A stretch of 64,000 bases of DNA from a virus. Taxonomy: Duplodnaviria > Heunggongvirae > Uroviricota > Caudoviricetes. This document shows positions 1 to 64,000 of this stretch, piece by piece. Position 1 is the first letter of the stretch. Each line of letters begins with the position of its first letter. A program made the position numbers and the translations under genes. The notes beneath the pieces are model-generated. The model was not told the origin of the DNA and did no database searches. It was given only the letters and a program-made list of their open reading frames with translations. Location of the stretch: positions 89,614 through 153,613 of IMG/VR virus record IMGVR_UViG_3300031993_000018; one strand, written 5' to 3'.

Positions 1-351
1 TGTAGCATCATATGTTGACCGTTTTTTCGAGAAGGCTTCAACAATCATGGGGAACTGTATAGAGGTGCAGAACCACATAATGGCGTAAAATTTTCAAATA
101 GCGTAAAGGGCCTTGATTTTAGTAGAGGAGATTACATTGAAGCCAAAATAGATTTACGCAATTTAAATAGAGCAAAGCAGAACATCATCTCTATTGGAGA
201 AGATATAGCCAACTGGACCCCAAGTGGTAGTGGAGAAAAATATAATCTTCATATTTATTATCCCAATGATGTTAACGATTTACGAATAAGATTTTCTGCA
301 TTAAGCAGTAATAGAATTAAGATTGGTAATACCACTTATAATCGTAGAACA

Positions 352-663
352 ATGGGAATTGTTGATTCAGATATATTTTATTTTGATGAGGATACTAATT
401 ATGAAGTTACTATAAAATTTGACAAAGATGGATTTTATGTCAATGACCACTTGATAACCAGAGATGATTTTGAATCTGTTGAACCAAGTAAAATACCTGA
501 GTGGCCAACAAATCCAAGTGGTACTGGAACAGATGTTTGGACATATCCAGATTATTTCATGTTACATTTCCAAAATAAAGTAAGTGTTAGTTTTGGAAGC
601 ATGGAAGGTAGTACACGAAGTTACGCTTATTATGAATACATAAAATATCATCATGTACTATAA
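352..663 (+). CDS. Hypothetical protein. ATG at 352, but the frame is open from 19 to 351 with no in-frame ATG/GTG/TTG, so the start is uncertain
   Basis: ORF track gives 103 aa. I translated frame 1 upstream by eye and found it stop-free from 19. TAA stop is followed by a hairpin terminator at 664..690. Confidence 0.4.
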   Translation: MGIVDSDIFYFDEDTNYEVTIKFDKDGFYVNDHLITRDDFESVEPSKIPEWPTNPSGTGTDVWTYPDYFMLHFQNKVSVSFGSMEGSTRSYAYYEYIKYHHVL

Positions 664-744
664 AAGAGAGGATAAAACATCCTCTCTTTTGTACATAAAT
701 ATTTTATAAAAACTTTGTTATATTTAATATACAAAATAAGTTAT

Positions 745-951
745 ATGAGTATGAATGATTTGAAATACTTTGGTAAGGTGGTTGCCTTGTTTCTTGCAGG
801 ATTCATTGCCATCATCACAGCATCAGGTGTTTGGAATGGTGTAGCAGAAGGATGTGTTGATTCCTTCTATGGTTGGGTTGCTGGTATCAACTTCATCATC
901 CAGGGATTTGGTATCTATTCACTTTATAAGAAATTATTCCCAAAAGAATAA
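745..951 (+). CDS. Small two-TM membrane protein (start 715 or 745)
   Basis: Hydrophobic segments ALFLAGFIAIITASGVW and VAGINFIIQGFGIYSLY; it follows a terminator/promoter cassette. Confidence 0.4.
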   Translation: MSMNDLKYFGKVVALFLAGFIAIITASGVWNGVAEGCVDSFYGWVAGINFIIQGFGIYSLYKKLFPKE

Positions 952-1148
952 TACAATATGCTCTCTGGTGAGTTTATGGGTGTCTTGATTAACTTCATAT
1001 ATGACCCATAAATAAAAGTGGTATAAGTGCAGTATATTCCAGGAGTACATACTGCAACGGTTCATAGTTCAGCCGGGAAACGTACGAAACTATGCGTGGG
1101 ATCCATAACAGACGGAGAAGCATACGGTCACTTGAAAGTCTGTTTTTC

Positions 1149-1236
1149 GGAGGGTTGCCTGAGTGGACGAAAGGGGCTGCCTGCTAAGCAGTTGAACCCT
1201 TTATGGGTTCCAGAGGTTCGAATCCTCTACCCTCCG
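1149..1236 (+). tRNA. tRNA-Ser (anticodon GCU), class II with long variable arm
   Basis: Hand-folded cloverleaf. Acceptor GGAGGGT pairs with ACCCTCC, discriminator G. D-stem CCT pairs with AGG around a GG-containing loop. Anticodon stem GCTGC/GCAGT with loop CTGCTAA. Variable arm AACCC-TTTAT-GGGTT. T-arm AGAGG-TTCGAAT-CCTCT. CCA is not encoded. Confidence 0.8.
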
Positions 1237-1354
1237 CACATAAATACTATGAATATACAATGTTTTTGGTCCAGAGGATTCCGGAACCTTTTGAGTGTTA
1301 ATAAAAGACACGAATGGATTAGAGACAGTTAAATACAAAATAATTTAATAAAGT

Positions 1355-2191
1355 ATGTCTAATTTTATCGTTAAAGACTCATTGGCAAAGATTGCCATCC
1401 AAAAAAATCTAATCAAGGAATACAAGACTTCTGAATCTGACAGAACAGTGTACCTCAATGATGGTACTGAATTCCAAATCTATCTCAAAAATCCTTATCA
1501 GACACATCTGGGTATTAAGATTTCTGTGAACAACAAGTCCATAGGTAATATGCTTGTGTTGAAACCAGGTCAGAGTTTCTGGCTTGACAGGTTTGTAAAT
1601 GAGAACAGTAAGTTCTTATTCTCTACATACCAGGTTGAAAACACAGGTGAGATGAAGTATGCAACCAGTAACAATGGTAAGGTAAAGATTGAGTTCTACC
1701 ATGAAAGGGAAAACACTTTCAGTTTCTGTCGAGGTGTCTCAACAGTTTATGATGGTTATAATGGTTGGAGTAGTGGTACCAAATTATACAACAATGACAA
1801 TATAACCTGTTATTACAGTGCTTCAACCATCACAGGTTCAGCAGCAACACCTGATACAGTTCTTACAGCAAGTTCTGCTTGCTTGGATTCAAGTTCTCGT
1901 TCAAGAAGTCTCAAAAAGGAGATTGACAAGAGTGCAAACAAGAAAGTTGATCATGACCTTACAATGGAGACAGGTAGGGTAGAAAAAGGTGGAAGATCAG
2001 ACCAGGAATTTACAACCTGTGACATTAATTTTGATTACTATCCATTCCAGACAGAGAACATCCTTATCCTTCCAAATTCAAGGAAGCAGATAAGGGTTGA
2101 GGATACCAGAAGAAGATATTGCAGTCAGTGCGGAAAGAAGGTAAGTCCAAAGGATAAGTTCTGTTCCAACTGTGGTGCGAAACTCTACTAA
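1355..2191 (+). CDS. Hypothetical protein with C-terminal zinc-ribbon (CSQCGKK...CSNCGAK)
   Basis: 278 aa ORF; two CxxC pairs at the C-terminus; hairpin terminator at 2192..2222. Confidence 0.5.
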   Translation: MSNFIVKDSLAKIAIQKNLIKEYKTSESDRTVYLNDGTEFQIYLKNPYQTHLGIKISVNNKSIGNMLVLKPGQSFWLDRFVNENSKFLFSTYQVENTGEMKYATSNNGKVKIEFYHERENTFSFCRGVSTVYDGYNGWSSGTKLYNNDNITCYYSASTITGSAATPDTVLTASSACLDSSSRSRSLKKEIDKSANKKVDHDLTMETGRVEKGGRSDQEFTTCDINFDYYPFQTENILILPNSRKQIRVEDTRRRYCSQCGKKVSPKDKFCSNCGAKLY

Positions 2192-2234
2192 ACAAAATCC
2201 CGGATGAAAGTCCGGGATTTTTCGTAAATATAGT

Positions 2235-2615
2235 ATGAAAAGATTTACAAACAGTGAGATTACATTTGGTGAGGAGATCCAAATCAATGACTGGCAGGTC
2301 AGACTTCCTGTCATTGTTGATGGTAAGGAGATGTCTGTTGATGATGTGAACTTCATCATAGAACCTCATTATGTGTCAGGAGAGACATTGTATCAACCTC
2401 ATATATTCATTGATGAAAGACTCCGGGACCAAGGTCTGGGATATGGAATCTACAAGGCATTCATACATGAGTTCGGGAACATATACAGTTCCCACTGGTG
2501 TAGGACAAACAACAAGGAAATTATATCCATCTTCAACAAACTTGCACTGGAAGATGACATAGTGGTGGAGAAAAACAACAAATATTATTTCGCATATCTA
2601 AAGGGTTCAAGATAA
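2235..2615 (+). CDS. Hypothetical protein
   Basis: 126 aa ORF immediately after a terminator; followed by a hairpin plus TTTTGTTATATTTAA cassette. Confidence 0.45.
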   Translation: MKRFTNSEITFGEEIQINDWQVRLPVIVDGKEMSVDDVNFIIEPHYVSGETLYQPHIFIDERLRDQGLGYGIYKAFIHEFGNIYSSHWCRTNNKEIISIFNKLALEDDIVVEKNNKYYFAYLKGSR

Positions 2616-2661
2616 TTTGAACCTTTTTTGTTATATTTAATCTGGATTATTTAATTGAATT

Positions 2662-3792
2662 ATGCAGATTATAGACAATGTACAACTTGACTTCAGTGAT
2701 GTTCTCATTAAACCCAGGAGGTCAAGTATTGATTCGAGAAGTAAGGTAGATATTACCAGGGAGTACAAATTCAAATGGTGTCCATATAAAATCACAGGTA
2801 CTGGTATTATGCAGGCCAATATGGGAACCATAGGTAACTTTAAAGTGAGTGAGAAACTGTTGGAGAATGGTATGTTTGCTTGCCTTCACAAATATCATGA
2901 TACTGACAAACTGATTGATTTCTACAAGAAACTCATCCACAAAGGTGACGGAAGTATGAGAAGATGTCTCCTTGCAATAGGATTGAGAGATAATGGTATT
3001 GAGAAACTGAGGGAAATAAACAAGGCAACCGGTGAACAGATTGGTGTGAAGTTTGATGTTCCCAATGGATATATTCCCCAGGTAAAGGAAAGAGTCATTG
3101 AACTCAGGAAGGAGTTTCCAGATATGTTCATTATGGTTGGTAATGTGGTTACTGGTGATATCACAGAAGACCTGATTCTGTCAGGTGCAGACTGTGTTGC
3201 AGTAGGTATCGGTAATGGTGCCCAGTGTCTCACAAGAAGACAGACAGGTTGCGGAAGACCACAGTTCTCCGCTGTCGTAGAGTGTGCAGATGCAGCTCAC
3301 CAGGTCGGAGGTATGGTTTGTTCTGATGGTGGTATCACCTGTCCTGGAGATTTGGGTAAGGCATTTGGTGCCGGTGCGGATTTCATTATGATAGGAAGTC
3401 TGTTTGCAGGAACTGATGAGGCAGATGGTGAGACTGTTGAGAAGTATGTCTTCAATGGTGAGTATGACAAAATATTATATAATCCTGGTTATGTGTTTGA
3501 TCCCCATCTTGATAAGAAACAGTTCAAACAGTTCTATGGTATGAGTTCAACTCTGGCCCAGGAAAAGTTTGGTAATGGTAAACCCAGTTACCGTGCGAGT
3601 GAAGGTCGTGTAACTCTGATGCCTTATACAGGATCTGTTTGTGATGTGATTGAGGAACTCCTTGGAGGATTGAGGTCAACAATGACTTATATAGGTGCAT
3701 GGAAACTCAAGAATATTCCTAAACAGTGTGTGTTCTATAAGGTTCACAACCAACTGAACCAGACATATGAGAGATTTACAGTAGGTAAATAA
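2662..3792 (+). CDS. guaC: GMP reductase (IMPDH/GMPR family)
   Basis: N-terminal LDFSDVLIKPRRSS and the motif GADCVAVGIGNGAQCLTRRQTGCGRPQFSAVVECADAAH...SDGGI...GADFIMIGSLFAG match E. coli GuaC almost motif-for-motif, including the catalytic Cys loop. Confidence 0.85.
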   Translation: MQIIDNVQLDFSDVLIKPRRSSIDSRSKVDITREYKFKWCPYKITGTGIMQANMGTIGNFKVSEKLLENGMFACLHKYHDTDKLIDFYKKLIHKGDGSMRRCLLAIGLRDNGIEKLREINKATGEQIGVKFDVPNGYIPQVKERVIELRKEFPDMFIMVGNVVTGDITEDLILSGADCVAVGIGNGAQCLTRRQTGCGRPQFSAVVECADAAHQVGGMVCSDGGITCPGDLGKAFGAGADFIMIGSLFAGTDEADGETVEKYVFNGEYDKILYNPGYVFDPHLDKKQFKQFYGMSSTLAQEKFGNGKPSYRASEGRVTLMPYTGSVCDVIEELLGGLRSTMTYIGAWKLKNIPKQCVFYKVHNQLNQTYERFTVGK

Positions 3793-3830
3793 AAAAATGA
3801 GAGGTTGTTGCCTCTCATTTTTATTTTAAT
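3793..3830. terminator. Bidirectional intrinsic terminator between convergent genes
   Basis: aaaaaaaTGAGAGGttgttgCCTCTCAttttttatttt: a perfect 8-bp stem flanked by an A-run and a T-run. Confidence 0.6.
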
Positions 3831-4758
3831 CACCCCAGTATGTACCTGGTCTTGAACAATTAATTTCAACTTCATATTTATATCCTTTTGAGAAGTTGTC
3901 ATCATTGACATATCTCATAACAGTCTTGACATCATAAGGACTCATTGAGATGAACTCATCATATTTGACATAAGGTGCATCCATATAATCATCAGATTTC
4001 AGTGCATCTGCAATTTCCTTTGGAACATCCTGGGCAGCAATCTCCTCATAGTTGTCAGGATTTGCCTCAACATCTGCCTTGAGTGCCTCAACCCTTGCAT
4101 CATATGCTTCTTTCTTTGCCTTCTCTGCGGCAGTCCTGGCTTCCTCCTCTTCTTTTTCTATTCTTCTCTTTTCCTCCTCTTCCCTCTGCTTTTCAAGATA
4201 TTTGTCATAAAGTTCATCCACTTCCTTTGTAACTTCCTCAAGACCTGATGTCCTGATTTTGATGAACATTTCCAGAAAACCTATTGCATCATTGTTACTG
4301 CTGTAATATGATTTTGAATCTATTGTTGTGAAATAGAAGTATTTGTTTTCCTCATTCCAAAGAACATAATAGAGGTCACCCTTGTTTGTGAAGCATGATT
4401 TAACTTTCTCAATATTGGGTTCTGACAATACTTCAAGGAGTCTGTCCACTTTACCTTCTGTACCGAATGTATGTGTGTCCAAATATGCCTTACTTGGTTT
4501 ATGAGAAATATAATCTCTACCTCCACATTCATATAATTTATCACATATTTCATCAGGAACAACAGCCTTGATTTCCTTATATGCAAAATTATTAAAAGTT
4601 TTTACTTTGAAAGATATGTTTCCCAGGAACTCATAATCCTTTGAAAGGAAACCATTCTTCATCTGTGAATAACTCAGATTCCTGATGTTTCCATTTTCAA
4701 GTTCCTTTATTGAAATAGATTCCTTAAGAAAGTTGTAACTATTAAAGTTTGGTACCAT
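3826..4758 (-). CDS. Hypothetical protein with a central E/K/R-rich coiled coil (minus-strand moron)
   Basis: 310 aa ORF on the opposite strand, lying between a bidirectional terminator and a divergent promoter region. Contains an EKQREEEEKRRIEKEEEEARTAAEKAKKEA segment. Confidence 0.55.
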   Translation of the reverse strand: MVPNFNSYNFLKESISIKELENGNIRNLSYSQMKNGFLSKDYEFLGNISFKVKTFNNFAYKEIKAVVPDEICDKLYECGGRDYISHKPSKAYLDTHTFGTEGKVDRLLEVLSEPNIEKVKSCFTNKGDLYYVLWNEENKYFYFTTIDSKSYYSSNNDAIGFLEMFIKIRTSGLEEVTKEVDELYDKYLEKQREEEEKRRIEKEEEEARTAAEKAKKEAYDARVEALKADVEANPDNYEEIAAQDVPKEIADALKSDDYMDAPYVKYDEFISMSPYDVKTVMRYVNDDNFSKGYKYEVEINCSRPGTYWGD

Positions 4759-4788
4759 ATTTTTGTTATATTTATAATTGAACTTATA

Positions 4789-5889
4789 ATGTATTTATGT
4801 ATGAATAAGAATTTTTTAGAAGATTTTTTGAAGACTTACAGACCTTCAGGGTTTGAACAGGAAGGTGCTGAAGTGTTTGTCAGTAATGCCTGTGGACTCA
4901 AAGGAGTCAAGAAAGAGTTTATTGATAAGATGTGGAATGCATGTGTGAGTGTGGGTAGTGAAAAGGAGGATGCACTGAAAATCCTCATCTCCGGTCACTC
5001 TGATCAGAACTGTCTCATTGTGACTGAAATCACAAAGAATGGTTTCCTCAAGTATGCAACCCAGGGTGGATTCTCTCCAAGGACAGTAATTGATTCAGAC
5101 CTCTTTGTCATCACAAACAATGATGGTGTGAAGAAACTTATCCCCTGCTTCTGTAGTTATAAAGCAATACATATAGAAAAACCGGATGACAGAAAGAAAT
5201 GTCCAGAACATAAGGATCTCTATCTTGATTTGGGATGTACATCCAGGGAACAGGTTGAGAAACTCGGTGTACATATAGGTGACCTGGTTGTATTCAACAA
5301 CAGTGGTCTGAATATGGACTTTGGTCCTGATGGCAACTACATTGTAGGTTCAGGTCTTGATGATGGTGTTGCTTGCGGAATCGTTTATGATGTCCTGAAG
5401 AAACTTGATGAGAATGAACTCAAGGAGATGAACATCAGGGTATATGGTGCATGCATCACATCAGAGGAAACTGGTGCCAGGGGTGTTGGTCCTGTAGTAA
5501 GAAAGGTTCAGCCACATATCTCCATAGATATTGATGTATGTCATGACTGCACCAAGGAGATTGGTGAGGATGAAGGCCGGATTGCAAAGATGGGTGATGG
5601 TGCTGTCCTGAACTATGGTCCTGACAAATACAGACCTCTCAATGAAGACTTGAGACAGATTGCAAAGGATTATGACATCAAGTTGCAACTCATTGCCGGC
5701 AAGGCAGGAGGTACAAACACCAACAACATCCAGATGATGTCAGACAACTGTGCCACAACCCTGTTGAGTATCCCTTGCAGATATATGCACAGCGGAACAC
5801 ATGAGATGGTCAATAAGGATGACATTGATGGTTGTGGTCAGCTCATATACAAGTTCATCAACAAGGTAGATCCAAAGAAGTATGTATAA
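4789..5889 (+). CDS. M42-family metallopeptidase (glutamyl aminopeptidase / cellulase-M like)
   Basis: Segments GHSDQNCLIVTEITKNGFLKY, GSGLDDGVACGIV, ITSEETGARG and RYMHSGTHEM line up with the conserved metal-ligand blocks of M42/FrvX peptidases. Confidence 0.6.
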   Translation: MYLCMNKNFLEDFLKTYRPSGFEQEGAEVFVSNACGLKGVKKEFIDKMWNACVSVGSEKEDALKILISGHSDQNCLIVTEITKNGFLKYATQGGFSPRTVIDSDLFVITNNDGVKKLIPCFCSYKAIHIEKPDDRKKCPEHKDLYLDLGCTSREQVEKLGVHIGDLVVFNNSGLNMDFGPDGNYIVGSGLDDGVACGIVYDVLKKLDENELKEMNIRVYGACITSEETGARGVGPVVRKVQPHISIDIDVCHDCTKEIGEDEGRIAKMGDGAVLNYGPDKYRPLNEDLRQIAKDYDIKLQLIAGKAGGTNTNNIQMMSDNCATTLLSIPCRYMHSGTHEMVNKDDIDGCGQLIYKFINKVDPKKYV

Positions 5890-6361
5890 GTCTGAAATCA
5901 CAGATGATATGCCTGAACTTGAGAAGTTTGTCAGGCAAGAGGCAGCTGCCTATGTCAATTCCACAATCTTCTTGAGTTGTATTTCAACCAGTCACAAGAA
6001 CATTGACAGTGTTGTTGAGAAAGGTAAGGATGTTGTACCATATGTAATTAAACTATACAAGGAGAATGGTGAATACTCCAACCAGAATATGTACACACAT
6101 TTCTTCCTGATTGTCATGCAGAGACTCTATGGTAACCCATTTGATGGATATGTAGGTATGAACTTTGCAGAGAGGTATTGGTTGAAGAGATATGAGCATG
6201 GCATGCTGGATGACTATGATGAGAATACAGACAAGAAAAAGGAAGAGAATTTCATACTTGACCTGTTCCAGTGTAAGTCTATGGAAGAACTGAAGGCATT
6301 TTTTAAACCTGATTCAGTAGCATCTTATGGAGGAGGAAACAAAAACATACAGGACTCCTAA
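5882..6361 (+). CDS. Hypothetical protein
   Basis: 159 aa ORF overlapping the preceding stop. Confidence 0.45.
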   Translation: MYKSEITDDMPELEKFVRQEAAAYVNSTIFLSCISTSHKNIDSVVEKGKDVVPYVIKLYKENGEYSNQNMYTHFFLIVMQRLYGNPFDGYVGMNFAERYWLKRYEHGMLDDYDENTDKKKEENFILDLFQCKSMEELKAFFKPDSVASYGGGNKNIQDS

Positions 6362-6752
6362 ATGGAGAGAGTATTACAGTATCATCCTCTGGTGGATGAA
6401 TGAAAAGTTCCATGACCAGAATAATCTGTCTGGTTATGATGCCACACCTGTACAAAAATCCATTGATGGTAATGAGGAATATTACTCATTCTGGGTTGAG
6501 ATAGGTAATCAGGTATATGAGAAAGGTCATGAAGATTATATGAAAGACAATCCTGAAGCTGGAAAATTCTATGAAATACTCAATCCTATGAAGAAGGTTA
6601 CACTGGATGACCTACAGGAACTCAATCTCAAACTGAAGGAAGCGGGTGCTGATGAGGTGTATATTCAGACAAAAGAGATGTATGTGCATGGTCAAGCAGC
6701 TTTGTACAATTACATAAGTCCGAATATCCTACAGTTACTCATCAAAAAATAA
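6327..6752 (+). CDS. Hypothetical protein
   Basis: 141 aa ORF with a terminator hairpin directly downstream. Confidence 0.4.
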   Translation: MEEETKTYRTPKWREYYSIILWWMNEKFHDQNNLSGYDATPVQKSIDGNEEYYSFWVEIGNQVYEKGHEDYMKDNPEAGKFYEILNPMKKVTLDDLQELNLKLKEAGADEVYIQTKEMYVHGQAALYNYISPNILQLLIKK

Positions 6753-6794
6753 TTGAAGAAAGAGTCAGGAAAACCTGACTCTTTTGTTATTTTT

Positions 6795-7388
6795 ATGTTG
6801 TCAAAAAATGTATTTATTATGAGCAGACCAAACAAATGTATCAAGGATGAGAATGGAAAGGATCAGTGGATCTCCCGCAGTACTGTGGTAATACCTATTG
6901 TATTCAAGATAGACAATGAAACCGGAGACATCTACACTATTGTGGAACAGAGAGGTAATGCAGTAACCCATCCTGGTGAATGGTGTTGTCCCTGTGGATT
7001 TATAGACTGGGATGAGACTCTTGAAGAGGCCTGTCAGAGGGAAGTGAGGGAAGAGACCGGAATCATCCTCAATCAGGAAAACATCCATTTTATGTATGTC
7101 TATAGTGACCCCAAGAGTACCAATCAGACTGTTGACTTGTGGTATATGTGCTGGACAGATGCAGACATAGACACATCAAAGATTGAAACAAAGGAAGAGG
7201 TTATGGATGTAAGGTGGCTGAAGGTCGGTAAGTTATACCGGGGTAGTACATTGTTCATCTTCAACACATCAATCAAAAACTGTTATGGTACCTGGGCATT
7301 TAAGACACATGCCGGCAGAGTCATAGAGATGTTGAAAACAATTGTCAAAGATGCCAAGAATGGTAGAGTGGTTGAAGTAAATGATTAA
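6795..7388 (+). CDS. NUDIX hydrolase
   Basis: Nudix box [23 protein letters not shown] (Gx5Ex7REUxEExGU). The ORF-track start at 6753 is a TTG lying inside terminator hairpin 6761..6783, so the ATG at 6795 (or 6819) is preferred. Confidence 0.75.
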
Positions 7389-8880
7389 GAAAGGCAAATA
7401 TGAGAATATCCTGGATCATGGATATACAGTCTGGCTTGACTTCTTGCTGAATGACCAGCAGAAGGATGTCATCAAGCAGATAAATGACTTCATAACAAGT
7501 CCTACTGAATTTGCTATGACCATATCCGGATGGGCTGGAACAGGTAAGACCACCCTGATGGAAATTGTCAACAAGAGGTACTGGATGAGTCATACTGTTC
7601 ATTTTGCAGCCACTACACACAAGGCAGCAGGTGTACTCAAGGAGAAAGTAGGAAAGAAGGTATTTACTGTCAATTCACTCTTTGGAATCATGATTGAAAC
7701 CGATATGGAGGGTGAAACATATGATGTGTCCAAGAAAGCAAGGAAACTATCTGATGACAAAGTGAAACCAAACTCAATCATCATTATTGATGAGGCATCT
7801 ATGCTTTCCATCCAGAACTATATTGATGTGATTCTCAAGGCAAGAGAAAGAAAGTGCAAGATAATCTTCATAGGTGATTCAGCACAGTTGTCTCCTGTCA
7901 ATGAGGATGACATCTCCATTGTGTTCAGAAATACAGATCACAGGATAGTGGAACTCACCAAAGTGATGAGAACTGATGATGACTCCATCCTGAATGAATC
8001 CACTTCTGTAAGAACAGGTGATGGATTCACATATGAAACTCACATCAATGAAGAGGGAGATGGTGTCAGATATATCTCAAGTAAGGATACAAAAGCAATT
8101 CTTGATGTAATTGACAATCATATTGAAGGTCTGAAAGATGATCCCAATTACTTCAGGGTACTTACATACACCAATGCCAATGTGGAGAAACTGAACAGGA
8201 TGATCCGCAAGAAACTTGGTTATGACGGTCTGAATCCACAACCTGGGGAACCATTGATGGCATACAGTAACTGGGGGTATCAGGGTATGGGTCTATCAGG
8301 TGCTGTATATGTTGTGGTCAATTCGGAGGCATATACAGTCAAGAGTGTTCCTGAAATGTATGATGTCATTGTCCATAAAGAGGATGTAAGCAGAATGATA
8401 ACATACACCAATGAATCAAGATTGGATGACTACAACCTTGAAATCATTGACCTTGAGATTGAAGACTCACTGGGTATTCCTATTGATGTTCCTTTGATTG
8501 ATGTCAAGAACAACTCTCACAACAGGGAGATAGTGGTTGCCCTTGCATATGAGAAAGTCCATCAGTGGAATCTCTACAGGGAAGCGGAAAACAAAAATGA
8601 CAAACTGACCTGTCTTGATAAGATAAATGCCATTGATGACTTCCTGTTTGTCAATGACAATGTATATGACAAGTATGGAACTCTGATCCAGGCCAAGGTG
8701 ATTGACTATGGTTATGCCCATACAATCCACAAGAGTCAGGGAAGTACCTTCAGGCATGTTCTCATCAATGATGATGACATCAACCGCTGTCTTGACAAGA
8801 ATGTAAAAAAGCAGCTCAGGTATGTGGCTGTTACCAGGGCACAGAAATCAGCAAATATTATTACATCACATGTTGTTTAA
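7381..8880 (+). CDS. Dda/RecD-like SF1B DNA helicase
   Basis: Walker [10 protein letters not shown], Walker [11 protein letters not shown], and a C-terminal [13 protein letters not shown] motif typical of RecD/Dda/Pif1-type helicases. Confidence 0.8.
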
Positions 8881-8882
8881 TT

Positions 8883-9494
8883 ATGAGTTATAAGATTAGT
8901 TTATACAGATGTCCAAAGAAGGATGTTGATTCAATAAGGGACATCACAGATGAGGAGTTTGAGGTCAATTATGACAAGATATATGCCACACTTGAAAAGG
9001 AGAAAATCAAGTATGACACCCTTGCAAATATACTTGACACTGGTATGGAGGTTAGGGAAAACCTATGCAGCAGAATCTTCACAAACAAACTGAAGTGTGA
9101 AGAGGATGTATCTTTCTACACAATATCCAAAGACCAGCTCAGGAATATCATAGAAAAAATCAGGCAGCGCACCTTTGAATATGAATGGGGAAACACCATT
9201 GATTATGACAATAAAATAATAGGTGAAAAGATACATGGAGATTTGTCCTGGGAGAAACCTACCTGGGATGAAGCCATCAAACATGTATGTCGTGAATCAA
9301 GGTTTGACGCAAGGATGTGGGCAGACTATCTGGAGAATGAAGACGGTACTAAAAGATACACCAATGTAGATACCAGTGACAATAAGTGGTGGATTACCAA
9401 TGGGTTTGGTTACAAGTACTGCATATTCAACTTTGTGCATATCCTGAAGTGTTTTGACTGGGAAAATGACTATCTTGTCGCAATCGGCGGATAA
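8883..9494 (+). CDS. Hypothetical protein
   Basis: 203 aa ORF. Confidence 0.45.
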   Translation: MSYKISLYRCPKKDVDSIRDITDEEFEVNYDKIYATLEKEKIKYDTLANILDTGMEVRENLCSRIFTNKLKCEEDVSFYTISKDQLRNIIEKIRQRTFEYEWGNTIDYDNKIIGEKIHGDLSWEKPTWDEAIKHVCRESRFDARMWADYLENEDGTKRYTNVDTSDNKWWITNGFGYKYCIFNFVHILKCFDWENDYLVAIGG

Positions 9495-9522
9495 ATTATT
9501 TTTCAATTTACATAAATAACGT

Positions 9523-9963
9523 ATGGGAAAATATAGAATGTACAGCTTGGTGCTGAGGCAACTAAACCCAATTCAAAAAGGTGTTCAATCAGCACACTCA
9601 ATCGTCGAATACGCAAAGAAATTCTACAAATCCACTGAATATATACAGTGGGTTAATGTGGATAAGACCATTATCATACTTGATGGTGGAACATATCCTG
9701 AATTGAAAGAATGTAGGGACACCCTCATCGATTTAGGTGTACCTTATATGGCTTTCTATGAAGAAGATCTTGGTGATGTGATGACTTCAATATCATTCCT
9801 GGTTGAAGACAAGGTCTGGGATTCGAAGTCATATCCTTCTTATGAAGATGAACTTGATGAGAATTCATCTGAATCCGAAAATCCGGTATGGCTCATTATG
9901 ATGGGTGGAAAACGGAATCTTGAATTAAGGAAATTCCTGATGAGTAAAAGACTTTCAGCATAA
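9523..9963 (+). CDS. Hypothetical protein, possibly peptidyl-tRNA hydrolase PTH2-like
   Basis: N-terminal YSLVLRQLNPIQKGVQSAHSIVEY resembles the PTH2 core K..vvR.DL.M..GK.aaQ..HA. Weak, from memory only. Confidence 0.3.
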   Translation: MGKYRMYSLVLRQLNPIQKGVQSAHSIVEYAKKFYKSTEYIQWVNVDKTIIILDGGTYPELKECRDTLIDLGVPYMAFYEEDLGDVMTSISFLVEDKVWDSKSYPSYEDELDENSSESENPVWLIMMGGKRNLELRKFLMSKRLSA

Positions 9964-10022
9964 AAGTGATGAACAAAAGTTCATCACTTTTTTGTTATAT
10001 TTACTTTATAATACTTAAGGTT

Positions 10023-10337
10023 ATGACTGATAATGAACTGTTCCACTATATCTGTATGTATGTGACCGATGATGTCTTCACATTTGAGGAAAGGAGGAGT
10101 ATGAGTGTGGAGGATTTCCACCAGTATGTAAGAGAACACTTCATACCCATACCCAAATCAGAACTCATCACAGGTGTAATTTATGATGGATATTGCCGGA
10201 ACACCAACAGGGCAACATGGGATGGGGAGGAATTTCATTATAAAAGACATAAGTTCGGTACCACATTTGATGACACAATCAACCATTATGAAGATGATGA
10301 AGGTTATGATGTGTTTGTACCCATAAAGGAGATTTGA
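10023..10337 (+). CDS. Hypothetical protein
   Basis: ORF 9966..10337; ATG at 10023 lies after the terminator/TTTTGTTATATTTAC cassette. Confidence 0.4.
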   Translation: MTDNELFHYICMYVTDDVFTFEERRSMSVEDFHQYVREHFIPIPKSELITGVIYDGYCRNTNRATWDGEEFHYKRHKFGTTFDDTINHYEDDEGYDVFVPIKEI

Positions 10338-10338
10338 T

Positions 10339-10704
10339 ATGGAGAAATATAAAGCAAAAGGTTTGTATGGTGAAGGGGATGTTTATGTCCTCAAGACTAT
10401 GGAAGACTGGGATGAACTTGAAAGAATAAAGAGATCAAGATCCCCGGAATTTCCAAAATGGACTCCTGCCTTCTTTGACATCAAGGAGGATTTCCGTAAA
10501 TTCATTGGAAAGATTTGGCAGGATAAGGAGAAACTCAGGTACCTATATAATGGTGAACCGGTTTATGTCCAGTATAGAATAATTGCCATTGAAGATAACG
10601 ATCCAATGGCAGACTTCTATTGGGTAGTACAGAATGTAGATGATGACAGGGATATTAAGTATATCAATGTCCTTACACCAATCAGGAATGATATAATCTT
10701 TTAA
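10339..10704 (+). CDS. Hypothetical protein
   Basis: 121 aa ORF. Confidence 0.45.
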   Translation: MEKYKAKGLYGEGDVYVLKTMEDWDELERIKRSRSPEFPKWTPAFFDIKEDFRKFIGKIWQDKEKLRYLYNGEPVYVQYRIIAIEDNDPMADFYWVVQNVDDDRDIKYINVLTPIRNDIIF

Positions 10705-10708
10705 ACAT

Positions 10709-10867
10709 ATGGATACATTTAGATACAAGGTCATTAAGACTTCTACAGAATTGAGTGAAGCGAAACTCAACGAATTCGGCCGCAGAGGATTTGAACTTGT
10801 CAGTGTTGATTCTGATGAGTATGGTCACAGATATTATTTCAAAGTAAAGGTGGAGAACAATGGGTAA
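10709..10867 (+). CDS. Small hypothetical protein (52 aa, below ORF-track cutoff)
   Basis: Hand translation gives MDTFRYKVIKTSTELSEAKLNEFGRRGFELVSVDSDEYGHRYYFKVKVENNG. It overlaps the tdk start with an ATGGGTAA arrangement. Confidence 0.35.
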   Translation: MDTFRYKVIKTSTELSEAKLNEFGRRGFELVSVDSDEYGHRYYFKVKVENNG

Positions 10868-11429
10868 ACTGACATTCACTTATGCCTGTATGGGTGCCGG
10901 CAAAACAACCCAGATGCTCACAATGTTTGACCAATATAAGAGGAGAAAGAAGAAACCCATCATTGTCAAACCCTGTATAGATGTGAGGGAAGGTGTGTTC
11001 ACTGGTTGGGGTATCACAAAGTCACGAATTACGAAGAACGAGGAACCGACCTATTACTACAAGAATCTGAAAGAAGAGTTGGAGAAACTTGACTATGGTG
11101 TTCTCTTTGTGGATGAGGTACAGTTCCTATCCAGGGAAGATGTCCTGACACTCTGTGATGTATGTGACAAAAAGGATGTTGATGTGTTCTGTTTTGGACT
11201 CAAGACTGATGTGACTGGTAATCTCTTTGAAGGGAGCAGATACCTGTTGGCCCTGGCAGATAACCTCAATGAAATCCAGACTCCCTGTGAGATAGAAGGA
11301 TGTAACTGTAATGCAACCTGTCATATCAGATATATAAATGGTGTGAGGGATACAGATGGAAGAACTGTCGCAATAGAGACGGGAGATGTGACATATAAGG
11401 CAGTGTGTAGGAAACACTGGAAGTTATAA
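10860..11429 (+). CDS. tdk: Thymidine kinase (TK1 family)
   Basis: P-loop CMGAGKTT, Mg/dT site FVDEVQFL, lasso FGLKTD, and a C-terminal zinc ribbon C..C...C..HIRY...C. Confidence 0.85.
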   Translation: MGKLTFTYACMGAGKTTQMLTMFDQYKRRKKKPIIVKPCIDVREGVFTGWGITKSRITKNEEPTYYYKNLKEELEKLDYGVLFVDEVQFLSREDVLTLCDVCDKKDVDVFCFGLKTDVTGNLFEGSRYLLALADNLNEIQTPCEIEGCNCNATCHIRYINGVRDTDGRTVAIETGDVTYKAVCRKHWKL

Positions 11430-11724
11430 AATATGTGAAAAATATCATGAAAAGTGGAGATATACTCTCCACTTTTGTTATTTTTATAATGAAAAATTAT
11501 TGAGTTATGAAAATATATGGAATTAAATGCATCCAGTCTGAATGGGATGGATGCAATGGTTGTGAAACAGACAGTTATTTGTTGGACTATTTTTTCAGCA
11601 CAAGAGAAAAAGCAGAAGAAAATCTTTTAGAAGATGTACATAGTGCTGGGTACAGAAAAAGGTATGAGGTTGCTGAAATAGACCTTGACAGATATACTAC
11701 AAGACCTGAATACCGCAGAAAGAA

Positions 11725-12183
11725 ATGAAAGAATTGACAGAGACCGAAAAGCAGTATGTATGGTTACATGAGTTCTATGAACTTGAGGACAAAACCAAGT
11801 CAAGATCATATGATAACTATGATTCCAAGAGATCTGCTGTTGCCATATTAAAATGTACAGGTAAGATAAAGTATGGTCTTTATGAAGCAACTGTAATAGA
11901 CATAGTTTCAAAAGAGGAGTTCAGGGTTATGGGGACTCTGTCTGAATATACCCAGCAGTACAGGATAGGTCAGAAGATACAGTTGAGACAACACAGGGAA
12001 CAACCTACAAGAAGTTCCTTTTCAGACCACCATCACCACTTCTGGTATAATCCAGAACACAGGGACACCTTCCAGGGTGAGAGATATGAACTGTTGCAGT
12101 ATGAAGCACAGTGTATCAACTACAAGATAGATGATGTAACAAAATATACAACAATGGAATTGATTCCAGTTTCTAACAGATAA
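11725..12183 (+). CDS. Hypothetical protein
   Basis: 152 aa ORF. It is surrounded by many 40-75 aa ORFs (11507..11728, 12189..12380, 12393..12557, 12554..12739, 12741..12950, 12952..13155, 13262..13399, 13397..13567). Confidence 0.4.
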   Translation: MKELTETEKQYVWLHEFYELEDKTKSRSYDNYDSKRSAVAILKCTGKIKYGLYEATVIDIVSKEEFRVMGTLSEYTQQYRIGQKIQLRQHREQPTRSSFSDHHHHFWYNPEHRDTFQGERYELLQYEAQCINYKIDDVTKYTTMELIPVSNR

Positions 12184-13586
12184 ACATTATGTACATAGGA
12201 TTTAAACATTACAAGACATTTCAGTGGATTGAGGAAAAGACCTCTGATGAGTTACCAATTGTTCCAGACAAGGGAGATGTTGTCTGGTTAAAGGGTCATC
12301 AATACAAGGTCAAGTCTAAACTGTTCAACATCATTGATGGAAAGCATTCATTGATGTTCATATTTGTAAAAGAGGTATGAGTATGTGGGAATTAATATGT
12401 TTAGCATTATTTGTTGGAATTGCTACTCTTCTTGCATTTATAATTATATTTGGTATAGGTTATACTATCTATATTGGTATAGAATATTTCATTCACAGGA
12501 AGAAACTTATGAGGAAGTTAAGAGATGTTGATCTTGAACATTTTGATTGAGATATGATGACAAAGGAATTAGAAGAGTGGTTGAGGTATCACTGGAGAAG
12601 GGATAACCACCCCAAATATCAGAGATATTTTGAAGAGTGGATGGCAAATCTTCTGCCAACACAGATAGAGTATTTCAAGAAACAGATGTACAATGAGAAG
12701 AATGGAATCCTGGGTAAGACAATGACAAATAAGAAATGATATGAATAACAGTATAAAAGTGATAATAAGTCCTCTTGTCGGAACAAAGAATTACAGTATG
12801 CATGAAGGTAAGGAATTGGTTCTACCTTGTGTACCTCAAATTGGATCAGTCATTGAAATTGGCAGTGACAACCTTGAAGTCAAAAGAGTGTTTTATATAT
12901 ATAAAGAAGGTGAATATAAAGTTTATTTAAGTGTAACTGACTGGAATTAATATGACTAAATTTACATTAATCCCAATACACTGTAAGGTCCTCAGGATTT
13001 ATTATTCCAAGATGTGTTATAATGGATACTGTGATAAATCTGTTCTCAAAGATAAGGAATGGGTTGTGGGAAAATACTTTGTTGCTGAACATTCAAAGAC
13101 ACCAGGTCTTAAAGAGGGTGACAGTTTTATAATCAAAGAAATATATACTGATTGAGATATGGATAACAGTACATTAATCACTTTATTTATTTTTGGTGCA
13201 GGATTTCTTTTGGGGTTTTGGATTAGTGACAAGATGTCAAATAACAAAAGAAGAAATTAGTATGAAACTATTGAATGTATTTAAATGGATGTGGTATGAA
13301 CTCGGTATTATGGGAACCCTGATTGATGATTATGGAGATCCCGACGGAGCACAGAAACTCCGTATTGAACTATATAAAAAACAGGATGAACTAAAATGAA
13401 AATACTTTGTGTTATATTTTTGATTTACCTAATTGTAGGAACACTTGCGTTTATAGGTGGATCCATATATGCTATACTAACATATAAAAGAGATAAATCC
13501 AAAAAGAGTAATTATGGTTATCCATATCTGGGATTCAACAATCCCCTTATGGATGGGTTTGAATAATAGAATATAAAAAAGATATA

Positions 13587-14105
13587 ATGGAAAAGAAAGG
13601 TAATATGGATGAGTACATAGACAGACTCATCAGGGAACTTCCAGGTGTCCATACCTATGAGTATGGTCAGAGTTGGCACAAGGGTACATATGAAGGTTTG
13701 GCTGCCTTTGCCAAACTTCTTATAGAATATGGTATTGAACTTGGTCACACAGAAGCAGATGTGGAATCCAAAATGACAAGTATATACAGCAAACCTCTGG
13801 ATGAGGCTGCAAGAAAATATGAGGATTATTATGATGCATGTGATGAGACACCATACCTGTACTGTATGAGAGGTGATATGGAACAGGCATACAAGGCCGG
13901 TGCAGAATGGCAGAGAATCCATGACATAGAGGGAAGAGGTGTTGATATAGAGTCAGGTAAGGAGATTATGAAGATGGAGTTGATGAAGGATGCAAAAGAA
14001 TGTACTGTTTTCATCAGTGATGGAAAGAAAGTTATCAACCCTGGTAATATAGAGGTTGATGCAGATTTTGGTGATAAAGTTAAACTTGTAATTATAAAGG
14101 AGTGA
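13587..14105 (+). CDS. Hypothetical protein, paralog family A (conserved GA.WQ block and C-terminal GDKVKLVIIKE)
   Basis: Shares internal AGAEWQRI and C-terminal FGDKVKLVIIKE with 14110..14823 and 20464..21282. Confidence 0.5.
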   Translation: MEKKGNMDEYIDRLIRELPGVHTYEYGQSWHKGTYEGLAAFAKLLIEYGIELGHTEADVESKMTSIYSKPLDEAARKYEDYYDACDETPYLYCMRGDMEQAYKAGAEWQRIHDIEGRGVDIESGKEIMKMELMKDAKECTVFISDGKKVINPGNIEVDADFGDKVKLVIIKE

Positions 14106-14109
14106 GATT

Positions 14110-14823
14110 ATGATTGATGATAAGGATATAGAACAGTTAGTTCAGGATTATATTGGTGATGATGATATTGGGGATGATTTAGGAGATATCCTTGATGGAT
14201 TTGGCAGATACTTGCGTGACAAGATATTATCAAAGGGGGCATATGAAGGAGATGACCTGGAAAGGGCAGCAGAGAAATATGAACACAACAGAGCCTATGA
14301 GAATGAGATGGAGAGGTATGCCAATTACCTTGAAGGTCTTGAAGAAGATGAAACCCCAAGAATGAAAGAACCATCACCAGATACAGAGTATATATTAAAT
14401 GCTGATATGATTGATTCTTTTATAGCTGGTGCCCAATGGATGGAATCAAAGATGATAGGAGATTACAGATGGATGACTCCTCACAAGACCAAGATAATCC
14501 AGAAGTCCTGGTATCTGGAAGGATGGCATGACCACAAATATAACCAGAAACCCCAGTTTGAACCTGGTCCGGACTTGGAACAGAAATACCGACCCTGTCA
14601 TATGACTGGTGATGAAGTACAGGAACTGTGTAACAGGAACTATGAGAATGGTAAAAAGGATAAGGAGGAGGAGATAATGAAAGATGCCATTCATTGTAAA
14701 GTGTTCTGGCATGATGGTCCACTGTTAGATTATACCCAGGAACAACAGGATGATGCTCTTGAAAAGATAGGAGCAGAAGTCGGTGACAAGGTGAAACTTA
14801 TAATTGTTAAAGACAATGAGTGA
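14110..14823 (+). CDS. Hypothetical acidic protein, paralog family A
   Basis: AGAQWMESK block and C-terminal VGDKVKLIIVKDNE; Asp-rich N-terminus. Confidence 0.5.
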   Translation: MIDDKDIEQLVQDYIGDDDIGDDLGDILDGFGRYLRDKILSKGAYEGDDLERAAEKYEHNRAYENEMERYANYLEGLEEDETPRMKEPSPDTEYILNADMIDSFIAGAQWMESKMIGDYRWMTPHKTKIIQKSWYLEGWHDHKYNQKPQFEPGPDLEQKYRPCHMTGDEVQELCNRNYENGKKDKEEEIMKDAIHCKVFWHDGPLLDYTQEQQDDALEKIGAEVGDKVKLIIVKDNE

Positions 14824-15373
14824 TTCCAAATCCCTACATTACCAACTTTGTCTGGAAGGTGCCAAGTGGTTACATAGGAAAAAGAATGACTACAAGAAGT
14901 GCCCAAATAAAGACTGTCACTTGAAGTTCTGCCGGAACTGTGAGACTTACGATTACGTTGCGGTGGAACTCTGTGTATATGGTGCAGAGAACACTGATGT
15001 ATGGGGTTACTCATGTGGAAGTCATACCAGTGCAGTCATTGAAGTAAAGACATCTCATTCCGATTTTCTGGCAGATCAGAAGAAATGGTGGAGAAGTAAG
15101 GAAGCAGAGAATGGTGGGTTCCAGGCTGGACAAAGGAGATGGTATCTATGTCCGGAAGGTGTCATCAAACCTGATGAACTTCCCGAGGGTTGGGGACTTC
15201 TTTACTGGGATGGCAAGAAGGTATATCATGTGGTGAATCCTGTTATGACAGACAGGAAAACATCCAGGGCAGATATGATAATGCTGACATCTATATTGAG
15301 GCGAGAGAATTTCCCCAAGAAGATTTACAACTACAGATACACTAATCCAAATTTCCAAAATGATTTGGAATAA
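14804..15373 (+). CDS. Hypothetical protein, possible PD-(D/E)xK nuclease fold
   Basis: An ordered VAVEL ... TDVWGY ... AVIEVKTS pattern resembles the E / D / ExK motif series. Confidence 0.3.
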   Translation: MLKTMSDSKSLHYQLCLEGAKWLHRKKNDYKKCPNKDCHLKFCRNCETYDYVAVELCVYGAENTDVWGYSCGSHTSAVIEVKTSHSDFLADQKKWWRSKEAENGGFQAGQRRWYLCPEGVIKPDELPEGWGLLYWDGKKVYHVVNPVMTDRKTSRADMIMLTSILRRENFPKKIYNYRYTNPNFQNDLE

Positions 15374-15506
15374 CAAGAAAAAATCATTATCTTTGTAATG
15401 GAGAAATAATGTTTAAGAATATGTGGATAGTATTATTACTGTTGATTGGATTGATAGCTTGCCTTTGGAAAGGTGAAGGTAGTAAGTAATTTTAAAAAAT
15501 ATAATT

Positions 15507-15722
15507 ATGGCTTGGTATTGGATTGTAGCAATTATCATTGGCTACTTTATTTTTGGTAGCACCCTTACAGCTCTTGCAGTAAGATTTGACATTGTTGAAG
15601 ACAATGAGGAAGCTGGCTTCTGTATTGTGTTCTGGCCAGTTTACACACCGGTGAGATTTATATTCTGGTTGTGCGCAACTATCTATTGTGAAATTGCATT
15701 CCCAAAAAACAAAAGAAAATGA
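15507..15722 (+). CDS. Small membrane protein (MAWY family paralog 1)
   Basis: MAWYWIVAIIIGYFIFG; two TM segments; paralog of 16813..17004. Confidence 0.4.
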   Translation: MAWYWIVAIIIGYFIFGSTLTALAVRFDIVEDNEEAGFCIVFWPVYTPVRFIFWLCATIYCEIAFPKNKRK

Positions 15723-15952
15723 AAAGAATTGATTTTAGAGTTCTGTTGAAGTCAATAGGACTGTTTATTCTGGTGATTGGAGCAATCATAGGATTTTGCT
15801 TTTTTACAACTTTTTATCCTGTGGCGGGGTGTTGTATTTTCATTATATGTGTATCAGTAGTTTGTATCTGGTGTATATATGATATAGTACTTGATTCTGA
15901 ACGTCGTATAAAAAACCACACCAAGGATCCTGGATCAATGTAAATTAAAGTT

Positions 15953-16270
15953 ATGAAAGTAAAAGTAATTAAAACAGGAGAAATCATAGATGTCGAGTGT
16001 TTATACTCCACTGTATATTCAAGATTGGACGGTAATGGTAAAATCTTTGAAGAATACTATGATGATGAGATTGAAATTCTCCATGACGGTGAAGAAACAC
16101 TTGGCGCACGTTTAAGAAACCTTCTCACACCTTACAAGAACCTTATCCAGTTGAATAAGGATGGTAGGGATGTCAGTGGTTATCTTGAGGATGTGGAGAA
16201 AAACTTCAAAGACTTGTTGGAGTTTTCTGAATTATGGACAATGGAAAACCACTACTTAAAGAAAAAGTGA
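15953..16270 (+). CDS. Hypothetical protein
   Basis: 105 aa ORF. Confidence 0.4.
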   Translation: MKVKVIKTGEIIDVECLYSTVYSRLDGNGKIFEEYYDDEIEILHDGEETLGARLRNLLTPYKNLIQLNKDGRDVSGYLEDVEKNFKDLLEFSELWTMENHYLKKK

Positions 16271-16812
16271 TATGACCAGCACAGAAGAAAGATGGGCAGC
16301 AAAGGCAAAGGATGCTGAACAGAATCTATATGACCTTATTCCCAGGTTCAAGGGTGCTCATGGCAGGTATCTTGCAGAACGTGACTTCTATTCATTGAGA
16401 AACCTGGCAATGATGGCAGAAAATGTCAAACGGGATTGTATTGACATAATGAGAACATTCAGGGGTCCTGATGTTGAAGAGGAAATAAGAAAATTAGAAA
16501 ACTATGACTAATTTCTTTATAAATGGCGTGGTCATAAAGGCGGAGACCGAACAAAAGGCATTGGAAAGATATGCCCGGGAGTATGGTCACCACTATGAGG
16601 AATATGAAGATGAACTTTATGAAGATGAGATATGAGAAAAGAAGACATTGTAATTGGTAAGAAGGTTTATTACCATCCTATCATTGGTGGATCTGAAAAG
16701 AAGGAGGCTACTATCACCAGTGAAGTGTTTGTAATTGGAGGTACAGATTGTTGTATGGTTGACACTGTATCCGGTTGTGTTGCTATTGAGGCATTAAGTA
16801 AAAGAGAATAAT

Positions 16813-17004
16813 ATGGCGTGGTATTTTATAGTTTTAATTGTTCTGGGATATTTTATTATTGGTGGTATTACCGCAGGATTATACAAAAGATATTTTGAAC
16901 AACCAGTAGTTGGTGATTTAACTATGGTCATAGGTTTTTTATGGCCTATATTTATAATACCAATGTTTATAGTAATTATTTCTGACTGGGTATCAAATAT
17001 ATAA
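16813..17004 (+). CDS. Small membrane protein (MAWY family paralog 2)
   Basis: MAWYFIVLIVLGYFIIGG, homologous to 15507..15722. Confidence 0.4.
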   Translation: MAWYFIVLIVLGYFIIGGITAGLYKRYFEQPVVGDLTMVIGFLWPIFIIPMFIVIISDWVSNI

Positions 17005-17007
17005 ACC

Positions 17008-17289
17008 ATGAACATAACAAAGGGGAAACTGAAGGTTGAATGGAATGATACCCACACATGGAAGGTCACCAAGAGATACAATAAAGAAGGAAAGGTGATT
17101 GCTATGAAGTTTATGGGCGAGTGGTATTACCCCAGAAAGGATTACAGTGGAAGAGATTGGATGTATGGAAGCTGGTATATCGCCAGTGATGTCTGTGACA
17201 ACTGTGCCCTTGAAAAATATTGTAAAGGAGATAATCCAATCTGGAATGCATGTAATGGTGCAGATCAATCAGAAATAAATTGGCATTAA
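17008..17289 (+). CDS. Hypothetical Cys-containing protein
   Basis: 93 aa ORF with a CDNCALEKYC...C motif. Confidence 0.35.
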   Translation: MNITKGKLKVEWNDTHTWKVTKRYNKEGKVIAMKFMGEWYYPRKDYSGRDWMYGSWYIASDVCDNCALEKYCKGDNPIWNACNGADQSEINWH

Positions 17290-17292
17290 GAT

Positions 17293-17874
17293 ATGAATAT
17301 TGAAATTTCACAAGAGGATTATGAATTCCTGAAGGAGTTACAGCATGAACTGAACACTCAGGAGAATGATGGAAATGCTGACCCTGTATTCTGGGGTGTG
17401 GAAGAGACTGTTGAAGAGTGCAGAGGTGGTGATGGTGAATATGGTGGAGACCCATATATTCATTATGATGATGGTGACTGGACACTTGAAGAGGCAATTG
17501 AAGAGGTTGAGAATGCATTCAAGGATGAGGACAACTATGGTCCATATGATGAAGATACCCGTGAAGCATGGAAGGAGGTTGACAAGACCTGCGCAGAGGA
17601 TGTCTATGATTTTATGACAGAAGAACTTGGATGGAATTTTGTCTATGGTGTTGTTTATGTTGAAAAGGTACCGAGGGTGACTCCCTATACTGGAGCATTC
17701 ATCACCAAGAGGGCTTGTAAAAACTATATTGAGAGATTTGGTTACAATCACAACAATCCTCACACATATGCTATGACAGCATACAGGAACTTTGAGTTGG
17801 CAAGACTGATAAAGATTCTCAAGACTATGAACTTTAAAGATTCAGACAATGGGGGAAAAGAAGCAGATGCATGA
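17293..17874 (+). CDS. Hypothetical acidic protein
   Basis: 193 aa ORF, strongly D/E-rich in the N-terminal half. Confidence 0.45.
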   Translation: MNIEISQEDYEFLKELQHELNTQENDGNADPVFWGVEETVEECRGGDGEYGGDPYIHYDDGDWTLEEAIEEVENAFKDEDNYGPYDEDTREAWKEVDKTCAEDVYDFMTEELGWNFVYGVVYVEKVPRVTPYTGAFITKRACKNYIERFGYNHNNPHTYAMTAYRNFELARLIKILKTMNFKDSDNGGKEADA

Positions 17875-18039
17875 ATGGGAGATATATGAGAAAGACCTCC
17901 CCTGGTGGTTTTTCCTCATTCACCCCGGTGATGCTATTGTGTTCCAACACTATGGTTCAGTATGTTATGGTGGATACACTATTGAAGATGTCCCAAAGGA
18001 GTACAGGAAACATGCAAGAAAAATAATTCAGATAAAGTA

Positions 18040-18933
18040 ATGACAAAGAAAGCGGAATATATCGGTGATAACCATCCTCAGGTCTATGGATTTGAGGTTG
18101 GTCATATCTATTTATACAGAGACTTTGGTAGAGGGGTTGAAGTCTATTACTCCAAAGAGGGTGGTACTTCCCTGGCAATGGGTTACAATATGTTCAATGC
18201 CTGCTTCAGGGGTGTGGAAGATAAAGTGTTCAAGAAGGAGGGTAGACTCCAGCACATCACTTTCACAGGTATTGATTGGAAGACTGACTTGAATGAACTG
18301 TCAGAAATCCAGAAGCAGTATCCCTATGTGGAATGGGGAGTACTTGTATCAAAAAATTGGAAGACCAATGGTAACAGGTATTTCAACCCCTCATTCATAG
18401 AAGCACTTGACAGTAACCTCAACCTATCTGCACATATGTGTGGAAGGATTGCAAGGGAAGCAGTCAGAGGAAACCTGAATCCATTCCTGGATTGGGTAAA
18501 TGGATATGGTTACATCTTCAAGAGATGTCAACTCAACATATCAGGAAGTGAGACCAACCCAGAGAAGTTTGAATACAAGGGTGATTTGTCAGATTACTTT
18601 GATGAAGTCATACTTCAACAGAAGGGAGTCAATAACTGTGACCTGTTTATGAAGAGCAAGGGAAACAGACATGTGTCCATACTCCTGGATGCATCCGGTG
18701 GAAATGGAATCAACACTGACATTGAACTCCTCAATGTCAGGTCAAAGGTTGGTTATGCTGGAGGTATCAATGCCGACAATGTGGCAGAGAAACTAACATA
18801 TCTTGAAGAGAACTGCAAGACTCCATATTGGATTGATATGGAAGCAGGTGTAAGAACCAATGACTGGTTTGACACAGAGAAGGTGAGAAAGGTTCTGGAG
18901 ATTTGTGATGGTATAATCAATAAAAAGAAATGA
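18040..18933 (+). CDS. Hypothetical protein, possibly a (beta/alpha)8 barrel with C-terminal GGI..DN phosphate-binding motif
   Basis: 297 aa ORF. The C-terminal YAGGINADNVAEKL resembles the terminal phosphate-binding loop of ribulose-phosphate-binding barrels such as ThiE/TrpF. Weak. Confidence 0.45.
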   Translation: MTKKAEYIGDNHPQVYGFEVGHIYLYRDFGRGVEVYYSKEGGTSLAMGYNMFNACFRGVEDKVFKKEGRLQHITFTGIDWKTDLNELSEIQKQYPYVEWGVLVSKNWKTNGNRYFNPSFIEALDSNLNLSAHMCGRIAREAVRGNLNPFLDWVNGYGYIFKRCQLNISGSETNPEKFEYKGDLSDYFDEVILQQKGVNNCDLFMKSKGNRHVSILLDASGGNGINTDIELLNVRSKVGYAGGINADNVAEKLTYLEENCKTPYWIDMEAGVRTNDWFDTEKVRKVLEICDGIINKKK

Positions 18934-18934
18934 C

Positions 18935-19396
18935 ATGGATCCAAATGATGTAAAACGTGGAGACTGGGTATTCTCCAATACTATGAACCAACCCTGTAAG
19001 GTACTGGGAATCATCCCGGAGGAGACAGAGGAGGGTGAGAAAATTGTGTTCAAACTCACAAATGGTACATCAACATTCCTTGTCTATAACACAAGTGTGG
19101 ATCCTCTTGACATAAGTGATGACTTCCTTTTAAAGAATGATTTCCAACCAATCAAAGGTGTAGACAACAATACCATAAAATATATTTTGATTGAAGATGG
19201 AAGAAGAGAAGGATGTGTTATAGAGATTACTCCTTACAATCCTCCTCATATGGGTGTGAAATTCCTGGTCTCAATCCACACAGAATCAACACACGATAAT
19301 GGTGTAAACAGGATACACAATTGTGATATTGAGTATGTACACCAACTTCAGCATGCATTTAAGATTTGTAAAATTAAAAAAGATTTTATTGTATGA
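18935..19396 (+). CDS. Hypothetical protein
   Basis: 153 aa ORF. Confidence 0.45.
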   Translation: MDPNDVKRGDWVFSNTMNQPCKVLGIIPEETEEGEKIVFKLTNGTSTFLVYNTSVDPLDISDDFLLKNDFQPIKGVDNNTIKYILIEDGRREGCVIEITPYNPPHMGVKFLVSIHTESTHDNGVNRIHNCDIEYVHQLQHAFKICKIKKDFIV

Positions 19397-19908
19397 AAGC
19401 ATTTTACTTTGGTGGTCAGTTCAGGTTCAGATACAAGGACTGTAATCCTGATTTACTGGCAAAGGATTACCGGTCACTCCTACTTGGAGACAAGAAGGAT
19501 ATATGGATTAACAGACCTGAATGGGGATATGTGGAAATCAATGATAGTGTATTATATAATGGTCCATTCTACTTCTATGACCAGATTGATTCAGAGACTG
19601 TTGTCAAGGTTGAATCAGAAAGTATAAGTGGTTCAACTGACTGTGTGTTTGTGTTGAGTAATGATGATGCACCTGGAACAGTCACAGAGATAATCCAGGC
19701 AACAATGTTAAAGAAGAATGTGTACATATTCTTTGAGAAGAAAGATTTGCCAAAGGAAGAGGTGGATACCAAATATCCTTCAAACCTTTGGTATGTAATA
19801 ACATTTGCCTGTATGAATAATAACCCCAATGTCAAATACTGTATGGGATTTGATACGTATGATGATGCAGTTAAAGCATGTGTTAACTATTTCAAAGGAG
19901 TATTATGA
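19393..19908 (+). CDS. Nucleoside 2-deoxyribosyltransferase-like protein
   Basis: N-terminal FYFGGQF resembles Lactobacillus NDT (IYFGAGWF). Acidic block DDAPGTVTEIIQA sits at the position of the catalytic-Glu motif DxGxxxExG. Confidence 0.4.
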   Translation: MKAFYFGGQFRFRYKDCNPDLLAKDYRSLLLGDKKDIWINRPEWGYVEINDSVLYNGPFYFYDQIDSETVVKVESESISGSTDCVFVLSNDDAPGTVTEIIQATMLKKNVYIFFEKKDLPKEEVDTKYPSNLWYVITFACMNNNPNVKYCMGFDTYDDAVKACVNYFKGVL

Positions 19909-20459
19909 TTGAGTTTATTTGTGCAATACTTGGTCTGGCACAGGGAGTTCTGGCCTGGCTTAACAAGAGAATCAACTGGCTTGTATATGCAGTGATGATG
20001 GTGTTTCTAATCATATTCTCTGCTGCCAACAATCTATGGGCAGATGTTTTTCAGAACTCAATATATGCAGCAATATGTCTTTATTCATACTTCATAATGT
20101 GGAACAAAGGTTCTGATTTTGACCACATATCAAAGATGAGTAATGAAAATAGATATTGGACTGTTGCGATAGTATTGTTGGCAACACTCCTGCTTGGTGT
20201 GTTGTTAAAGGGTACCAATGACCCCTTACCTGTGATTGATGCATTTACCACAGTTACTACATTTGGAGCCCTGATACTGATGTCACGACACAAGATAGAA
20301 TGTTGGATTATGTGGTTAATCAATGACATTGCTTACATTGTCCAGTACTATATGTTACCGGACCAGGCATGGTATTTGATATTCCTGTATATAATATGGA
20401 CAGGATTTGCCATTGGTTCATTGATAACTTGGAGAAAGCAAATGATAACTAATTCTTAA
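19905..20459 (+). CDS. pnuC: PnuC-family nicotinamide riboside transporter
   Basis: 184 aa multi-TM protein. N-terminal ICAILGLAQGVLAWLNKRINWLVYAVMMVF, Trp-rich helices and an overall layout resembling PnuC. Confidence 0.6.
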   Translation: MIEFICAILGLAQGVLAWLNKRINWLVYAVMMVFLIIFSAANNLWADVFQNSIYAAICLYSYFIMWNKGSDFDHISKMSNENRYWTVAIVLLATLLLGVLLKGTNDPLPVIDAFTTVTTFGALILMSRHKIECWIMWLINDIAYIVQYYMLPDQAWYLIFLYIIWTGFAIGSLITWRKQMITNS

Positions 20460-20463
20460 GAAT

Positions 20464-21282
20464 ATGTCAAAAGAGAAGGAAATAAAGAACTATATGGGTT
20501 ACAAGGAAGCCCTCCTTGAAGCAAGGAAAGAGGTGGAGGGTCTCATCAGTAGATATGAATCCATCAAGGCAAAAGATTCATACAGTGAGACATTCCAGAA
20601 AGCAAGGGTGATGGGATACAGGGATGTACTCTACAGAATAGGTAACCTGATTGCAAAGTATGACAATGAAGGTCATAATTATACTGCACTCAATGAAATC
20701 AATGAGGCAGCAGACAACTATGTTGGTCATCCAGAGGAAGTTGATGAAGGTATCACAGTATCCGGAAGGAGAGATGCCTTCAAGGATGGTGCCAAGTGGC
20801 AGATGAAGAAAGACTTTGATTTCTTCACAGGACAGATGGGTTTGTATGATCCGAATATGGAAGTGACTGATGAGGAGAAAATAGAAGCATTGAGGTTTGC
20901 TTATGACCTGGATGCTTATATGGAAGGTGAAGGTCCCAACATCACTGATGTGGTGAATGGTTACTATGGAGGTCTCCTTGCACAGAAGAAAAAGGATAGG
21001 ACAGAACATCTTGCATACCCTGTGACAGATACAACAAAGGATAAGATTGAACATTATATTGCTTCCACATTCCACACAGAAAGACCTGAACCTGTTCTCA
21101 TTGAAACAGTGGAAGAGGGTGTCAGACTCGGAAGACAGGAGTATAGGGATGAGATGATGAAGGATGCACTTGATGGATATATCTCTGTTGGTGGTAAAAG
21201 AAGACTCATAACAATCCTGGATGGTATGAAGGACTTCAAGTTTGGTGAAAAGATTAAGGCAATTATATTAAAGGATAAGTAA
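20464..21282 (+). CDS. Hypothetical protein, paralog family A
   Basis: FKDGAKWQMKKDF block and C-terminal FGEKIKAIILKDK, related to 13587 and 14110. Confidence 0.5.
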   Translation: MSKEKEIKNYMGYKEALLEARKEVEGLISRYESIKAKDSYSETFQKARVMGYRDVLYRIGNLIAKYDNEGHNYTALNEINEAADNYVGHPEEVDEGITVSGRRDAFKDGAKWQMKKDFDFFTGQMGLYDPNMEVTDEEKIEALRFAYDLDAYMEGEGPNITDVVNGYYGGLLAQKKKDRTEHLAYPVTDTTKDKIEHYIASTFHTERPEPVLIETVEEGVRLGRQEYRDEMMKDALDGYISVGGKRRLITILDGMKDFKFGEKIKAIILKDK

Positions 21283-21582
21283 ATGGGATTTCTTGAAAAA
21301 CCAAAATTGAGTGAACCAAATGAATTGGGATATCAGTTCGGTATAAATGAATCACTCACAAAATATGCACATGATAAACAAATGCAGAGTGCCAATACAT
21401 ACCTTCCGGGTGTCAAGATCACTGTAATGGAAGTATGGAAGGATGATAAACTGGTGGCATATCTTTTGGTTGATGAGAAGACAAACCAACCACTGAAGGA
21501 AGCACAGGGGTATGAAGCAGCTGCGGTTGATATTGATGCATACAAAATATTAGCTCAATCAAAACAACTTGAGAAGAATTAA
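21283..21582 (+). CDS. Hypothetical protein
   Basis: 99 aa ORF; followed by several tiny ORFs (21586..21714, 21718..21849, 21847..22065, 22061..22175, 22172..22360). Confidence 0.4.
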   Translation: MGFLEKPKLSEPNELGYQFGINESLTKYAHDKQMQSANTYLPGVKITVMEVWKDDKLVAYLLVDEKTNQPLKEAQGYEAAAVDIDAYKILAQSKQLEKN

Positions 21583-22373
21583 TTATGAGTAAGGAGGATG
21601 CCATTCAGGAGTTGGAAGAGTTACTCTATTACTGGAGACATATAAAGTTTTACAACAACAAATCTGAACAGGACGCTGTTGAGTTTGCAATTAACTACTT
21701 AAAAGAGAATTGATTATGAATGATGAGATTAAAAATTATCTCAAGAGTCATCTTGGTTTGAGATGGGAAGTTAATCGTCATGGAGATTATTTTCTGGATC
21801 TCACACTGGATAATGAGACAATAAGTAAGGTACCGTTTCATATGGATTGATTATGAACAGAGAAGAATTTATAGAGATGCTGGTTAAGCTTGCCAGAATA
21901 AGGTACAACCTGTCAGAAACTGAACTCAATGAGTTCAGGACAGTGTTGGAAATGATGCCGGACAGGGAATCATTGGATACAAGTATCCAACAGGTCAAAC
22001 CAAAGAAGAATCCCTGGCCACAGAACTTTGATAACATACCACTTATGTATGGACCCCCAAGATGATGACTATGTGTTTAAGTGCAGGTATTTTAATTGTA
22101 GGTATGCTGGCAGTCATATGTATATGTGTTGTGGAAATGTTTGATGACTGCGAAAATGACGATGACGAAGAATGAAAGCTACATTTGAAGATTGTATGGA
22201 TTGTCCATTCTGCCTGGTGAGCAAGAAGGACAGAAAGTATGCCAATGTGTTTTGTCATGGTTTGGACAAAGTGGTGGCTCAAGTACTGATAAAAGATGTC
22301 TTGGATAAGACAGCAAAAGCAGGACTTCCGCCAAACTGTCCATACATTGATAAGGATTAAAAAATGCGAAAAA

Positions 22374-22406
22374 ATTTGTTGGTTCAGATTTTTTTATTAT
22401 CTTTGT
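22374..22406 (+). promoter_or_regulatory. Bacteroidetes sigma-AB type promoter (TTTG, then 19 nt, then TATCTTTG)
   Basis: aaaaaaTTTGttggttcagatttttttatTATCTTTGtaatag, upstream of the gene at 22427. Confidence 0.55.
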
Positions 22407-22426
22407 AATAGAAATAGAAAGGATTT

Positions 22427-23032
22427 ATGAATAAAGATGATATTATCAAGATAGGTAGTCACAACAGTTGGTCTTTCAATCCAATAAAGCAGTTGTGGCT
22501 TAAACCTTTTTCATGGGTGGCAAGGTGTCAAAGAGTCACCATACTTGAACAGTATTTTGATTATGGGGTGAGAGTGTTTGATCTCAGACTCCGTTATGAC
22601 AAGAGATCCAAGTCATTTAAGGTCGCACATGGACTTGCTATATTCAAGTGTGATTGGGAGAATGACCTCAAGGATTTAAATGCCCTGGCTGCCCTCGATA
22701 CCATCTATTGTAGGGTTTTACTGGAAGATGATGAAAACCAGAAAGACCAGAAGGAGAATGATGAGAGGTTCAAGGCAGAGTGTCAGAGACTGGCAGAGAA
22801 GTATAAGAAGGTAATATTCTTTGGTGGTTTCCCGGCAAGATACAGGTGGAGAAAGGTCATATATGACTTCAAGACCAAAGAACCCACCCTGCATGACAAG
22901 TATTCATCATCAAAACTGGTGAATGGAAACAAGGTATGGCCTTGGCTCTATGCTTTCAACCACAACAAGAAAAACCTGAAAATGGGAACTAATTTTGATT
23001 TCCTTTTCATTGATTATGTTGACATTAGATAA
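22427..23032 (+). CDS. PLC-like phosphodiesterase (PI-PLC X-domain-like)
   Basis: IGSHNSWSF and GVRVFDLRLRY resemble the catalytic His motif and the G.R.FD.R block of bacterial PI-PLC. Confidence 0.4.
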   Translation: MNKDDIIKIGSHNSWSFNPIKQLWLKPFSWVARCQRVTILEQYFDYGVRVFDLRLRYDKRSKSFKVAHGLAIFKCDWENDLKDLNALAALDTIYCRVLLEDDENQKDQKENDERFKAECQRLAEKYKKVIFFGGFPARYRWRKVIYDFKTKEPTLHDKYSSSKLVNGNKVWPWLYAFNHNKKNLKMGTNFDFLFIDYVDIR

Positions 23033-23041
23033 AGATAAGAT

Positions 23042-23647
23042 ATGCTGACAGTAGATGAAATGAAGTCCAATTCTGAACTCTACACATTGAGGGAAAGTCT
23101 TGGAAGACACACCCAACCGGTGATGTTGGATTACAGAATAGGTGATGCCCTTGTGAGTGATGACCTCACACACAGGGGAAGAAAGTATGATATGGATGTT
23201 TATCTTGAGAAATACAAGACAAACCTTCAGCGTCCTTATGTATGGACATATCCACAGCAGAATGCTTTCATCCAGTCTGTCCTTTATGACAAGGTTGTAT
23301 CTCCATTTGTTGTAATCATGCACTCTTTGAGTAATGATGGTCTTGGTGACAAGATTGTATATGTCATTGATGGCAAGCAGAGGCTCACTACTGTCCATAA
23401 GTTTATGCACAATGAGTTTCCTGTTGAGGTTGGTGGTGAGAAATATTACTACAAGGATTTTGATGATGACTTGAAGACCTATTTCAACAGAAACCTTGAC
23501 CGCTTTGTGGCAATTGTGTATTACAGTTACCCTTATGAACCGGTCACTGATGATGAGAAGATCCAGATCTTCAACTTCTACAACTTCACAGGTACTCCCC
23601 AGGCAGAGGAACACAAGATTAAGTTACAGAACCTTTTGAAGAAATAA
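23042..23647 (+). CDS. Hypothetical protein
   Basis: 201 aa ORF. Confidence 0.45.
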   Translation: MLTVDEMKSNSELYTLRESLGRHTQPVMLDYRIGDALVSDDLTHRGRKYDMDVYLEKYKTNLQRPYVWTYPQQNAFIQSVLYDKVVSPFVVIMHSLSNDGLGDKIVYVIDGKQRLTTVHKFMHNEFPVEVGGEKYYYKDFDDDLKTYFNRNLDRFVAIVYYSYPYEPVTDDEKIQIFNFYNFTGTPQAEEHKIKLQNLLKK

Positions 23648-23649
23648 CT

Positions 23650-24021
23650 ATGTGCCTTTTATCAACATCTATTAAACCCAAGAAGGCCAAAGAGGATATT
23701 GTCTGCTACAAGTTCTTTTTTAAACGTAATGGACGCCTGATATCTCCCTGGACTCATTTTGAATGGAGAACAAATGTGACATACACTGCCAGAAAGGCTA
23801 AACCAATGTATCCTAATGAGATAAAGGATGGATACTTCCATAGTTTTACAACAAATGAAATAGCAGATGAGATGGCAGATCATTACTCTGGTATACGTCA
23901 TTGTTATGTATATGAGTGTGTAATCCCAAAGGGTACTTACTACTATACTGGTGAACATCGAGGACTTTCTGGATATGCATCCAAGAAATTGATTATCAAA
24001 AAGAATGTAAGTGTATTTTAA
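23650..24021 (+). CDS. Hypothetical protein
   Basis: 123 aa ORF. Confidence 0.4.
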   Translation: MCLLSTSIKPKKAKEDIVCYKFFFKRNGRLISPWTHFEWRTNVTYTARKAKPMYPNEIKDGYFHSFTTNEIADEMADHYSGIRHCYVYECVIPKGTYYYTGEHRGLSGYASKKLIIKKNVSVF

Positions 24022-24247
24022 GTTCCTAACATTATGATGTACATACTTGCAGGAAGAAGTTATCAATTATATGGCATCTTCTCCACAAAGGAGAAACTCA
24101 ATGAGGCCATCGCAGTCGTAAGGAAACATGACCCTTACACACATCTCTATTGGCAGGAGGTAGAGGTTGACAACTTTGACACAACCATTGCCTCATTCTT
24201 TACAATGCATCCGGAAAAACTTATAGAAATAGAAAAAGACACAGATT

Positions 24248-24973
24248 ATGAAATTTCTGATACAGACAGTAAATAAACAGATTACATATGACTTCATTTT
24301 TGAGTTGACCATATGTAAGGAATACTTTGATTGGATTGGAAGGGATTTCAAACTCAAGAAACATGAAGGTCTGAACTTTGATGATATAAAGAACCCGGAC
24401 CAGTATGTCCCTGTTGGTTCTGTTGAGTTTGTATCAGAGTATTTGAGGAAGTTTTACCCCCAGGCAGAGAAAGCACTCATACCTATCAATGTTCCAGAAC
24501 AGTTGTTCCCATTTGCCGGCAGAACCATTGCCAACATAACCAAACCGGAGGATATGAATGGGTTTGATTGTCTTGTGTACAGAAAGTCTTTGGATACAAT
24601 AAAGGATCCCAACAATGGATGGTGGGGATTTCCTGAATATGAATGGTGTAAGGGTTACCAGGTTTCCACTCCAATTGATAACATTATTTCTGAATGGAGA
24701 GTATTTGTATTCAATGATGTAATTGTGGATGCAAAAAACTACAGGGGTGACTTTTTCGTATGTCCGGATGAAGAAACAGTTTCCAATATGGTGAAAGCAT
24801 ATAAGAATTCACCCAGAGCATATACGCTTGATGTAGCAGTCACAAGTGAAGGTAAAACTGTAGTGATTGAGTGTCACCGGTTCTTTTCATGTGGTCTGTA
24901 TGGATTTTGTGAGCATGATAAATATCCTGTAATGCTTTCACAGGAATGGTTTGAAATGAAAAATATGAGATAA
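24248..24973 (+). CDS. ATP-grasp fold enzyme
   Basis: EWRVFVFNDVIVDAK and LDVAVTSEGKTVVIECH resemble ATP-grasp C-terminal strands (RimK-like E.RV.V.G.VV and D....G...V.E.N). Confidence 0.4.
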   Translation: MKFLIQTVNKQITYDFIFELTICKEYFDWIGRDFKLKKHEGLNFDDIKNPDQYVPVGSVEFVSEYLRKFYPQAEKALIPINVPEQLFPFAGRTIANITKPEDMNGFDCLVYRKSLDTIKDPNNGWWGFPEYEWCKGYQVSTPIDNIISEWRVFVFNDVIVDAKNYRGDFFVCPDEETVSNMVKAYKNSPRAYTLDVAVTSEGKTVVIECHRFFSCGLYGFCEHDKYPVMLSQEWFEMKNMR

Positions 24974-25580
24974 TTATGAACACTAAAAAAAGAAATGTAT
25001 TCTTTGATTTGTTTTACAAGAAATACAAATCCATTGATAAAATGAACTACATCAAAAATGTTATGGACTCTTGTGAGACAAAAGTACAATTGGATTCAGC
25101 GTATTCATGGGGAATTGAAATCATTTGGAAAACATGTAGTGCAATGAGAGAAATACTTGATAATGAATATGGTAGTATCTTTGCATTTCCTATTGAAGAT
25201 AAAATAATGGATATGTGTAAAGAAATATCAGATGAAATTACCAATCATTATAATAACATACTAAAAAGAAAGATATAAAAGAATGATATGATAGGTATTT
25301 TTATTTTCCCGGCAAAACCAAACAAGGATTACCTGTTCTACAAAGAACCCAGAAAAGTTCTTGAAATGAGTGATGATGAAATCATATCATCAAAAAATTC
25401 ATCAAGGGGTATTTTCTATAACATACATTATGACAATGAATGGGAAGGACTCAGTGATGCAGAAATTGTTGATAAGTGGAATGAAAAAGCGATAAACCTC
25501 CAAATTCAGATTGGTAACAGAAAATCCGGACTTGGTTATACATCAGTAGATAAGACTAAATTTATTAGAATAATAAGGAA

Positions 25581-26258
25581 ATGAAACACTATGACAGTAT
25601 TCCCAGACTCCAGGATGATGGAACACTGAAAGGAGAGATGGTCGCCGGGTACAACAAACTTGACGGTCAGAACTTCTGTGTCACATATAATTGTAGAAAG
25701 AAAACCTGGGGACCTTATGGATCCAGGACTGTCACTGTTGATGAGAACTCTGAACAGTTTGGGGACACGGTTAGATTCTTCAACAACTCCGGTTACAAGG
25801 AGATACTTGGAAATATCATCAAGGAGTATTCAGGTAAGGGAGATGTGTTCAATGGTGTTGAAGAAGTCACATTCTTCTTTGAGTGGTATGGGTGGAACTC
25901 ATTCGCTGGCAAACACAAGGAAGGTGACAAGATGCACCTGGCACTCATTGATGTGTTCCTGAAGAAGAGAGGTTATATGGAACCCAAATCATATGAGATG
26001 TGTTTCAGAAATTGCGGAATTGAACTTCCTGATCTCATATATTCCGGACCACTCAATGCAGACATTATAGAAAAGGTTCAGAACAATGACTGGACAGACC
26101 CGGATTGTTGGAATTCCAAAGTACATGAGGGTGTTGTCTTCAAAAGAACAACACTCCTGAAAGGACAGAGGAGACCATCAGTCAAGGTGAAGACCAAATG
26201 GTGGTTGGACACTCTCCACTCACTTTATACAGAAGAGGAATGTAAGAAACTTGAGTGA
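25581..26258 (+). CDS. ATP-dependent RNA/DNA ligase-like nucleotidyltransferase (small)
   Basis: Motif I KLDGQN (KxDGxN), motif IV-like EGVVFK and downstream lysines in RPSVKVKTKWW. Confidence 0.5.
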   Translation: MKHYDSIPRLQDDGTLKGEMVAGYNKLDGQNFCVTYNCRKKTWGPYGSRTVTVDENSEQFGDTVRFFNNSGYKEILGNIIKEYSGKGDVFNGVEEVTFFFEWYGWNSFAGKHKEGDKMHLALIDVFLKKRGYMEPKSYEMCFRNCGIELPDLIYSGPLNADIIEKVQNNDWTDPDCWNSKVHEGVVFKRTTLLKGQRRPSVKVKTKWWLDTLHSLYTEEECKKLE

Positions 26259-27111
26259 TATGGAAGGATACAGTATAAATCCATTAGACTATCTTAACCA
26301 GGCACTTAATTATGCACATCGTTGGAAACTTGATGTCAATCTTGAAAATCCGACCACAATACAGGACAAACTGTTCTGGTTGAATTTCTATGACCAGGAC
26401 ATCAGAAAGTCCAGATGTGCAGATAAACTGTTAGTCAGGGAGTATGCAAAAGAAAAACTTGGTTTTGACATCAACATACCAATATTAAAGGTGTATGACA
26501 GTGTTGATGACATAAACCTGGATGAACTCCCAGATAAGTTTGTCATAAAGTGTAATCATGGAAGTTCAATGAACATTGTTGTCAAAGACAAGAGTTCATT
26601 TGACTTTGAAAAAGCAAAGGACAAACTCAGGAAATGGATGAGTATTGATTATGCACTATATAATCATTATGAGTTCCATTACCATGACATACAACACAAG
26701 ATTCTGATTGAGGAATACAAGGAAGATCTCAAGACCAATGAACTCAGGGATTACAAGTTCAGCTGTTTCAATGGTGTTCCCAAAGTTATGTGTGCAATCA
26801 CAAACCTGTTCAAACACAATGAGACAACCAACTATTATGATATGGATTTCAATCCATTGACTGATATGTCCCTGATATATCATCCTGCAAACTACAATGT
26901 CCAGATTGATAAACCCAAAGGGTTTGAAAAGATGATAGAGTATGCCACAAAACTCTCCCAGGACTTTAAGTATGTCAGGGTAGATTTCTTCAGTATCAAT
27001 GGTGATGTGTATCTGAGTGAGATGACATTCACACCACATGCCATAATCTGGTTGAGATTCAATAACCCCAAATATGACCTTGAACTGGGTAATATGCTTA
27101 ATATAAAGTAA
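26251..27111 (+). CDS. TupA-like ATP-grasp protein
   Basis: IQDKLFWLNFYD, ADKLLVREYAKEKLG, FVIKCNHGSS, DYKFSCFNGVPK and FTPH blocks match what I recall of the TupA-like ATP-grasp family. Confidence 0.55.
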   Translation: MSDMEGYSINPLDYLNQALNYAHRWKLDVNLENPTTIQDKLFWLNFYDQDIRKSRCADKLLVREYAKEKLGFDINIPILKVYDSVDDINLDELPDKFVIKCNHGSSMNIVVKDKSSFDFEKAKDKLRKWMSIDYALYNHYEFHYHDIQHKILIEEYKEDLKTNELRDYKFSCFNGVPKVMCAITNLFKHNETTNYYDMDFNPLTDMSLIYHPANYNVQIDKPKGFEKMIEYATKLSQDFKYVRVDFFSINGDVYLSEMTFTPHAIIWLRFNNPKYDLELGNMLNIK

Positions 27112-27860
27112 TATGAATACAAGTTTCATTTATAAGGTGATATCTGAATCAGAAAGGTGGCAGGTAAGACGCAAGAGAAAGATCGAGAGGATGAAATTTC
27201 TGATGAAAGTTCTTGAAGACAGAAACCTTAACCTCCCTGAAAGATTTTATGGTATGCTGGCAAGGTGGGAGTCAGAATATAGAAGAGAATGTGAGGAATA
27301 TCAGCAACTACTTAACATAACCAAGAATGAAAAGAAAGAAGAAAGAATACAGTAACATCTGTGATATGAATGGGGAACTCATCCCATATGGTGTCCCTAT
27401 TGACTTCACATGGTGGGCATACTATGGGACAGAAGTTGAACTCCACCTGGTTGCGAAGATACGAAAGCGAAAATCCGGTGACATCTTTGAGTTCATAAAG
27501 GATGAACATGGAAGAGATTGTTTCTTCACTCACAGACTGACATCACTCAATTGGGAACCGGCAGATTTGGAAATATTAAATGAAAATGAGTTATGAACAA
27601 CATCTTTAATTATATCTTTAATTTTGGACCGGTAATTGTCTCCCTCATCCTCCTTATCTGGATGAGATGTTGTTGTGTATTCACAGAGAACATCAAGTTC
27701 CCGACAAGAGGACATATTGTACTGATTACACTGTTGTCAGCAATCCCCATTATAGGAATTATAACAGTGGCGGGTATGATTGCATTCTATATTGGATTCA
27801 GAGTGACAGGTGATTTACGTCTTAAAAGTAATAGATTTACTAAATTTTGGTTTGACATAG

Positions 27861-28388
27861 ATGAATGATTTTAAGAAAATAGTTTTCCTGGATATAGATG
27901 GTGTATTGGCATCCATCCAATTCTTGTGTGATCATCCCAAGTCATCAGGAATTGATCCGGAAAAGTGTAAACTCCTCAACACCCTTTCTGAAATAGGTGC
28001 TGAAATTGTCATATCCTCTTCCTGGGGACACGACAATGGCAGAACTGAAAAGACATTGAGACAATGTGGGTTGACCCTTCCAATCATAGGTTACACCCAA
28101 CATTTTTCCCAGGACTGGATATGTAGGGGTAATGAAATTGAGAAGTGGTTGACAGAGATGTATGGTGGTATGGGTACCAAGTTTGGTTACGATTGCGATA
28201 CGGGTGAACCATACTACAGGGAACACTTTAGTGATAATGATGTTGATTATGAGTATGTTATCTTTGATGATGACACTGATTTCCTGCTTGGACAAAAAGA
28301 CAACTTCATCAAAATAGATGAAAAGACAGGTCTGACAGAAGAGGACATCAACAAAGCAATTAAGATACTTACAAGAAGTGGCGAATAA
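27861..28388 (+). CDS. HAD-superfamily phosphatase (HAD_SAK / polynucleotide-phosphatase-like)
   Basis: Motif I VFLDIDGVL followed by a short ISSSW block, as in the HAD domains of Swiss-army-knife RNA repair proteins and PNKP phosphatases. Confidence 0.5.
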   Translation: MNDFKKIVFLDIDGVLASIQFLCDHPKSSGIDPEKCKLLNTLSEIGAEIVISSSWGHDNGRTEKTLRQCGLTLPIIGYTQHFSQDWICRGNEIEKWLTEMYGGMGTKFGYDCDTGEPYYREHFSDNDVDYEYVIFDDDTDFLLGQKDNFIKIDEKTGLTEEDINKAIKILTRSGE

Positions 28389-28401
28389 ATTTCGCCATTT
28401 T

Positions 28402-28433
28402 TTTTTTGTTATTTCAAAAAAATATATTATCTT
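28402..28433 (+). promoter_or_regulatory. Sigma-AB type promoter (TTTG, then 19 nt, then TATCTTTG)
   Basis: TTTGttatttcaaaaaaatatatTATCTTTGtaatag, preceded by hairpin terminator GGCGAAtaaatTTCGCC. Confidence 0.55.
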
Positions 28434-28457
28434 TGTAATAGATATAAACAAACAGAT

Positions 28458-29063
28458 ATGAAACTGATTGAATTAGGTACCCAGTATCTCACCCGTAAGG
28501 ATGAGGAAGAGGCTGCCAGACAGGCTGCCCAGAAGATTATGGAAGAGATTGAAACCCTGTGTCCTCACAAGGTTGGTGAGATAATCAAGTGGATTGGATC
28601 CAAGTGCAAGAAGGTTGGTCCGGTACATGATTCATATTGGACAACCGGTGACAAGGTTGAGAAGAAAGCTATGCTTTCCAAGGTTCAACCTGACATCTTC
28701 AAAACTCCTGATGGTGAGGTCAAGGTCAATTTCATATATACTTTCCGACCCATCACATCCAAGGGCAACCTGAGTCATATACATACTTCACCTGAAGAAG
28801 AATTTGAATGGACAGGGGAAATGTATGAGAACCCCAACAAGAAGGATTACACATCTGACTTTGAGCAGTTCAAGAATGAACACCCGGGTTGGGATAAGTA
28901 TGGTATCACTGATTCAATGGCATATGACCTGATGGATTGGTATGATATAAAGCACAACATCACACTTGAACTGGATGAAGATGGTGAGGCAATATGTGCA
29001 AGTGATGAGGGACATGAGTTCGCAAGATATGTCTGGACTGAGATTCTCGGTCTTGTATGGTAA
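28458..29063 (+). CDS. Hypothetical protein
   Basis: 201 aa ORF. Confidence 0.45.
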   Translation: MKLIELGTQYLTRKDEEEAARQAAQKIMEEIETLCPHKVGEIIKWIGSKCKKVGPVHDSYWTTGDKVEKKAMLSKVQPDIFKTPDGEVKVNFIYTFRPITSKGNLSHIHTSPEEEFEWTGEMYENPNKKDYTSDFEQFKNEHPGWDKYGITDSMAYDLMDWYDIKHNITLELDEDGEAICASDEGHEFARYVWTEILGLVW

Positions 29064-29082
29064 ACAATTAAACACTAAGGAT

Positions 29083-29415
29083 ATGAAGAAGATTTTATTT
29101 TTACTTTGTCTTATGTTGTGTCTGGTCTCTTGCGGGCCATTAGGCAGATGTGACTATAAGAGTACAATCACATACAAACTGGATGGAGTATCCCATACAG
29201 AATCAATATTGATGGAAGACATACAAGAGTATTCTGTTCCATCTTATTCCTGTAGTCCAAAGGGGTTACAGATAATTGCTTCTAATGGTCCATACATCAC
29301 CTACCGTAAAAAGATATACACAGGAAATCTTCCCATTGAGGTTGAAAAATTTGAATACAAGACATTGAGAACATACAAGGTTTCCGCATGGAGTGGAAAG
29401 GAAATTAAGAAATAA
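29083..29415 (+). CDS. Putative lipoprotein
   Basis: MKKILFLLCLMLCLVSCGP: signal peptide with lipobox LVSC. Confidence 0.45.
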   Translation: MKKILFLLCLMLCLVSCGPLGRCDYKSTITYKLDGVSHTESILMEDIQEYSVPSYSCSPKGLQIIASNGPYITYRKKIYTGNLPIEVEKFEYKTLRTYKVSAWSGKEIKK

Positions 29416-29971
29416 TCATATGTTTGGAGATACAATAGATGATATGATGGTCATTATGGACAATGGTGTAAAGTCAAACCAGTCTGTCTATTCCGATCGC
29501 CTTTGGCAGATGAACCCCAAGAAGTATGACTCCTGTTGTATGAAGGTGTGGGGTAATGAAGGTCAGACTTTCTATGGCAGAGAGTTCAATGACATTGAGA
29601 AGTTCCTGAAACTCTATACAGAAAACAATGACCTGATACTGTGTAGAGTACTCCAGACAGAGAATGTCTCCAATGGTTACCCGCTGTGGAGATTTGATTA
29701 CAAGATATAAAAAAGTTATGGCAGCATCAAAATTACCTAAAATCAATGTAGTTCGCATCACAAAGAACTATGTAACATTCAAGAGGGAAGACTTTGAAGC
29801 ATTGAAGGCTGCATATCTTGATTTGTATAATGAACACAAGAATGACCCCAATGTCGGTAAGTCTGTCAAGGATCAATGGCTTGGACACTATCTGATGTTG
29901 TCTGAGATTTGTGGTAAATGGTCATTTCCCACTTTAGAAACAAAACCGGAAACAAATAAAACAAAATAATT

Positions 29972-30532
29972 ATGGCTTATAAAGGAGACCCCGAAAAGGA
30001 TTTGATGGTCCAGTTTCTTGACCAGAAAACAATGTCATTCCAGACATTAATAGATGGTGTTGAGAATTTCAAACACAACTGTGAGTTAAACCATATTGAC
30101 CCCAGGAATGTTCCATTTGTCATAGAGACAGATGGTCTCAAATATGCTGTACCCTGGTATGGTATCAGTCTTGGTATAGGAAAGGGTACAAGAGTTGCTG
30201 TGGAGTTTTCCAAGGATAAAAAGTGCATGCCCATTGTACCTGATGTAAGACCTGAGGGTGAGGGTGAGTACTGGAGTTCAAGAGGTCCAGGTTACCCGGA
30301 CATATCCGGTTTCGTAAAGAGCAAGCAGGCCGGTGAGAGAATTGATGCTATGGTTGACAGGGTACTTGGTACCAAGAATCACAAGACCTGGCTTGATTAC
30401 AGGGAGTTTGAACCCACCTGGATCCAATACAAGTTCCACAAGGATGAGTTTGATATGGAGAAACTGGACAAACTGACCAAGGATAATGATTATATCATCA
30501 CTGAAGAAATCATAAGGAGGTGTAAAAGATGA
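29972..30532 (+). CDS. Hypothetical protein
   Basis: 186 aa ORF. Confidence 0.45.
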   Translation: MAYKGDPEKDLMVQFLDQKTMSFQTLIDGVENFKHNCELNHIDPRNVPFVIETDGLKYAVPWYGISLGIGKGTRVAVEFSKDKKCMPIVPDVRPEGEGEYWSSRGPGYPDISGFVKSKQAGERIDAMVDRVLGTKNHKTWLDYREFEPTWIQYKFHKDEFDMEKLDKLTKDNDYIITEEIIRRCKR

Positions 30533-30770
30533 AAGGAAAGGCAAGACTGATACGAAAGGAAGATGGCAGATATTATGTCTATGCAAAGGACTTCTGGTTT
30601 CAGAGGTGGAAGCCATTGACATACAGTGAGAATAGTGATGTACAGATTTCATTCAAGGACTTTGCTGAATTTGGGGAGGTAACCCAGATTGAAACTTTTG
30701 ATGTCATCACATTATCTTATGACAAGTTTTCAGGAATGAGAGGTTGACTATGTAACATAAAGAAATAACT

Positions 30771-31406
30771 ATGAGAAAGTTCAAAGAGGGTGATGTAATC
30801 AAGTATGATGGTATAGGTCACAATGTATATATCATCAAGGAGGTTCATAGATCCCATTATGTAAACAGTTTGGGTAACTGTATGGATGGTGCTTACACAG
30901 ATGCTAATTTCGTTTTCTGTGAAAGATGTAAACCGAACACTCGGATCGGAGAACTTGAAAAACTGATAAAAGAAAAGGAATCTGAATTGGGAAAACTCCG
31001 CCAGGAATTGCATGAACTGGAAGAGAACATCAATTACGGCAACATCAATTTCTTAATAAAGTGTTCAAATGATTCATCCATACTTGCAAAGAATACAGAT
31101 GAAGGTGACATTCTGATTGACTCTTATGTGGACAACAATGGTAAGGTTCATGCCCGTTCTGGAAAAGAAAGAAGGGAATATGCTTCTGACATCTTCCTGG
31201 AATATCTTGGAACAGGAAACAAATACACTATCTGTACTTGCAGTGATGAGGCATTGAATGCTATTGGAAACCTATTGATGGAATACAATGTCATACCCAA
31301 CAATATAGAGGTACTTATGTTCTCTAAAGAACATCCGGAAGGTAAGGTCAGTCACTACACAAGAGAAGGATACCTGACCAACTGGGAGATTGGTTTCCTG
31401 GGTTAA
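30771..31406 (+). CDS. Hypothetical protein
   Basis: 211 aa ORF. Confidence 0.45.
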   Translation: MRKFKEGDVIKYDGIGHNVYIIKEVHRSHYVNSLGNCMDGAYTDANFVFCERCKPNTRIGELEKLIKEKESELGKLRQELHELEENINYGNINFLIKCSNDSSILAKNTDEGDILIDSYVDNNGKVHARSGKERREYASDIFLEYLGTGNKYTICTCSDEALNAIGNLLMEYNVIPNNIEVLMFSKEHPEGKVSHYTREGYLTNWEIGFLG

Positions 31407-31417
31407 AAAATACAACT

Positions 31418-31741
31418 ATGGTAGCATACAAGACAAGTAAAGACTATAAACACCTCATAGAGTTACTCAACAAAGGTGTTGAGGTGGTATGTTTCTACAC
31501 TTATGACTGGAATATGCTCAGACCTGGAGAGAAACAGGAAGACCATGAACCAATGATGGTAACTGATGTATGTACTGCAAAACTGATGTATAAGGACAGT
31601 AAATATGAGCAGTATGTCATCTCGTGTAGAGGATCCCAGTTCATAAGTTACTGGGTACATGATTTCCCTTACACATACACATTTGAGGAATTGCTTAAAG
31701 CAAGAGATATAGAATATATTGAACCCAATAACATCCAATGA
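31418..31741 (+). CDS. Hypothetical protein
   Basis: 107 aa ORF. Confidence 0.4.
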   Translation: MVAYKTSKDYKHLIELLNKGVEVVCFYTYDWNMLRPGEKQEDHEPMMVTDVCTAKLMYKDSKYEQYVISCRGSQFISYWVHDFPYTYTFEELLKARDIEYIEPNNIQ

Positions 31742-32793
31742 TATGGAAGTAATTATAGATGGAGTAAAATATCTTCCTTCCAATGTGGCACAACCCACAA
31801 TGGAGGAACTGAAACAGTATCTGGAGGAACTGAAAGGTAAAAGTCATCTGGTTGCTGAACAGAAAGTCCCTGCTGAATATGTAAGAGATGATGACAGAGG
31901 CAGACCCTTTGACAAGGCATATGACAAGAGAGACTGTTATGAAAGGGGATATGACTATGCCTTATTGGAGATTTTATACTGGGTAAATGAACACACTAAT
32001 AATAAGTAATATGGATAGAGAAAAATTATTGACAGTATTCAATTTGAGTAACAGTGCATTGATATTCACCTCATTTGGTGTATTCAATATGGCAATAAAC
32101 AACCACAAGGGTGCATTCATCCTGTTCGGTATTGCCCTGGTGGAACTCCTGGCGATGTCCATCACACTCGGAATTGGAGTGTTTGGAAAGAATAAATGAA
32201 CATCCAATGGAAGGAAAGAAGTTAGGCAGGAAGGATAAGGAAATGCTCAAGTCGGCACTTGGTGCCATCCACTTCGCAGATGACAGGTATTACTTTGATG
32301 GTGGAGAATACACATCCATTGATGTAATATCCTGACTGACTGATCTGGTCCTGAATAAATGACTTAATTTGGTATATTTATATAAAGGTAAGATATGACA
32401 AAAGAAGAATTCAATAATGAGATATCAGTCGGTGATGTAGTAAGAATCATTGGAACTGACAAAGAGGAAGACTGTGTGGTTCAACACAAGACAGAATATG
32501 CAGTCAATCTCCTGACTGTTGAATTAGGTCCGAGCGGTCTTCCGCGCGGAAGTTTCTATCGCACATATGATGAGATAATTTCAAAAGTAAAATAATATGG
32601 GTAATAAAAACAAATTAAAGGGTGAAGGTACTGCCACAATCATACAGACCAAACAAAACCTGGGTCTCTTCTTTGAGAATGGCAGATTCTACACCATGTA
32701 CTCCAATAGTTCATATGGTCCCATACTTGAAAAGGAGGATGTGACCGATGAAATTGCAAAGGTACTGAAACCATATTTCACATCTAATCCGGA

Positions 32794-33267
32794 TTGACAA
32801 TGATCCCTGTACTCACATTAGACACAGATGCCATCACCAAGAACTGGAAGGGTGACCAGGAGTCCATTGACTGGGTAAAGAAGTACTGTAACGCTGTTTA
32901 TGCAGAGAACAGTACCATCCCATTGTATCAATGTGATGAGAACTATGTTGATATGGAAGTCTTCAAGGAGTTCAAAAAGATTTGTACTATGAGGGATTTC
33001 CATGACTATGGTTACTGTGACAATGAGGAGTCCCTGGTGAAATATCTCCAGAAGTATGTTGATGACAAAGACAACAACTACTTTGTCCATTTTGGTTTTA
33101 TGAGTATGGACTATGAGAAGTACTACAAGAATGGGACATACATCAACAAGGATGGTATTGATACTGATCAGGACTACTATCTCTATATAGATCAACATCC
33201 GGAGATGAAGATTGACCAGGAGTTTGAGAACAAATGGATAACATATACAGTAAGAAAACTGAAATAA
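32794..33267 (+). CDS. Hypothetical protein
   Basis: 157 aa ORF. Confidence 0.45.
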   Translation: MTMIPVLTLDTDAITKNWKGDQESIDWVKKYCNAVYAENSTIPLYQCDENYVDMEVFKEFKKICTMRDFHDYGYCDNEESLVKYLQKYVDDKDNNYFVHFGFMSMDYEKYYKNGTYINKDGIDTDQDYYLYIDQHPEMKIDQEFENKWITYTVRKLK

Positions 33268-33282
33268 TCAAAATAAACAACT

Positions 33283-34074
33283 ATGGCAAAAAAGAAGGAG
33301 AATGAAGAGGAGAAGACAATCTCTCCAAGTCAGTACTTTGATTTCTTGAAGGGAGCAAAGAACATCATCACAACCGAGGCACTCAAGGAGTCATATGATG
33401 TGTTCATAAAACTGGCTGAAAAGTACCAAAAGATAGGTCAGGTGGAGTCTCTCAAGAAGCTTTGCTTCCTTGCAGACACACTGGTGAAGGAGGAGAAACT
33501 CATTGAGATGGGAATCAACACATTCATCTATAAGGACACCATTGAGGACTACATTGAGAATGTGGCAGGTAAGACCGTCAAGATTGTGGAACTCTCCAGA
33601 TATATGAGAGAGGTTCCGGATGAACTGGTGGAGACCATTGAAAAGACCAAGAGTCTCTTCAATGAGTTCTATGTAATCTTCACAGACTATACCGGTAAGG
33701 AAGAGAGAAAGATTGAGAAGGAGAGAAGGGATAAGGATCCCATCCTGTTCGGTGTGTTCAAAGACAACACCAATGTATCTGACCGCTTCTACTTCCTGGG
33801 TGACTGGGTGGATGAGTATTGTGACCTCACCCTTGACAAGATGGTTGAGCAGTACAAGTCAAAGAAGAATGTCTCACCTGTTGTAACCACAGAGATACCC
33901 AAGGATAGTGATGAACTTGTTTCAATCCTCAAGACATACAAGATTGAGGAGAAGAAGGGTAACAGTTACATAACCCTTACACCCAATGATCCGCTTCCTG
34001 TTGCCAATTACAAGGTAGAGGGTGAAAAGAAACCCGGATTCTTTAAGAAGGTCTTCAGTGTATTTAAGAACTAA
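33283..34074 (+). CDS. Hypothetical protein
   Basis: 263 aa ORF immediately upstream of the leader-family array. Confidence 0.5.
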   Translation: MAKKKENEEEKTISPSQYFDFLKGAKNIITTEALKESYDVFIKLAEKYQKIGQVESLKKLCFLADTLVKEEKLIEMGINTFIYKDTIEDYIENVAGKTVKIVELSRYMREVPDELVETIEKTKSLFNEFYVIFTDYTGKEERKIEKERRDKDPILFGVFKDNTNVSDRFYFLGDWVDEYCDLTLDKMVEQYKSKKNVSPVVTTEIPKDSDELVSILKTYKIEEKKGNSYITLTPNDPLPVANYKVEGEKKPGFFKKVFSVFKN

Positions 34075-34076
34075 GT

Positions 34077-34481
34077 ATGCTTCCGAGAAACATTGATCTC
34101 ACCGAGAATAGAGACTTTGGTGGTGATGGAGAATTGGATGGACTTGACATATCACTCTGGTGGGATGATGATGAATTGATAACTCCTGCCCAGTGGCACA
34201 ATAGTGTAAGGTTTCAGAGTTTCTTTGGGAAAAGAATCCACAAGAATGAGAAGGATAAAATCTTCACTCATATGGATCTTCCATTTCTCACAGGTGATGA
34301 AGGTAGATGTACCAAGTGTGGTCGCTTATTAGTCCCCTGGAATAGGTTTCACGGATTCTGTATGGGATGTAAAGATGAAATGGAAAAGTTCACACCAAAG
34401 GACATTCCTTGGCGGAACAATGAACTAAGAATAGTTAGAGCTGGTGACAGAGGTCAGGGAGATTTATTCAATTTAAGATGA
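34077..34481 (+). CDS. Hypothetical zinc-ribbon protein
   Basis: RCTKCGRLL...FCMGCK; its stop overlaps the next start as ATGA. Confidence 0.45.
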   Translation: MLPRNIDLTENRDFGGDGELDGLDISLWWDDDELITPAQWHNSVRFQSFFGKRIHKNEKDKIFTHMDLPFLTGDEGRCTKCGRLLVPWNRFHGFCMGCKDEMEKFTPKDIPWRNNELRIVRAGDRGQGDLFNLR

Positions 34482-34654
34482 GTATCTGGGGTGATATGCT
34501 TGACAAAGGTCAGGGAGATATGGAGAGAGGAGAAGACCTTCCACATATCAGAAGTCTTTATCCCTCAGTGTTTGGTAAGAAAAATCCCACAAGAAAGGAT
34601 TTGGAAGACTATAGAGAAATGTGTGAAAACTTAAATAAAATATTTGGACTATGA
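34478..34654 (+). CDS. MSIWGDMLD-leader family member 0 (58 aa)
   Basis: Hand translation gives MSIWGDMLDKGQGDMERGEDLPHIRSLYPSVFGKKNPTRKDLEDYREMCENLNKIFGL. Start and stop both overlap neighbours as ATGA. Confidence 0.5.
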   Translation: MSIWGDMLDKGQGDMERGEDLPHIRSLYPSVFGKKNPTRKDLEDYREMCENLNKIFGL

Positions 34655-34920
34655 GTATCTGGGGTGACATGCTTGACCGGGGAACCGGGGAGAAAATAAA
34701 GAAGGAGGATATCATCCCCTTTCCTAACTTTGATGAACTTTTTTATCCTGATATTACTATTAATCCCAAATCATTTACTGTAGATTATTTAGACCAATTA
34801 AGAGATTTCTCAAAGAAAACATCAGATATAGAAAGTAAACTATCAGATGTGGAAAAGAAACTCAAGGAACTTGGAGTTACAATAAATGATTTTACCAAAT
34901 CATGTAGATTACCATTATGA
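34651..34920 (+). CDS. MSIWGDMLD-leader family member 1
   Basis: MSIWGDMLDRGTGEKIKKEDIIPFP...; unique C-terminus. Confidence 0.6.
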   Translation: MSIWGDMLDRGTGEKIKKEDIIPFPNFDELFYPDITINPKSFTVDYLDQLRDFSKKTSDIESKLSDVEKKLKELGVTINDFTKSCRLPL

Positions 34921-35177
34921 GTGTCTGGGGTGACATGCTTGACAGAGGTAGAGGTATAAGAGAAAAGAAAGAAGATGATTACCTCTCCAAAATGAAAAGT
35001 GCGGGTGTATATAAACCTGTATTTGTACCCTGGTGGAAGAATTTTGACTCTACTGATATTGATATTGATGAAGATGCAATAAAGGAGATGAACAATTTCA
35101 GCTGGGATAAAATGTGGAAGAAACAGAATATCAATGATGAATATTCAAGAGACCTTTTATCCAAACTGTACAAATAA
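34917..35177 (+). CDS. MSIWGDMLD-leader family member 2
   Basis: MSVWGDMLDRGRGIREKKEDDYL...; unique C-terminus. Confidence 0.6.
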   Translation: MSVWGDMLDRGRGIREKKEDDYLSKMKSAGVYKPVFVPWWKNFDSTDIDIDEDAIKEMNNFSWDKMWKKQNINDEYSRDLLSKLYK

Positions 35178-35182
35178 ATCTT

Positions 35183-35500
35183 ATGGGAGTCTGGGGAAAA
35201 ATACTTGACCAAGGTTGTGGTATAAAGATTAAGAAGGAGAATGAATATTTGGAGAATCTGAAAAGGATGATTAGAGATGTCCTATCTTCCCATAAGGTTT
35301 GTCCAGATGGTGACCCACCAATCAAAAATTTCTTTATTGAGGTTGAAGAAGATGGAGGAGTACAAAGATATTCCATTACCCTTGCAGCCTTGGAACACAA
35401 AGATGAATATGGACAAATAACAAGAGATTTTAATAGTCTTGATAATTTGGAAAGCATCCTTAAACTACTTAAAAAAGGAAAAATAATATATGTATTTTAA
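35183..35500 (+). CDS. MSIWGDMLD-leader family member 3 (divergent leader MGVWGKILDQGCGIKIKKENEY)
   Basis: The leader is conserved at both protein and DNA level (atgggagtctggggaaaaatacttgac). Confidence 0.55.
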   Translation: MGVWGKILDQGCGIKIKKENEYLENLKRMIRDVLSSHKVCPDGDPPIKNFFIEVEEDGGVQRYSITLAALEHKDEYGQITRDFNSLDNLESILKLLKKGKIIYVF

Positions 35501-35502
35501 TT

Positions 35503-35916
35503 ATGAGTATCTGGGGTGATATGCTTGACCGGGGAACCGGTGAAAAGATAAAGAAGGAGGATCTCATTGCCGATCCACTGGGGACACTTGAAAAAAGTGT
35601 TATAGTGTATATAGGACCTGTGGACAGAACAGTGTTTCCCACAATGCCGGCGGAAAAAGGACAACTGTACTATGTAAAGGATGAGGTAACCATTGAAGGT
35701 GTAACCTTTCCAGCAGGTTCAGGTATAGTCTATGATGGAACCAAGTGGGTAAATGTAGGTGGTTACACTGTTGAAAGGGTAGATGCCAATATCGATTACC
35801 TTAAACCTGATTCTGGTTTGGAATATATCCCTGAGCCGCCGCGAATTACAATAGCAGCATATGACGATGACGGAGTATATGTACCAAAGTCAATAGGATG
35901 GAAAAATAATTTTTGA
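35503..35916 (+). CDS. MSIWGDMLD-leader family member 4
   Basis: MSIWGDMLDRGTGEKIKKEDLIADP...; 137 aa. Confidence 0.6.
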   Translation: MSIWGDMLDRGTGEKIKKEDLIADPLGTLEKSVIVYIGPVDRTVFPTMPAEKGQLYYVKDEVTIEGVTFPAGSGIVYDGTKWVNVGGYTVERVDANIDYLKPDSGLEYIPEPPRITIAAYDDDGVYVPKSIGWKNNF

Positions 35917-35945
35917 TTAATCAAGAAAAATCATTATATTTGTAA
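35916..35945 (+). promoter_or_regulatory. Sigma-AB type promoter (TTTG, then 19 nt, then TATATTTG)
   Basis: TTTGattaatcaagaaaaatcatTATATTTGtaag, upstream of the nucleotidyltransferase gene. Confidence 0.5.
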
Positions 35946-35968
35946 GAGAAGAGACATTTAATCTTATT

Positions 35969-37288
35969 ATGAAACTAACATTAGAGAATATTACAATCAA
36001 AGACCACAAGATTTATGACCCGGAAGGAAACTTCAGGGGAGAAATCTTGTATGAGTACATTCGTGGTTCTCATCTGTATTCAACCAATGTGGAGACATCA
36101 GATGAAGACCAGGGAGGTATCTACATTATGCCTAACAGCACCATATTGGGTCTTGGTCTTGACTATCAGAATGAGATAAAGGATAAGAGTAATGACAAGT
36201 GCATCTGGGAGTTGGGAAGATTCCTGGAACTTGCCCTGTCTTCAAACCCAACTGTCCTGGAGGCACTCTTTGTTCCTGGTGATAAGGTCATCTATGAACA
36301 TCCTGTCATCAAGGAGATCCGTTCACACCGTGATGAGTTTATCACCAAGAAGTGTTTTGCACCATTTGGAGGTTATGCTTCAAGTCAGATAAAGAAGGCT
36401 CAGGGTCAGAACAAGAAGATCCACTGGGATATTGCCCAGATGGTAAGGAAGACTCCTATGGACTTCTGTTATACCTTGAAGAACCAGGGTAGTCAGCCTA
36501 TGCAGGACTGGTTGGATGAAAGAGGACTTGATCAGAGAAACTGTGGTCTGGTCAATATTCCCAATATGCCTGATATGTTCGGTGTGTATTATGACTGGGG
36601 TCAGCACATCAGACTTGCCGGTATCACCAAGGAGTATTTCACCAATAAGGAGAATTACTACAAGGATAAGTTTATCAAGACTATGGACATGTATCTTGGA
36701 AATGAATATATCCTCCATGAGGATGGAAACCTTGAGGATGAACTTGAATATATCTGGGATCATCACTCTGAACCTCATGGTGGTTACTGTGGAATCATCT
36801 CACCCAATGAGGATTCCAACACAGTAAGGTTCTCTTCTGTTGTCAAGGGTGAGAAACCCATCTGTTATATGTCTTACAATGCCAATGCATATATATCACA
36901 TTGTAAGGAGTATAGGGAGTATGAGGACTGGAAGGAACACAGAAATCCAGCAAGGTATGAATCCAATATGGAGGGAGAGAAGTCAGGCAATGCAGATATG
37001 AAATATGACTGCAAGAATATGATGCACTGCTTCAGGTTGATGGCAATGGCAAAGGAGATTGCAGAAGGAAAGGGTGTGATCCTGGATCGCGCTGGTATTG
37101 ACAGGGAGTTTCTCCTGGATGTTAGAAACCGTAAGTATGGTTATTCTGAACTCCAGAAGAAGATGCTTGACCTGAAGGATGAGATGGATGCTGCCATTGA
37201 GAAATCTACCATCAAGGATGAGATTGATCCCCAAATGGTCAATGACCTCCTCCTGGAAGCAAGAAAACATTTTAATTCAAAAGATTAA
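35969..37288 (+). CDS. Pol-beta superfamily nucleotidyltransferase (GSHLYST...SDED motif)
   Basis: Near the N-terminus, IRGSHLYSTNVETSDEDQGG fits the GS...(S/T)D.D nucleotidyltransferase active site. The ~440 aa protein probably carries a helical substrate-binding extension. Confidence 0.5.
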   Translation: MKLTLENITIKDHKIYDPEGNFRGEILYEYIRGSHLYSTNVETSDEDQGGIYIMPNSTILGLGLDYQNEIKDKSNDKCIWELGRFLELALSSNPTVLEALFVPGDKVIYEHPVIKEIRSHRDEFITKKCFAPFGGYASSQIKKAQGQNKKIHWDIAQMVRKTPMDFCYTLKNQGSQPMQDWLDERGLDQRNCGLVNIPNMPDMFGVYYDWGQHIRLAGITKEYFTNKENYYKDKFIKTMDMYLGNEYILHEDGNLEDELEYIWDHHSEPHGGYCGIISPNEDSNTVRFSSVVKGEKPICYMSYNANAYISHCKEYREYEDWKEHRNPARYESNMEGEKSGNADMKYDCKNMMHCFRLMAMAKEIAEGKGVILDRAGIDREFLLDVRNRKYGYSELQKKMLDLKDEMDAAIEKSTIKDEIDPQMVNDLLLEARKHFNSKD

Positions 37289-37305
37289 CTTTAAAAAATA
37301 ACACT

Positions 37306-37581
37306 ATGTTTGGAATTATTTTATCATTAGTAGCTGCACTTCTATGTGCAATTTCATGTGGTATTTACATTCTTGAAAAGAAACCGGTGGGTGCCACATT
37401 TTTTGGATTCTTGTCAATTTTAAATCTTGTTTTCTTTTTTCTTAATCTTGTGAACTATAATTCAAATGAAATTGAGAAACATGAGATTGAAAATGTTATA
37501 AAGTATGATGTTGACAGTACCATGACAATATCCGGAAAGGACACTACAAAGACATACACAATTTATTACTACAAATATTAA
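37306..37581 (+). CDS. Small membrane protein
   Basis: Two hydrophobic helices at the N-terminus. Confidence 0.4.
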   Translation: MFGIILSLVAALLCAISCGIYILEKKPVGATFFGFLSILNLVFFFLNLVNYNSNEIEKHEIENVIKYDVDSTMTISGKDTTKTYTIYYYKY

Positions 37582-37585
37582 AATT

Positions 37586-38035
37586 ATGAAACCGGAGAAT
37601 AGGAATACATTGAAGAAAAGTGTGGAAGCTCTCACTACCCTTGGGTTCAAACCTGAAAACATTATGGTAACCGGAAGTATAGCTCTGGATATTGTTGGAG
37701 TACTTCCCCCGAACAGATGGACTCATGACATTGATTTCATCATCAAAATGGATGACAAGTCTTGGCATTGCATGAAACTGCTTGAAGCAATTGAAAAGGC
37801 AGATATGGGTAAGGATAGCAAGTATCCTGATGACAAGAATATGGTCTTCCTGAAGTTAAAGGGTATCAGTACTAACATATGGAGACACACTCCCAACTTT
37901 GACTGGTCAACCATCAAGGATACAGAGACTGGTGTTATGGTGGCAACAGTGTCTCATATTATTCAGGCAAAGAAGGCATATGGTCGCCAAAAGGACTATG
38001 AGGATCTTGCCGCCATTTGCAAATACATTCTTTGA
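37586..38035 (+). CDS. Hypothetical protein, possible minimal nucleotidyltransferase fold
   Basis: VTGSIALDIVGV....THDIDFII resembles the GS...D.D motif of MNT-type nucleotidyltransferases. Weak. Confidence 0.3.
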   Translation: MKPENRNTLKKSVEALTTLGFKPENIMVTGSIALDIVGVLPPNRWTHDIDFIIKMDDKSWHCMKLLEAIEKADMGKDSKYPDDKNMVFLKLKGISTNIWRHTPNFDWSTIKDTETGVMVATVSHIIQAKKAYGRQKDYEDLAAICKYIL

Positions 38036-38266
38036 TAATGATATTCAAGTTCAATGGAGGTAGAGGTGCCATCCTTTGTGACAAATGTGGAATCATCCTC
38101 AAGTCAGGAGATGACATTCCAAAATATGTCTGGGATGCAGTCAGGAAAGGTACTGTAAGTGACCTCCCTGGTATGTGTTGTGATGACAACTGTGAAAGAA
38201 GTAAGAAAATTCTTGGAGACATCTACACAGGTAACACCAAAGATGTAGGACAATAAAATTAAGATT

Positions 38267-39112
38267 ATGTATTTCAAAAACCTAAAAGAAAAGTGCGAAT
38301 ATTACCGTTCGCTTACTGATTATAAACTGATGTCAAACTCTTATGTCCTGGTGATGGTGGATGGTCACTGTTTCAGCAAGATGATCAAGAATAAGTTTGA
38401 CAAACCATTTGATGATGAGTTCATCAATATGATGAATGAGACTGCAAAGTATCTGTGTGAACAGGTACAGGGAGTTAAGTTTGCATACACACAGTCTGAT
38501 GAGATTTCACTTCTCATCACAGACTTTGACACACCAGTAACCGATGCATACTTTAGTTTCAGACTCTGTAAGATGCAGTCACTCATTGCTGCACTGGCAA
38601 CTGCCAAGTTCAACCAGTTATATGCCATCCATAACATTGGTAAGGAAGTGAGTGGTGGCAGCAACAAGATTGAACTTAAGAAGACTATTCCACTCTGTAC
38701 ATTTGACTGTAAGGTATGGACTGTTCCAAATGCAAATGACGCCTATGCCTGGTTCCTCTACAGACAGACTGACTGTATCAAGAACTCAAAGGCACAGACA
38801 GCCCAGACATATCTTCCACACAAACAGTTGGTGGGTCTGACAGCAGATGATATGATTGCCAAACTCAAGGATGAGCAGAACATTGACTGGTATGAGTTTG
38901 TCAATGGTAAGAAGTATGGAAGACTCATCAGGAAAGTGGAGACTCCTATGGAGAAAGACCTTTCCAATGGACTACACATTGAATACATAAGGAATGTATG
39001 GACACCTGTTGAGATAACAGACTTGAGAGAGGATGGGTCACAAGTGAGAGATCTGATTCCTGAACTGTTCAGACCTGGTGTTAATATAAAAGAAGAAATC
39101 ACAGAAGAATGA
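38267..39112 (+). CDS. Thg1-like protein (tRNA-His guanylyltransferase family 3'-5' nucleotidyltransferase)
   Basis: YVLVMVDGHCFSKMIKNKFDKPFDDEFINMMNETAKYL and FAYTQSDEISLLI parallel the Thg1/TLP N-terminal catalytic blocks (R.DGR.FH.F...KP.D....M...A...AYG.SDE.S..L). Confidence 0.65.
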   Translation: MYFKNLKEKCEYYRSLTDYKLMSNSYVLVMVDGHCFSKMIKNKFDKPFDDEFINMMNETAKYLCEQVQGVKFAYTQSDEISLLITDFDTPVTDAYFSFRLCKMQSLIAALATAKFNQLYAIHNIGKEVSGGSNKIELKKTIPLCTFDCKVWTVPNANDAYAWFLYRQTDCIKNSKAQTAQTYLPHKQLVGLTADDMIAKLKDEQNIDWYEFVNGKKYGRLIRKVETPMEKDLSNGLHIEYIRNVWTPVEITDLREDGSQVRDLIPELFRPGVNIKEEITEE

Positions 39113-39489
39113 TTATAGGTATAGATTTTGATGGGACATGTGTAAAGCATGCATATCCCAATATAGGAGATGACATTGGTGCTGTTCCAGTACTCAAGGA
39201 ATTCATAAGACAGGGACACAAACTGGTTCTCATCTCAATGAGGTCCGGGGAACTCCTGGACAATGCCGTACAGTGGTTTAAGGAGAGAGGAATTGAACTC
39301 TATGGAGTAAACCACAATCCTGATCAGGACAGTTGGACTAAGTCACCAAAGATTTATGCACAACTGTATATAGATGATGCCGGACTTGGTTGCCCCACTA
39401 ATTTTGACCAGAGAACCGGAAGACCTTATGTGGATTGGAAAGTAATTGCACAGGCATTCGGTTACAAATATGATGAACTTCCAAAATAA
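39109..39489 (+). CDS. Small HAD-superfamily hydrolase
   Basis: Motif I IGIDFDGTCV (DxDGT); 126 aa. Confidence 0.5.
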   Translation: MIIGIDFDGTCVKHAYPNIGDDIGAVPVLKEFIRQGHKLVLISMRSGELLDNAVQWFKERGIELYGVNHNPDQDSWTKSPKIYAQLYIDDAGLGCPTNFDQRTGRPYVDWKVIAQAFGYKYDELPK

Positions 39490-39499
39490 TATTTGATTT

Positions 39500-40219
39500 A
39501 TGGATACTACCAATACCAATTATTATTATATGATGAGAGATGAGATAGACAGTATTGACAATCCTGAAATCAGGAGGTTTGCCAACACACTGTTGAACAG
39601 AGTCCCCGATTATTTTTTCAAGGTACCCGCATCTTCATCAGGTAAGTATCACCCAAAGAATGACCTGGGTGAGGGTGGATTGGTCAGACACTCCATCAGT
39701 GTAAAGAGAATGCTTGTACATCTCCTTGAACTGGACTGTTATAGTTTCTCTGATGATGAGAAGGATCTCCTGATTGTTGCGGCTCTGTTCCATGACTGTA
39801 TGAAGTCAGGAACACAGGAGGAGTATAAGAAAAACAACAGAACCAAATTCCTCCATCCTGTCCTGGCTGCCAACTTCATTATCACCACATCTGTGATAGA
39901 TGGGTTCAAATATGATTGGGCATTGTATATTGCTGATGCTGTGATTTCACATATGGGTCAGTGGAACACCAACAAGAGTGAGGATGGTGAACTCCCTGTC
40001 CCTGTTAATCCGGCACAAAGAATCCTCCATCTTGCAGACTATCTTGTCTCAAGAAAGGACATCAATATGGTCCTCAGGGAAGATGATGAGATTATTGACA
40101 ATGAAGTAATTGTAACCCAGGATGACAACAAGGATGAACCTGGAGATGTTCCTGAACACAAGGAGAATGGTGAGGACACCAAGACAGCACCAGGAACAAC
40201 TATGGAAATGTCAGACTGA
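39500..40219 (+). CDS. HD-domain phosphohydrolase
   Basis: H...HS...AALFHDCMK contains His-Asp metal ligands, with additional downstream His (ISHMGQW). A bidirectional terminator follows. Confidence 0.6.
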   Translation: MDTTNTNYYYMMRDEIDSIDNPEIRRFANTLLNRVPDYFFKVPASSSGKYHPKNDLGEGGLVRHSISVKRMLVHLLELDCYSFSDDEKDLLIVAALFHDCMKSGTQEEYKKNNRTKFLHPVLAANFIITTSVIDGFKYDWALYIADAVISHMGQWNTNKSEDGELPVPVNPAQRILHLADYLVSRKDINMVLREDDEIIDNEVIVTQDDNKDEPGDVPEHKENGEDTKTAPGTTMEMSD

Positions 40220-40280
40220 TTGCTGCGATAGCGGTTGCGACAATAAAAAAGAGGGTGAATGATTTCATCCTCTTTTGTTT

Positions 40281-40577
40281 TTAAATACCATCACATCCTT
40301 CTTCACCAGAATCAACTTCTGCATAGTCCTCACCTTTGGGGATTGGGTCTTTAAACCTCTTCTCAAACACACCTATACCCAGGAGGGCAAATGCACCAAT
40401 CATCATGGTCATTATTGCCTCACCAAGCCAAACTGCCTGAACATTCCTGAACACACTGATTACAATGACAGTGAGTAAGACAATAAGAATGAATGTACCC
40501 AACACTCTCTTGGATGACACTCTTCCATTCGCACCGGTGAACATTGTGTCAAAGAATCTGACCTTTTTGTTTTTCAT
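40281..40577 (-). CDS. Minus-strand small membrane protein (2 TM, acidic C-terminus)
   Basis: Internal start MKNKKVRFFD of minus ORF 40281..40739; TM helices LGTFILIVLLTVIVISVF and IMTMMIGAFALLGIGVF. It is flanked by a bidirectional terminator and divergent promoters. Confidence 0.45.
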   Translation of the reverse strand: MKNKKVRFFDTMFTGANGRVSSKRVLGTFILIVLLTVIVISVFRNVQAVWLGEAIMTMMIGAFALLGIGVFEKRFKDPIPKGEDYAEVDSGEEGCDGI

Positions 40578-40668
40578 GTTGTATGTGTTTATTATAAAAT
40601 ATTTATGTGAATATTTGGATATTTCAAAAAAACATATTATATTTGTAGTAAGAATAAAAATATAAACT

Positions 40669-41127
40669 ATGTATTGGAAATTTATATACAGGTGGTGGTA
40701 CACCGCACAGGCATCAGTAATGTATGTTTGTGCAGACAATGCAAAGGATGCTGAGAAGGAATTTGACTCCCACTTCGGTTATGAGGATGTGGATATAGTC
40801 AGTTACAGTGAAATATCCAAGGAGGATATGCTGAAGGAAATGGTGAAGGGTTACAAGGGTGATGATACCGACAAGAAACTCTATCAAGTCTTTGAGGTGG
40901 ACACCACCATTGAAGAATATAATATGGAATATTGTCTTATTGGTGCCAATAATTTGGAAGATCTCATCCAGCATCTTCCAGACATTCTGAAAGAATATAA
41001 AAATATATCCAAAAAAGAAATAAGGGGACTGATGAAGAACTATGAGATATACCCACCTAAACCAGTTGTGGGTACATACACAAACAAACCATATTCTGTC
41101 TTAACTATGTTTGGTTATATGGAATAA
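40669..41127 (+). CDS. Hypothetical protein
   Basis: 152 aa ORF. Confidence 0.45.
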   Translation: MYWKFIYRWWYTAQASVMYVCADNAKDAEKEFDSHFGYEDVDIVSYSEISKEDMLKEMVKGYKGDDTDKKLYQVFEVDTTIEEYNMEYCLIGANNLEDLIQHLPDILKEYKNISKKEIRGLMKNYEIYPPKPVVGTYTNKPYSVLTMFGYME

Positions 41128-41336
41128 CGGACGATTACGAACGACAAAATAAAAGGCATTATGTTTTATATTTATAAAAAGAACTTGAACACAGGCAAGT
41201 CCTCATTCTTTATGAAGACTGCTGATAACAAACTGGCTGAGTCCAGGATTAGGGAACTGAATGCCGAGTCATTGTATGATGATGAGTACTACTACATTTC
41301 AGAGACACCTATCAATGGTTAAAAAATCTAAAAATA

Positions 41337-41368
41337 TTTGGTAGTATCGATTTTTTGTTTTATATTTG
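41337..41368 (+). promoter_or_regulatory. Sigma-AB type promoter, extended conserved form (AAAATATTTGGTRGT...TATMTTTGTATCAGAAAC)
   Basis: aaaaatatTTGgtagtatcgattttttgtttTATATTTGtatcagaaacc. The same extended motif occurs at 50791..50840, 54341..54390 and 60851..60900. Confidence 0.55.
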
Positions 41369-41937
41369 TATCAGAAACCAAAAACAATAAACAATTATGA
41401 ACGACGATCAACTCTTCATAGAGGTATTCAGGAACTTCCAGGAACATTATTATGGTCTGGATATGAGAGGTACACTTGTTTATTACAAGGGTGAGTGTAA
41501 ATTCAACATAGAGGGTTACAACCTCTGTTATAATCTCCTCCGACTCACAAGGATGCTTGAAGAGGCTGGAGAACTCAGGTAACAACTTAAAACATCAAAA
41601 TTATGAAACTTATCAATGTAAATGACAGAGATGGGGATACTTACATAATCAATCCCATCCATGTGGAGGAAGTCAAAGTCACACGTTCAAGTCACAATAA
41701 TGACTGGTGTATTGTGATTTCCGTTGGGGAGAACAGGACACACACAATCTTGTGTCATTCAGAATCAGAGAAGGACAAACATGTTCTTGAAATCAATGCA
41801 GCAATGGAGTCAATTTCTTAATCCTGACAACTATGAACTGGACAAATTTTTGGTTGTTCCTCATTGTACTTGTACTTTATGGAATAGGGGATGAAATCCA
41901 TAAGTTGAACAACAAAAACAAAGACTAATTTGAGATT

Positions 41938-42543
41938 ATGAAGAATATCCGTATAATTTTCAATGTCATAGCGACACTTTTGTGTATGGCTCTTGCCTTT
42001 TTGTTGATATATCCCTTCCTTGGGAATCCAAAAGAAAAGGAACTGAGAAAAATGGTGAATGTATACTATGAGACTCATGATTTCACCAACTTTGAAGAGT
42101 ATCAGTCCATCCGCCTGTGTGATGAGGTTGAGCAACAGATTAAGGTTATGAACACCAAACTGAACTGGGATAAGAGTTTCTGTGAGGCATACCGGGAAAA
42201 TCTTGATGGTGAGGTGGAGAGTACACTTTCAGAGGATGAGGTTGTATTCAGTTATAACTACTATAAACATGAGATAGAGAAGGATGAAAAGATGCTTGAA
42301 TATCTCAAGTATGTAAATCTGCTTTACCCGGAGAAATATAATGAGGTATCATACACTACATACAGAATAACATACCTTGGGAAAGATAAGGATGGAAATG
42401 TAATCCATGACAGATGTTATGGGAAATTTGACAATGACGGTGTGATGGTCGCATACAGAATGTCTGACACCGCCGAGTGGAAGGTTACTTATAAAGGTGA
42501 AACCACATCCATCCCAAAGTACCGTGAAATGCTTTTACAATGA
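41938..42543 (+). CDS. Hypothetical protein with N-terminal signal anchor
   Basis: MKNIRIIFNVIATLLCMALAFLLIYPF, then a soluble domain. Confidence 0.45.
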   Translation: MKNIRIIFNVIATLLCMALAFLLIYPFLGNPKEKELRKMVNVYYETHDFTNFEEYQSIRLCDEVEQQIKVMNTKLNWDKSFCEAYRENLDGEVESTLSEDEVVFSYNYYKHEIEKDEKMLEYLKYVNLLYPEKYNEVSYTTYRITYLGKDKDGNVIHDRCYGKFDNDGVMVAYRMSDTAEWKVTYKGETTSIPKYREMLLQ

Positions 42544-42607
42544 TTAATAGAAGTACATTTGAAGAAGGTTGTCTGTGAAGATAACCTTTTTTGTTATATT
42601 TACATAT

Positions 42608-43471
42608 ATGATTATACCCCCAATTAAAATACAAGGAAAGAAGACCAAACTGGTTCCGAGAATAATGGAGATTGCCCAGGACCAACTGGATACACATCCG
42701 GAGATTGACACCTGGGTTGAACCCTTCCTGGGATCTGGAGTGGTGGCCTTCAACTGTCCGGACAGAATAAAGAATGTCATAGTCAATGACATCAACCCCC
42801 ATATCATCAATCTATACAAACAGATTGCATGTGGATTTATCACCCCCGAAATGGTGAAAACTGTATTCTCACAACACAATGATGCACTACTGAAAGGAGG
42901 ATATACATACTATAATAAAATCAAAGACAGATTCAATAATTATTTTGATCCTATGGATTTCCTCTTCCTTACCAGGACTGGATTCAATGGGGTGATGAGA
43001 TTCAATGGTTCAGGAAAATGGAATGTCCCATTCTGTAAACTCAACAACAGGTTGTCCACAAAAGTCATAGAAGACCTTTCCAGCTCCATAGAGGAACTTT
43101 CTCACCTCTTCCTGAGCAAGTCATTCACTTTCTATAACACTTCGTTTGAGAAGGTTTTAGAGGCCTCTCCTGCCAATTCAATTTTCTATTGTGATCCTCC
43201 TTATTATGGACTCCAGGTTCAGTACTTCAAAGGGTGGGAAAAGGAAGATGAAATAAGACTCAATGAAATGTTAAAGGATAAGGTGTTCATCTACTCAACC
43301 TGGCTTAATGATGGAAAGAAAGACAACCCTATGATAGATGAATACTGGAAAGACTTTGTGGTGGAGAAGATACCTCACAAATACAATGTGGCAGAGAAGT
43401 CCACAGAGAGAAACCAAGTGTTTGAGGGACTCATATACAGACCGGCGGAAAACAAGTTTTCATTGTTCTAA
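42608..43471 (+). CDS. Dam-class (D12) N6-adenine DNA methyltransferase
   Basis: N-terminal KIQGKKTKLVPRI (compare Dam KWAGGKRQLLPEL), motif I EPFLGSGVVAFN, catalytic FYCDPPYYG. The ORF-track start at 42569 lies inside the terminator/promoter cassette, so the ATG at 42608 is preferred. Confidence 0.7.
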   Translation: MIIPPIKIQGKKTKLVPRIMEIAQDQLDTHPEIDTWVEPFLGSGVVAFNCPDRIKNVIVNDINPHIINLYKQIACGFITPEMVKTVFSQHNDALLKGGYTYYNKIKDRFNNYFDPMDFLFLTRTGFNGVMRFNGSGKWNVPFCKLNNRLSTKVIEDLSSSIEELSHLFLSKSFTFYNTSFEKVLEASPANSIFYCDPPYYGLQVQYFKGWEKEDEIRLNEMLKDKVFIYSTWLNDGKKDNPMIDEYWKDFVVEKIPHKYNVAEKSTERNQVFEGLIYRPAENKFSLF

Positions 43472-43593
43472 ACCTTGCGGTCACGACCTTACGAAAGATG
43501 AAGAAACAAAAAATCTTCATCTTTTTTTTCATTTTTATTTGGTAGTTTCAAAAAAAACCTTTATATTTGTAGTGTAAATCAAGTAACAAAGTT

Positions 43594-43917
43594 ATGAAAC
43601 ACTCTTACACGATTTTTCAACTTGATGATGAGAACATCAAAGTTCTCAAGGAACACAAACTCTTTGAGTCTTGGGAATTTCTCAACAGACGTTCAGAGTT
43701 TGACTTTAACCAGTATAAGAAGGTATATGAGAATGAGATCGATGGTGAAACCCCGGCAGGTATTCTTGAAGACCTGTTTCAGAAGTTCAATCTTCACATC
43801 CCGAAGGGTTTCAGAGGTCACTCCCTCTCTGTGTCTGATGTTGTCATTCTTGATGATGTCAAGTACTACTGTGACTGTTATGGTTGGGTAAATGTAGAGA
43901 CAGGTAAGAAAGTCTAA
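43594..43917 (+). CDS. Hypothetical protein
   Basis: 107 aa ORF behind promoter 43538..43569. Confidence 0.4.
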   Translation: MKHSYTIFQLDDENIKVLKEHKLFESWEFLNRRSEFDFNQYKKVYENEIDGETPAGILEDLFQKFNLHIPKGFRGHSLSVSDVVILDDVKYYCDCYGWVNVETGKKV

Positions 43918-43927
43918 ACACATCATT

Positions 43928-44461
43928 ATGGAAAGGATTAATATTAGATTTAAGATAACACTCCTGATGCTTGCGATATCGCTCGCAGTAAATGTGTACT
44001 TCATATCAACCAAGGAACAGAAACATCCTGGTAATGAAGATTCATATCCTGTTGTGGTGCAGAACAATGTCTTTTACTCAATGCCTGACACCCTGTCAGA
44101 CTGGAGTACCCTTCAGTTGGCAATAGCAATGACTGAGTCTGAATTCAAACCGGATGCAGTCGGAAAGACAAAGGATTATGGTATCTATCAAATCACTCCC
44201 ATTTATGTGGAAGAAATCAACAGACTCCTGGGTGAACAGATTTATACCCATAACCAGGCATTTGACATAGAAAAGTCTGTTGAAATGTTCAATGTTATGC
44301 AGGAGTTCAAGAATCCTGATCATGACATTGAGACTGCCATATACTATCACAACAAGGCCTCCTGGTATAAGAAGAAGGTGTTGAGAAACTATGAGACAGT
44401 CAAGAGGTATGAGGAGTTGAGATCCATATTACAAGATTATAACAAATCACAGAACATATGA
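43928..44461 (+). CDS. Lytic transglycosylase (SLT domain) with N-terminal signal anchor
   Basis: LQLAIAMTESEFKPDAVGKTKDYGIYQIT matches the SLT catalytic block (ES.F.p.A.S..GA.GLMQ). Confidence 0.65.
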   Translation: MERINIRFKITLLMLAISLAVNVYFISTKEQKHPGNEDSYPVVVQNNVFYSMPDTLSDWSTLQLAIAMTESEFKPDAVGKTKDYGIYQITPIYVEEINRLLGEQIYTHNQAFDIEKSVEMFNVMQEFKNPDHDIETAIYYHNKASWYKKKVLRNYETVKRYEELRSILQDYNKSQNI

Positions 44462-44742
44462 GAATAGAAAAAAGGCAGAAGACAGTGGTTGTAGACTATA
44501 ATGTCTATATTGCCAATGATGGTCAGGAGTTTGCAAGTGCGGAACTGTGTCGTGATCATGAGAAGATGCTTGATGGTACCAGGATCACCTGTCCAGAATG
44601 TGATGGAAAGAAAGGATACCGAGGTAAGTGGATAGAACCATATGATCATTGGGATGGACCAATGGGTGGTTATTATGAATGGCATACATGTTCAAGATGT
44701 GGAGGTAAGGGTTACCTTGAAAAGAAAACAACCTGGGAATAA
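44458..44742 (+). CDS. DnaJ-type cysteine-rich zinc-finger protein
   Basis: CPECDGKKG ... CSRCGGKG (CxxCxGxG repeats). Confidence 0.4.
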   Translation: MRIEKRQKTVVVDYNVYIANDGQEFASAELCRDHEKMLDGTRITCPECDGKKGYRGKWIEPYDHWDGPMGGYYEWHTCSRCGGKGYLEKKTTWE

Positions 44743-44894
44743 CTATGGCACACATATTAACACAGAAGGAAACTGAAACAAGTTCGGTGTATGTTATGCC
44801 AGCAAAAGAAAAATGCAAAACATGCATATACAAACATCATGATTGTTCAAGTGACCCGGACAACAAGTGTCAAGTAACTTATTAACCGAAGAAT

Positions 44895-45197
44895 ATGACA
44901 ACTAAATCATTCAAAGAATTACTCAACAAATCCTTTGAGATAGGATTTAATGATGAGAAAAGAATCATTTGGTTTATCAATGATTGCCCCTGGCTCAATA
45001 TTGAGTGGAAAGAAGGAAATGGGTTTATCTTTGATTATAAAAAGAATACATTTGTTGCTCATATTACCATTGACAGTGTTCCAAGACTTGTGGATGCTCT
45101 AAATCTTTGTGGACTGTCAGTGTTGGCAAAACAGGTAACATATAACTTTATAGACTCCGGTAGATGTCCGGAAATAAAAGAAGACATTGTAAAATGA
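44895..45197 (+). CDS. Hypothetical protein
   Basis: 100 aa ORF. Confidence 0.4.
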   Translation: MTTKSFKELLNKSFEIGFNDEKRIIWFINDCPWLNIEWKEGNGFIFDYKKNTFVAHITIDSVPRLVDALNLCGLSVLAKQVTYNFIDSGRCPEIKEDIVK

Positions 45198-45691
45198 TAA
45201 GAAGAATAGTAGTTGACGGTAATGACGGAACAGGAAAGACTGCAACCATTAACAAGTTGAAGTTCCTATTCCCTGGTATTGAAATACAGGACAGAGGTCT
45301 GTTCTCTGAAGCGACTCTCAATGATGAGTTGTTCAAGGAGTATGAGGAAGAGAGTAAAAGGAGGGAAAATAACCCGAATTTATTTCTAAACTTTGGTATG
45401 AATATTGATAACCAACAGGTGAACAAAAACATCATGAATTTCCTGTTGAGTCTCAGTGAAATCCCAGAATGTGATACACTCTTTATCATATGTGTTGCAG
45501 ACCCGGAGGTATGTCAACAGAGAATTGCTGCCAGAGGTGACTCCATTGAGGAGGAATATCACACAATGGAAGACTTGAAAAAGTTTGACTACCGTTTCAG
45601 AATACTGTGCAGACTTGCCGATTACAAACAGAACATAATGTTGGTTGACACAACAAACAGGACAAACCCGGATACTTGTGATCTGGTATAA
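45194..45691 (+). CDS. P-loop nucleoside/nucleotide kinase (thymidylate-kinase / NRK-uridine-kinase-like)
   Basis: RIVVDGNDGTGKTATINKL (Walker A) followed by IQDRGLF. ATG 45194 is preferred over 45164, which overlaps the upstream gene. Confidence 0.5.
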   Translation: MIRRIVVDGNDGTGKTATINKLKFLFPGIEIQDRGLFSEATLNDELFKEYEEESKRRENNPNLFLNFGMNIDNQQVNKNIMNFLLSLSEIPECDTLFIICVADPEVCQQRIAARGDSIEEEYHTMEDLKKFDYRFRILCRLADYKQNIMLVDTTNRTNPDTCDLV

Positions 45692-45714
45692 AAATAATAT
45701 GTAAAGTTAAAGAT

Positions 45715-45987
45715 ATGGATAAAGCAAAAGAAAAAGCATTGAAGGCATACCCAGATTATGTTGGGTTCAATGACCCTAACACCATAAACCATGTGAGAAA
45801 AGCATATGAAGATGGTTACAATGAAGGTCATAAAGACTCGGCTGTCACCACAGAGGACATAGCCAGGATAAAGGACTTGCTGGACATCGTTCGTGCAGTC
45901 AAGGGTGTTTCAATACCTCAGGACCAGTTCTATGAGGAGGTGTTGAAGAGATACAACAACTGGAAAGAAAACAAATCAAAAAATTGA
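45715..45987 (+). CDS. Hypothetical protein
   Basis: 90 aa ORF. Confidence 0.4.
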   Translation: MDKAKEKALKAYPDYVGFNDPNTINHVRKAYEDGYNEGHKDSAVTTEDIARIKDLLDIVRAVKGVSIPQDQFYEEVLKRYNNWKENKSKN

Positions 45988-45994
45988 AAATAGT

Positions 45995-46477
45995 ATGAAG
46001 GTATTTTTCCCGGGGACTTTTGATCCCTTTACAATTGGTCATGAAGACCTTGTTAAGCGTGCATTGGCAATGGGTTTTGAGGTGGTAATCGGTATTGGCA
46101 TCAATGAGAAGAAGGAACCTCTCTTCACCATAACAGAAAGACTTGATGCCATCCGTAAACATTTTGCTGGTTACACCCGTGTTGGTGTTGTTCAGTATGA
46201 GGGACTCACTGTTGATGCTGCCAGGGCAAATGGTTGCCAGGCAATCCTGAGGGGTGTCCGCTCAGTGGTAGACTTTGAGTATGAGAGAGGTCTGGCAGAC
46301 ATCAATGACAAGATTGACGGTATAGAGACCATCCTACTGGTATCCAAACTTGATCTCCAGTATGTGAGTAGCAGTTTTGTCAGAGAACTCATCCACTTTG
46401 GTCGCAACCCCAAGGATATGGTGATTGACACATTCCAACCGGATGTGGAACTCAAGGCATACTACAATAAGTCATAA
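45995..46477 (+). CDS. coaD: Phosphopantetheine adenylyltransferase (CoaD/PPAT), copy 1
   Basis: FPGTFDPFTIGHEDLV (compare E. coli YPGTFDPITNGHIDIV), ILRGVRSVVDFEYE (LIRGLRAVADFEYE), YVSSSFVRELI (FISSSLVKEV). Confidence 0.8.
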   Translation: MKVFFPGTFDPFTIGHEDLVKRALAMGFEVVIGIGINEKKEPLFTITERLDAIRKHFAGYTRVGVVQYEGLTVDAARANGCQAILRGVRSVVDFEYERGLADINDKIDGIETILLVSKLDLQYVSSSFVRELIHFGRNPKDMVIDTFQPDVELKAYYNKS

Positions 46478-46482
46478 AGTTA

Positions 46483-46895
46483 TGAAAAAGAAAAGATTAT
46501 GGAAGGTCATCAAGACCGGACTCACATACAGCAAGGCATTGAGTATTTTCAAGGCCCAGGCAATTGAGGGAAAGCAGTATGAAGACCTTGCTATCCAGGT
46601 TGGTGACAAGTTCTTTTCACGCAATTCCAATCCGGAACTGGAACAGTACTTCCCATCGGAATTACTCAATGACACATGGGAGGTGTTGGTACCCGACACT
46701 GATGAGGAGGCAAAGTGTGACAAGATCCGTCAGGCAGTCAAGGACTCAAACTGTTCAGGACTCAACTATGCACAGATAGACAATATGACTATCCCTGAAC
46801 TGTTTGAAAGAATTATGTCTGGTCTGAATAATGATCAGATGTATAAAGTTCTCAAAGCATTCTATAATGAAGAGATATACAAAACAAAAAATTAA
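46483..46895 (+). CDS. Hypothetical protein
   Basis: Internal ATG of ORF 46425..46895. Confidence 0.4.
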
Positions 46896-46910
46896 CAAAT
46901 TCAAAAAGTT

Positions 46911-47123
46911 ATGATTTACACTATTGTAATTGGCCTGTTGGTATTGGCCGTAGCACTTTACTACATTTTCTGTTTTCTGGAAATCTTCGGTGTGATAGAT
47001 TTCACCGGTGAGAAGACCACAGTTAAGGTTCCCCAGATGTTCATCCCCTTCTATTACCTCATCCATGAGGATAAGGATTCCAAAGAGAAGGAAAACAAAT
47101 CAAAAGACAAATCAAAAAAGTAA
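46911..47123 (+). CDS. Small membrane protein, possible short NfeD-like partner of SPFH protein
   Basis: A single N-terminal TM followed by a ~40 aa domain, sitting immediately upstream of the SPFH gene as in NfeD-SPFH operons. Confidence 0.3.
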   Translation: MIYTIVIGLLVLAVALYYIFCFLEIFGVIDFTGEKTTVKVPQMFIPFYYLIHEDKDSKEKENKSKDKSKK

Positions 47124-47150
47124 TTAACAATCAATTTAACAAAAAGTATT

Positions 47151-48368
47151 ATGATTAAACTTACAAAAGGTAAAGTTACCGCTATCATTTGCGGTGTGTT
47201 CACAATCATCGTTCTCTGTCTGTTGGGCAGTATAGGTGAGGATGTAAAGAACAAGACAATCGTTGTTAACCAGTATCCCATTTCAGGTCGTATGGCCTAT
47301 TGGACTGAACCTGGTTTCAAGTGGCAGTTGTTCGGTAAGACAACTACTTATTACAAGACCGAGCAGTTGTGGTTCGGTGGTAAGGACATCAATGACAACC
47401 CCATTGGATCTCCCATCCCGGTGAAGTTCTATGACGGTTCTGATGGTATGATTTATGGTTCTCTCCGTGTTGAGCTTCCTACAGACACAAAGTATCTGGC
47501 AAAGATTCAGAGAGAGTATGACAGTATGGACCGACTCATGAATGACCTGGTTAAGCAGACAGTAAGTAAGGTTATATATGCGACAGGTGCTTTGATGACA
47601 GGATTTGAGTCTTATGCAGAGAAAAAGAATGACTTCTTGGAGTATGTTCAGGACCAGCTCGCTCATGGTGTATATAAGACAAATGTTAGGATAGAAGAGG
47701 TTAAGGACCAGGCAGGTAATATAGAGAAACTCAAGATTGCCAGTCTTATACCCGACACAGCATCTGCAAATGGTTACAAGAGATCTGAGACTTCACCCTT
47801 TATGGATTATGGAATTAAGGTGAACCAGGTATCTATTTCAACAATTGACTATTCACAGAAGGTTAAGGACCAGATTGCACAGCAGCAGGAGTCAAATATG
47901 TTGGCACAGACTGCAAAGGCCAAGGCTGCAGCCGCAGCACAGGAGGCAATCCGTGCAGAGGAGGAAGGTAAGGCAAAGGCTGCTCAGGCAAAGTGGGCAC
48001 AGGAGACCATCAAGGCTACAGAGGTGACAAAGGCAGAGCAGGAGTATGAGGTTGCCGTCACCCAGGCAAAGCAGCAGAGGGAGACCGCCAAGCTTGCAGC
48101 AGAGAAGGCAGAGTTTGATAAGAAGAGAATTATCGCCCAGGGTGAGGCTGAGGCCGCAGCTAACAGAGCAAAGGTCAATGCTGGTCTGACTCCTCAGGAG
48201 AGGGCAGAGTGGGACTTCAAGACCAAGGTTGGTGTCGCAGAGGCAATCTCCAAGGTTAATCTTCCTACAATCGTAATGACCGGTTCAGGTTCAAATGGTA
48301 GCTCATCAGCACTGGATGCAATGGGTCTGAAGATGCTGACCGATCTGGCAGACAAAATGTCCAAGTAA
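47151..48368 (+). CDS. SPFH/band-7 (stomatin/HflKC/flotillin-like) membrane protein
   Basis: N-terminal TM, central SPFH-like region, and a long Ala/Glu/Lys/Gln-rich coiled coil (AKAKAAAAAQEAIRAEEEGKAKAAQAKWAQE...) typical of HflK/flotillin C-termini. Confidence 0.6.
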   Translation: MIKLTKGKVTAIICGVFTIIVLCLLGSIGEDVKNKTIVVNQYPISGRMAYWTEPGFKWQLFGKTTTYYKTEQLWFGGKDINDNPIGSPIPVKFYDGSDGMIYGSLRVELPTDTKYLAKIQREYDSMDRLMNDLVKQTVSKVIYATGALMTGFESYAEKKNDFLEYVQDQLAHGVYKTNVRIEEVKDQAGNIEKLKIASLIPDTASANGYKRSETSPFMDYGIKVNQVSISTIDYSQKVKDQIAQQQESNMLAQTAKAKAAAAAQEAIRAEEEGKAKAAQAKWAQETIKATEVTKAEQEYEVAVTQAKQQRETAKLAAEKAEFDKKRIIAQGEAEAAANRAKVNAGLTPQERAEWDFKTKVGVAEAISKVNLPTIVMTGSGSNGSSSALDAMGLKMLTDLADKMSK

Positions 48369-48473
48369 CTATAAGTAAAACTTGAAAAAAGACCATCCGA
48401 AAGGGTGGTCTTTTTTTGTTATATTTTTTATAAAATGACATAAATATCTATATAGTGTTTATAAGTTTTTCAA

Positions 48474-48746
48474 ATGGCAGACGATATTGAAACCATATCT
48501 TACATAAACCCTGGTGACGGACAGAATCATCCCATTGATGCTGTTACAGTTGGAGGTAAAACCATACCGGGTGCAACATCTCTCCTTCCATCAGTGTCTA
48601 ATTCAGACAATGGAAAGGTGTTGAGAGTTGTCAATGGACAGTGGGTCATTGTTACTCCTGCCATCATCTACACAGGTGATGGTGAGCCATCCGACAGTGA
48701 AGGAAATGATGGAGACATCTACATACAAACAAATATAGAGATCTAA
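48474..48746 (+). CDS. Hypothetical small protein, probably tail-fibre associated
   Basis: 90 aa, Gly/Asp-rich, directly upstream of the fibre gene. Confidence 0.4.
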   Translation: MADDIETISYINPGDGQNHPIDAVTVGGKTIPGATSLLPSVSNSDNGKVLRVVNGQWVIVTPAIIYTGDGEPSDSEGNDGDIYIQTNIEI

Positions 48747-48748
48747 TT

Positions 48749-50719
48749 TTGGCACAGTATATCAAGATAGGAGGTAGATGGAAACAAATCAGGTCTGTCT
48801 ATAAGAAGGTAAACGGTACCTGGATCCCCCAAGAGTATTATAATTTTGATGACAATATCCACTTCTTTAATGCAGCAGAGGTGGATGTTGATGTTTTCAC
48901 TATTGTATCAGAAGACTCTTATACCGGTAAACAGTTCTATCTTGTTGCAAAGTTCAATGGTACAAGAGTGTATCCTACCTGGTCAATCACATCAGGAAAT
49001 GAATATGCCACAGTCAACAGTAATGGTAAGGTGACCATACTTGCCGGAGCCCACAATAACACTATCACAGTTCATGCTTCACTCAATGGTCTGGGAAAGT
49101 CCAAGACCATCACAGTGTCTTACAGCAACCAGTTGTCAATTGAGGGTGCTGACACAATGTCAGGAACATCGGGTAACCTGATTGCCCTTTACAACTCAAC
49201 CATAGTTGTTCCTACCTGGTCAATCACATCAGGAAGTCAGTATGCCGAGATATATCCGACAGGTCAAATCTCCATTATGGATTCAGGACAGATTACAGTA
49301 TCTGCCACATATGATGGGTATACTGCAACCAAGGTCATCACTCTTGTCTATGATGAGAACAGTTCAGCATATACAGATGTTGATCCCGACACCGGTGCAG
49401 TCACAACAACCGAGACTACAACAACAGTTGACCCGGAGACAGGTGCAACAATAGAGACAACAACATCTACAACAACCAACACTGACGGTTCTACATCAGA
49501 GACATCAACAGAGACAACAACAAACACTGATGGTTCTACAACAACCACAGAGACAACTACCAATTCAGATGGTAGCAGCAGTTCATCAACCACATCAGTG
49601 TCTTCAGCAGATTCAGATGGTGCAGTCACAACAGAGACCAGCACCACAACCAATAATGCAGATGGTACATCAACAGAGACCAACTCTACAACAGTTGAGA
49701 ATGAAGACGGATCTTCAACATCAACATCATCCACTGTAAACTATGATGAGAATGGAAATGAGACATCATCATCCTCATCAACAGTGAATGTTTCATCAGC
49801 AGATTCTGACGGTGCGGTTACGACAGAGACCAGCACAACAACAAACAATGCTGACGGTACATCATCAGAAAGTACATCCACACTGGTGGAGAATGAGGAT
49901 GGTTCATCATCATCACAGTCACAAACAGTCAACTATGATGAGAATGGTGACACCACAGGATCTACAACCAATGAGACCAATGTCAATTCTGACGGTTCAT
50001 CACAGAGTTCTACAACAAACTATGATGCATCAGGTGACCCGACAGACACAACCAATGTGGGAACAGACACCACAGGTAATGTGGACACCCAGAACATCGA
50101 GTATGATGAGGAGGGTAACCAGACAGTAACAGGTTATGACATCAACACAGAGGCAAGTGAAGGTGAAGGTAAGGAGATTAGTGGTGATGGAGTCAATACA
50201 GAGTTTGTTCCTTTTGATGACCAGGGTTCAGGATTCATCTGCCACATCAGATTCAAGACTGTTCAGTCAGAACAGCCGAGACCTCCTCTTGTTGAGGACA
50301 TAGATGACAGTGGTACAAACTATCTTTATAATGTAATGTCTGCCAAGTCACCTACAAAGATTGGTAACTACTATCCTGGCTTTGACATAAGATGGGCAAT
50401 CTCCAAGACCAATGCTTCCAGTGGAGTAATCCAGTTCAGGTATGCCCCCGCCAATTCAGGAAACACCCAGACTAACCTCACACCATATGGAGATAATGAG
50501 TATGACATCACAGTGACTTATGATCCCCATAAGTTATACAACAATTACAAGCTCAGGGTCACATCAGCACTGGGAAGTATCCAGACCATTCAGGCAGACA
50601 AGGAGTTTTCCACACTGAATATGGACTTCACAATAGGTTGCGCCCTTTCATCACAAGGTACACCATACAGACATGCCAATGTGACAATATATGAGTTCAC
50701 GATAACCAAGTTACATTAA
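48749..50719 (+). CDS. Tail fibre / receptor-binding adhesin with Big_2 Ig-like domains, Thr/Ser-rich tandem repeats and a C-terminal beta-rich domain
   Basis: Two Big_2-like blocks (ATVNSNGKVTILAGAHNNTITVHASLNGLGKSKTITVSY and AEIYPTGQISIMDSGQITVSATYDGYTATKVITLVY). A ~62-aa unit SSADSDGAVTTETSTTTNNADGTS...VENEDGSS...TVNYDENG is repeated twice, alongside shorter TTNTDGST repeats. Confidence 0.6.
   Translation: MAQYIKIGGRWKQIRSVYKKVNGTWIPQEYYNFDDNIHFFNAAEVDVDVFTIVSEDSYTGKQFYLVAKFNGTRVYPTWSITSGNEYATVNSNGKVTILAGAHNNTITVHASLNGLGKSKTITVSYSNQLSIEGADTMSGTSGNLIALYNSTIVVPTWSITSGSQYAEIYPTGQISIMDSGQITVSATYDGYTATKVITLVYDENSSAYTDVDPDTGAVTTTETTTTVDPETGATIETTTSTTTNTDGSTSETSTETTTNTDGSTTTTETTTNSDGSSSSSTTSVSSADSDGAVTTETSTTTNNADGTSTETNSTTVENEDGSSTSTSSTVNYDENGNETSSSSSTVNVSSADSDGAVTTETSTTTNNADGTSSESTSTLVENEDGSSSSQSQTVNYDENGDTTGSTTNETNVNSDGSSQSSTTNYDASGDPTDTTNVGTDTTGNVDTQNIEYDEEGNQTVTGYDINTEASEGEGKEISGDGVNTEFVPFDDQGSGFICHIRFKTVQSEQPRPPLVEDIDDSGTNYLYNVMSAKSPTKIGNYYPGFDIRWAISKTNASSGVIQFRYAPANSGNTQTNLTPYGDNEYDITVTYDPHKLYNNYKLRVTSALGSIQTIQADKEFSTLNMDFTIGCALSSQGTPYRHANVTIYEFTITKLH
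49598..49965 (+). repeat. Two tandem copies of a ~186-nt unit inside the fibre gene
   Basis: The DNA starting at 49598 (gtgtcttcagcagattcagatggtgcagtcacaacagagaccagcacc...) recurs from 49784 (gtgaatgtttcatcagcagattctgacggtgcggttacgacagagaccagcaca...) with about 85 % identity. Confidence 0.6.
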
Positions 50720-50858
50720 AACGGTTGCGACAACGAAGCACGAATCACCAATTCCAAAAGGAGTTGGTGATTTTTTTGTTAAAAAGTACGAAAATATTTG
50801 GAGGTATCAAATATTTCTTGTATATTCGTGACAGAAACCAATAAGAAAGAGGGTATAT

Positions 50859-51065
50859 ATGAATACAAAGGAAGAGATAATTGAGTTCATCAAGAATGTG
50901 AAGACAACCTCTGCAAGAAACAGTATGGGTTGTTCTGAGAACTGGTACAATGCATATTTTGCAATCTCTAAAACATTCACAATGGAGGAAATTGAGGCGA
51001 TGAGTGAGAAGGAACTGAATAATCTGGTCAAACTGGCCGACAATATTGCAGAAGGTTTATATTAA
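50859..51065 (+). CDS. Hypothetical protein
   Basis: 68 aa ORF behind extended promoter 50797..50828. Confidence 0.4.
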   Translation: MNTKEEIIEFIKNVKTTSARNSMGCSENWYNAYFAISKTFTMEEIEAMSEKELNNLVKLADNIAEGLY

Positions 51066-51076
51066 AACTGACAATT

Positions 51077-51289
51077 ATGACAAAGAAATCAATCCTGGTG
51101 CGCAAGATGCGCAGGGCATACAACAATAAGCACAACAGAGAGTATTCATTATTCAAGGGTTACCCCAGTGACACATACTTTGGTTACTACTCCTTTGATG
51201 AAATGAAGAAGAGTGTACTCAAAGATTTCAGAGAGTATTATGGAAAGGGATTGAAGAGATACAGATTCAAAAAATTAACACATTGCTGA
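51077..51289 (+). CDS. Small basic protein
   Basis: 70 aa, K/R-rich. Confidence 0.35.
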   Translation: MTKKSILVRKMRRAYNNKHNREYSLFKGYPSDTYFGYYSFDEMKKSVLKDFREYYGKGLKRYRFKKLTHC

Positions 51290-51357
51290 CAATCTGTCAT
51301 ACAAACCCGACGGTACAGCATTTGTATTATATATTGAGGATTTAAAACAACAAAGAT

Positions 51358-52197
51358 ATGGTTATAAATTACACCAACCTTAATGAGAACATCAACATCT
51401 ATTTCAAGGAGATCCGCAACTTCGCATCCCTGACAAGAGAAGATGAGGTAAGACTGTTCTCAAGAATCAAGACAGGTGACAAGTCAGCACAGGCTGAAAT
51501 CTTCAACAGGATGGCCAAGCTGGCGGTCAACATTGCCAAGACATACACAGGTGATGCAGACCTTTTGGAAGATCTCATCCAGGAGGCAAACATTGGTATC
51601 CTTACCGCCATTGACAAGTTTGACCTCAATTCCGGTTTCAGATTTTCATCATATGCCCGTTACTGGATGAAGGCCGCCATTTCCAAGTATCTTGATGAAA
51701 TGGGTGTGGTACGTCACTGCAATCCCCATCTTGTTGACCTGGCCAACAAAATCCGTGAGAAGTTCTACAAGGAGAACCAAAGGGATATCACCAGTGTGGA
51801 ACTGATGGATATGTTGGAGGATGCAGGTGAGGTGGTTGATGACATCAAGTCAATCACCAGCATCACCAATGTGAGGATTGATCTTCCTTATGATTGTGAT
51901 GAGTCCGGAAAGCCAAAGGGCGAATATGGAGACTTCGCAGACCGTACTGCCTGTGACAATGGGTTTGTAGAAAAGGAAAGAGCCGAGGAACTTTCAGAAG
52001 ACATCAGACGAAGACTCTCAAGACTCACTCCGAGGGAGCAGCAGTTGGTCCTGTTGATGTACGGTTTCGTCACCGGAGAAGAAATGGGTTATGACGCTGT
52101 TACAGAAAGGTGGAATGAAGGTAAGCCCGAGAAGGAACAGCTCACACAGGAGAGAGTCCGTCAGATCATCAAGGGTGCACTCAAAAAGATGAAGTAA
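51358..52197 (+). CDS. Sigma-70 family RNA polymerase sigma factor
   Basis: Region 2 LLEDLIQEANIGILTAIDKFDLNSGFRFSSYARYWMKAAI (compare DLIQEGNIGLMKAVDKFD...F.TYA.WWIRQAI); region 4 LTPREQQLVLLMYGF...ERVRQIIKGALKKM. Confidence 0.7.
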   Translation: MVINYTNLNENINIYFKEIRNFASLTREDEVRLFSRIKTGDKSAQAEIFNRMAKLAVNIAKTYTGDADLLEDLIQEANIGILTAIDKFDLNSGFRFSSYARYWMKAAISKYLDEMGVVRHCNPHLVDLANKIREKFYKENQRDITSVELMDMLEDAGEVVDDIKSITSITNVRIDLPYDCDESGKPKGEYGDFADRTACDNGFVEKERAEELSEDIRRRLSRLTPREQQLVLLMYGFVTGEEMGYDAVTERWNEGKPEKEQLTQERVRQIIKGALKKMK

Positions 52198-52384
52198 TGA
52201 CACAGGTTCAGATACAAATGCTTGAGAGTGCAATCCAGACTCATCAGAGTTCCCTTTACAGGGATGCGGAGGCATACAAGCGTCAGAACAACACTGAAGC
52301 AGTCAAGGACTGTCTTGCTGAGATAAAGAAGTTTGAAGACTTGAAAAAGTCACTTAAATCAATCCCTGTAGAAAAGTAATCACT

Positions 52385-52663
52385 ATGTTCCCATTTTTTA
52401 TCATCCCCTGGATACACTGGGCAATCAACAGAGAGGATCTCCCGGAGATAGACTCATCAAAAGAAACATTAAAGACAGCTATATATTTTGCCATCATCAC
52501 CCCCATATGGTTTGGATTGGGCATATGGTTCATTCCGAATATAGTAAGTGCCGGCAACCCGACTTTTGATATCGGACTGATTAAAATGGTAATATGTATA
52601 TTGGTATGGTTAGCAGTCTATGCTGCCGCAGGTGTAATAGGAATCAAGAAGATATTCAAATAA
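52385..52663 (+). CDS. Small membrane protein
   Basis: Three hydrophobic helices. Confidence 0.35.
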   Translation: MFPFFIIPWIHWAINREDLPEIDSSKETLKTAIYFAIITPIWFGLGIWFIPNIVSAGNPTFDIGLIKMVICILVWLAVYAAAGVIGIKKIFK

Positions 52664-53833
52664 TAAATTGTAAATAACTTTTGCTCACCTTATAAACGAG
52701 GTGAGCAAAATAAAACAGATAGGAAATATGGAAATAGAGGACATTACAGATCTCAATCCGGAGGAAGTACAGAATCTGGAGGTAAAGGAGTCAATTGAGG
52801 GGTGTGGTTTTGTTGCAAGAGACAAGTGTGGAGACTTGTATTTCTTCAACACTTTTGAGAAACCCATAAGAGATAAGTTTCTTGGTATCAAGAGTGGTAG
52901 ATGGGTTTCAGTGAAAAGATGTCTTGTATTCAGACTGAATCCCAAAAGTTTCAAGAATGTTACCTGGGAGTCAGAGCCATTGATGGTGACACTGACAATA
53001 AAACCTAATGACTGGACAAAATGACAGACAAAAAGAAAAAAATTAGGGATATTCTCCTGCCTACACTGGTACTCCAGATGTTCGCTCATAAGACTTCTGA
53101 TGAAACATTGGAGGAAATTACAGATTCCTTCAATGATGACATCAAGAAACTTGAAGAACAGATGAAGCAGTCAATCATTGATGAGAAAATCTCCAATGAC
53201 AGGTACAACAAGGAACAGATGAAATTCAGAAAAAGGTTTTATAAGAAATGAACAACTTTACAAGTATAGAGGAAGGTTACACCCTGTTACACCTGGGTGT
53301 CAATAGGATCAGTGCAGATATGTACTATGGTTACAAGAGGGAGAAACCCGTTCCTCTTCCATACAATGATGTGGAGATAACCCATTTATGTACACCTTGC
53401 TGGACAGTTGGGGCACTGTTGGAAATCCTGCCGTCAGGTAGTTCAATTGTCAAGAAAAGTGAGGGTGCATATTACTGCACATGTCCACTGAAGAAGGATG
53501 AGGTTCCCACAACATATGAGACTCCTGTCAAGGCAGCATATGAAATGGTGGTCTGGTTGTTGAAAAAGAAAAGAAACAAGTAATGTCAAGGGAATGGATA
53601 GAACATCAGGACAACAGTGGTGAAACCATCTTCAGGGTGGGAGACACTGTTGAGGCAGGTGACATCAGATATGAACTGGGAACCTGTTTCAGACCTGGTA
53701 TATCCATCATTGAAATCAACATCACAAGGAGATCAATCACAACCCACAATGAAGGGTTTGGAAATTTCCAGATGACATACAGTAAGAATATGTCCGAAGA
53801 GGACTTCTATAATGAAATCAAAAAGAGACTGAT

Positions 53834-54277
53834 ATGAAAGAGATAACATACAGTAACAGTATGAATAATGTCTACCTGGCAGACAAGGGTGAATACAAGG
53901 GAGTCAAGTACTTCATCATTGCTGGTGGTATCCATCCCTGTGCATATGTCATGTGTGACGAGGAGTTTGTCAACAACCACAGGAATGAGTGGGGAGACCT
54001 GGACTGCATCAGTGTGCATGGTGGCGTCACCTGGTTGGAAGATGCCGACCATCTGAAGTGTCACCCTGATGACTGCACAGGTATATGCTTCGGTTGGGAC
54101 TATGGTCATGCCGGTGACTGGGCAGGTTACCATCAGGATGTGGAGAATATGGTCTATGAGAACCACAAATACACTCTGATGGAAATCCAGTATCACTGTA
54201 AGGATGCCATTGACCAGTACCTGAAAGCAATCAGGAAAGAGAGAAGAGGTGACAACTACAACAAAAGTGAAAAGTGA
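53834..54277 (+). CDS. Hypothetical His/Cys-rich protein
   Basis: HPCAYVMCDEEF...CISVHGG...HLKCHPDDCTGICFGWDYGHAGDWAGYH suggests metal binding. Confidence 0.4.
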   Translation: MKEITYSNSMNNVYLADKGEYKGVKYFIIAGGIHPCAYVMCDEEFVNNHRNEWGDLDCISVHGGVTWLEDADHLKCHPDDCTGICFGWDYGHAGDWAGYHQDVENMVYENHKYTLMEIQYHCKDAIDQYLKAIRKERRGDNYNKSEK

Positions 54278-54346
54278 TATGAAACCTTGCGATAACGACC
54301 CGCGATAAACCCTTTGTGTTAAAAAGTCTAAAAATATCAGGAAATA

Positions 54347-54378
54347 TTTGGTGGTTCCGAAAATATATTGTATCTTTA
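54347..54378 (+). promoter_or_regulatory. Sigma-AB type promoter, extended conserved form
   Basis: gaaatatTTGgtggttccgaaaatatattgTATCTTTAcatcagaaac. Confidence 0.5.
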
Positions 54379-54400
54379 CATCAGAAACAAGAAACAAAAA

Positions 54401-54980
54401 CATAAAAGATATGAGTACAACAAACTACAACTTCAAGAGAATGGATGAGGATGAGAAGATCCTTGCTATGGTAGAGTTGCTTGGCGCAAATTCCCCAGAG
54501 ACAGCAGTCACAATGGAGCAGATAATCGCCAAGGGTATCGAGACAGGAGCCACTGAAGACTATTTCAGAGAGAACTGGCATGGTTACAAGGAGGGAGATC
54601 ATCCCTGGTGGCAGAAGGTCGCCCCTATGATGGGTGTAGGCACAATCGAGGAGGTCAGAGCACATGACTGTCCCCATCTTCACCGCCGTCAGGTCAAGGA
54701 AATGAAGAATGACCGCAAGACCAATGTCATGAGATACTGGATTGATGAGTCAATGACTCACAAACAGGTCATCAGACAGAAGAAGGTCAAGACAAAGGTC
54801 AATGTTCTTCCTGAGATTCCACCTATGGAGGTAAGGTTCAGAGGTGAGGATGGTGCACAGCAGAAGGCTAAGGAGAATCCAGACTGGATTGCCATCAATG
54901 GAAGGGTTTACAGCCGCCAGTTCATCCTGGATCACCCAGAGAAATTCAATTCTGTTGAGATTGCTATGGCCAGACAGTAA
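54401..54980 (+). CDS. Hypothetical protein
   Basis: Internal ATG of ORF 54348..54980, placed after the promoter. Confidence 0.45.
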
Positions 54981-55115
54981 CACTTAAATCATCACAATAT
55001 GAAAAAGGGAAGCAAAACAATCCTGGGAGAGTACACAATATCTGACAATCCCATTGAAGGAAGACGAGTGGCAGTCCATTACAGTGACGGTTCCACAAAA
55101 ATAATCTGCAAATAA

Positions 55116-55147
55116 TTTGGAATATCCGAAAAGATCCATTATATTTG
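55116..55147 (+). promoter_or_regulatory. Sigma-AB type promoter (TTTG, then 20 nt, then TATATTTG)
   Basis: aataaTTTGgaatatccgaaaagatccatTATATTTGtaatg. Confidence 0.5.
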
Positions 55148-55500
55148 TAATGTAAGGGAATAAGATATGAAGAAAAGATTCAATGTTATCAGACAGGTCC
55201 TCGTCACAACAGAGGACATCTGGGAGGCAGAGTCAGAACAGGAGATCCTGGACAGGCTTGAGGATGGAACATCACTTGCCGGGGAAATATCTCTCTTGGG
55301 ACTCAAGTCAAGACCGGGAAGGATTGTCAAGTATCAGTTCCCGACTGATCCAAAAGTAAAAGAGTTAAATAAACCGTTGTGATGTTGTTTTAAGTCCTAA
55401 AGATTCATACCGCAATCATCAAAAATAAAATATTGATTATTACTTTTAAGAATCTTGTTAATCCGCTTTAAGACAACATCACAACATAAAAATCAAAACA

Positions 55501-55755
55501 ATGGCAATACGAAAAGTAACAAATGAGGAACTTCGTCAGATGATGAAGGAGGGAAAGGTGACTTTCCAGTACAAGAAGAAGGACGGTTCAATCCGTCAGG
55601 CAACAGGTACACTCAAACCTGAGCTCATTGAGAAGAAATCACAAGGAGGTCCTTGTTATCCCAAGGAAGCAGGATATTCAGTCTATTGGGATATGGATAA
55701 GAGGTGGTACAGAGTCTATGCGGAGTCTCAGCTTGTTGGTGTTGTCGAAGGTTAA
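55501..55755 (+). CDS. Small stand-alone domain protein, homologous to the C-terminal domain of leader-family member 58458..58892
   Basis: VTFQYKKKDGSIRQATGTLKPELIEKKSQGGPCYPKEAGYSVYWDMDKRWYRVYAESQLVGV aligns with IVRFQYRKK....RTAWGTRKSEVITKIPHGGECPPKKVGYSLYFDMEKSDWRVFWSGRLIGV. Confidence 0.5.
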   Translation: MAIRKVTNEELRQMMKEGKVTFQYKKKDGSIRQATGTLKPELIEKKSQGGPCYPKEAGYSVYWDMDKRWYRVYAESQLVGVVEG

Positions 55756-55766
55756 TCACAATCAAT

Positions 55767-56354
55767 ATGAATAATATAGTCAGAGAATCTATAATGGCAG
55801 GAATTCTCATTGGTCTGGGTGCATATGGTTACCTGGCCCTGGGTGGAATCCCCGGTGCAATCATCTTTGCCTTCGGTCTGATATGTGTTGTCCTTATGGA
55901 AGCATATCTCTATACCGGAAAGGCAGGAGTCCTCACCAACATCAAAAATGTGACTACCATCTGGTTTTTCAACATCCTTGCCTGTGGACTCATAGGTCTG
56001 ATGGTCTGGTATCTGGGTGGAAAACCTGTTGAGGTAGCACAGGAAATTGTCGCAAACCGTCTCGCGACAGAACCTCTCAAGGTATTCCTCAAGGCACTTG
56101 GTTGCGGACTCATCATTGATCTCTCCTGTGCCTCATACAGAGGTAGCAAGAGTCTCCTTCCCATTCTTTTCGGTGTCCCATTGTTCATCATACTGGGATT
56201 CTACCATTCAATTGCAGATGTGGTTTACATTGTTGCTGCATGGGACTGGTCAAAGGATCTCATCTGGTATTACCCCCTGATTGTAGTGGGTAACTATGTG
56301 GGATGCAACATCAGAAGACTGGTATATGTAACCAGATGGATTCAGATAGGATAA
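55767..56354 (+). CDS. Multi-TM channel-like protein, possible FNT (formate/nitrite transporter) family
   Basis: GLICVVLMEAYLYTG resembles FocA SLGLILCVVCGADLFTS (L-F-T signature). LGFYHSIADVVYI resembles FocA SGFEHSIANMFM (conserved His of TM5). At 196 aa it is shorter than canonical FNT proteins. Confidence 0.35.
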   Translation: MNNIVRESIMAGILIGLGAYGYLALGGIPGAIIFAFGLICVVLMEAYLYTGKAGVLTNIKNVTTIWFFNILACGLIGLMVWYLGGKPVEVAQEIVANRLATEPLKVFLKALGCGLIIDLSCASYRGSKSLLPILFGVPLFIILGFYHSIADVVYIVAAWDWSKDLIWYYPLIVVGNYVGCNIRRLVYVTRWIQIG

Positions 56355-56535
56355 TAATCTAAAACAAATTGACAATGAAAGATAACTTAATCAACCTGAT
56401 TTTAGACAACAGAAATTCTGTTTCTGACAAGGTGTTGGAAATTATGCTTGAGAAGTTGTACCAGGCAGGTACACAGGCAGGCTGGGTAGATGGTTTCAAT
56501 AACGGAGTAAATTATCAGCAATCAAATTAAAAGAT

Positions 56536-57159
56536 ATGGGTAAGAAAATAATTACCATCATCATTGATGATGACAAGAAGAGCATGAGTGTTGACATTAT
56601 CAAGGAGAAAGAGACCAATGTGGGAAAGTACATTGTCACCACCTCAAACTTCTCCGGATATGGAAAGGATATCCTGGATGATGCGTATGTGATAGGAATC
56701 CCCTGCAAGATTCTGACAGAACCATATCAGAAAAGAAAAAAGAACATCCTGGGTCATTATGAAGAGACCAAGGAGGTCATTGATGTCATGTCAATGGTGA
56801 CAGGTAAGACATATACAATCCCGACAGGTTGGGGAAACATATTTGACACCCTGGAGGAAGCAAACAACATTGCAAAAACCAAGGGAACATACAATCCTTC
56901 AACCAAAAACCTCATAGGTAAAAAGTACTGGCCATATAGTAACTCATTCAACAAGGATTTGGTGACCGGTGCAAGGTATAATCTTGTTGATAAAGAGTGC
57001 AGGATAGTCTCTGAACCGTTCAGGGAAAAGACCGGTGACCCGCAGTTCAAGAATGTGGAATGTGATTTCATTCTCGTGTATCATGAGGGAATGGTCTACA
57101 GGGTACAGTTCGGTGAGTGGGGACTTCAGGATCGTTTATATCGTTTAACCAAAAAATAA
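56536..57159 (+). CDS. Hypothetical protein, paralog family B
   Basis: About 40 % identical to 57783..58364 (KKIITI.I..D...NVGK..V.T.N......DAY..G.PCKIL.EPY...). Confidence 0.5.
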   Translation: MGKKIITIIIDDDKKSMSVDIIKEKETNVGKYIVTTSNFSGYGKDILDDAYVIGIPCKILTEPYQKRKKNILGHYEETKEVIDVMSMVTGKTYTIPTGWGNIFDTLEEANNIAKTKGTYNPSTKNLIGKKYWPYSNSFNKDLVTGARYNLVDKECRIVSEPFREKTGDPQFKNVECDFILVYHEGMVYRVQFGEWGLQDRLYRLTKK

Positions 57160-57163
57160 ACTC

Positions 57164-57772
57164 ATGTACAGACATAATTCAAAAAAGGCTGTAAAAGAGA
57201 TGGAGGCAGGTCTCCAGGCAATGGCGAACATCAAGGTAAAGTATGGCATCAGAGGTATCCAGTCTGCCCGTTTTATGAAGGACAGTGTTGTCGCTGACAA
57301 TCTCGGAAATGTCCAGATGAACACCAATCCTCACGGATGGGATGGAATATTCAGCAATGGTGTCTTCTATGAGAACAAGAATGTGTCGGCCGATGCCAAG
57401 AGTCAGGTCTCATTCTCACTCAAGTTCCAGGACACTTCAGAGGAAAAACTTGAGGAACTCAAGGATGGAGTCATCTGCACCACATCATTCTTTGATGACG
57501 GCAAGGCATGTCCTGGTTTCCTGATGGTTGGAAACACCAGGATGGTGGGAGATCTCCTTCAGATCTCATACAACCCCACAACCAGGAAGTCCTGTCAGGT
57601 AAGCCTGCCCAAGTGTATCAAGAATGGTTTCAAGATTGTCGCCTGGGAGTATGACAGAAAGCAGGTATGGGATATCCTCTCCTCAAAGTTCCCCCGTCTG
57701 GGAAATGTGATGACCATAAATGACATTCACACCAAGAGGGATCTCAAGAACCTGGTCGCAAATATGATGTAA
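57164..57772 (+). CDS. Hypothetical protein
   Basis: 202 aa ORF between the two family-B paralogs. Confidence 0.45.
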   Translation: MYRHNSKKAVKEMEAGLQAMANIKVKYGIRGIQSARFMKDSVVADNLGNVQMNTNPHGWDGIFSNGVFYENKNVSADAKSQVSFSLKFQDTSEEKLEELKDGVICTTSFFDDGKACPGFLMVGNTRMVGDLLQISYNPTTRKSCQVSLPKCIKNGFKIVAWEYDRKQVWDILSSKFPRLGNVMTINDIHTKRDLKNLVANMM

Positions 57773-57782
57773 TCTGGTAACT

Positions 57783-58364
57783 ATGGCAAAGAAGATTATA
57801 ACAATTCAGATTGAGATTGATGTCCCCGAGTCAAATGTGGGAAAGTTTATGGTTCCAACACACAACTATGGTGAAGTGGATGAAAATGATGCATATCTGG
57901 CCGGTGTTCCCTGCAAGATTCTCTCTGAACCTTATATGGCAACAGTGAAGACTTTCTGTGGGATACAGGAAAGAAGGGAACTTGTTGATGTGAAGTCAAT
58001 GGTGTCCAACATCAAGTACACAATTCCCACAAGTCTGTTCGGTCCGGTCTATGACACACTGGCAGAGGCCAATAAGCATGCAAAGATTCAGGGTGTTGAG
58101 AACCCCAGGATGAAGGATCTCATAGGAAAGAGGTACTACCCCTTCGACAATTCCTGGAACAAGGATTTGGTCAATGGAAAGTGGCATAACCTTATTGACA
58201 GTGACTGTACAATCATAGGAATCCCCTTCAAGGAACTGACGGGTGATCCCTTTCCGGATGTAATAGACAAAAAGATGGTCTTTGTCCATGTCCTTTCGAA
58301 TGGACAGGCACACAGAGTCCTCTATGGTGACTGGGGTCTGATTCCTGGTAAGTTAAGGAAATAA
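57783..58364 (+). CDS. Hypothetical protein, paralog family B
   Basis: Homolog of 56536..57159; followed by a terminator plus TTTTGTTATATTTAA cassette. Confidence 0.5.
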   Translation: MAKKIITIQIEIDVPESNVGKFMVPTHNYGEVDENDAYLAGVPCKILSEPYMATVKTFCGIQERRELVDVKSMVSNIKYTIPTSLFGPVYDTLAEANKHAKIQGVENPRMKDLIGKRYYPFDNSWNKDLVNGKWHNLIDSDCTIIGIPFKELTGDPFPDVIDKKMVFVHVLSNGQAHRVLYGDWGLIPGKLRK

Positions 58365-58457
58365 AAACAGTCCTCCGGGCCAAAATTCCGGAGGATTTTG
58401 TTATATTTAATATGTGAAACGGACATAAATAAAGTATATAACTAAATCACTGTTAAT

Positions 58458-58892
58458 ATGAGTATTTGGGATGATATGCTTGATAAGGGTGTCGGTGAAA
58501 AGGAGGCTCTGGAAGACAGGGCTCAGTTCAGGGATGACATCACTCCTGAAGATTTGAATGAGATGCTCCTTTCCGGAATTGTCCGTTTCCAATACAGAAA
58601 GAAGGCAAAGAAAGGTCAGCCGGAGGACAGTGGTGAGGTCAGGACTGCCTGGGGTACCAGGAAGTCAGAAGTGATCACCAAGATTCCTCACGGTGGTGAA
58701 TGTCCCCCCAAGAAAGTCGGTTATTCTCTCTACTTTGATATGGAGAAATCCGATTGGAGGGTGTTCTGGTCAGGAAGACTGATTGGAGTATGGGACAAAG
58801 TTTACACTGAACCTGAATTCACCAGGCTGTATGCCAAACTGAAGGCAGAAGAGGCCAAGGAGAAAAAGGAAGAGGTGATACCTGAAGAATAA
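58458..58892 (+). CDS. MSIWGDMLD-leader family member 5 (leader fused to the 55501-type domain)
   Basis: MSIWDDMLDKGVGEKEALED..., then a domain homologous to 55501..55755, then a K/E-rich tail. Confidence 0.6.
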   Translation: MSIWDDMLDKGVGEKEALEDRAQFRDDITPEDLNEMLLSGIVRFQYRKKAKKGQPEDSGEVRTAWGTRKSEVITKIPHGGECPPKKVGYSLYFDMEKSDWRVFWSGRLIGVWDKVYTEPEFTRLYAKLKAEEAKEKKEEVIPEE

Positions 58893-58945
58893 AAGGATTT
58901 TCAGAATCCATAACATCGATGTTTAACCTTTTAAATTGAATTGTA

Positions 58946-59182
58946 ATGAAGCACAAGACAGTTCGTACAATCCTGCTTGATTTTGTTGAGGCAAATGGTC
59001 CGCAGAGTTGGAACACACTGCACAGAGAGGTACTTGTAGTTTCAGGTCAGCCCCTGACACGAAACGAGTACGGAAGCTCATACCTTGATCAGGTTTCTGA
59101 GTCATCAGTGTGCAGACCTACCCGTCGTGAGAGTCGTTATCTCCAGAAGAGAGCAGACGGTCTCTACCACCTGGTAAAGTAA
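58946..59182 (+). CDS. Hypothetical protein
   Basis: 78 aa ORF followed by a terminator/TTTTGTTATATTTAA cassette. Confidence 0.35.
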   Translation: MKHKTVRTILLDFVEANGPQSWNTLHREVLVVSGQPLTRNEYGSSYLDQVSESSVCRPTRRESRYLQKRADGLYHLVK

Positions 59183-59271
59183 TCAGGAAAGAGATGAAAA
59201 AATTGACCTCCGGGATGAATTTCCTGGAGGTTTTTTGTTATATTTAATGTGATAATAATAAAGTATTTAGT

Positions 59272-59883
59272 ATGGATAAACTTAGTTATGCATTAGGTGT
59301 CAGCGTTGGTCAGAACCTGATAACACAGTTCGGAATCAAGGATTTGAATTTCGAGGAATTCACAGAGGGATTGAAAGTAATGTTCGGTAAGGTAGAAAAC
59401 AAGATGTCTATTGATGACATCAACAATACCATAAATGAACACATAAAGAAGATCCATGATGAGAAGAAAAAAGAACAGAAGAAGATCAATGAGAATAACC
59501 TGAAGGAAGGAAAGGCATATCTTACAGAGAATGCCGAGAAGGATGATGTTACTACAACCAAGTCAGGACTCCAGATGAAGGTACTTAAGGCAGGACCTGG
59601 ATACATCTCTCCGGGACCACATTCAAGAGTAAGAGTCCACTATGAAGGCAAACTCATTGATGGAACAGTGTTTGATTCATCATACCAGAGAGGTGAACCT
59701 GTTGAGTTTGGCCTGGATCAGGTGATTCCTGGTTGGACAGAAGGTGTACAACTGATGAAGGAGGGAGATGTATTTGAATTCACCATCCCATCTGAATTGG
59801 GTTATGGTGAGGTAGGAGTTCCAGGTCATATTCCTGGTAATAGTGTCCTGATCTTCAAGGTGGAACTTATAAAGATATTGTAA
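59272..59883 (+). CDS. FKBP-type peptidyl-prolyl cis-trans isomerase
   Basis: GLQMKVLKAGPG...VHYEGKLIDGTVFDSSYQRGEPVEFGLDQVIPGWTEGVQLMKEGDVFEFTIPSELGYGEVGVPGHIPGNSVLIFKVELIKI is a canonical FKBP domain. Confidence 0.75.
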   Translation: MDKLSYALGVSVGQNLITQFGIKDLNFEEFTEGLKVMFGKVENKMSIDDINNTINEHIKKIHDEKKKEQKKINENNLKEGKAYLTENAEKDDVTTTKSGLQMKVLKAGPGYISPGPHSRVRVHYEGKLIDGTVFDSSYQRGEPVEFGLDQVIPGWTEGVQLMKEGDVFEFTIPSELGYGEVGVPGHIPGNSVLIFKVELIKIL

Positions 59884-59884
59884 T

Positions 59885-60343
59885 ATGGGAATGACATTAT
59901 TTTATCCAGGGACTTTTGATCCCTTTACAACAGGACATGCCAACATTGTCCAGAGAGCAGTTAATATGGGTTTCAATGTTGTCATAGGTATTGGCAAGAA
60001 TTCGGGCAAGACTCCAATGTTCAGTCCTGAACAGAGACTGGAGGCAATCTCAAGTTATTATGCAGGAAATCCCAATGTGAAGGTTGTGGAATATGACGGT
60101 CTTACTGCGGATGCGGCAGCGAAACTTGCAGACGGTATATTGAGAGGTATCAGGAACGGTACCGACTTTGACTATGAGAACACAATCGCCCATGTGAACA
60201 GACAGGTGAACAGGATAGAGACTGTTTTCCTCCCTGCAATCGAAGGATACTTCTTTGTCAGCAGCACTCTTGTCAAGGAACTGTACAGAAATGGGGAGGA
60301 TGTTTCAAATTATATCATAGACACTTTCAAACCTTATCTGTAA
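59885..60343 (+). CDS. coaD: Phosphopantetheine adenylyltransferase (CoaD/PPAT), copy 2
   Basis: YPGTFDPFTTGHANIV, ILRGIRNGTDFDYE, FVSSTLVKEL. About 55-60 % identical to copy 1. Confidence 0.75.
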   Translation: MGMTLFYPGTFDPFTTGHANIVQRAVNMGFNVVIGIGKNSGKTPMFSPEQRLEAISSYYAGNPNVKVVEYDGLTADAAAKLADGILRGIRNGTDFDYENTIAHVNRQVNRIETVFLPAIEGYFFVSSTLVKELYRNGEDVSNYIIDTFKPYL

Positions 60344-60476
60344 ATGAAACTGGCGGAATATTTACTGACAAAGAATTTTTGTCATATAAGATGTAATCCG
60401 GAAGATGGGTGTTTCTCAAACTGTCCTCATTACAAGATGTTGATAGGTAGATATGGAGATGGGGAAGTTATCAAAT
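60342..60476 (+). CDS. Possible tiny Cys-rich protein (44 aa)
   Basis: Hand translation gives MKLAEYLLTKNFCHIRCNPEDGCFSNCPHYKMLIGRYGDGEVIK; the ATG overlaps the coaD2 stop (TAAATG). Confidence 0.25.
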
Positions 60477-60856
60477 AATGTTGAGGTGGATTATAGAGTC
60501 CCCCATATATTACTGTGGAGGTTGTACACCGGAGGAGGTTACCTGTGCGGGATGTGCCATAATGAAGATCCTGAAGGCAATGTTTCTGGACATATTCCAG
60601 GAAACAGTGTCCTGATTCTCAAGTTACAATTGTCCAATTTTGTCCGATTCCCATTGCAAATCACTCATCACCAGATGTTTAGATCAATTCCCAATAATGA
60701 GTGGTTGTCTGATAATCGGACAAAGTATCCGGACATAAATCAAGTCAGTGTGTCTAAATTCTCAATACCAAAATGAGTATTTAGACACATTTTTCTTGCG
60801 GTGACGGACTGCGAAAAGAAAATATTGAAAATATTTTCAAAAAAGTTCCCAAAATA

Positions 60857-60888
60857 TTTGGTGGTTTAAAATAAAACCGTTATCTTTG
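60857..60888 (+). promoter_or_regulatory. Sigma-AB type promoter, extended conserved form
   Basis: aaaatatTTGgtggtttaaaataaaaccgtTATCTTTGtatcagaaagg. Confidence 0.5.
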
Positions 60889-60920
60889 TATCAGAAAGGA
60901 ACAATAAAGACATAACAATT

Positions 60921-61151
60921 ATGGAGATCAACTATAACGAGACAAAGGCCAATGCAGTATATGAGGTAAAGACAATGATGACTGTATATCTCGGATGGAC
61001 ATCAAAGGAGGTGCCTGTAGAGTTCAGAATTCTGGAAATGCCTTGGGATAAGGGCAAGACACCCGAGCAGTTGGTCAAGGATATAGAGAGATCTGCCAGT
61101 GTTGAGTTCAGTATGAAGAAGAAACACCTCAGTATTGAGAAAATATCTTAA
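60921..61151 (+). CDS. Hypothetical protein
   Basis: 76 aa ORF. Confidence 0.4.
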   Translation: MEINYNETKANAVYEVKTMMTVYLGWTSKEVPVEFRILEMPWDKGKTPEQLVKDIERSASVEFSMKKKHLSIEKIS

Positions 61152-61168
61152 CTTAAAACAATAATGAT

Positions 61169-61567
61169 ATGAAAGAATTTTGGAATTTTATTGTTGAGGC
61201 ATATAATGCCAACACTTCAAATAAAGTAGCAATGATATTTGTACTGGTCATATTAATCGGTCTGATATTGTTCTGGATCCGTGATGCAAAACTCAACAAG
61301 GAGTTACAAAGGGAGGCAAACAAGTACCTGGAAGACAACCAGAAGAGAATTTCTGAAATCAGGATAAGGATTATGACCTGTGACAACCTGAAGGACTGGC
61401 CTAATGTCAAGAACTGGGCGATCGCGGCCGCAAACAATATTAGATCTGAGATATTCGACATAGAATACAACTATGGACAGATATATGGAAACCGGATTGT
61501 GAAGGATATAACAAATATGGTTTTCAGAAAGGAGGAGGAACTTATAAGGAAGACATTTAAGGAATAA
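61169..61567 (+). CDS. Hypothetical protein with N-terminal TM anchor
   Basis: VAMIFVLVILIGLILFWI. Confidence 0.4.
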   Translation: MKEFWNFIVEAYNANTSNKVAMIFVLVILIGLILFWIRDAKLNKELQREANKYLEDNQKRISEIRIRIMTCDNLKDWPNVKNWAIAAANNIRSEIFDIEYNYGQIYGNRIVKDITNMVFRKEEELIRKTFKE

Positions 61568-61626
61568 AATAAGTTTCGGATGGCACCCAATGCCGAAGAA
61601 ACAATGTTGTTTTCATGTTGTTATGT

Positions 61627-61680
61627 GTTTTTGGGGTGCCGGACTGTTGTGAAATAATACCGGCACCCATTTTTTTAAAC
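61627..61680 (+). terminator. Strong rho-independent terminator
   Basis: GGGGTGCCGGactgttgtgaaataataCCGGCACCCatttttttaaa: a 9-10 bp GC-rich stem followed by T7. Confidence 0.6.
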
Positions 61681-61693
61681 GAAACAAATAGAA

Positions 61694-62377
61694 ATGAAGA
61701 ATATAGAAGACATAAACACCAAATATCCAAGGACATATCATCTGCCTTGGTCACCCGGAGCCACTTCTGATGACAAGAAGTTGTCCTCAGACTGGTTTGA
61801 TGCAGATGAATGGAAAGGAAAGGAGATTGTGATCACTGAGAAGCTTGACGGTGAGAACACCGCCTTCTGGAATGGTGATGTCTTCAGCAGAAGTCACTCG
61901 GTTCCCACCAGGTCACCCTGGTCAAGAAACCTTTGGGACAAAGATGGACTCCTGTGGGTGATAAAAGACAAGATCTCCCCGGAAGAGATTGTCTATGGTG
62001 AGAACCTTTATGGTGAACACAGCATACACTATGACAGACTTCCGGCGTATTTCTTCGCCTTCGCCTGCCGCAGGGAAAATCAGTGGTGGAGTTGGGATGA
62101 TGTTGTTCTGATGGCGGATATTCTGAATGTACCGACAGTTCCTGTCCTGTGGAGAGGAAGGTTGGAGTCAGAGTCTGAACTGAAGGAGATGATCTCCAGG
62201 TTTATGTCCCAACCATCGGCATTCGGTGATACAAAGGAAGGAGTGGTGATAAGAAAGGTCGAAGGATTTGACAACAAGGACTTCTCCAAGAATGTCGCCA
62301 AGTATGTGAGGGAAAATCATGTCCAGACTGACCAACACTGGACAAAGAACTGGAAAAGAGCAAAGTTAATAGTTTGA
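61694..62377 (+). CDS. ATP-dependent RNA ligase-like nucleotidyltransferase
   Basis: N-terminal KYPRTYHL, motif I KLDGEN, motif IV EGVVIRK, plus downstream Lys residues. Confidence 0.55.
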   Translation: MKNIEDINTKYPRTYHLPWSPGATSDDKKLSSDWFDADEWKGKEIVITEKLDGENTAFWNGDVFSRSHSVPTRSPWSRNLWDKDGLLWVIKDKISPEEIVYGENLYGEHSIHYDRLPAYFFAFACRRENQWWSWDDVVLMADILNVPTVPVLWRGRLESESELKEMISRFMSQPSAFGDTKEGVVIRKVEGFDNKDFSKNVAKYVRENHVQTDQHWTKNWKRAKLIV

Positions 62378-62464
62378 TATAACAAATATGAGAGAGTTGG
62401 TTCCGAGAGAATTGAGAGGTGTTCCTGATGAACACTACAGCGAAGACGATATTGACGATTAGTT

Positions 62465-63250
62465 ATGAACATAAAAGAAGTAATAGAACAGTTTATCAAG
62501 GATTTCACAGTCCCTTACAACACAGAGTTCGCAAAGAGAACTGTGGAGATCTTCACCAATGGCAAAGAAGGTCAGAACCTGGATGACTATTTCGGATGCA
62601 GGTTCATCTTCTACAATGGTGAGAGGAGGATCATCATCAAGGAGAAGGGACACCCGCATGATTTCTATGTGTGTGAGTGGGAAAAGAACAATGAGTACTC
62701 AAATGTCAGTATCAACAATCTCATCTATGATATCCTGGATGCCAAGTATTATGAGAATGCATATAATTGTTTGGATGACAGGTATGAGATAAGTATTGAC
62801 AGAATCAAGGAGATCAATGAGTTCTTCGGAATCAATCTTCCTGTTGAAGACCAGGGTGTGCCGGAGGGAAACAAGATTTGTTTCAGTGGTGACGGTTGGG
62901 ATGACGGTGCCCAGGAATGTCTGGAGGAGAGTGATCTCTTCACTGAACTGAAGGATTCTGTAAAAAAGTATTTCCAGTATGAGTATGCACCTTACAAGAA
63001 ATACAACCCTTACTTCAATCCATTCAGATATGCCAAGGCCAACAAAGACTATGACATGATATTTGAGGAACTGGACAAAGACCAGATTTTCAATGCTCTC
63101 ATCTCCATCCTGGATAAGAAGACCAACAAGGAGAAATTCAAGAAATTCTACTATACACTGAATGACAACTCACAGATCAAGATGTTAGTTGAGGCACTTG
63201 GTCTTGATGAACTGATGGTTATCAGATGTAATACACTTTACAACCTATGA
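62465..63250 (+). CDS. Hypothetical protein
   Basis: 261 aa ORF. Confidence 0.45.
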   Translation: MNIKEVIEQFIKDFTVPYNTEFAKRTVEIFTNGKEGQNLDDYFGCRFIFYNGERRIIIKEKGHPHDFYVCEWEKNNEYSNVSINNLIYDILDAKYYENAYNCLDDRYEISIDRIKEINEFFGINLPVEDQGVPEGNKICFSGDGWDDGAQECLEESDLFTELKDSVKKYFQYEYAPYKKYNPYFNPFRYAKANKDYDMIFEELDKDQIFNALISILDKKTNKEKFKKFYYTLNDNSQIKMLVEALGLDELMVIRCNTLYNL

Positions 63251-63633
63251 GAAAGTTAATGATGTTAATCATCCTGATGTTGGGATTCATCTCCTGCGAC
63301 AAGTTTGGGGACAACAGGGATCTCGTCAATTACATCAGCACAGGTATCTTCCATGATACCTGGGGAACGGTGGACAACCAGTCTTCAATATCCTGGGACA
63401 TTACCCCCATCAGTGCTGATCATGTCAGGAATGACATCACATACCTGAAGGTCTTCATCAACTCCTACTATGTGGAATACAACTACAGTGAGGTGATGAG
63501 TGATGAAGAGTTCATACATTTTATGAAGAATATTGAAAGGAAGGAGAAAACATCAGATATTGTACAGATTAATGACAGTATCAGATGTACCTGGAACCTT
63601 TTCTACAAAGTATATAACACATATATAAAATGA
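63247..63633 (+). CDS. Putative lipoprotein
   Basis: MRKLMMLIILMLGFISCDKF: signal peptide with lipobox. Confidence 0.45.
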   Translation: MRKLMMLIILMLGFISCDKFGDNRDLVNYISTGIFHDTWGTVDNQSSISWDITPISADHVRNDITYLKVFINSYYVEYNYSEVMSDEEFIHFMKNIERKEKTSDIVQINDSIRCTWNLFYKVYNTYIK

Positions 63634-64000
63634 ACAAGCAAGGGGATAACAATAACAGTGTGCTTACCTGGCAGGACATCTGGAATGGACCTTTCCAGAG
63701 TGACCACTATGGTTATGTATGGGGAGCAGATGGTGTTCCGGTGTTCACTGTTGACGACCTGACCGAGGAGAATGACAAGCAGATGCAGGAGTTCTGCCAG
63801 AATATGGTAAAGGCACTGAACGGTGAGGAGTGCAAGAAGTATTCAGGACTCTATGTGACCGACGGTTGCGATTTCTACCAGTATGGAAATCTTATAGGAT
63901 ATTTCAGAGGTTGGGGTCATCTCACCGGAGGACTGAAGATGAAGGAGGATATGGCTGCCCAGTATCAGAATGAGATGATCAAGGCAGTTATGGATAAGAT
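63632..64000 (+). CDS. Hypothetical protein (3' end beyond the window)
   Basis: The ORF opens at ATG 63632 and runs to the window end. Confidence 0.4.

Follow-up and report, generated by a model that had tools for sequence, protein, structure and literature searches.

Why should a phage encode two copies of pantetheine-phosphate adenylyltransferase (PPAT, CoaD), and is the small P-loop kinase encoded upstream of one of them its enzymatic partner? Both questions are raised by a stretch of phage DNA that was analyzed over its full length of 64,000 nucleotides and is referred to here as the window. The window has the one-strand, small-gene architecture of a phage, with PHROG matches and with gene sets that are common to Lak and other phage contigs; a search of a phage collection for near-identical DNA gave no match. 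Many host-like genes are present, including those for GMP reductase, an M42 peptidase and an FKBP, together with a set for RNA-end processing (two RNA ligases, a Thg1-like protein, a HAD_SAK_2 protein, two ATP-grasp proteins and a nucleotidyltransferase). A Band_7 protein is also encoded. Within the 64-kb window, no dephospho-CoA kinase (DPCK) and no CoA-pathway gene besides those for the PPATs was detected, nor were homologues of the CoaE-like, AAA_28, NADAR or NadM-NMNAT type.

Layout of the two PPAT genes

The features relevant to the analysis are as follows.
19393 to 20459, + strand: a 171-residue protein and a PnuC nicotinamide-riboside transporter, here 25 kb from the kinase
42591 to 42600, + strand: promoter-like motif TTGTTATATT, heading a gene string of ∼5.8 kb that contains the kinase and PPAT1
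45194 to 45691, + strand: predicted mini P-loop kinase of the Tmk/dNK type, 165 residues, from a phage-specific family
45715 to 45987, + strand: 90-residue ORF between the kinase and PPAT1, without a family match
45995 to 46477, + strand: PPAT1, predicted CoaD of 160 residues, the copy nearer to host CoaD (TIGR01510, 139.5 bits)
46482 to 46895, + strand: 137-residue ORF, always 3' of PPAT1 in relatives, without a family match
48383 to 48418, + strand: strong terminator-like hairpin of 16 pairs with a T-run, ending the kinase/PPAT1 string
59205 to 59244, + strand: terminator-like hairpin (59205 to 59232) followed by a TTGTTATATT motif (59235 to 59244)
59272 to 59883, + strand: FklB/FkpA-type FKBP peptidyl-prolyl isomerase, 203 residues (PF00254, 108 bits; PF01346, 73 bits)
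59885 to 60343, + strand: PPAT2, a second, more diverged predicted CoaD of 152 residues (TIGR01510, 137.1 bits)
60582 to 60623, + strand: 42-nt degenerate direct repeat, 81% identical to the 3' end of the FKBP gene at 59818 to 59859

PPAT1 and PPAT2 lie in two different transcription units. Eight copies of the TTGTTATATT motif are found on the + strand, against a chance expectation of 0.66 for both strands together, and the next + strand copy after the one that heads the kinase/PPAT1 string is at 48416. A σ70 scan, the model for which does not extend to Bacteroidetes-type promoters, returned 11 hits against 12.9 expected in one region and 15 against 9.5 (S.D. 3.2) in the other, and was thus uninformative.

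The original prediction had placed the kinase immediately upstream of PPAT1. The P-loop and the order of the two genes were confirmed, but the 90-residue ORF, for which no Pfam, NCBIfam or PHROG match was obtained, lies between them. At the same site, the near-identical relatives L007 and L009 carry ORFs of 30 and 66 residues, and L008 and L010 an ORF of 90 residues. Given this variability among close relatives, the ORF probably lies outside any enzyme pair. On the other side of PPAT1, the 137-residue ORF (no Pfam or PHROG match) corresponds to an ORF of 138 residues situated 4 nt past PPAT1 in L007 to L010.

PPAT2 is differently placed. The stop codon of the FKBP gene is 1 nt upstream of the PPAT2 start, and the same pair is common to L001, L002 and L003. 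Given that the hairpin at 59205 to 59232 is followed directly by a TTGTTATATT motif, FKBP-PPAT2 is set apart as a unit of its own. PPAT2 is thereby flanked on both sides, by the 3' end of the FKBP gene and by its direct repeat, the latter probably an insertion scar; the remnant encoded by the repeat, GHIPGNSVLILKLQL, falls within an ORF (60453 to 60776) that is also kept in L002.

Identity and origin of the PPATs

To assign the two proteins, the NCBI equivalog model for coaD (TIGR01510, EC 2.7.7.3), which has a curated cut-off of 103.3 bits, was used. Both exceeded it, with E values of 8.5e-41 for PPAT1 and 4.8e-40 for PPAT2, and all 34 matches of PPAT1 among PDB sequences were PPATs (best E = 3.7e-27). 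PPAT1 carries FPGTFDPFTIGH and VSSSFVRE, and PPAT2 carries YPGTFDPFTTGH and VSSTLVKE, such that the (T/H)xGH and ISxT-type motifs are present in both (GTFDPFTIGH and VSSS in PPAT1; GTFDPFTTGH and VSST in PPAT2). The substrate-binding residues of PPAT comprise P8 to T10, H18, K42, L73, position 74, R88, R91, D95, Y98, E99, N106, S129 and S130 (PMC3764209). All of these are kept in both proteins, with Thr at position 74, as in Bacteroidaceae CoaDs, and Thr at position 130 in PPAT2. In PPAT1, the pantetheine-contact residues P8, G9, L73 and N106 are retained, and positions 37 and 74 match host CoaD. At columns that are at least 90% conserved in 224 Bacteroidota CoaDs, both proteins have the same or a conservative residue, the exception being R107D in PPAT1, a position occupied by Arg in 92% of relatives. 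PPAT1 also has a C-terminal extension of 9 residues.

The models applied for NMN/NaMN adenylyltransferases (NMNATs), namely NadD (TIGR00482), NadM (TIGR01527) and NadR (TIGR01526), gave scores of 17 to 27 bits with the two PPATs against cut-offs of 112 to 187. With NadD and NadM, PPAT1 scored 19.3 (cut-off 112.45) and 26.8 bits (cut-off 181.2), and PPAT2 scored 20.7 and 20.6 bits, respectively. By contrast, the NMNAT of the relative L107 scored 109.8 bits on NadD and 32 bits on coaD. The original prediction of a CoaD therefore holds for both copies, including the diverged one at 59885 to 60343, on the basis of the equivalog scores, the PDB matches of PPAT1 and the binding residues. The shift in substrate that had been suggested for one paralog finds no support, given the intact conserved and binding residues and the low NMNAT scores. 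On these sequence criteria, both genes read as canonical coaD auxiliary genes, and both products are predicted to be active enzymes.

The two copies are 48% identical (72 of 149 positions), less than the ∼55–60% first estimated. A PPAT2 of identical sequence occurs on a contig of ∼153 kb. PPAT1 shares 64–68% and PPAT2 ∼55% identity with the chromosomal CoaD of Bacteroidaceae MAGs, and the nearest bacterial homologues stand in a parE-coaD-S41 peptidase context, in agreement with a Bacteroidales source. In a neighbor-joining tree, both fall inside the Bacteroidales CoaD radiation, and in none of 200 bootstraps were they exclusive sisters. The absence of a sister relationship argues against duplication within the phage. 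Tandem duplication was accordingly rejected as the preferred origin, each copy also being nearer to bacterial CoaDs than to the other. Two separate acquisitions from the Bacteroidales CoaD pool appear most likely from the sequences; given that the tree comprises 148 columns, they are favored rather than proven. Searching bacterial genome contigs with PPAT1 returned relatives of at most 55% identity (for example, from Proteiniphilum and Muribaculaceae), a result that missed the Bacteroidaceae homologues of 64–68% and named no donor. No remnants of the parE or S41 peptidase flanks were found around either PPAT.

The dN/dS ratio is 0.12 for PPAT1 in comparison with L007 to L010 and likewise for PPAT2 in comparison with L002, and in diverged relatives the genes are conserved together with their neighbors (amino acid identity of 96% for PPAT1 and 87–93% for PPAT2). 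The GC3 of each lies within the range of the phage itself. Thus, both genes combine host-clade phylogeny, a phage context and purifying selection, the properties of an auxiliary metabolic gene of host origin, with intact active-site residues. The original prediction had held that canonical activity and close identity to a host coaD would together indicate recent capture; about half of this was borne out, in that both sequences appear canonical and derived from the host, but the capture was not a recent one.

The mini-kinase and its neighbors in other phages

The start of the kinase was placed at 45194 rather than at 45164 because homologues begin at MIRRIVVDG. Its P-loop reads DGNDGTGKT, the residues D33-R34-G35 are invariant, and the LID has the form CQxRIxxRGDSxEEEYH. 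Profile searches gave a weak, borderline match to the Tmk and dNK families: scores fell under the curated Tmk (TIGR00041) and dNK cut-offs, except for a borderline score on Pfam PF02223, and PHROG 761 (“thymidylate kinase”) was matched with E = 2e-8. The closest structural matches were also Tmk and dNK, and D33 takes the position of the Glu that activates the hydroxyl in deoxycytidine kinase when the two are aligned. No profile match was obtained to CoaE (PF01121, TIGR00152), which was not the closest fold either, to PanK families or to AAA_28 (PF13521, the NadR-type ribosylnicotinamide kinase). The P-loop and the Arg-rich LID of RxxxRG type are shared with the Tmk/dNK superfamily, from which the family departs in its size of just 125–165 residues, with most of the substrate-binding core absent, and in its fusions to HisG-like, SAICAR-synthetase-like, Ham1-like or methyltransferase domains. 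By these features, the protein is classed as a phage-specific minimal Tmk/dNK-like kinase that is neither CoaE-like nor NadR-like.

In most lineages that carry the mini-kinase, its gene adjoins PnuC, or HisG-like, Ham1-like or SAICAR-synthetase-like genes, rather than a PPAT. A p171-PnuC(-DUF5020-like)-kinase module was found in ∼15 lineages (L013, L014, L099, L100, L101 and others). The 171-residue protein and PnuC of the window, the usual neighbors of the mini-kinase in related phages, thus occur here at a distance from it. This PnuC scored 109 bits on PF04973 and passed the nicotinamide riboside (NR) transporter equivalog TIGR01528 (51 bits against a cut-off of 42.45). Its 171-residue partner, which may resemble nucleoside 2-deoxyribosyltransferases, gave a chance match only in a profile search of the PDB, and a single-sequence model of it was unusable (pLDDT 33). 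Genes for Pnu transporters typically stand next to that of the kinase by which the substrate is trapped (PMC5749112). Given that the conserved partners of the mini-kinase elsewhere form a PnuC uptake module, it probably acts as a trapping kinase, the substrate of which would be an imported nucleoside-like compound. The HisG-like, Ham1-like and SAICAR-synthetase-like enzymes form, together with the kinase, an undescribed module in Lak and many environmental phages; a literature search returned nothing on a HisG/kinase/SAICAR cluster, and the window has no homologues of these three enzymes.

Of the ∼46 kinase lineages with sufficient context, only three, the window and two Lak sublineages, have a true PPAT gene no more than 8 kb from that of the kinase. 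The kinase-then-PPAT order is present in all 15 Lak megaphages and, outside the window, recurs only there. The Lak PPAT is not orthologous to those described here (at most 44% identity to the Bacteroidota set), and recurrence of the order with a non-orthologous enzyme is therefore a hint of a functional link. No PnuC or NadM-NMNAT matches were obtained in the Lak genomes, and none of these genomes was among the 30 records matched by a canonical CoaE query. In other relatives (L107, L099 and L101/L118), an NMNAT of the NadD or NadM type is encoded no more than 8 kb from the kinase. A bona fide DPCK shares a cluster with the mini-kinase in L014, and AAA_28 and NADAR genes stand in L002 just beyond the point corresponding to the right end of the window. 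In summary, the position of the kinase beside PPAT1 is a regional linkage common to Lak phages and not a demonstrated enzyme pair. Evidence on the kinase-adenylyltransferase logic originally proposed is divided: the gene order recurs in the Lak megaphages, but the kinase resembles neither CoaE nor NadR, and PPAT is not its neighbor in most lineages.

Function of the PPATs and comparison with known systems

It was originally remarked that a phage has no obvious need for this enzyme. PPAT genes nonetheless recur in phages: homologues were found at 58 IMG/VR loci in 45 lineages, mostly of jumbo phages, and also in Lak, Caulobacter, Brevundimonas, Campylobacter and Microcystis phages, and all eight viral PPATs tested exceeded the coaD cut-off. 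The commonest neighbor is DPCK, adjacent or fused, in ∼10 of the 45 lineages. The viral DPCK passes TIGR00152; PPAT and DPCK domains are joined in one protein in L023, L027 and L028, and the fusions tested (L023 and L028) passed both the coaD and coaE cut-offs. Both coaD and coaE appear in published lists of auxiliary genes of viruses (PMC11097641, PMC8093824); the literature search returned mentions of coaD in passing only, and nothing on phage PPAT function or on phage PPAT-DPCK. Given this recurrence in large phages, the PPATs are best regarded as a metabolic helper gene of an ordinary kind, unusual here in being present twice.

The interpretation that we favor, and consider likely although well short of certain, is that both genes encode working PPATs drawn from the Bacteroidales pool, most likely by two captures, and that the mini-kinase is not a demonstrated partner. 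A large phage infecting Prevotella-type Bacteroidaceae of the rumen would have taken up both coaD genes and retained the ORFs alone, PPAT1 within the long string that includes the mini-kinase and PPAT2 in a two-gene FKBP cassette to which a separate terminator and promoter-like motif belong. Each enzyme would convert ATP and 4'-phosphopantetheine to dephospho-CoA and PPi. PPAT is a feedback-controlled step of bacterial CoA synthesis, as in E. coli CoaD, and added phage enzyme would therefore be expected to drive the conversion of 4'-phosphopantetheine to dephospho-CoA and on to CoA during infection, which is the presumed benefit to the phage. The final step could be supplied by host CoaE, or by a phage DPCK like that of a related phage (L014).

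The kinase and the neighboring CoaD-type enzyme might instead form a working pair in which a nucleoside-like precursor, imported or made by the phage, is phosphorylated and then adenylylated, yielding NAD+ or a novel dinucleotide that serves as cofactor or signal. This is suggested by the gene order that all 15 Lak phages, with their non-orthologous PPATs, have in common with this one, but we think it unlikely. In a specific form that seems likewise improbable, the pair would act on a PnuC-imported precursor, from NR through NMN to NAD+, with the CoaD-derived enzyme adenylylating NMN, either promiscuously or after a slight shift in specificity. Such a pathway is consistent with the NR-transporter score of the window PnuC, the kinase-PnuC module of ∼15 lineages, the typical pairing of Pnu transporters with trapping kinases, the AAA_28 and NADAR genes in L002 and the NMNATs close to the kinase in L107, L099 and L101/L118, the place of which would be taken by a CoaD-type enzyme in Lak phages and in the window. 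It is difficult to reconcile with the scores of PPAT1, which are the reverse of those of the L107 NMNAT, and with its 64–68% identity to chromosomal CoaD and retained pantetheine contacts. Moreover, since Lak genomes lack PnuC and NadM-NMNAT matches, the NR logic is not transferable to them. Still more doubtful is the proposal that the mini-kinase serves the CoA pathway without being orthologous to its known kinases, as a DPCK analogue or a pantetheine kinase, and forms a compact CoA salvage pair with PPAT1. PPAT with DPCK is the most frequent arrangement among viral PPAT loci, Lak phages have kinase and PPAT but were not among the CoaE records, and the alignment of D33 fits a kinase acting on a hydroxyl rather than on a phosphate. 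Yet L014 combines a true DPCK with the mini-kinase, the kinase matches neither CoaE, PanK nor AAA_28, its main partners (including the fusions) do not point to CoA, and PPAT is near it in so few lineages.

Two further readings concern the PPATs themselves, and both seem very improbable. Dephospho-CoA might be supplied for another use, for example to initiate RNA chains or to provide a non-canonical cap at their 5' ends, which would suit a window rich in RNA-end-processing genes and devoid of DPCK, and an RNA-ligase-like gene lies near PPAT in four viral lineages. This idea is purely contextual; the direct coupling of PPAT to DPCK in many other phages indicates CoA as the end product, and host CoaE would presumably convert dephospho-CoA in any case. 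Alternatively, one or both PPATs could be functionless passengers of host derivation, as the many host-like genes and the probable scar at PPAT2 might suggest. This is disfavored by the dN/dS values of both copies, by their intact reading frames and motifs, by a composition that has drifted to that of the phage and by their retention with neighbors in diverged relatives.

If both are ordinary PPATs, they form a well-documented addition to viral auxiliary metabolic genes and would show that large phages repeatedly target the final stages of CoA synthesis, with PPAT in at least 45 viral lineages and often accompanied by or fused to DPCK. This recurrence suggests that the CoA or 4'-phosphopantetheine pool is limiting during infection. 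Because PPAT1 and PPAT2 belong to separate transcription units, their co-occurrence allows two host-derived paralogues to be compared naturally under phage selection. The phage-specific mini-kinase tied to PnuC uptake modules, together with the separate HisG/Ham1/SAICAR-synthetase-like module, may outweigh the PPAT finding.

Several known systems bear comparison. The window resembles PnuC/NadR NR salvage and T4-like NMNAT/Nudix sets in having PnuC, a small kinase and a HIGH-motif adenylyltransferase in one genome, and in having relatives that encode genuine NMNATs close to kinases of this family, but its adenylyltransferase is CoaD-type by every sequence test, its kinase is not of the AAA_28/NadR type, and its PnuC is remote from the kinase. 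It recalls the PPAT-DPCK pairs and fusions of jumbo phages, of which the eukaryotic bifunctional CoA synthase COASY is an analogue, in the proximity of an adenylyltransferase to a P-loop kinase; here, however, the kinase is not CoaE-like and lies upstream of PPAT rather than downstream, with an ORF between. The PPATs resemble bacterial CoaD (E. coli, PDB 1B6T) as single domains of ∼155 residues with TFDPxTxGH and SS[ST] motifs, and differ in being phage-encoded outside the parE-coaD-S41 peptidase context, in the presence of two divergent paralogues in one genome and, for PPAT1, in the C-terminal extension and R107D. A further parallel is with phage coaD auxiliary genes such as ORF34 of Microcystis phage PhiMa05 and snow-virus coaD/coaE, likewise CoaD-family genes in large phage genomes. 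A second copy within 10 kb was found at none of 57 viral loci with a PPAT ORF, whereas this phage has two, each with a conserved neighbor of its own, the mini-kinase for PPAT1 and the FKBP for PPAT2.

Identity and gene layout of the two adenylyltransferases

The window is phage-like, with ∼137 ORFs, almost all on the + strand, that cover 93% of the DNA, a GC content of 36–43% and one tRNA-Ser. Two pantetheine-phosphate adenylyltransferases (PPAT1 and PPAT2) and a small Tmk/dNK-like P-loop protein (the mini-kinase) are arranged as follows.

Genes at the two PPAT loci
44895-45197, + strand, 100-aa ORF, first of the tight gene string at the kinase and PPAT1
45194-45691, + strand, kinase; its start overlaps the stop of the preceding 100-aa ORF
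45715-45987, + strand, 90-aa ORF between kinase and PPAT1
45995-46477, + strand, PPAT1, coaD family
46482-46895, + strand, 137-aa ORF 3′ of PPAT1
59272-59883, + strand, FKBP gene directly 5′ of PPAT2
59885-60343, + strand, PPAT2, beginning 1 base past the FKBP stop

Both copies scored above the NCBI coaD equivalog cut-off of 103.3 bits (PPAT1, 139.5; PPAT2, 137.1), and NMN adenylyltransferase (NMNAT) models reached 17–27 bits on them against cut-offs of 112–187. All 34 matches in a PDB sequence search with PPAT1 were PPATs. The copies were aligned with E. coli CoaD, checked against PDB 1B6T, and with 224 homologues from Bacteroidota; at columns conserved at ≥90%, both match the consensus or differ from it conservatively, R107D in PPAT1 being the sole exception. 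The conserved substrate-binding residues of PPAT are P8-T10, H18, K42, L73, L74, R88, R91, D95, Y98, E99, N106, S129 and S130, and pantetheine is contacted by P8, G9, A37, L73, L74 and N106 (PMC3764209). Every binding residue is retained in both copies; each has Gly at position 37 and Thr at position 74, as do the Bacteroidaceae chromosomal enzymes. Pairwise dN/dS against phage orthologues was 0.12 for PPAT1 and 0.12 for PPAT2. Equivalog scores, PDB matches and retained binding residues thus bear out the CoaD assignment of the original prediction, although the two copies, put there at 55–60% identity, measured 48% over 149 residues. Nor is the kinase immediately upstream of PPAT1, as had been stated: the intervening ORF is 30, 66 or 90 aa long in relatives with 96% identical PPAT1.

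The 10-mer TTGTTATATT occurs eight times on the + strand (715, 2628, 4763, 9992, 42591, 48416, 58398 and 59235), against 0.66 chance matches expected on both strands together. Several copies lie 25–60 nt 5′ of a start codon, and those at 48416, 58398 and 59235 are directly preceded by a terminator hairpin. The motif probably represents a promoter element of the phage. The window also encodes a phage sigma-70-like factor (51358-52197). The copy at 42591 heads a gene string that ends at a strong hairpin terminator (48383-48418); besides the kinase and PPAT1, the string includes a Dam methylase, YodL, a Band_7 protein and an SLT lysozyme-like gene. FKBP and PPAT2 form a cassette of their own, preceded by a terminator at 59205-59232 and, directly after it, TTGTTATATT at 59235. 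Given this placement of terminators and motif, PPAT1 and PPAT2 fall in separate predicted transcription units. A 42-nt degenerate direct repeat of the FKBP 3′ end brackets PPAT2 (59818-59859 and 60582-60623, 81% identical), and its downstream copy persists as the peptide remnant GHIPGNSVLILKLQL within ORF 60453-60776; the repeat is probably a scar of the recombination that put PPAT2 in place.

Other features of the window
34478-35916, five tandem paralogous small genes, all starting MS(I/V)WGDMLD(R/K)G
58458-58892, sixth paralogue, whose homologue carries a WYL_2 domain (PF10902)
25581-26258 and 61694-62377, two RNA-ligase-like genes
48749-50719, 656-aa protein with long Thr/Ser/Asn-rich repeats (…TTETSTTTNNADGTS…)

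Copies related to the MS(I/V)WGDMLD(R/K)G genes occur in the related contigs L002 and L014. The ligase-like genes belong to a dense RNA-end-repair-type set (24248-28388, 35969-40219 and 61694-62377) that also includes R2K and TupA-like ATP-grasp proteins, a HAD_SAK_2 phosphatase, a 439-aa nucleotidyltransferase, a Thg1-like protein and an HD-domain protein. Host-like metabolic or defence-related genes (2662-3792, 4789-5889, 6753-7388, 10860-11429 and 23042-23647) comprise a GMP reductase (393.6 bits, slightly below its 397-bit cut-off), an M42 aminopeptidase, a NUDIX hydrolase, a thymidine kinase and a GmrSD_N-like protein. The 656-aa protein, which had no match in a family search and whose gene follows a terminator and promoter-like motif, is a candidate fibre or surface protein.

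Origin of the two copies and PPATs of other phages

The closest non-phage relatives of PPAT1 are CoaDs of "Bacteroidaceae bacterium" MAGs (64–68% identity); PPAT2 is ∼55% identical to the same set. In the two such relatives checked, the chromosomal order is parE/gyrB-like, coaD, S41-peptidase. Given that the resemblance of the phage PPATs to bacterial loci ends at the ORF borders and that GC3 of both is within the phage's own range, the captures are not recent. In a neighbor-joining (NJ) tree, PPAT1 is nested among Bacteroidaceae sequences and PPAT2 groups with the homologues P0027, which has a phage-like context, and P0169. Bacterial CoaDs are nearer to each copy than the copies are to one another, and the two phage clades were exclusive sisters in 0 of 200 bootstraps (NJ, 148 columns). 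These sequence comparisons favour two separate acquisitions, short of proof because the tree has just 148 columns.

In a phage collection, PPAT homologues were found in 15 of 15 Lak megaphages of Prevotella and in Caulobacter, Brevundimonas, Campylobacter and Microcystis phages; some further matching records resemble bacterial contamination. One degenerate pattern retrieved 58 IMG/VR loci, corresponding to 45 lineages at 85% identity and mostly on contigs of 200–550 kb, and the eight viral PPATs tested all passed the coaD cut-off. A phage PPAT is therefore not the oddity implied by the remark that a phage has no obvious need for one. A double dose is unusual: in the 57 viral loci with a PPAT ORF, no second copy lies within 10 kb.

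The commonest neighbour of viral PPAT is dephospho-CoA kinase (DPCK). In six lineages its gene is a separate one at most ∼1.5 kb downstream (immediately so in L057, L065-67, L052 and L059); it is 4.5 kb away in L042 and fused to PPAT in one chain in three lineages (L023/24, L027 and L028). Both fusions tested (L023 and L028) exceed the coaD and coaE equivalog cut-offs. Such pairs and fusions mark the final two steps of CoA synthesis as a recurrent viral module. In the papers found, phage coaD and coaE figure only as list entries (PMC11097641, PMC8093824), and none of these papers tests their function.

Modules at related viral loci
L023:9986-11119; L027:4966-6066; L028:9941-11035, PPAT-DPCK fusions (jumbo-phage proteins)
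Window 19393-20459; L013:5592-8441; L014:3242-5940; L099:4202-6402; L100:4343-6420; L101:6001-7433, 171-aa protein/PnuC uptake module
L035:7129-11359; also L031-L033, L063, L149 and L154-L168, HisG-like/kinase/Ham1-like/SAICAR-synthetase-like module
P0252, P0259, P0276, P0279, P0269 and P0282, fusion proteins of the latter type (pattern B)

Gene contexts of the mini-kinase

In the kinase, the P-loop reads DGNDGTGKT, strand 2 is followed by an invariant DRG, and the LID is rich in Arg. Its D33 aligns with the catalytic Glu of deoxycytidine kinase. Family profiles gave borderline Tmk/dNK matches at most, and those of CoaE and AAA_28 gave none. With 113 representatives at E ≤ 1e-3 in 1.8 billion proteins, the family is small; its members are mostly of 125–145 aa, and its gene context follows two patterns.

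Pattern A (∼15 lineages of gut and rumen phages) combines the 171-aa protein and PnuC with the kinase in last place, and often includes a secreted DUF5020-like protein (∼200 aa); in three lineages, a NadD-type or NadM-type NMNAT lies within 8 kb of the kinase. Pnu transporters are facilitators, and the kinase by which their substrate is trapped is usually encoded next to them (PMC5749112). By analogy, the pattern A kinases are most simply read as putative kinases that trap an imported nucleoside-like compound. The window PnuC (19905-20459) scores above the cut-off of the nicotinamide riboside transporter equivalog, and the window kinase has moved 25 kb from this module to beside PPAT1. In L101, a rumen phage contig from JGI sample 3300028887, also the source of a contig with an identical PPAT2, the PnuC-kinase module adjoins a NadM-type NMNAT and two TIR-domain proteins, one with a Macro domain (8557-12247), so that NAD-consuming and NAD-making genes are adjacent.

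In pattern B (∼20 more distant lineages), the kinase, a mini Tmk/dNK-like protein, adjoins a HisG-like phosphoribosyltransferase, a Ham1-like NTP pyrophosphatase and a SAICAR-synthetase-like protein, and is often fused to one of them, a phage module on which a literature search found no paper. The PPAT of Lak megaphages lies inside this cluster. In L123-L150, human-gut contigs of 200–480 kb, kinase homologues appear as truncated ORFs of 67–78 aa under table 11 and were for that reason left out of neighbourhood scoring; these Lak-like megaphages may use a recoded stop codon.

Predicted roles of the PPATs and the kinase

Evidence on a functional link between kinase and PPAT points both ways. The kinase-then-PPAT order recurs in 15 of 15 Lak genomes and in related IMG/VR contigs, where the full cluster is HisG-like, kinase, Ham1, PPAT and SAICAR-synthetase-like. 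The Lak PPAT is of a different lineage (≤44% identity to the Bacteroidota set, 38% to PPAT1), so the adjacency involves non-orthologous PPATs; moreover, no Lak genome was among the records matched by a CoaE query. However, of the ∼46 kinase lineages whose context was sufficient, only three (that of the window and two Lak sublineages) have a true PPAT no more than 8 kb from the kinase, and the kinase is near PPAT in only 1 of 45 viral PPAT lineages (Lak), plus the window's own. L014 encodes a bona fide DPCK together with the mini-kinase, and accessory genes are exchanged and rearranged among these phages, as exemplified by an RNA-ligase-like gene 59% identical between Lak and the window. That the kinase acts in the CoA pathway is judged quite improbable. 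The original prediction had also raised a shift of substrate in one paralog. PnuC, the association of the kinase family with NMNATs and the Lak synteny offer contextual support for this, but the sequences themselves give no sign of it, as judged by low NMNAT scores, retained binding residues and dN/dS, and such a shift is unlikely.

The most likely reading, which we consider reasonably probable, is that the window carries two host-derived CoaDs, predicted to be functional, as auxiliary metabolic genes. These PPATs would contribute to the supply of dephospho-CoA and CoA, and the kinase would belong to another pathway and happen to share the transcription unit of PPAT1. The PPAT-DPCK fusions, the PnuC-kinase module and the HisG/Ham1/SAICAR-like/kinase module are side observations that may merit their own study. 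The jumbo-phage fusions form a viral equivalent of bifunctional CoA synthase, and phage coaD is already on record as an auxiliary gene.

Follow-up and report, generated by a model that had tools for sequence, protein, structure and literature searches.

Which promoters would a sigma factor read when it is carried by a very large phage, and how would it be expressed in a host whose own transcription departs from the textbook pattern? The question is raised by a sigma-70 family gene lying within a 64,000-nucleotide stretch of phage DNA, the whole of which was analyzed here and is referred to below as the window (Table 1). Transcription in the Bacteroidota is unusual in depending on sigma-AB and in doing without classical -10 and -35 boxes, and, to our knowledge, almost nothing is known about how the large phages of abundant gut Bacteroidota program their gene expression. 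[quoted passage not shown] 2005, as cited in PMC7366714. In jumbo phages without an RNA polymerase of their own, a phage sigma is presumed to recruit the host core polymerase (PMC7824862, PMC13282480), and RpoD-like sigmas encoded by jumbo phages are an established category (PMC7824862).

Table 1. Features of the sigma gene, its operon and the promoter-like elements of the window (positions in the window; aa, amino acids of the sigma protein).
Feature	Position	Strand	Description
Sigma-70 family gene	51358..52197	+	279 aa, ATG start, uninterrupted ORF, regions 1.2-2-3-4
Region 1.2, aa 12-42	51391..51483	+	Pfam Sigma70_r1_2 E 1.5e-5; aligns to SigA from residue 94
Region 2, aa 42-114	51481..51699	+	Contains the 2.3-2.4 helix RFSSYARYWMKAAISKYL
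Region 3, aa 123-167	51724..51858	+	AlphaFold2 helices, pLDDT profile, alignments
Region 4, aa 214-279	51997..52194	+	Recognition helix LTQERVRQI
8-aa insertion EGKPEKEQ, aa 254-261	52117..52140	+	Turn of the region 4.2 helix-turn-helix
Intrinsic terminator	50742..50778	+	14-bp stem and T-run; closes the transcription unit of the 656-aa gene
Sigma-AB-type bipartite promoter TTTG-N20-TATATTCG	50797..50828	+	30 nt 5' of the ATG at 50859
orf68	50859..51065	+	First gene of the sigma operon; homologue in L088
orf70	51077..51289	+	ORF
AT-rich -10-like element GTATTATATATTG	51324..51336	+	22 nt before the sigma ATG
orf60 and orf92	52197..52663	+	Start of orf60 overlaps the sigma stop codon
T4-late-like element CATAAATATCTATATAG	48439..48455	+	Before the 90-aa and 656-aa gene pair
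Class 1 promoters, exact -7 box TTAT[AC]TTTGTA	15387..60890	+	TTTG box about 20 nt upstream; starts 15387, 22397, 28427, 35934, 40637, 41360, 43561, 55139, 60880
Class 2 elements TTGTTAT[AT]TTT	715..59245	+	Candidate phage-sigma targets; starts 715, 2628, 4763, 6784, 9992, 11475, 42591, 48416, 58398, 59235

A first-pass annotation of this DNA had called the gene a sigma-70 family factor with region 2 and region 4 motifs, and Pfam, NCBIfam, PHROG 351 and the alignment to SigA all agree with that call. The Pfam models Sigma70_r1_2, Sigma70_r2 and Sigma70_r4 each exceed their gathering scores, region 2 with E 3.2e-15 over amino acids 49-112 (56.1 bits against a cut-off of 24) and region 4 with E 5.2e-6 (26.3 bits against 24.1), the latter in two stretches because an insertion in the turn of the helix-turn-helix splits the match. 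The Pfam model of region 3 finds no match in the protein; helices of region 3 are present at residues 123-167 of the structural model described below. PHROG 351 ("RNA polymerase sigma factor") covers amino acids 5-279 at E 1.1e-39, the NCBIfam models of RpoD and RpoS cover the full length of the phage protein at about 122 bits, and the superfamily-level model TIGR02937 reaches 83.3 bits against 42.9, the only NCBIfam cut-off that is passed. The best solved relatives are Firmicutes SigA chains (8x6f, 7ckq, 7l7b; E about 1e-29, best 1.9e-29), to which amino acids 7-278 align over SigA residues 94-354, spanning regions 1.2 through 4.2. Since this alignment begins at region 1.2, the phage sigma is without region 1.1; the reading frame starts at region 1.2 and cannot be extended upstream.

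An AlphaFold2 model, calculated from a 23-sequence alignment of the family (mean pLDDT 72), contains the helices of sigma 1.2, sigma 2 (42-114), sigma 3 (123-167) and sigma 4 (214-278, with individual region 4 helices at 225-234, 245-253 and 264-278) and leaves amino acids 171-211, the region 3.2 linker, disordered. Searched with Foldseek, the model matches exclusively SigA, sigma-S and sigma-32 chains, with SigA and sigma-S at the top. The region 2.4 helix, on which the first-pass annotation had staked its call, is there: the helix of regions 2.3-2.4 (amino acids 96-114) aligns to SigA without a gap and is helical in the model. The region 4 recognition helix TQERVRQI aligns to both SigA and sigma-AB, and both regions that characterize the sigma-70 superfamily, 2 and 4, are present.

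Within this superfamily the protein has the architecture of groups 1 and 2, with regions 1.2, 2, 3 and 4 in order. It falls outside group 1 (RpoD/SigA), as it has no region 1.1 and its best RpoD score is 122 bits against a cut-off of 572, and outside the RpoS equivalogs (121.4 bits against 378.7 for TIGR02394, 105.1 against 394 for PRK05657). Group 3 models score below RpoD and RpoS and far from their own cut-offs (RpoH 87.7 bits against 323, SigBFG 62.5 against 234). An ECF (group 4) identity was rejected because regions 1.2 and 3 are present and TIGR02937 identifies the superfamily only, and a minimal sigma of the gp55 type because region 4 is full and the best PHROG is 351, an RpoD-like family. 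The choice that had been put forward, ECF or group 3/4, thus has neither as its answer: architecture and best scores are those of groups 1 and 2. With sigma-AB the protein shares length and the absence of region 1.1 only; the 28% identity, the low score of sigma-AB on the family profile and the replaced Q437 and R584 equivalents place it outside that family. The full-length match to PHROG 351 together with the viral context is that of a phage RpoD-like sigma. The phage factor hence has a group 1/2 domain layout without region 1.1, and is neither ECF nor T4 gp55-like.

The factor has a family of its own. An identical protein is encoded on a 121-kb JGI contig and a 13-kb Logan contig, and a large protein search returned 611 relatives, the best 120 of which are 50-95% identical, come from metagenomes only and lie on contigs of up to 178 kb. 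Sigmas of deposited phage genomes are no more than about 24-30% identical, the best about 30%, and 24 kb of the window, compared with INPHARED by megablast, gave no match. A scan of IMG/VR with the single sigma protein yielded no relative; a search with the family alignment found relatives on viral contigs with lengths of 344,746 and 411,604 bp (IMGVR_UViG_3300021387_000661, 345 kb, and IMGVR_UViG_3300028888_000043, 412 kb). On the cellular side, 185,579 bacterial and archaeal species, each represented by a single genome, were scanned and gave no close family member; the full-length candidates that the scan kept were about 25-31% identical, none above about 31%. The family profile separates the two sets, with members at 398 bits or more, the best cellular sigma at 141 and Bacteroidota sigma-AB at 112; with the same kind of search, no second sigma of this family was found in the window. 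Gene order is also shared in seven genomes, running through a D12 methylase, SLT, Band_7, the protein of about 660 amino acids that one relative lacks, the sigma, WYL_2, FKBP and a formate/nitrite-transporter-like gene. From the profile gap, the IMG/VR contigs and the synteny it follows that this sigma clade is specific to phages rather than a host gene copied recently; descent by recent copying from host sigma-AB was rejected on the 28% identity between the two and the 112 bits on the family profile. As far as the sequences tell, the clade belongs to a lineage of very large phages. That the gene is phage-encoded, as first proposed, is borne out by the small genes on one strand, the PHROG matches, the lack of a close cellular homologue and the relatives on IMG/VR contigs of 345-412 kb.

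The contents of the window are in keeping with such a phage. About 94% of it is coding, nearly all genes are on the plus strand and many are small. Functions, assigned mostly through PHROG families, include a Dda-like helicase, an RlaP-type nucleotidyltransferase, a Dam methylase, an IMPDH/GMP-reductase-like enzyme, an M42 peptidase, an SPFH protein, two RNA ligases, a Thg1-like enzyme, thymidine and thymidylate kinases, NUDIX hydrolases and a PnuC-like transporter, and there is one tRNA-Ser. The 64 kb and the adjoining flanks that were examined showed no capsid, portal or terminase gene, and a comparison of 89 further window proteins with PHROGs added no structural or transcription protein. 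Besides the sigma, no other transcription factor was detected within the 64 kb, and no phage RNA polymerase has been seen so far.

Promoters of the sigma-AB type are present in the window. The published sigma-ABfr consensus has TAnnTTTG at -7 and TTTG at -33, and Bacteroides 5' untranslated regions are short (PMC7366714, PMC9723704). The class 1 promoters match both features: nine exact copies of the -7 box, all on the plus strand, lie 28-41 nt 5' of a start codon, except for one at 120 nt, and the class is unusually uniform and extended in these phages (AAATTTGGTAGT...TTATCTTTGTA). The enrichment is limited to the extended or bipartite sigma-AB form (TTTG-N20-TAnnTTTG); plain TANNTTTG is not enriched across the window (60 observed, 55 expected), nor are classical TTGACA/TATAAT promoters (29 found, 28.7 expected). 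Of the two promoter classes that the first-pass annotation had described, both exist and are conserved, and what has to be narrowed is the host-type class, to its extended and bipartite form. The match of the class 1 promoters to the sigma-ABfr consensus and a DUF3575 gene that lies shortly before the start of the window together point to a Bacteroidota as the host, as judged from sequence.

The sigma operon itself begins with a promoter of this bipartite type. It occupies the orthologous position in all seven genomes, four of which, the window among them, have the variant TTCG in the -7 box and three the canonical TTTG. The variant form TTTG-N18-22-TAnnTTCG is found in the window and in the related loci L003, L089 and L333 (twice in the last), and in those loci solely upstream of the sigma operon. 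With a sigma-AB-type promoter at the head of the operon, it is most likely the host holoenzyme that makes the phage sigma, and we consider its expression from a host-type promoter probable. Expression by the host holoenzyme is also what one would expect of a later-acting factor. The -10-like element directly before the sigma gene, GTATTATATATTG, has counterparts in L003 and L089 and is a possible internal promoter of the operon, a candidacy that comes from its sequence. Downstream, orf60 and orf92 are probably cotranscribed with the sigma gene.

What the sigma could do once made can be approached through its residues, the conservation of which was counted over 121 family members. In sigma-70, genetics has assigned promoter melting to Y430 and W434, a contact with position -12 to Q437 and one with position -31 to R584, and H455 and E458 read the TG of extended -10 elements. 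The equivalents of Y430 and W434 (Y99 and W103 here), the core-binding motif DLIQEAN.G and, in the -35 helix of region 4.2, the equivalents of E585, R586, R588 and Q589 are invariant in all 121 members. A protein whose melting, core-binding and -35 residues never vary is evidently constrained as a working sigma would be. Judged from these conserved core-binding and DNA-reading residues, the gene very probably encodes a functional phage sigma factor.

Other positions have been replaced. In the 121 members the equivalent of Q437 is Ala, Ser or Cys (A106 in this sigma) and in no case Gln, and that of R584 is Arg in a single member of the 121 and Gln in this sigma. At the positions of H455 and E458 this sigma has H124 and D127, where sigma-AB has Asn and Ala; subgroups of the family differ at these TG-reading positions of region 3.0, with the pairs R/D, Q/D, R/W and S/Y. 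The turn of the helix-turn-helix varies as well, with a segment of canonical length in 9 of the 121 members, 6-10 additional amino acids in 78, 21-22 in 7 and 28-29 in 27; the EGKPEKEQ insertion of the present sigma was placed by alignment to sigma-AB and SigA and is modeled with a pLDDT of about 84. The clade is thus modestly unusual, in its replaced Q437 and R584 equivalents and its variable insertion. The insertion might add a new contact with DNA or with the beta-flap, or it might give immunity to a phage inhibitor directed at region 4 of host sigma-AB.

A second promoter-like element offers itself as a target. Class 2 (TTGTTATATTT / TTGTTATATTTA) contains TTGTTAT[AT]TTT, in which an extended -10 element (TGnTATATT) can be read, and its TATATTTA ends in A, so that the final G of the sigma-AB -7 box is missing. 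There are 14 matches in the window, where 3.5 +/- 1.9 are expected, and across 193 kb of DNA from the lineage 23 sites are on the coding strand and none on the opposite strand. The sites usually lie directly behind a terminator, 17-60 nt before a start codon, and 18 of the 23 follow a hairpin with a dG of -10 kcal/mol or below, as compared with 20% of background positions. They are without a -35 box. Since the position of an upstream box is usually filled by the hairpin, with a stem sequence that differs from site to site, none is conserved there. Part of the conservation (TTTTTTGTTA) is common to the tail of a terminator without the rest of the motif. The site at 4763, however, lies in a divergent intergenic region and has no hairpin, which argues that class 2 is an independent signal and more than a terminator tail.

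Class 2 is also retained over considerable distances. Six of the seven genomes have it ahead of the orthologous FKBP gene, and two have it ahead of the methylase gene, where the ATG follows 17-19 nt after the start of the motif, in both cases despite protein divergence of about 50%. It is absent from B40-8 and B124-14, cultured Bacteroides siphophages (92 kb together) in which the bipartite sigma-AB motif has a similar density of 1.6-1.7 per 10 kb and from which, by annotation, a sigma is absent; being close relatives, the two phages count as approximately one control. Scans of IMG/VR with the class 2 14-mer and CATAAATANNTATATAG gave mostly chance matches among the matches listed, in which there were also lineage contigs, the source of L108 and L288. 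Class 2 is a real, lineage-restricted element.

These observations lead us to propose the following route. The host sigma-AB holoenzyme would transcribe the sigma operon from its sigma-AB-type promoter; the phage sigma would bind the host core RNA polymerase and direct it to phage promoters poorly recognized by host sigma-AB, for which the class 2 elements TTGTTATATTTA are the best candidates. We lean slightly toward this statement, a judgment that covers it as a whole and is weighted towards the mechanism of a redirecting sigma. Its parts differ in strength, and we infer core binding, timing and the promoter class that the sigma reads. That class 2 is the target is a tentative assignment from sequence, which may hold but which we would not yet assume; it derives from the co-occurrence of sigma and motif in the lineage, the control phages without the motif, the changed specificity residues and the presence of H124 and D127. 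Against it, the TG-reading residues of region 3.0 vary while the motif stays the same or nearly so: across the subgroups there is no covariation between the two, and six of the seven genomes have the motif in unchanged form. The conserved -35-reading residues, too, are unexpected for a sigma that reads -35-less promoters alone. A temporal switch between promoter classes, as the first-pass annotation had envisaged, is plausible.

The invariant -35-reading residues would fit the use of an upstream TTG box, and it is this that keeps alive the idea of the phage sigma as a substitute for sigma-AB, one that reads class 1 and sustains transcription when sigma-AB is shut off, sequestered or outcompeted. 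The domain layout is that of sigma-AB, with which the phage protein aligns end to end (279 and 285 amino acids), the equivalents of E585, R586, R588 and Q589, which read a TTG-type upstream box, do not vary in the family, and the class 1 promoters that such a factor would serve are unusually uniform and extended. Yet the two proteins have diverged to the identity given above, the phage sigma scores below sigma-AB on the RpoD and RpoS models, the family has replaced the residues for the -12 and -31 positions (Q437, R584) that sigma-AB keeps, and class 2 would be left without a reader. We regard substitution as somewhat unlikely, though it deserves to be carried along. A different set of targets is suggested by CATAAATA(NN)TATATAG, which resembles T4-type late promoters: if the sigma drove these elements, it would drive late or structural genes. 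Seven of the 11 occurrences of CATAAATA are intergenic, an enrichment, and the element is kept before a pair of genes for proteins of 90 and about 660-720 amino acids in four genomes (the window, L003, L089 and L288). T4 late promoters, however, are read by minimal gp55-type sigmas that have no region 4, and the present protein has a full and constrained one; the DNA at hand also holds few CATAAATA sites. Group 2 jumbo phages, moreover, are reported to have both a minimal and an RpoD-like sigma (PMC7824862), and a role of this sigma in late transcription seems to us unlikely.

The TTCG variant at the head of the sigma operon could instead be the recognition site of the sigma itself, which would then regulate its own synthesis. 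In favor of this, the window, L003, L089 and L333 have the variant at that position only; but three of the seven genomes have the canonical TTTG box at the same place, and the 193 kb contain no other TTCG site, which would leave a regulon of one, so that we find self-regulation improbable. Both this and the late-promoter reading are less likely than redirection or substitution. A cellular or plasmid sigma on a misassigned contig, finally, might be suspected from the absence of capsid, portal and terminase genes in the window and its adjoining flanks. The scan of 185,579 species' genomes found no close family member, the relatives are on IMG/VR viral contigs, and both gene content and architecture of the window are typical of phages; a nonphage origin is accordingly very improbable. 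Beyond redirection as such, one can go a step further and see in the clade a new specificity class of full-length sigmas in huge Bacteroidota phages, which through the loss of the Q437 and R584 contacts and the variable insertion of 6-29 amino acids in a helix-turn-helix turn that is normally rigid would read the lineage-specific, -35-less TGnTAnnTTTA elements directly behind terminators. This we hold to be doubtful, on a par with the late-promoter reading.

With the RpoD-like sigmas of jumbo phages (PMC7824862; PHROG 351) the present phage sigma shares a full-length sigma-70-type protein, a very large phage and presumed recruitment of host core; it departs from them in a Bacteroidota host and promoters that are not of the sigma-70 type. 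From other deposited phage sigmas it is set apart by its low identity (about 24-30%) and by forming its own clade, in which other residues stand at the Q437 and R584 positions and the insertion varies in length. The sigma-AB used as reference here (L017, from a Paludibacteraceae metagenome-assembled genome, 285 amino acids, starting MRQLKISESITQRNS and scoring about 200 bits on the RpoD and RpoS models) resembles it in a length of about 280 amino acids, the missing region 1.1, alignment from end to end, a shared host and DNA with sigma-AB-type promoters, but is only 28% identical and has kept Q437, R584 and a canonical helix-turn-helix turn. Cellular group 1 and 2 sigmas (Firmicutes SigA, 8x6f/7ckq/7l7b, and proteobacterial RpoS) are its best matches in sequence and fold and have the same order of regions; unlike them, the phage protein has neither region 1.1 nor a nonconserved region, carries the insertion, and at about 28-30% identity stays below all RpoD, RpoS and SigA equivalog cut-offs.

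Classical phage sigmas such as T4 gp55, SPO1 gp28/gp34 and phiEco32 gp36 replace the host sigma on the core enzyme and switch the class of promoter that is read. They are truncated or highly diverged proteins, gp55 having no region 4 and gp36 being ECF-like. The present factor would act in the same way but is a complete four-region sigma, in a comparison made through the PHROG scan only. It is thus an uncharacterized clade of an already known kind, found in huge phages of Bacteroidota, and an expected gene for a jumbo phage. The window nevertheless brings together a defined system for work in vitro: a phage sigma with a host-type promoter ahead of it, to which two more conserved promoter-like classes are added. 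Should TTGTTATATTTA prove to be read by the sigma, the two would be an orthogonal sigma/promoter pair for Bacteroides engineering and a first example of a phage temporal switch in the Bacteroidota.

One further point concerns the neighborhood of the operon. The sigma gene had been placed between a tail-fiber region and a region of small proteins; the small ORFs downstream are real, but the tail fiber is unsupported. Searches of Pfam (even at E 0.1), PHROGs, PDB sequences and phage genomes on deposit gave no match for the 656-aa protein upstream, and its gene is missing in one relative. Its translation has repeated N-terminal segments, a long acidic repeat region rich in Thr and Ser, and a C-terminal domain, and the gene is separated from that of the sigma by a terminator, a promoter and two small ORFs. 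The T4-late-like promoter of the 656-aa gene would suit a late gene.

The operon that carries the sigma factor gene is preceded by a sigma-AB-type (class 1) promoter, of the kind TTTG-N20-TAnnTTTG, whose -7 box reads TTCG rather than TTTG in four of seven genomes. Within these four loci, the window and three related ones, the TTCG variant has no further occurrence. It could mark a weak or regulated promoter, or alternatively self-regulation of the operon.

Upstream of the sigma operon lies a pair of genes that is kept across relatives, with partner sizes of about 90 aa and about 550-720 aa, and that is absent from L335, the locus of one related genome. The larger protein begins with repeated N-terminal segments followed by a long, acidic, Thr/Ser-rich repeat region, and neither the 90-aa nor the 656-aa protein has a match in the databases searched. 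In four genomes, the pair is preceded by a third promoter-like element, CATAAATA(NN)TATATAG, which is similar to T4 late promoters. CATAAATA elements also flank the tRNA-Ser gene on both sides (window positions 1007 and 1239), the only RNA gene found in the window by ARAGORN and Rfam.

Coordinates of the promoters, genes and gene sets described in the text
Feature	Position	Strand	Database match
TTCG-variant promoter of sigma operon	window 50797-50828; L003 9689; L089 9105; L333 8757 and 9089		
90-aa and 656-aa ORF pair	window 48474-50719		
Counterparts of the pair in relatives	L003 7356-9614; L288 4873-7309		
tRNA-Ser (anticodon GCT)	window 1149-1237		
RNA repair/modification genes, dispersed	window 25581-26258; 35969-37288; 38267-39112; 61694-62377		
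263-aa protein gene	window 33283-34074		phrog_10081, annotated transposase (strong, E 4.4e-74)
310-aa protein gene	window 3826-4758	-	PHROG major head protein (weak, E 9.5e-5)
Host-like accessory genes	window 2662-3792; 4789-5889; 47151-48368; ~55767-56354; 59272-59883		
Genes just upstream of the window	L006 3802-8734 (121-kb contig)		

Class 2 elements (TTGTTAT[AT]TTT) stand immediately 5' of several genes of the host-like accessory set, which comprises an IMPDH/GMP-reductase-like enzyme, an M42 aminopeptidase, an SPFH/Band_7 protein, a formate/nitrite-transporter-like protein and an FKBP-type isomerase. The class 2 element at 4763 lacks a hairpin and falls in the divergent intergenic region adjoining the 310-aa gene, the sole convincing minus-strand gene of the window, whose product has no Pfam match. 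At the D12 methylase gene, the conserved ATG lies 17-19 nt past the start of the class 2 motif (window 42591-42610; L088, a related locus, 3864-3883). If TATATT serves as a -10 element, the methylase mRNA would have little or no leader; the longer ORF opening with TTG at 42569 probably does not represent the true start. In a 345-kb IMG/VR contig of the same phage lineage, about 600 nt (L108 5600-6200) are dense with promoters: class 2, CATAAATA and class 1 elements each occur twice, one site merges class 2 and class 1 (TTGTTATATTTGTA), and no long ORF lies downstream.

The RNA repair and modification set, consisting of two RNA ligases, an RlaP-type nucleotidyltransferase and a Thg1-like tRNA-His guanylyltransferase, may provide defense against host tRNA-cleaving systems. 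The 263-aa transposase-like gene may be a mobile element within the phage genome.

The contig that extends upstream of the window carries a DUF3575 gene, several unannotated genes of 200-400 aa and an NAD-dependent epimerase; about 3 kb of this upstream region (L006 772-3802) have no called genes. DUF3575 is a Bacteroidota outer-membrane family. In one relative, a 657-aa GH2 glycosidase and a Fib_succ_major-domain protein of 1048 aa are encoded on the minus strand of the sigma neighborhood (L334 1-6914), which also encodes a 1276-aa protein; such cargo is unusual beside the conserved block.

Follow-up and report, generated by a model that had tools for sequence, protein, structure and literature searches.

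[quoted passage not shown] The family includes FocA, which conducts formate, and proteins with other substrates, such as NirC (nitrite), HSC/FNT3 (hydrosulfide), PfFNT (lactate) and LCIA (bicarbonate). The gating helix of FocA is contained in its N-terminal segment. The pore of FocA has been described to narrow at a central constriction formed by F75, F202, H209 and A212 and at a cytoplasmic slit to which L79, L89 and V175 contribute (Mukherjee et al., 2017; PMC5525234). Within this pathway T91, H209, K156 and N172 are required for translocation; the mutation N213D is tolerated and exchanges of E208 have little effect (Kammel et al.; PMC9380403). In prokaryotes, eight subfamilies have been described, namely FocA, FdhC, NirC-α/β/γ, HSC and YfdC-α/β, all of which contain an N-terminal cytoplasmic segment of 25–55 residues (PMC5525234). 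The YfdC-α/β groups, whose function is unassigned, carry as a hallmark a Gly in place of Asn172 in TM4 and combine the longest N-termini of 42–55 residues with YIHV or FLHL constrictions (PMC5525234). A precedent for phage-borne transporters of small solutes is provided by PnuC in gut jumbo phages (PMC11662467).

Here, we describe an FNT protein of 195 residues that is encoded in a viral sequence from the IMG/VR database, of which we have analyzed a stretch of 64,000 nucleotides, hereafter referred to as the window. With FocA of E. coli, Salmonella and V. cholerae (PDB: 3KCU, 3KLY, 3Q7K, 9G49), the phage protein shares the F/F/H/A constriction and the motifs L-[FY]-T and G-F-x-H-S/C-I-A. It differs from these proteins, to which it is about 20% identical, in that FocA is longer (about 280 residues) with more extended loops and an N-terminal segment of about 30 residues, and the phage gene is not located beside pflB. 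As in YfdC-α/β, the position of Asn172 in TM4 is occupied by Gly, but the N-terminus of the phage protein is nearly absent and its constriction is of the FFHA type. No signature or genomic neighbourhood (nir, asr) ties it to NirC, HSC/FNT3, PfFNT or LCIA. It has its length and invariant residues in common with short FNTs of rumen Bacteroidales (about 185–215 residues), from which the phage copies differ by forming clades of their own, by the residues Y82, V106, K109 and C121, by a lower GC content and by their location in phage gene blocks. Among viral proteins, A0A8S5NWF3 has the same fold, but it is only 22% identical and its annotation is automatic, and PnuC of gut jumbo phages is likewise a small host-derived membrane transporter, but one with an unrelated fold and substrate. 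The phage protein thus adds a new, phage-borne member to this known family and does not represent a categorically new system.

The gene and its immediate surroundings

The program-made list of open reading frames (ORFs) includes a GTG at position 55704 as alternative upstream start of the gene. We place the start at the downstream ATG (Table 1), since all close homologues begin there, among them P0001, a protein of 195 residues with the N-terminus MNNIVRESIM, and since a protein starting at the GTG would overlap with the upstream gene. The length of 196 residues given in an earlier note on this DNA has to be corrected to 195, as the stop codon had been counted. The upstream gene encodes a WYL_2 protein and is probably co-transcribed with the FNT gene; the adjacency of both is repeated in the related phage contigs L035/L036. 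Promoter-like sites around the FNT gene are found at shuffle level (7 compared to 5.9 ± 2.2 in shuffled sequences), and the terminator-like sites (5 compared to 1.9 ± 1.6) are all located on the minus strand. Between 53.8 and 60.3 kb, the neighbouring genes encode, besides WYL_2, an FKBP isomerase, CoaD and a sigma-70 factor, and most of the neighbours match no family in Pfam or PHROG. In the same interval, neither Pfam nor PHROG returned a match to an endolysin, a spanin or a holin. A link to NAD salvage via a neighbouring cytidylyltransferase-like gene was considered and ruled out, as this neighbour is CoaD.

Table 1. Positions of the FNT gene, its structural elements and selected genes in the window.
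Feature	Position	Strand	Remarks
GMP-reductase-like protein	2662-3792		Purine-nucleotide gene of the window
ORF with weak major-head match	3826-4758	-	E 9e-5
WYL_2 (PF10902) gene	55501..55755	+	Pfam; ends 11 nt upstream of the FNT start
Short FNT-family channel gene	55767..56354	+	ATG to TAA, 588 nt, 195 codons and stop
TM1 (residues 3-25) and TM2a (residues 27-43)	55773..55895	+	Helices of the AF2 model; contains F34 and L38
Ω-loop motif L48-Y49-T50-G51	55908..55919	+	Aligns to FocA L89-F90-T91 (V. cholerae L88-F89-T90)
TM3 (residues 59-83)	55941..56015	+	AF2 model; contains the invariant N69
R98	56058..56060	+	Aligned with the Lys of the periplasmic vestibule (K156 of E. coli FocA, K155 of V. 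cholerae FocA)
TM4 (residues 103-127) with C113-G114	56073..56147	+	G114 equivalent to FocA N172, I117 to V175
TM5a (residues 131-142), S-loop, TM5b (residues 148-158)	56157..56240	+	AF2 model and alignment to 3KLY
S-loop motif G144-F-Y-H147-S-I-A150, followed by D151	56196..56216 (G144-A150)	+	On V. cholerae G205-F-E-H208-C-I-A211
TM6 (residues 163-179) with G175-N176-x-x-G179	56253..56303	+	

Family membership and predicted structure

The relationship to the family is evident from the match to the Pfam profile PF01226 (Form_Nir_trans), where residues 4–180 cover profile positions 21–230 of 240 with a score of 65 bits (E 8.5e-18) at a gathering cut-off of 34.6 bits. The scores obtained with curated NCBIfam models are well under their respective cut-offs, both for the generic fnt model TIGR00790 (38 bits vs. 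232.3) and for the FocA equivalog TIGR04060 (19.5 bits vs. 290.1). We have thus rejected an assignment as FocA, NirC or HSC, for which the curated models fail and neither a signature nor the genomic context was found. A scan of the 195-residue protein against PHROGs matched no family and a phmmer search of the PDB with the single phage sequence found nothing; a profile built from 48 homologues reaches V. cholerae FocA (3KLY) with an E-value of 3.8e-6.

A monomer model predicted by AlphaFold2 (AF2) on the basis of the homologue alignment shows high overall confidence (pLDDT 86.3, pTM 0.85) and contains helices at residues 3–25, 27–43, 59–83, 86–100, 103–127, 131–142, 148–158 and 163–179. These constitute six TM helices, with TM2 broken after residue 43 and TM5 broken at residues 143–147, in the aquaporin-like arrangement with Ω- and S-loops. 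The region equivalent to TM2b (residues 44–58) is modeled as coil, with a pLDDT of about 69 for residues 51–60, and the Ω-loop region is thus the least certain part of the prediction. In a Foldseek comparison of this model with the PDB, the 50 matches listed consist only of FNT proteins (FocA, HSC, NirC and PfFNT), with a probability of 1.00 and query TM-scores of 0.68–0.81. Taken together, the PF01226 score and the structural matches identify the phage protein as a member of the FNT family far beyond chance. The aquaporin-like fold and the two broken helices, on whose presence the earlier note had made its assignment depend, are both found in the AF2 model and its Foldseek matches.

Features of the pore

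The residues lining the pore were mapped from the gap-free parts of the profile alignment to 3KLY, where V. cholerae numbering equals E. coli numbering minus one, and FocA positions are given in E. coli numbering below. Conservation is expressed as counts out of 133 sequences, of which 132 are subfamily representatives at a mutual identity of up to 50%. The central constriction is intact and of the canonical FFHA type, with F75, F202, H209 and A212 of FocA corresponding to F34 (conserved in 131 of 133 sequences), F140 (130/133), H147 (132/133) and A150 (127/133) of the phage protein. In the cytoplasmic slit, L79 is equivalent to L38 (125/133) and L89 to L48 (128/133), which are accompanied by T50, the counterpart of T91 (131/133), and by the hydrophobic I117, which is placed on V175 in the 3KLY alignment. 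The position of F90 in the Ω-loop is occupied by Y49, with either Tyr or Phe found in all but one of the 133 sequences, and the motif is completed by G51 (128/133). The same alignment places S148 on S210 in the S-loop. The L-Y-T-G and G-F-Y-H-S-I-A motifs, which the earlier note had recognized, are thus present and located, as had been proposed, at the positions of the FocA L-F-T constriction and the central His of TM5, and L48, T50 and H147 provide the L89-x-T91 signature and the central His that characterize the family.

Differences to FocA concern the positions K156, N172, E208 and N213. The basic residue of the vestibule (K156, about 80% conserved in FNTs) is found as R98, which from its alignment appears as a conservative replacement, with Arg in 94, Lys in 25 and thus a basic residue in 119 of the 133 sequences. 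N172, which is present in about 89% of FNTs, is replaced by G114 (132/133), E208 by Y146, at a position that is Tyr or Pro across the subfamily, and N213 by D151 (118/133). Another Asn of the family, N262 (conserved to 94–100%), probably corresponds to N176 (130/133); since HMMER gave no credible alignment of TM6, this mapping is based on the G-N-x-x-G motif and the superposition of the entire chain. Other than R98, the pore residues are 89–99% conserved among subfamily representatives if Tyr and Phe are both counted at position 49. Three of the four positions required for function in FocA are therefore retained, with K156 as Arg, and N172 is changed to Gly. In light of the replacements N172G, E208Y and K156R, the missing N-terminal helix and the TM2b coil that is predicted with low confidence, selectivity or gating may differ from characterized FNTs.

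A large subfamily of short FNTs in rumen Bacteroidales

In the AF2 model, TM1 already begins at residue 3. The small size of the protein thus results from the absence of the N-terminal cytoplasmic segment of about 30 residues and of several loops, with every TM helix being present. Residue 1 of the phage protein presumably corresponds to about residue 31 of FocA, an offset that relies on the E. coli sequence and was checked against the positions of T34, L37 and F75 in PMC5525234. The N-terminal segment common to the eight described prokaryotic subfamilies is consequently not found in the phage protein, and its combination of an FFHA constriction with Gly at position 172 fits none of them.

Proteins of the same kind are numerous. 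A word-indexed search identified 827 homologues, hundreds of which comprise 187–193 residues at 63–69% identity, and where names are given they read 'formate/nitrite transporter family protein [Bacteroidales bacterium]'. In an exhaustive search of representatives at 50% identity, 1383 clusters were found at E ≤ 1e-3, of which 517 also reach E ≤ 1e-10; among the 150 matches listed, nearly all full-length sequences contain 170–255 and mostly 185–215 residues, and shorter ones resemble fragments. The phage protein is thus one member of a large uncharacterized subfamily of short FNTs encompassing at least 517 such clusters. The suggestion that it might be a minimal or novel variant therefore holds with respect to its minimal size, but not to its novelty, as the large subfamily is already annotated automatically.

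When each species was represented by one genome, a scan yielded 140 loci, and the best 80 of these 140 all originate from metagenome-assembled genomes (MAGs) of rumen or ruminant-gut Bacteroidales (RUG, RGIG, UBA and Ca. Cryptobacteroides) with 59–70% identity, which indicates that the short FNT is common in the presumed host order. Two homologues with 71% and 67% identity (P0007 and P0021) reside in ordinary chromosomal contexts of Bacteroidales. The neighbours of the bacterial genes include AnmK, a TonB-dependent receptor, an M24 peptidase, GH95 and a Na/Pi cotransporter. Neither the four protein look-ups nor the 62 genome loci revealed a conserved neighbour, AnmK being the most frequent one in 9 of the 62, and the gene context thus offers no clue to the substrate.

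Phage context and origin of the gene

The window has a GC content of 39% and contains about 125 closely packed ORFs, almost all on one strand and mostly of 60–280 residues (median about 130), and one tRNA. Matches were obtained to a Dda-like helicase, a nucleotidyltransferase, a DNA methyltransferase, sigma-70, two WYL_2 proteins, an FKBP isomerase, CoaD, an RNA ligase, an M42 peptidase, an SPFH protein and a TupA-like ATP-grasp protein. The nucleotidyltransferase is closest to Prevotella Lak megaphages (41% identity) and the helicase to a crAss-like phage (34%). About 30 consecutive genes (17.0–48.4 kb) have homologues with 33–81% identity within a 20-kb stretch of the contig IMGVR_UViG_3300028888_000043 (411,604 bp), which are mostly collinear with the window, and for about 50 genes of the window in total, homologues in synteny were identified on contigs from IMG/VR or of phage-like character. 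L006 and L035/L036 share with the window a block consisting of sigma-70, WYL_2, FNT, an ORF of 180–190 residues, WYL_2, an ORF of 80 residues and FKBP, which in L006 continues with CoaD. Among ten large ORFs of the window, no strong match to capsid, terminase or tail proteins was found. The assignment of the window as part of a huge phage is well supported by the genes it contains, their architecture and the synteny to contigs of IMG/VR.

In a neighbour-joining tree, the phage copies form two clades, one containing the protein of the window (with P0001-4, P0006 and P0012-19) and the other comprising L011, P0008-11 and P0015, which are both nested within the clade of rumen Bacteroidales. Sequence comparison thus places the donor of the phage gene among rumen Bacteroidales. 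Derived residues that bacterial copies seldom contain (Y82, V106, K109, C121, N58 and I155) are common to both clades, and this pattern suggests a single capture from the host with later relocation, although two captures from the same donor would also fit the tree. In the 411-kb relative, the FNT is found between homologues of the window genes 37586-38035 and 38267-39112. At the equivalent position of the window, at about 38 kb, there is only an ORF of 72 residues and its FNT is located at 55.8 kb, which suggests that the gene has moved like a cassette.

Once acquired, the gene appears to have been maintained. The block of WYL_2-FNT, the second WYL_2 and FKBP is conserved in contigs whose FNTs are just 69–79% identical, and pairwise comparison of phage copies gives dN/dS values of 0.11–0.21 at a dS of 0.9–2.1, reflecting a purifying selection that is comparable to that between phage and bacterial copies. 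The FNT gene has a GC content of 0.45 (GC3 0.47), compared to 0.39 in the entire window, 0.57–0.64 in four of five bacterial copies (0.47 in the fifth, L037; GC3 0.68–0.86 in most) and 0.51–0.64 at Bacteroidales loci carrying the host gene. This intermediate value between the window and most bacterial copies fits a long residence in phages. Synteny, dN/dS and the shift in GC thus together point to a long residence under purifying selection and, by extension, to a function that is useful to the phage. With host homologues of 59–71% identity, syntenic phage contigs and the described dN/dS values, the gene shows the properties of a host-derived auxiliary metabolic gene.

Recurrence in other phages

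The window is not the only viral sequence with a short FNT. Pattern scans of IMG/VR, which required exact motif matches and thus provide a lower bound, detected the gene in at least 37 contigs, of which at least 21 measure 100 kb or more and at least 10 measure 200 kb or more, the largest comprising 673 kb. These include a second group of huge phages with a GC content of 27–30% and one-strand architecture, whose FNTs are 34–43% identical to that of the window and retain L-Y-T-G, C-G, GFYHSIAD and G-N-x-x-G-C. In this group, DnaK, DnaJ, Hsp20 and an ADP-ribosylglycohydrolase are encoded at a distance of no more than about 5 kb from the gene. In BFVD, we found A0A8S5NWF3, annotated as 'Formate/nitrite transporter [Siphoviridae sp. 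ctTnV63]', with 191 residues and a TM-score of 0.73. In the INPHARED collection of phages, a megablast search with 12 kb around the gene gave no match and tblastn with the protein returned one weak match (MT839063, 30% identity), indicating that at this sensitivity known phages including Lak megaphages do not contain this FNT. Our literature search did not return any work on FNTs encoded by phages or other viruses; the jumbo-phage papers that were checked mention neither formate, nitrite nor FNTs. The recurrence of short FNTs in huge phages of the rumen and gut is apparently a so far unreported observation.

Discussion

The described features of the gene have led us to propose that a lineage of huge phages has captured a short FNT from a host among rumen Bacteroidales and has since retained it as an auxiliary channel for monovalent weak-acid anions, a reading to which we assign a probability of about 0.6. 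The compact FNT-family channel that had been postulated in the earlier note is in this respect borne out by the PF01226 match, the predicted fold, the pore residues and the phage-like context. Our computations show the family and fold of the protein, its pore residues, its origin from the host, the purifying selection acting on it and its recurrence. For the pentameric assembly, the substrate, the direction of flux and the benefit to the phage, we draw on the FNT biology described in PMC9380403, PMC5525234, PMC12559229 and PMC8914244. By analogy to FocA, NirC, HSC and PfFNT, the 195-residue protomer would enter the inner membrane of the host and form a homopentamer, with one narrow hydrophobic pore per protomer. 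R98 in the outer vestibule would draw in a small monovalent weak-acid anion, which would cross the cytoplasmic slit (L38, L48, T50, I117) and the central constriction (F34, F140, H147, A150), with the pair T50-H147 mediating its passage as protonated acid or together with a proton. Since the N-terminal segment is missing, the protein is expected to act as a valve, and by comparison with FocA this channel is probably ungated and bidirectional. The phage copy might supplement or replace the host's own channel throughout a long infection, and thereby keep the export of fermentation-acid anions and the cytoplasmic pH compatible with the production of energy and nucleotides, a benefit that would arise while the phage takes over host gene expression. 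Formate would be our default guess for the substrate.

Other explanations have to account for the same observations. A channel operating in the opposite direction could import an external anion for phage biosynthesis, such as formate as one-carbon donor for purines, bicarbonate or nitrite. Such use would agree with the bidirectionality of FNTs and the re-import of formate by FocA, as described in PMC8914244, with purine-nucleotide genes on the phage, such as the one encoding the GMP-reductase-like protein, and with the large nucleotide demand implied by a genome of about 400 kb. We consider it a live but unlikely alternative, as the sequence cannot give the direction of flux and as no enzyme using formate (PurT, Fhs, FDH), nitrite or bicarbonate was found beside the FNT in either phage or bacterial loci. 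Alternatively, the short subfamily might use the same fold for a different job, conducting a non-classical small acid or a neutral solute, with the phage exploiting this housekeeping function. The exchange of Asn172 to Gly in 132 of 133 sequences, that of Glu208 to Tyr or Pro and the lack of an N-terminal helix distinguish the subfamily from every characterized FNT, the scores against the curated FNT models are far under their cut-offs, and the YfdC groups with Gly at 172 have been argued to probably differ in specificity (PMC5525234). However, the central constriction is FFHA instead of the YIHV or FLHL found in YfdC, and the protein keeps the L-x-T motif of the Ω-loop together with the central His and a basic residue in the vestibule, which argues for a weak-acid anion mechanism. 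A different job is likewise a live but unlikely alternative.

The established structures of FNTs show a pore that is too narrow for the release of endolysin. A role in lysis or permeabilization of the membrane, as holin-like pore, superinfection-exclusion or depolarising factor, might be considered for a small multi-pass inner-membrane protein on a phage that belongs to no PHROG family, and the earlier note had regarded a holin-like pore as equally plausible. We find no support for this equivalence and regard such a role as extremely improbable, since the protein is 60–71% identical to products of genes at ordinary chromosomal loci of rumen Bacteroidales MAGs, retains the constriction residues of a narrow pore that is identical in the hosts' own copies, is under purifying selection and is surrounded by genes at 53.8–60.3 kb that mostly match nothing and include no recognizable lysis gene. 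The gene could also be a passenger, recently captured from a host without benefit, or an artefact of a window that is bacterial or misassembled. The single weak major-head match among ten large ORFs and the cassette-like behaviour of the gene, with its other position in the 411-kb relative, would be compatible with this explanation. It is nevertheless very unlikely in view of the synteny that is kept at 69–79% FNT identity, the dN/dS of 0.11–0.21, the shifted GC content of the gene, the about 50 syntenic genes of the window and its GC content of 0.39, compared to 0.51–0.64 at Bacteroidales loci, as well as the one-strand architecture and the median ORF length of about 130 residues.

Beyond the capture of a host channel in this lineage, it is conceivable, though in our view doubtful, that an ungated short FNT has been taken up more than once by huge phages of rumen and gut. 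The lineages concerned would be unrelated and at least two in number, a Bacteroidales-derived one and another of low GC, and the channel would give the phage control over a valve through which fermentation acids or some other small anion pass. If so, the phage protein would be the first FNT of a virus for which a role in infection can be demonstrated, and the short subfamily would represent a minimal form of FNT that lacks the N-terminal gate, carries Gly at position 172 and has a substrate or gating mode unlike that of FocA, NirC, HSC and PfFNT.

Formate in the rumen feeds methanogens. An anion or weak-acid channel of the described kind would thus have a bearing on the flux of short-chain acids and formate in this environment. 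It would extend the small set of membrane transporters found on phages and would point to a control of the host's acid or anion balance by very large phages during the infection of rumen fermenters. For the family itself, a protein of 195 residues, which is near the smallest possible size of an FNT and which contains a full pore but no N-terminal gate, would offer a handy minimal system for the debate on whether FNTs work as channels or transporters, and provides a handle on a large uncharacterized subfamily.

Organization of the FNT neighbourhood

The block containing the gene of the short formate/nitrite transporter family (FNT) channel lies between two WYL_2 genes, with a phage-encoded RpoD-like sigma-70 factor located about 3.5 kb upstream of FNT, which is kept in the related contigs L035/L036. 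Between the WYL_2 genes, the window contains two open reading frames of 207 and 193 residues, neither of which showed a family match and which, as judged from the similar size and N-terminus of the encoded proteins, are probably paralogues, with related contigs containing a single copy of this kind. The adjoining gene of an FKBP-type peptidyl-prolyl isomerase, which has also kept its place beside the FNT block in related phage contigs, exceeds the cut-off of the equivalog BamJ (β-barrel assembly machinery) only narrowly (101.4 vs 100 bits). Upstream of the WYL_2-FNT pair, an AT-rich intergenic region is bracketed by the arms of a perfect 12-bp inverted repeat (TTGTGATGTTGT/ACAACATCACAA), of which no further exact copies were found elsewhere in the window and which may act as a regulatory hairpin or operator. 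Several host-like metabolic or housekeeping genes are found in the window besides FNT, namely those of the GMP-reductase-like protein, the M42 aminopeptidase, the TupA-like ATP-grasp, the SPFH/Band-7 protein and CoaD, which are listed in the table together with a single tRNA.

Features of the window in the vicinity of FNT and beyond
Feature	Position	Assignment
tRNA-Ser	1149-1237	anticodon GCT
GMP-reductase-like protein	2662-3792	NF003470, 393.6 bits (cut-off 397)
M42 aminopeptidase	4789-5889	
TupA-like ATP-grasp	26260-27111	
Nucleotidyltransferase	35969-37288	phrog_388
SPFH/Band-7 protein	47151-48368	
RpoD-like sigma-70 factor	51358-52197	regions 1.2, 2 and 4
Inverted repeat, 12 bp	55377-55388; 55473-55484	
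WYL_2	55501-55755; 58458-58892	PF10902, phrog_1086
207-aa ORF	56536-57159	
193-aa ORF	57783-58364	
FKBP-type isomerase	59272-59883	BamJ equivalog, 101.4 bits (cut-off 100)
CoaD, pantetheine-phosphate adenylyltransferase	59885-60343	TIGR01510, 137 bits (cut-off 103)

Short FNT genes in other phages

In a 411-kb relative (IMGVR_UViG_3300028888_000043), FNT (locus L011, 10001-10570) is flanked by homologues of the window genes 37586-38035 and 38267-39112, and the counterpart of this site in the window (38038-38256) contains only a 72-aa open reading frame. The position of FNT thus differs between otherwise collinear genomes. Short FNT genes are also found in a second group of mostly huge phages (IMG/VR loci L012, L014, L015, L021-L023, L028, L031 and L033) with a low GC content of about 24–41% (mostly 27–30%), where genes of DnaK, DnaJ, Hsp20 and an ADP-ribosylglycohydrolase are located within a few kb of FNT and where some members encode a TROVE/Ro-like protein of 484 residues. 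The nucleotidyltransferase of the window finds its top phage matches in Prevotella Lak megaphages (540–550 kb) with a sequence identity of 41%, which hints at a distant kinship or gene sharing with megaphages.
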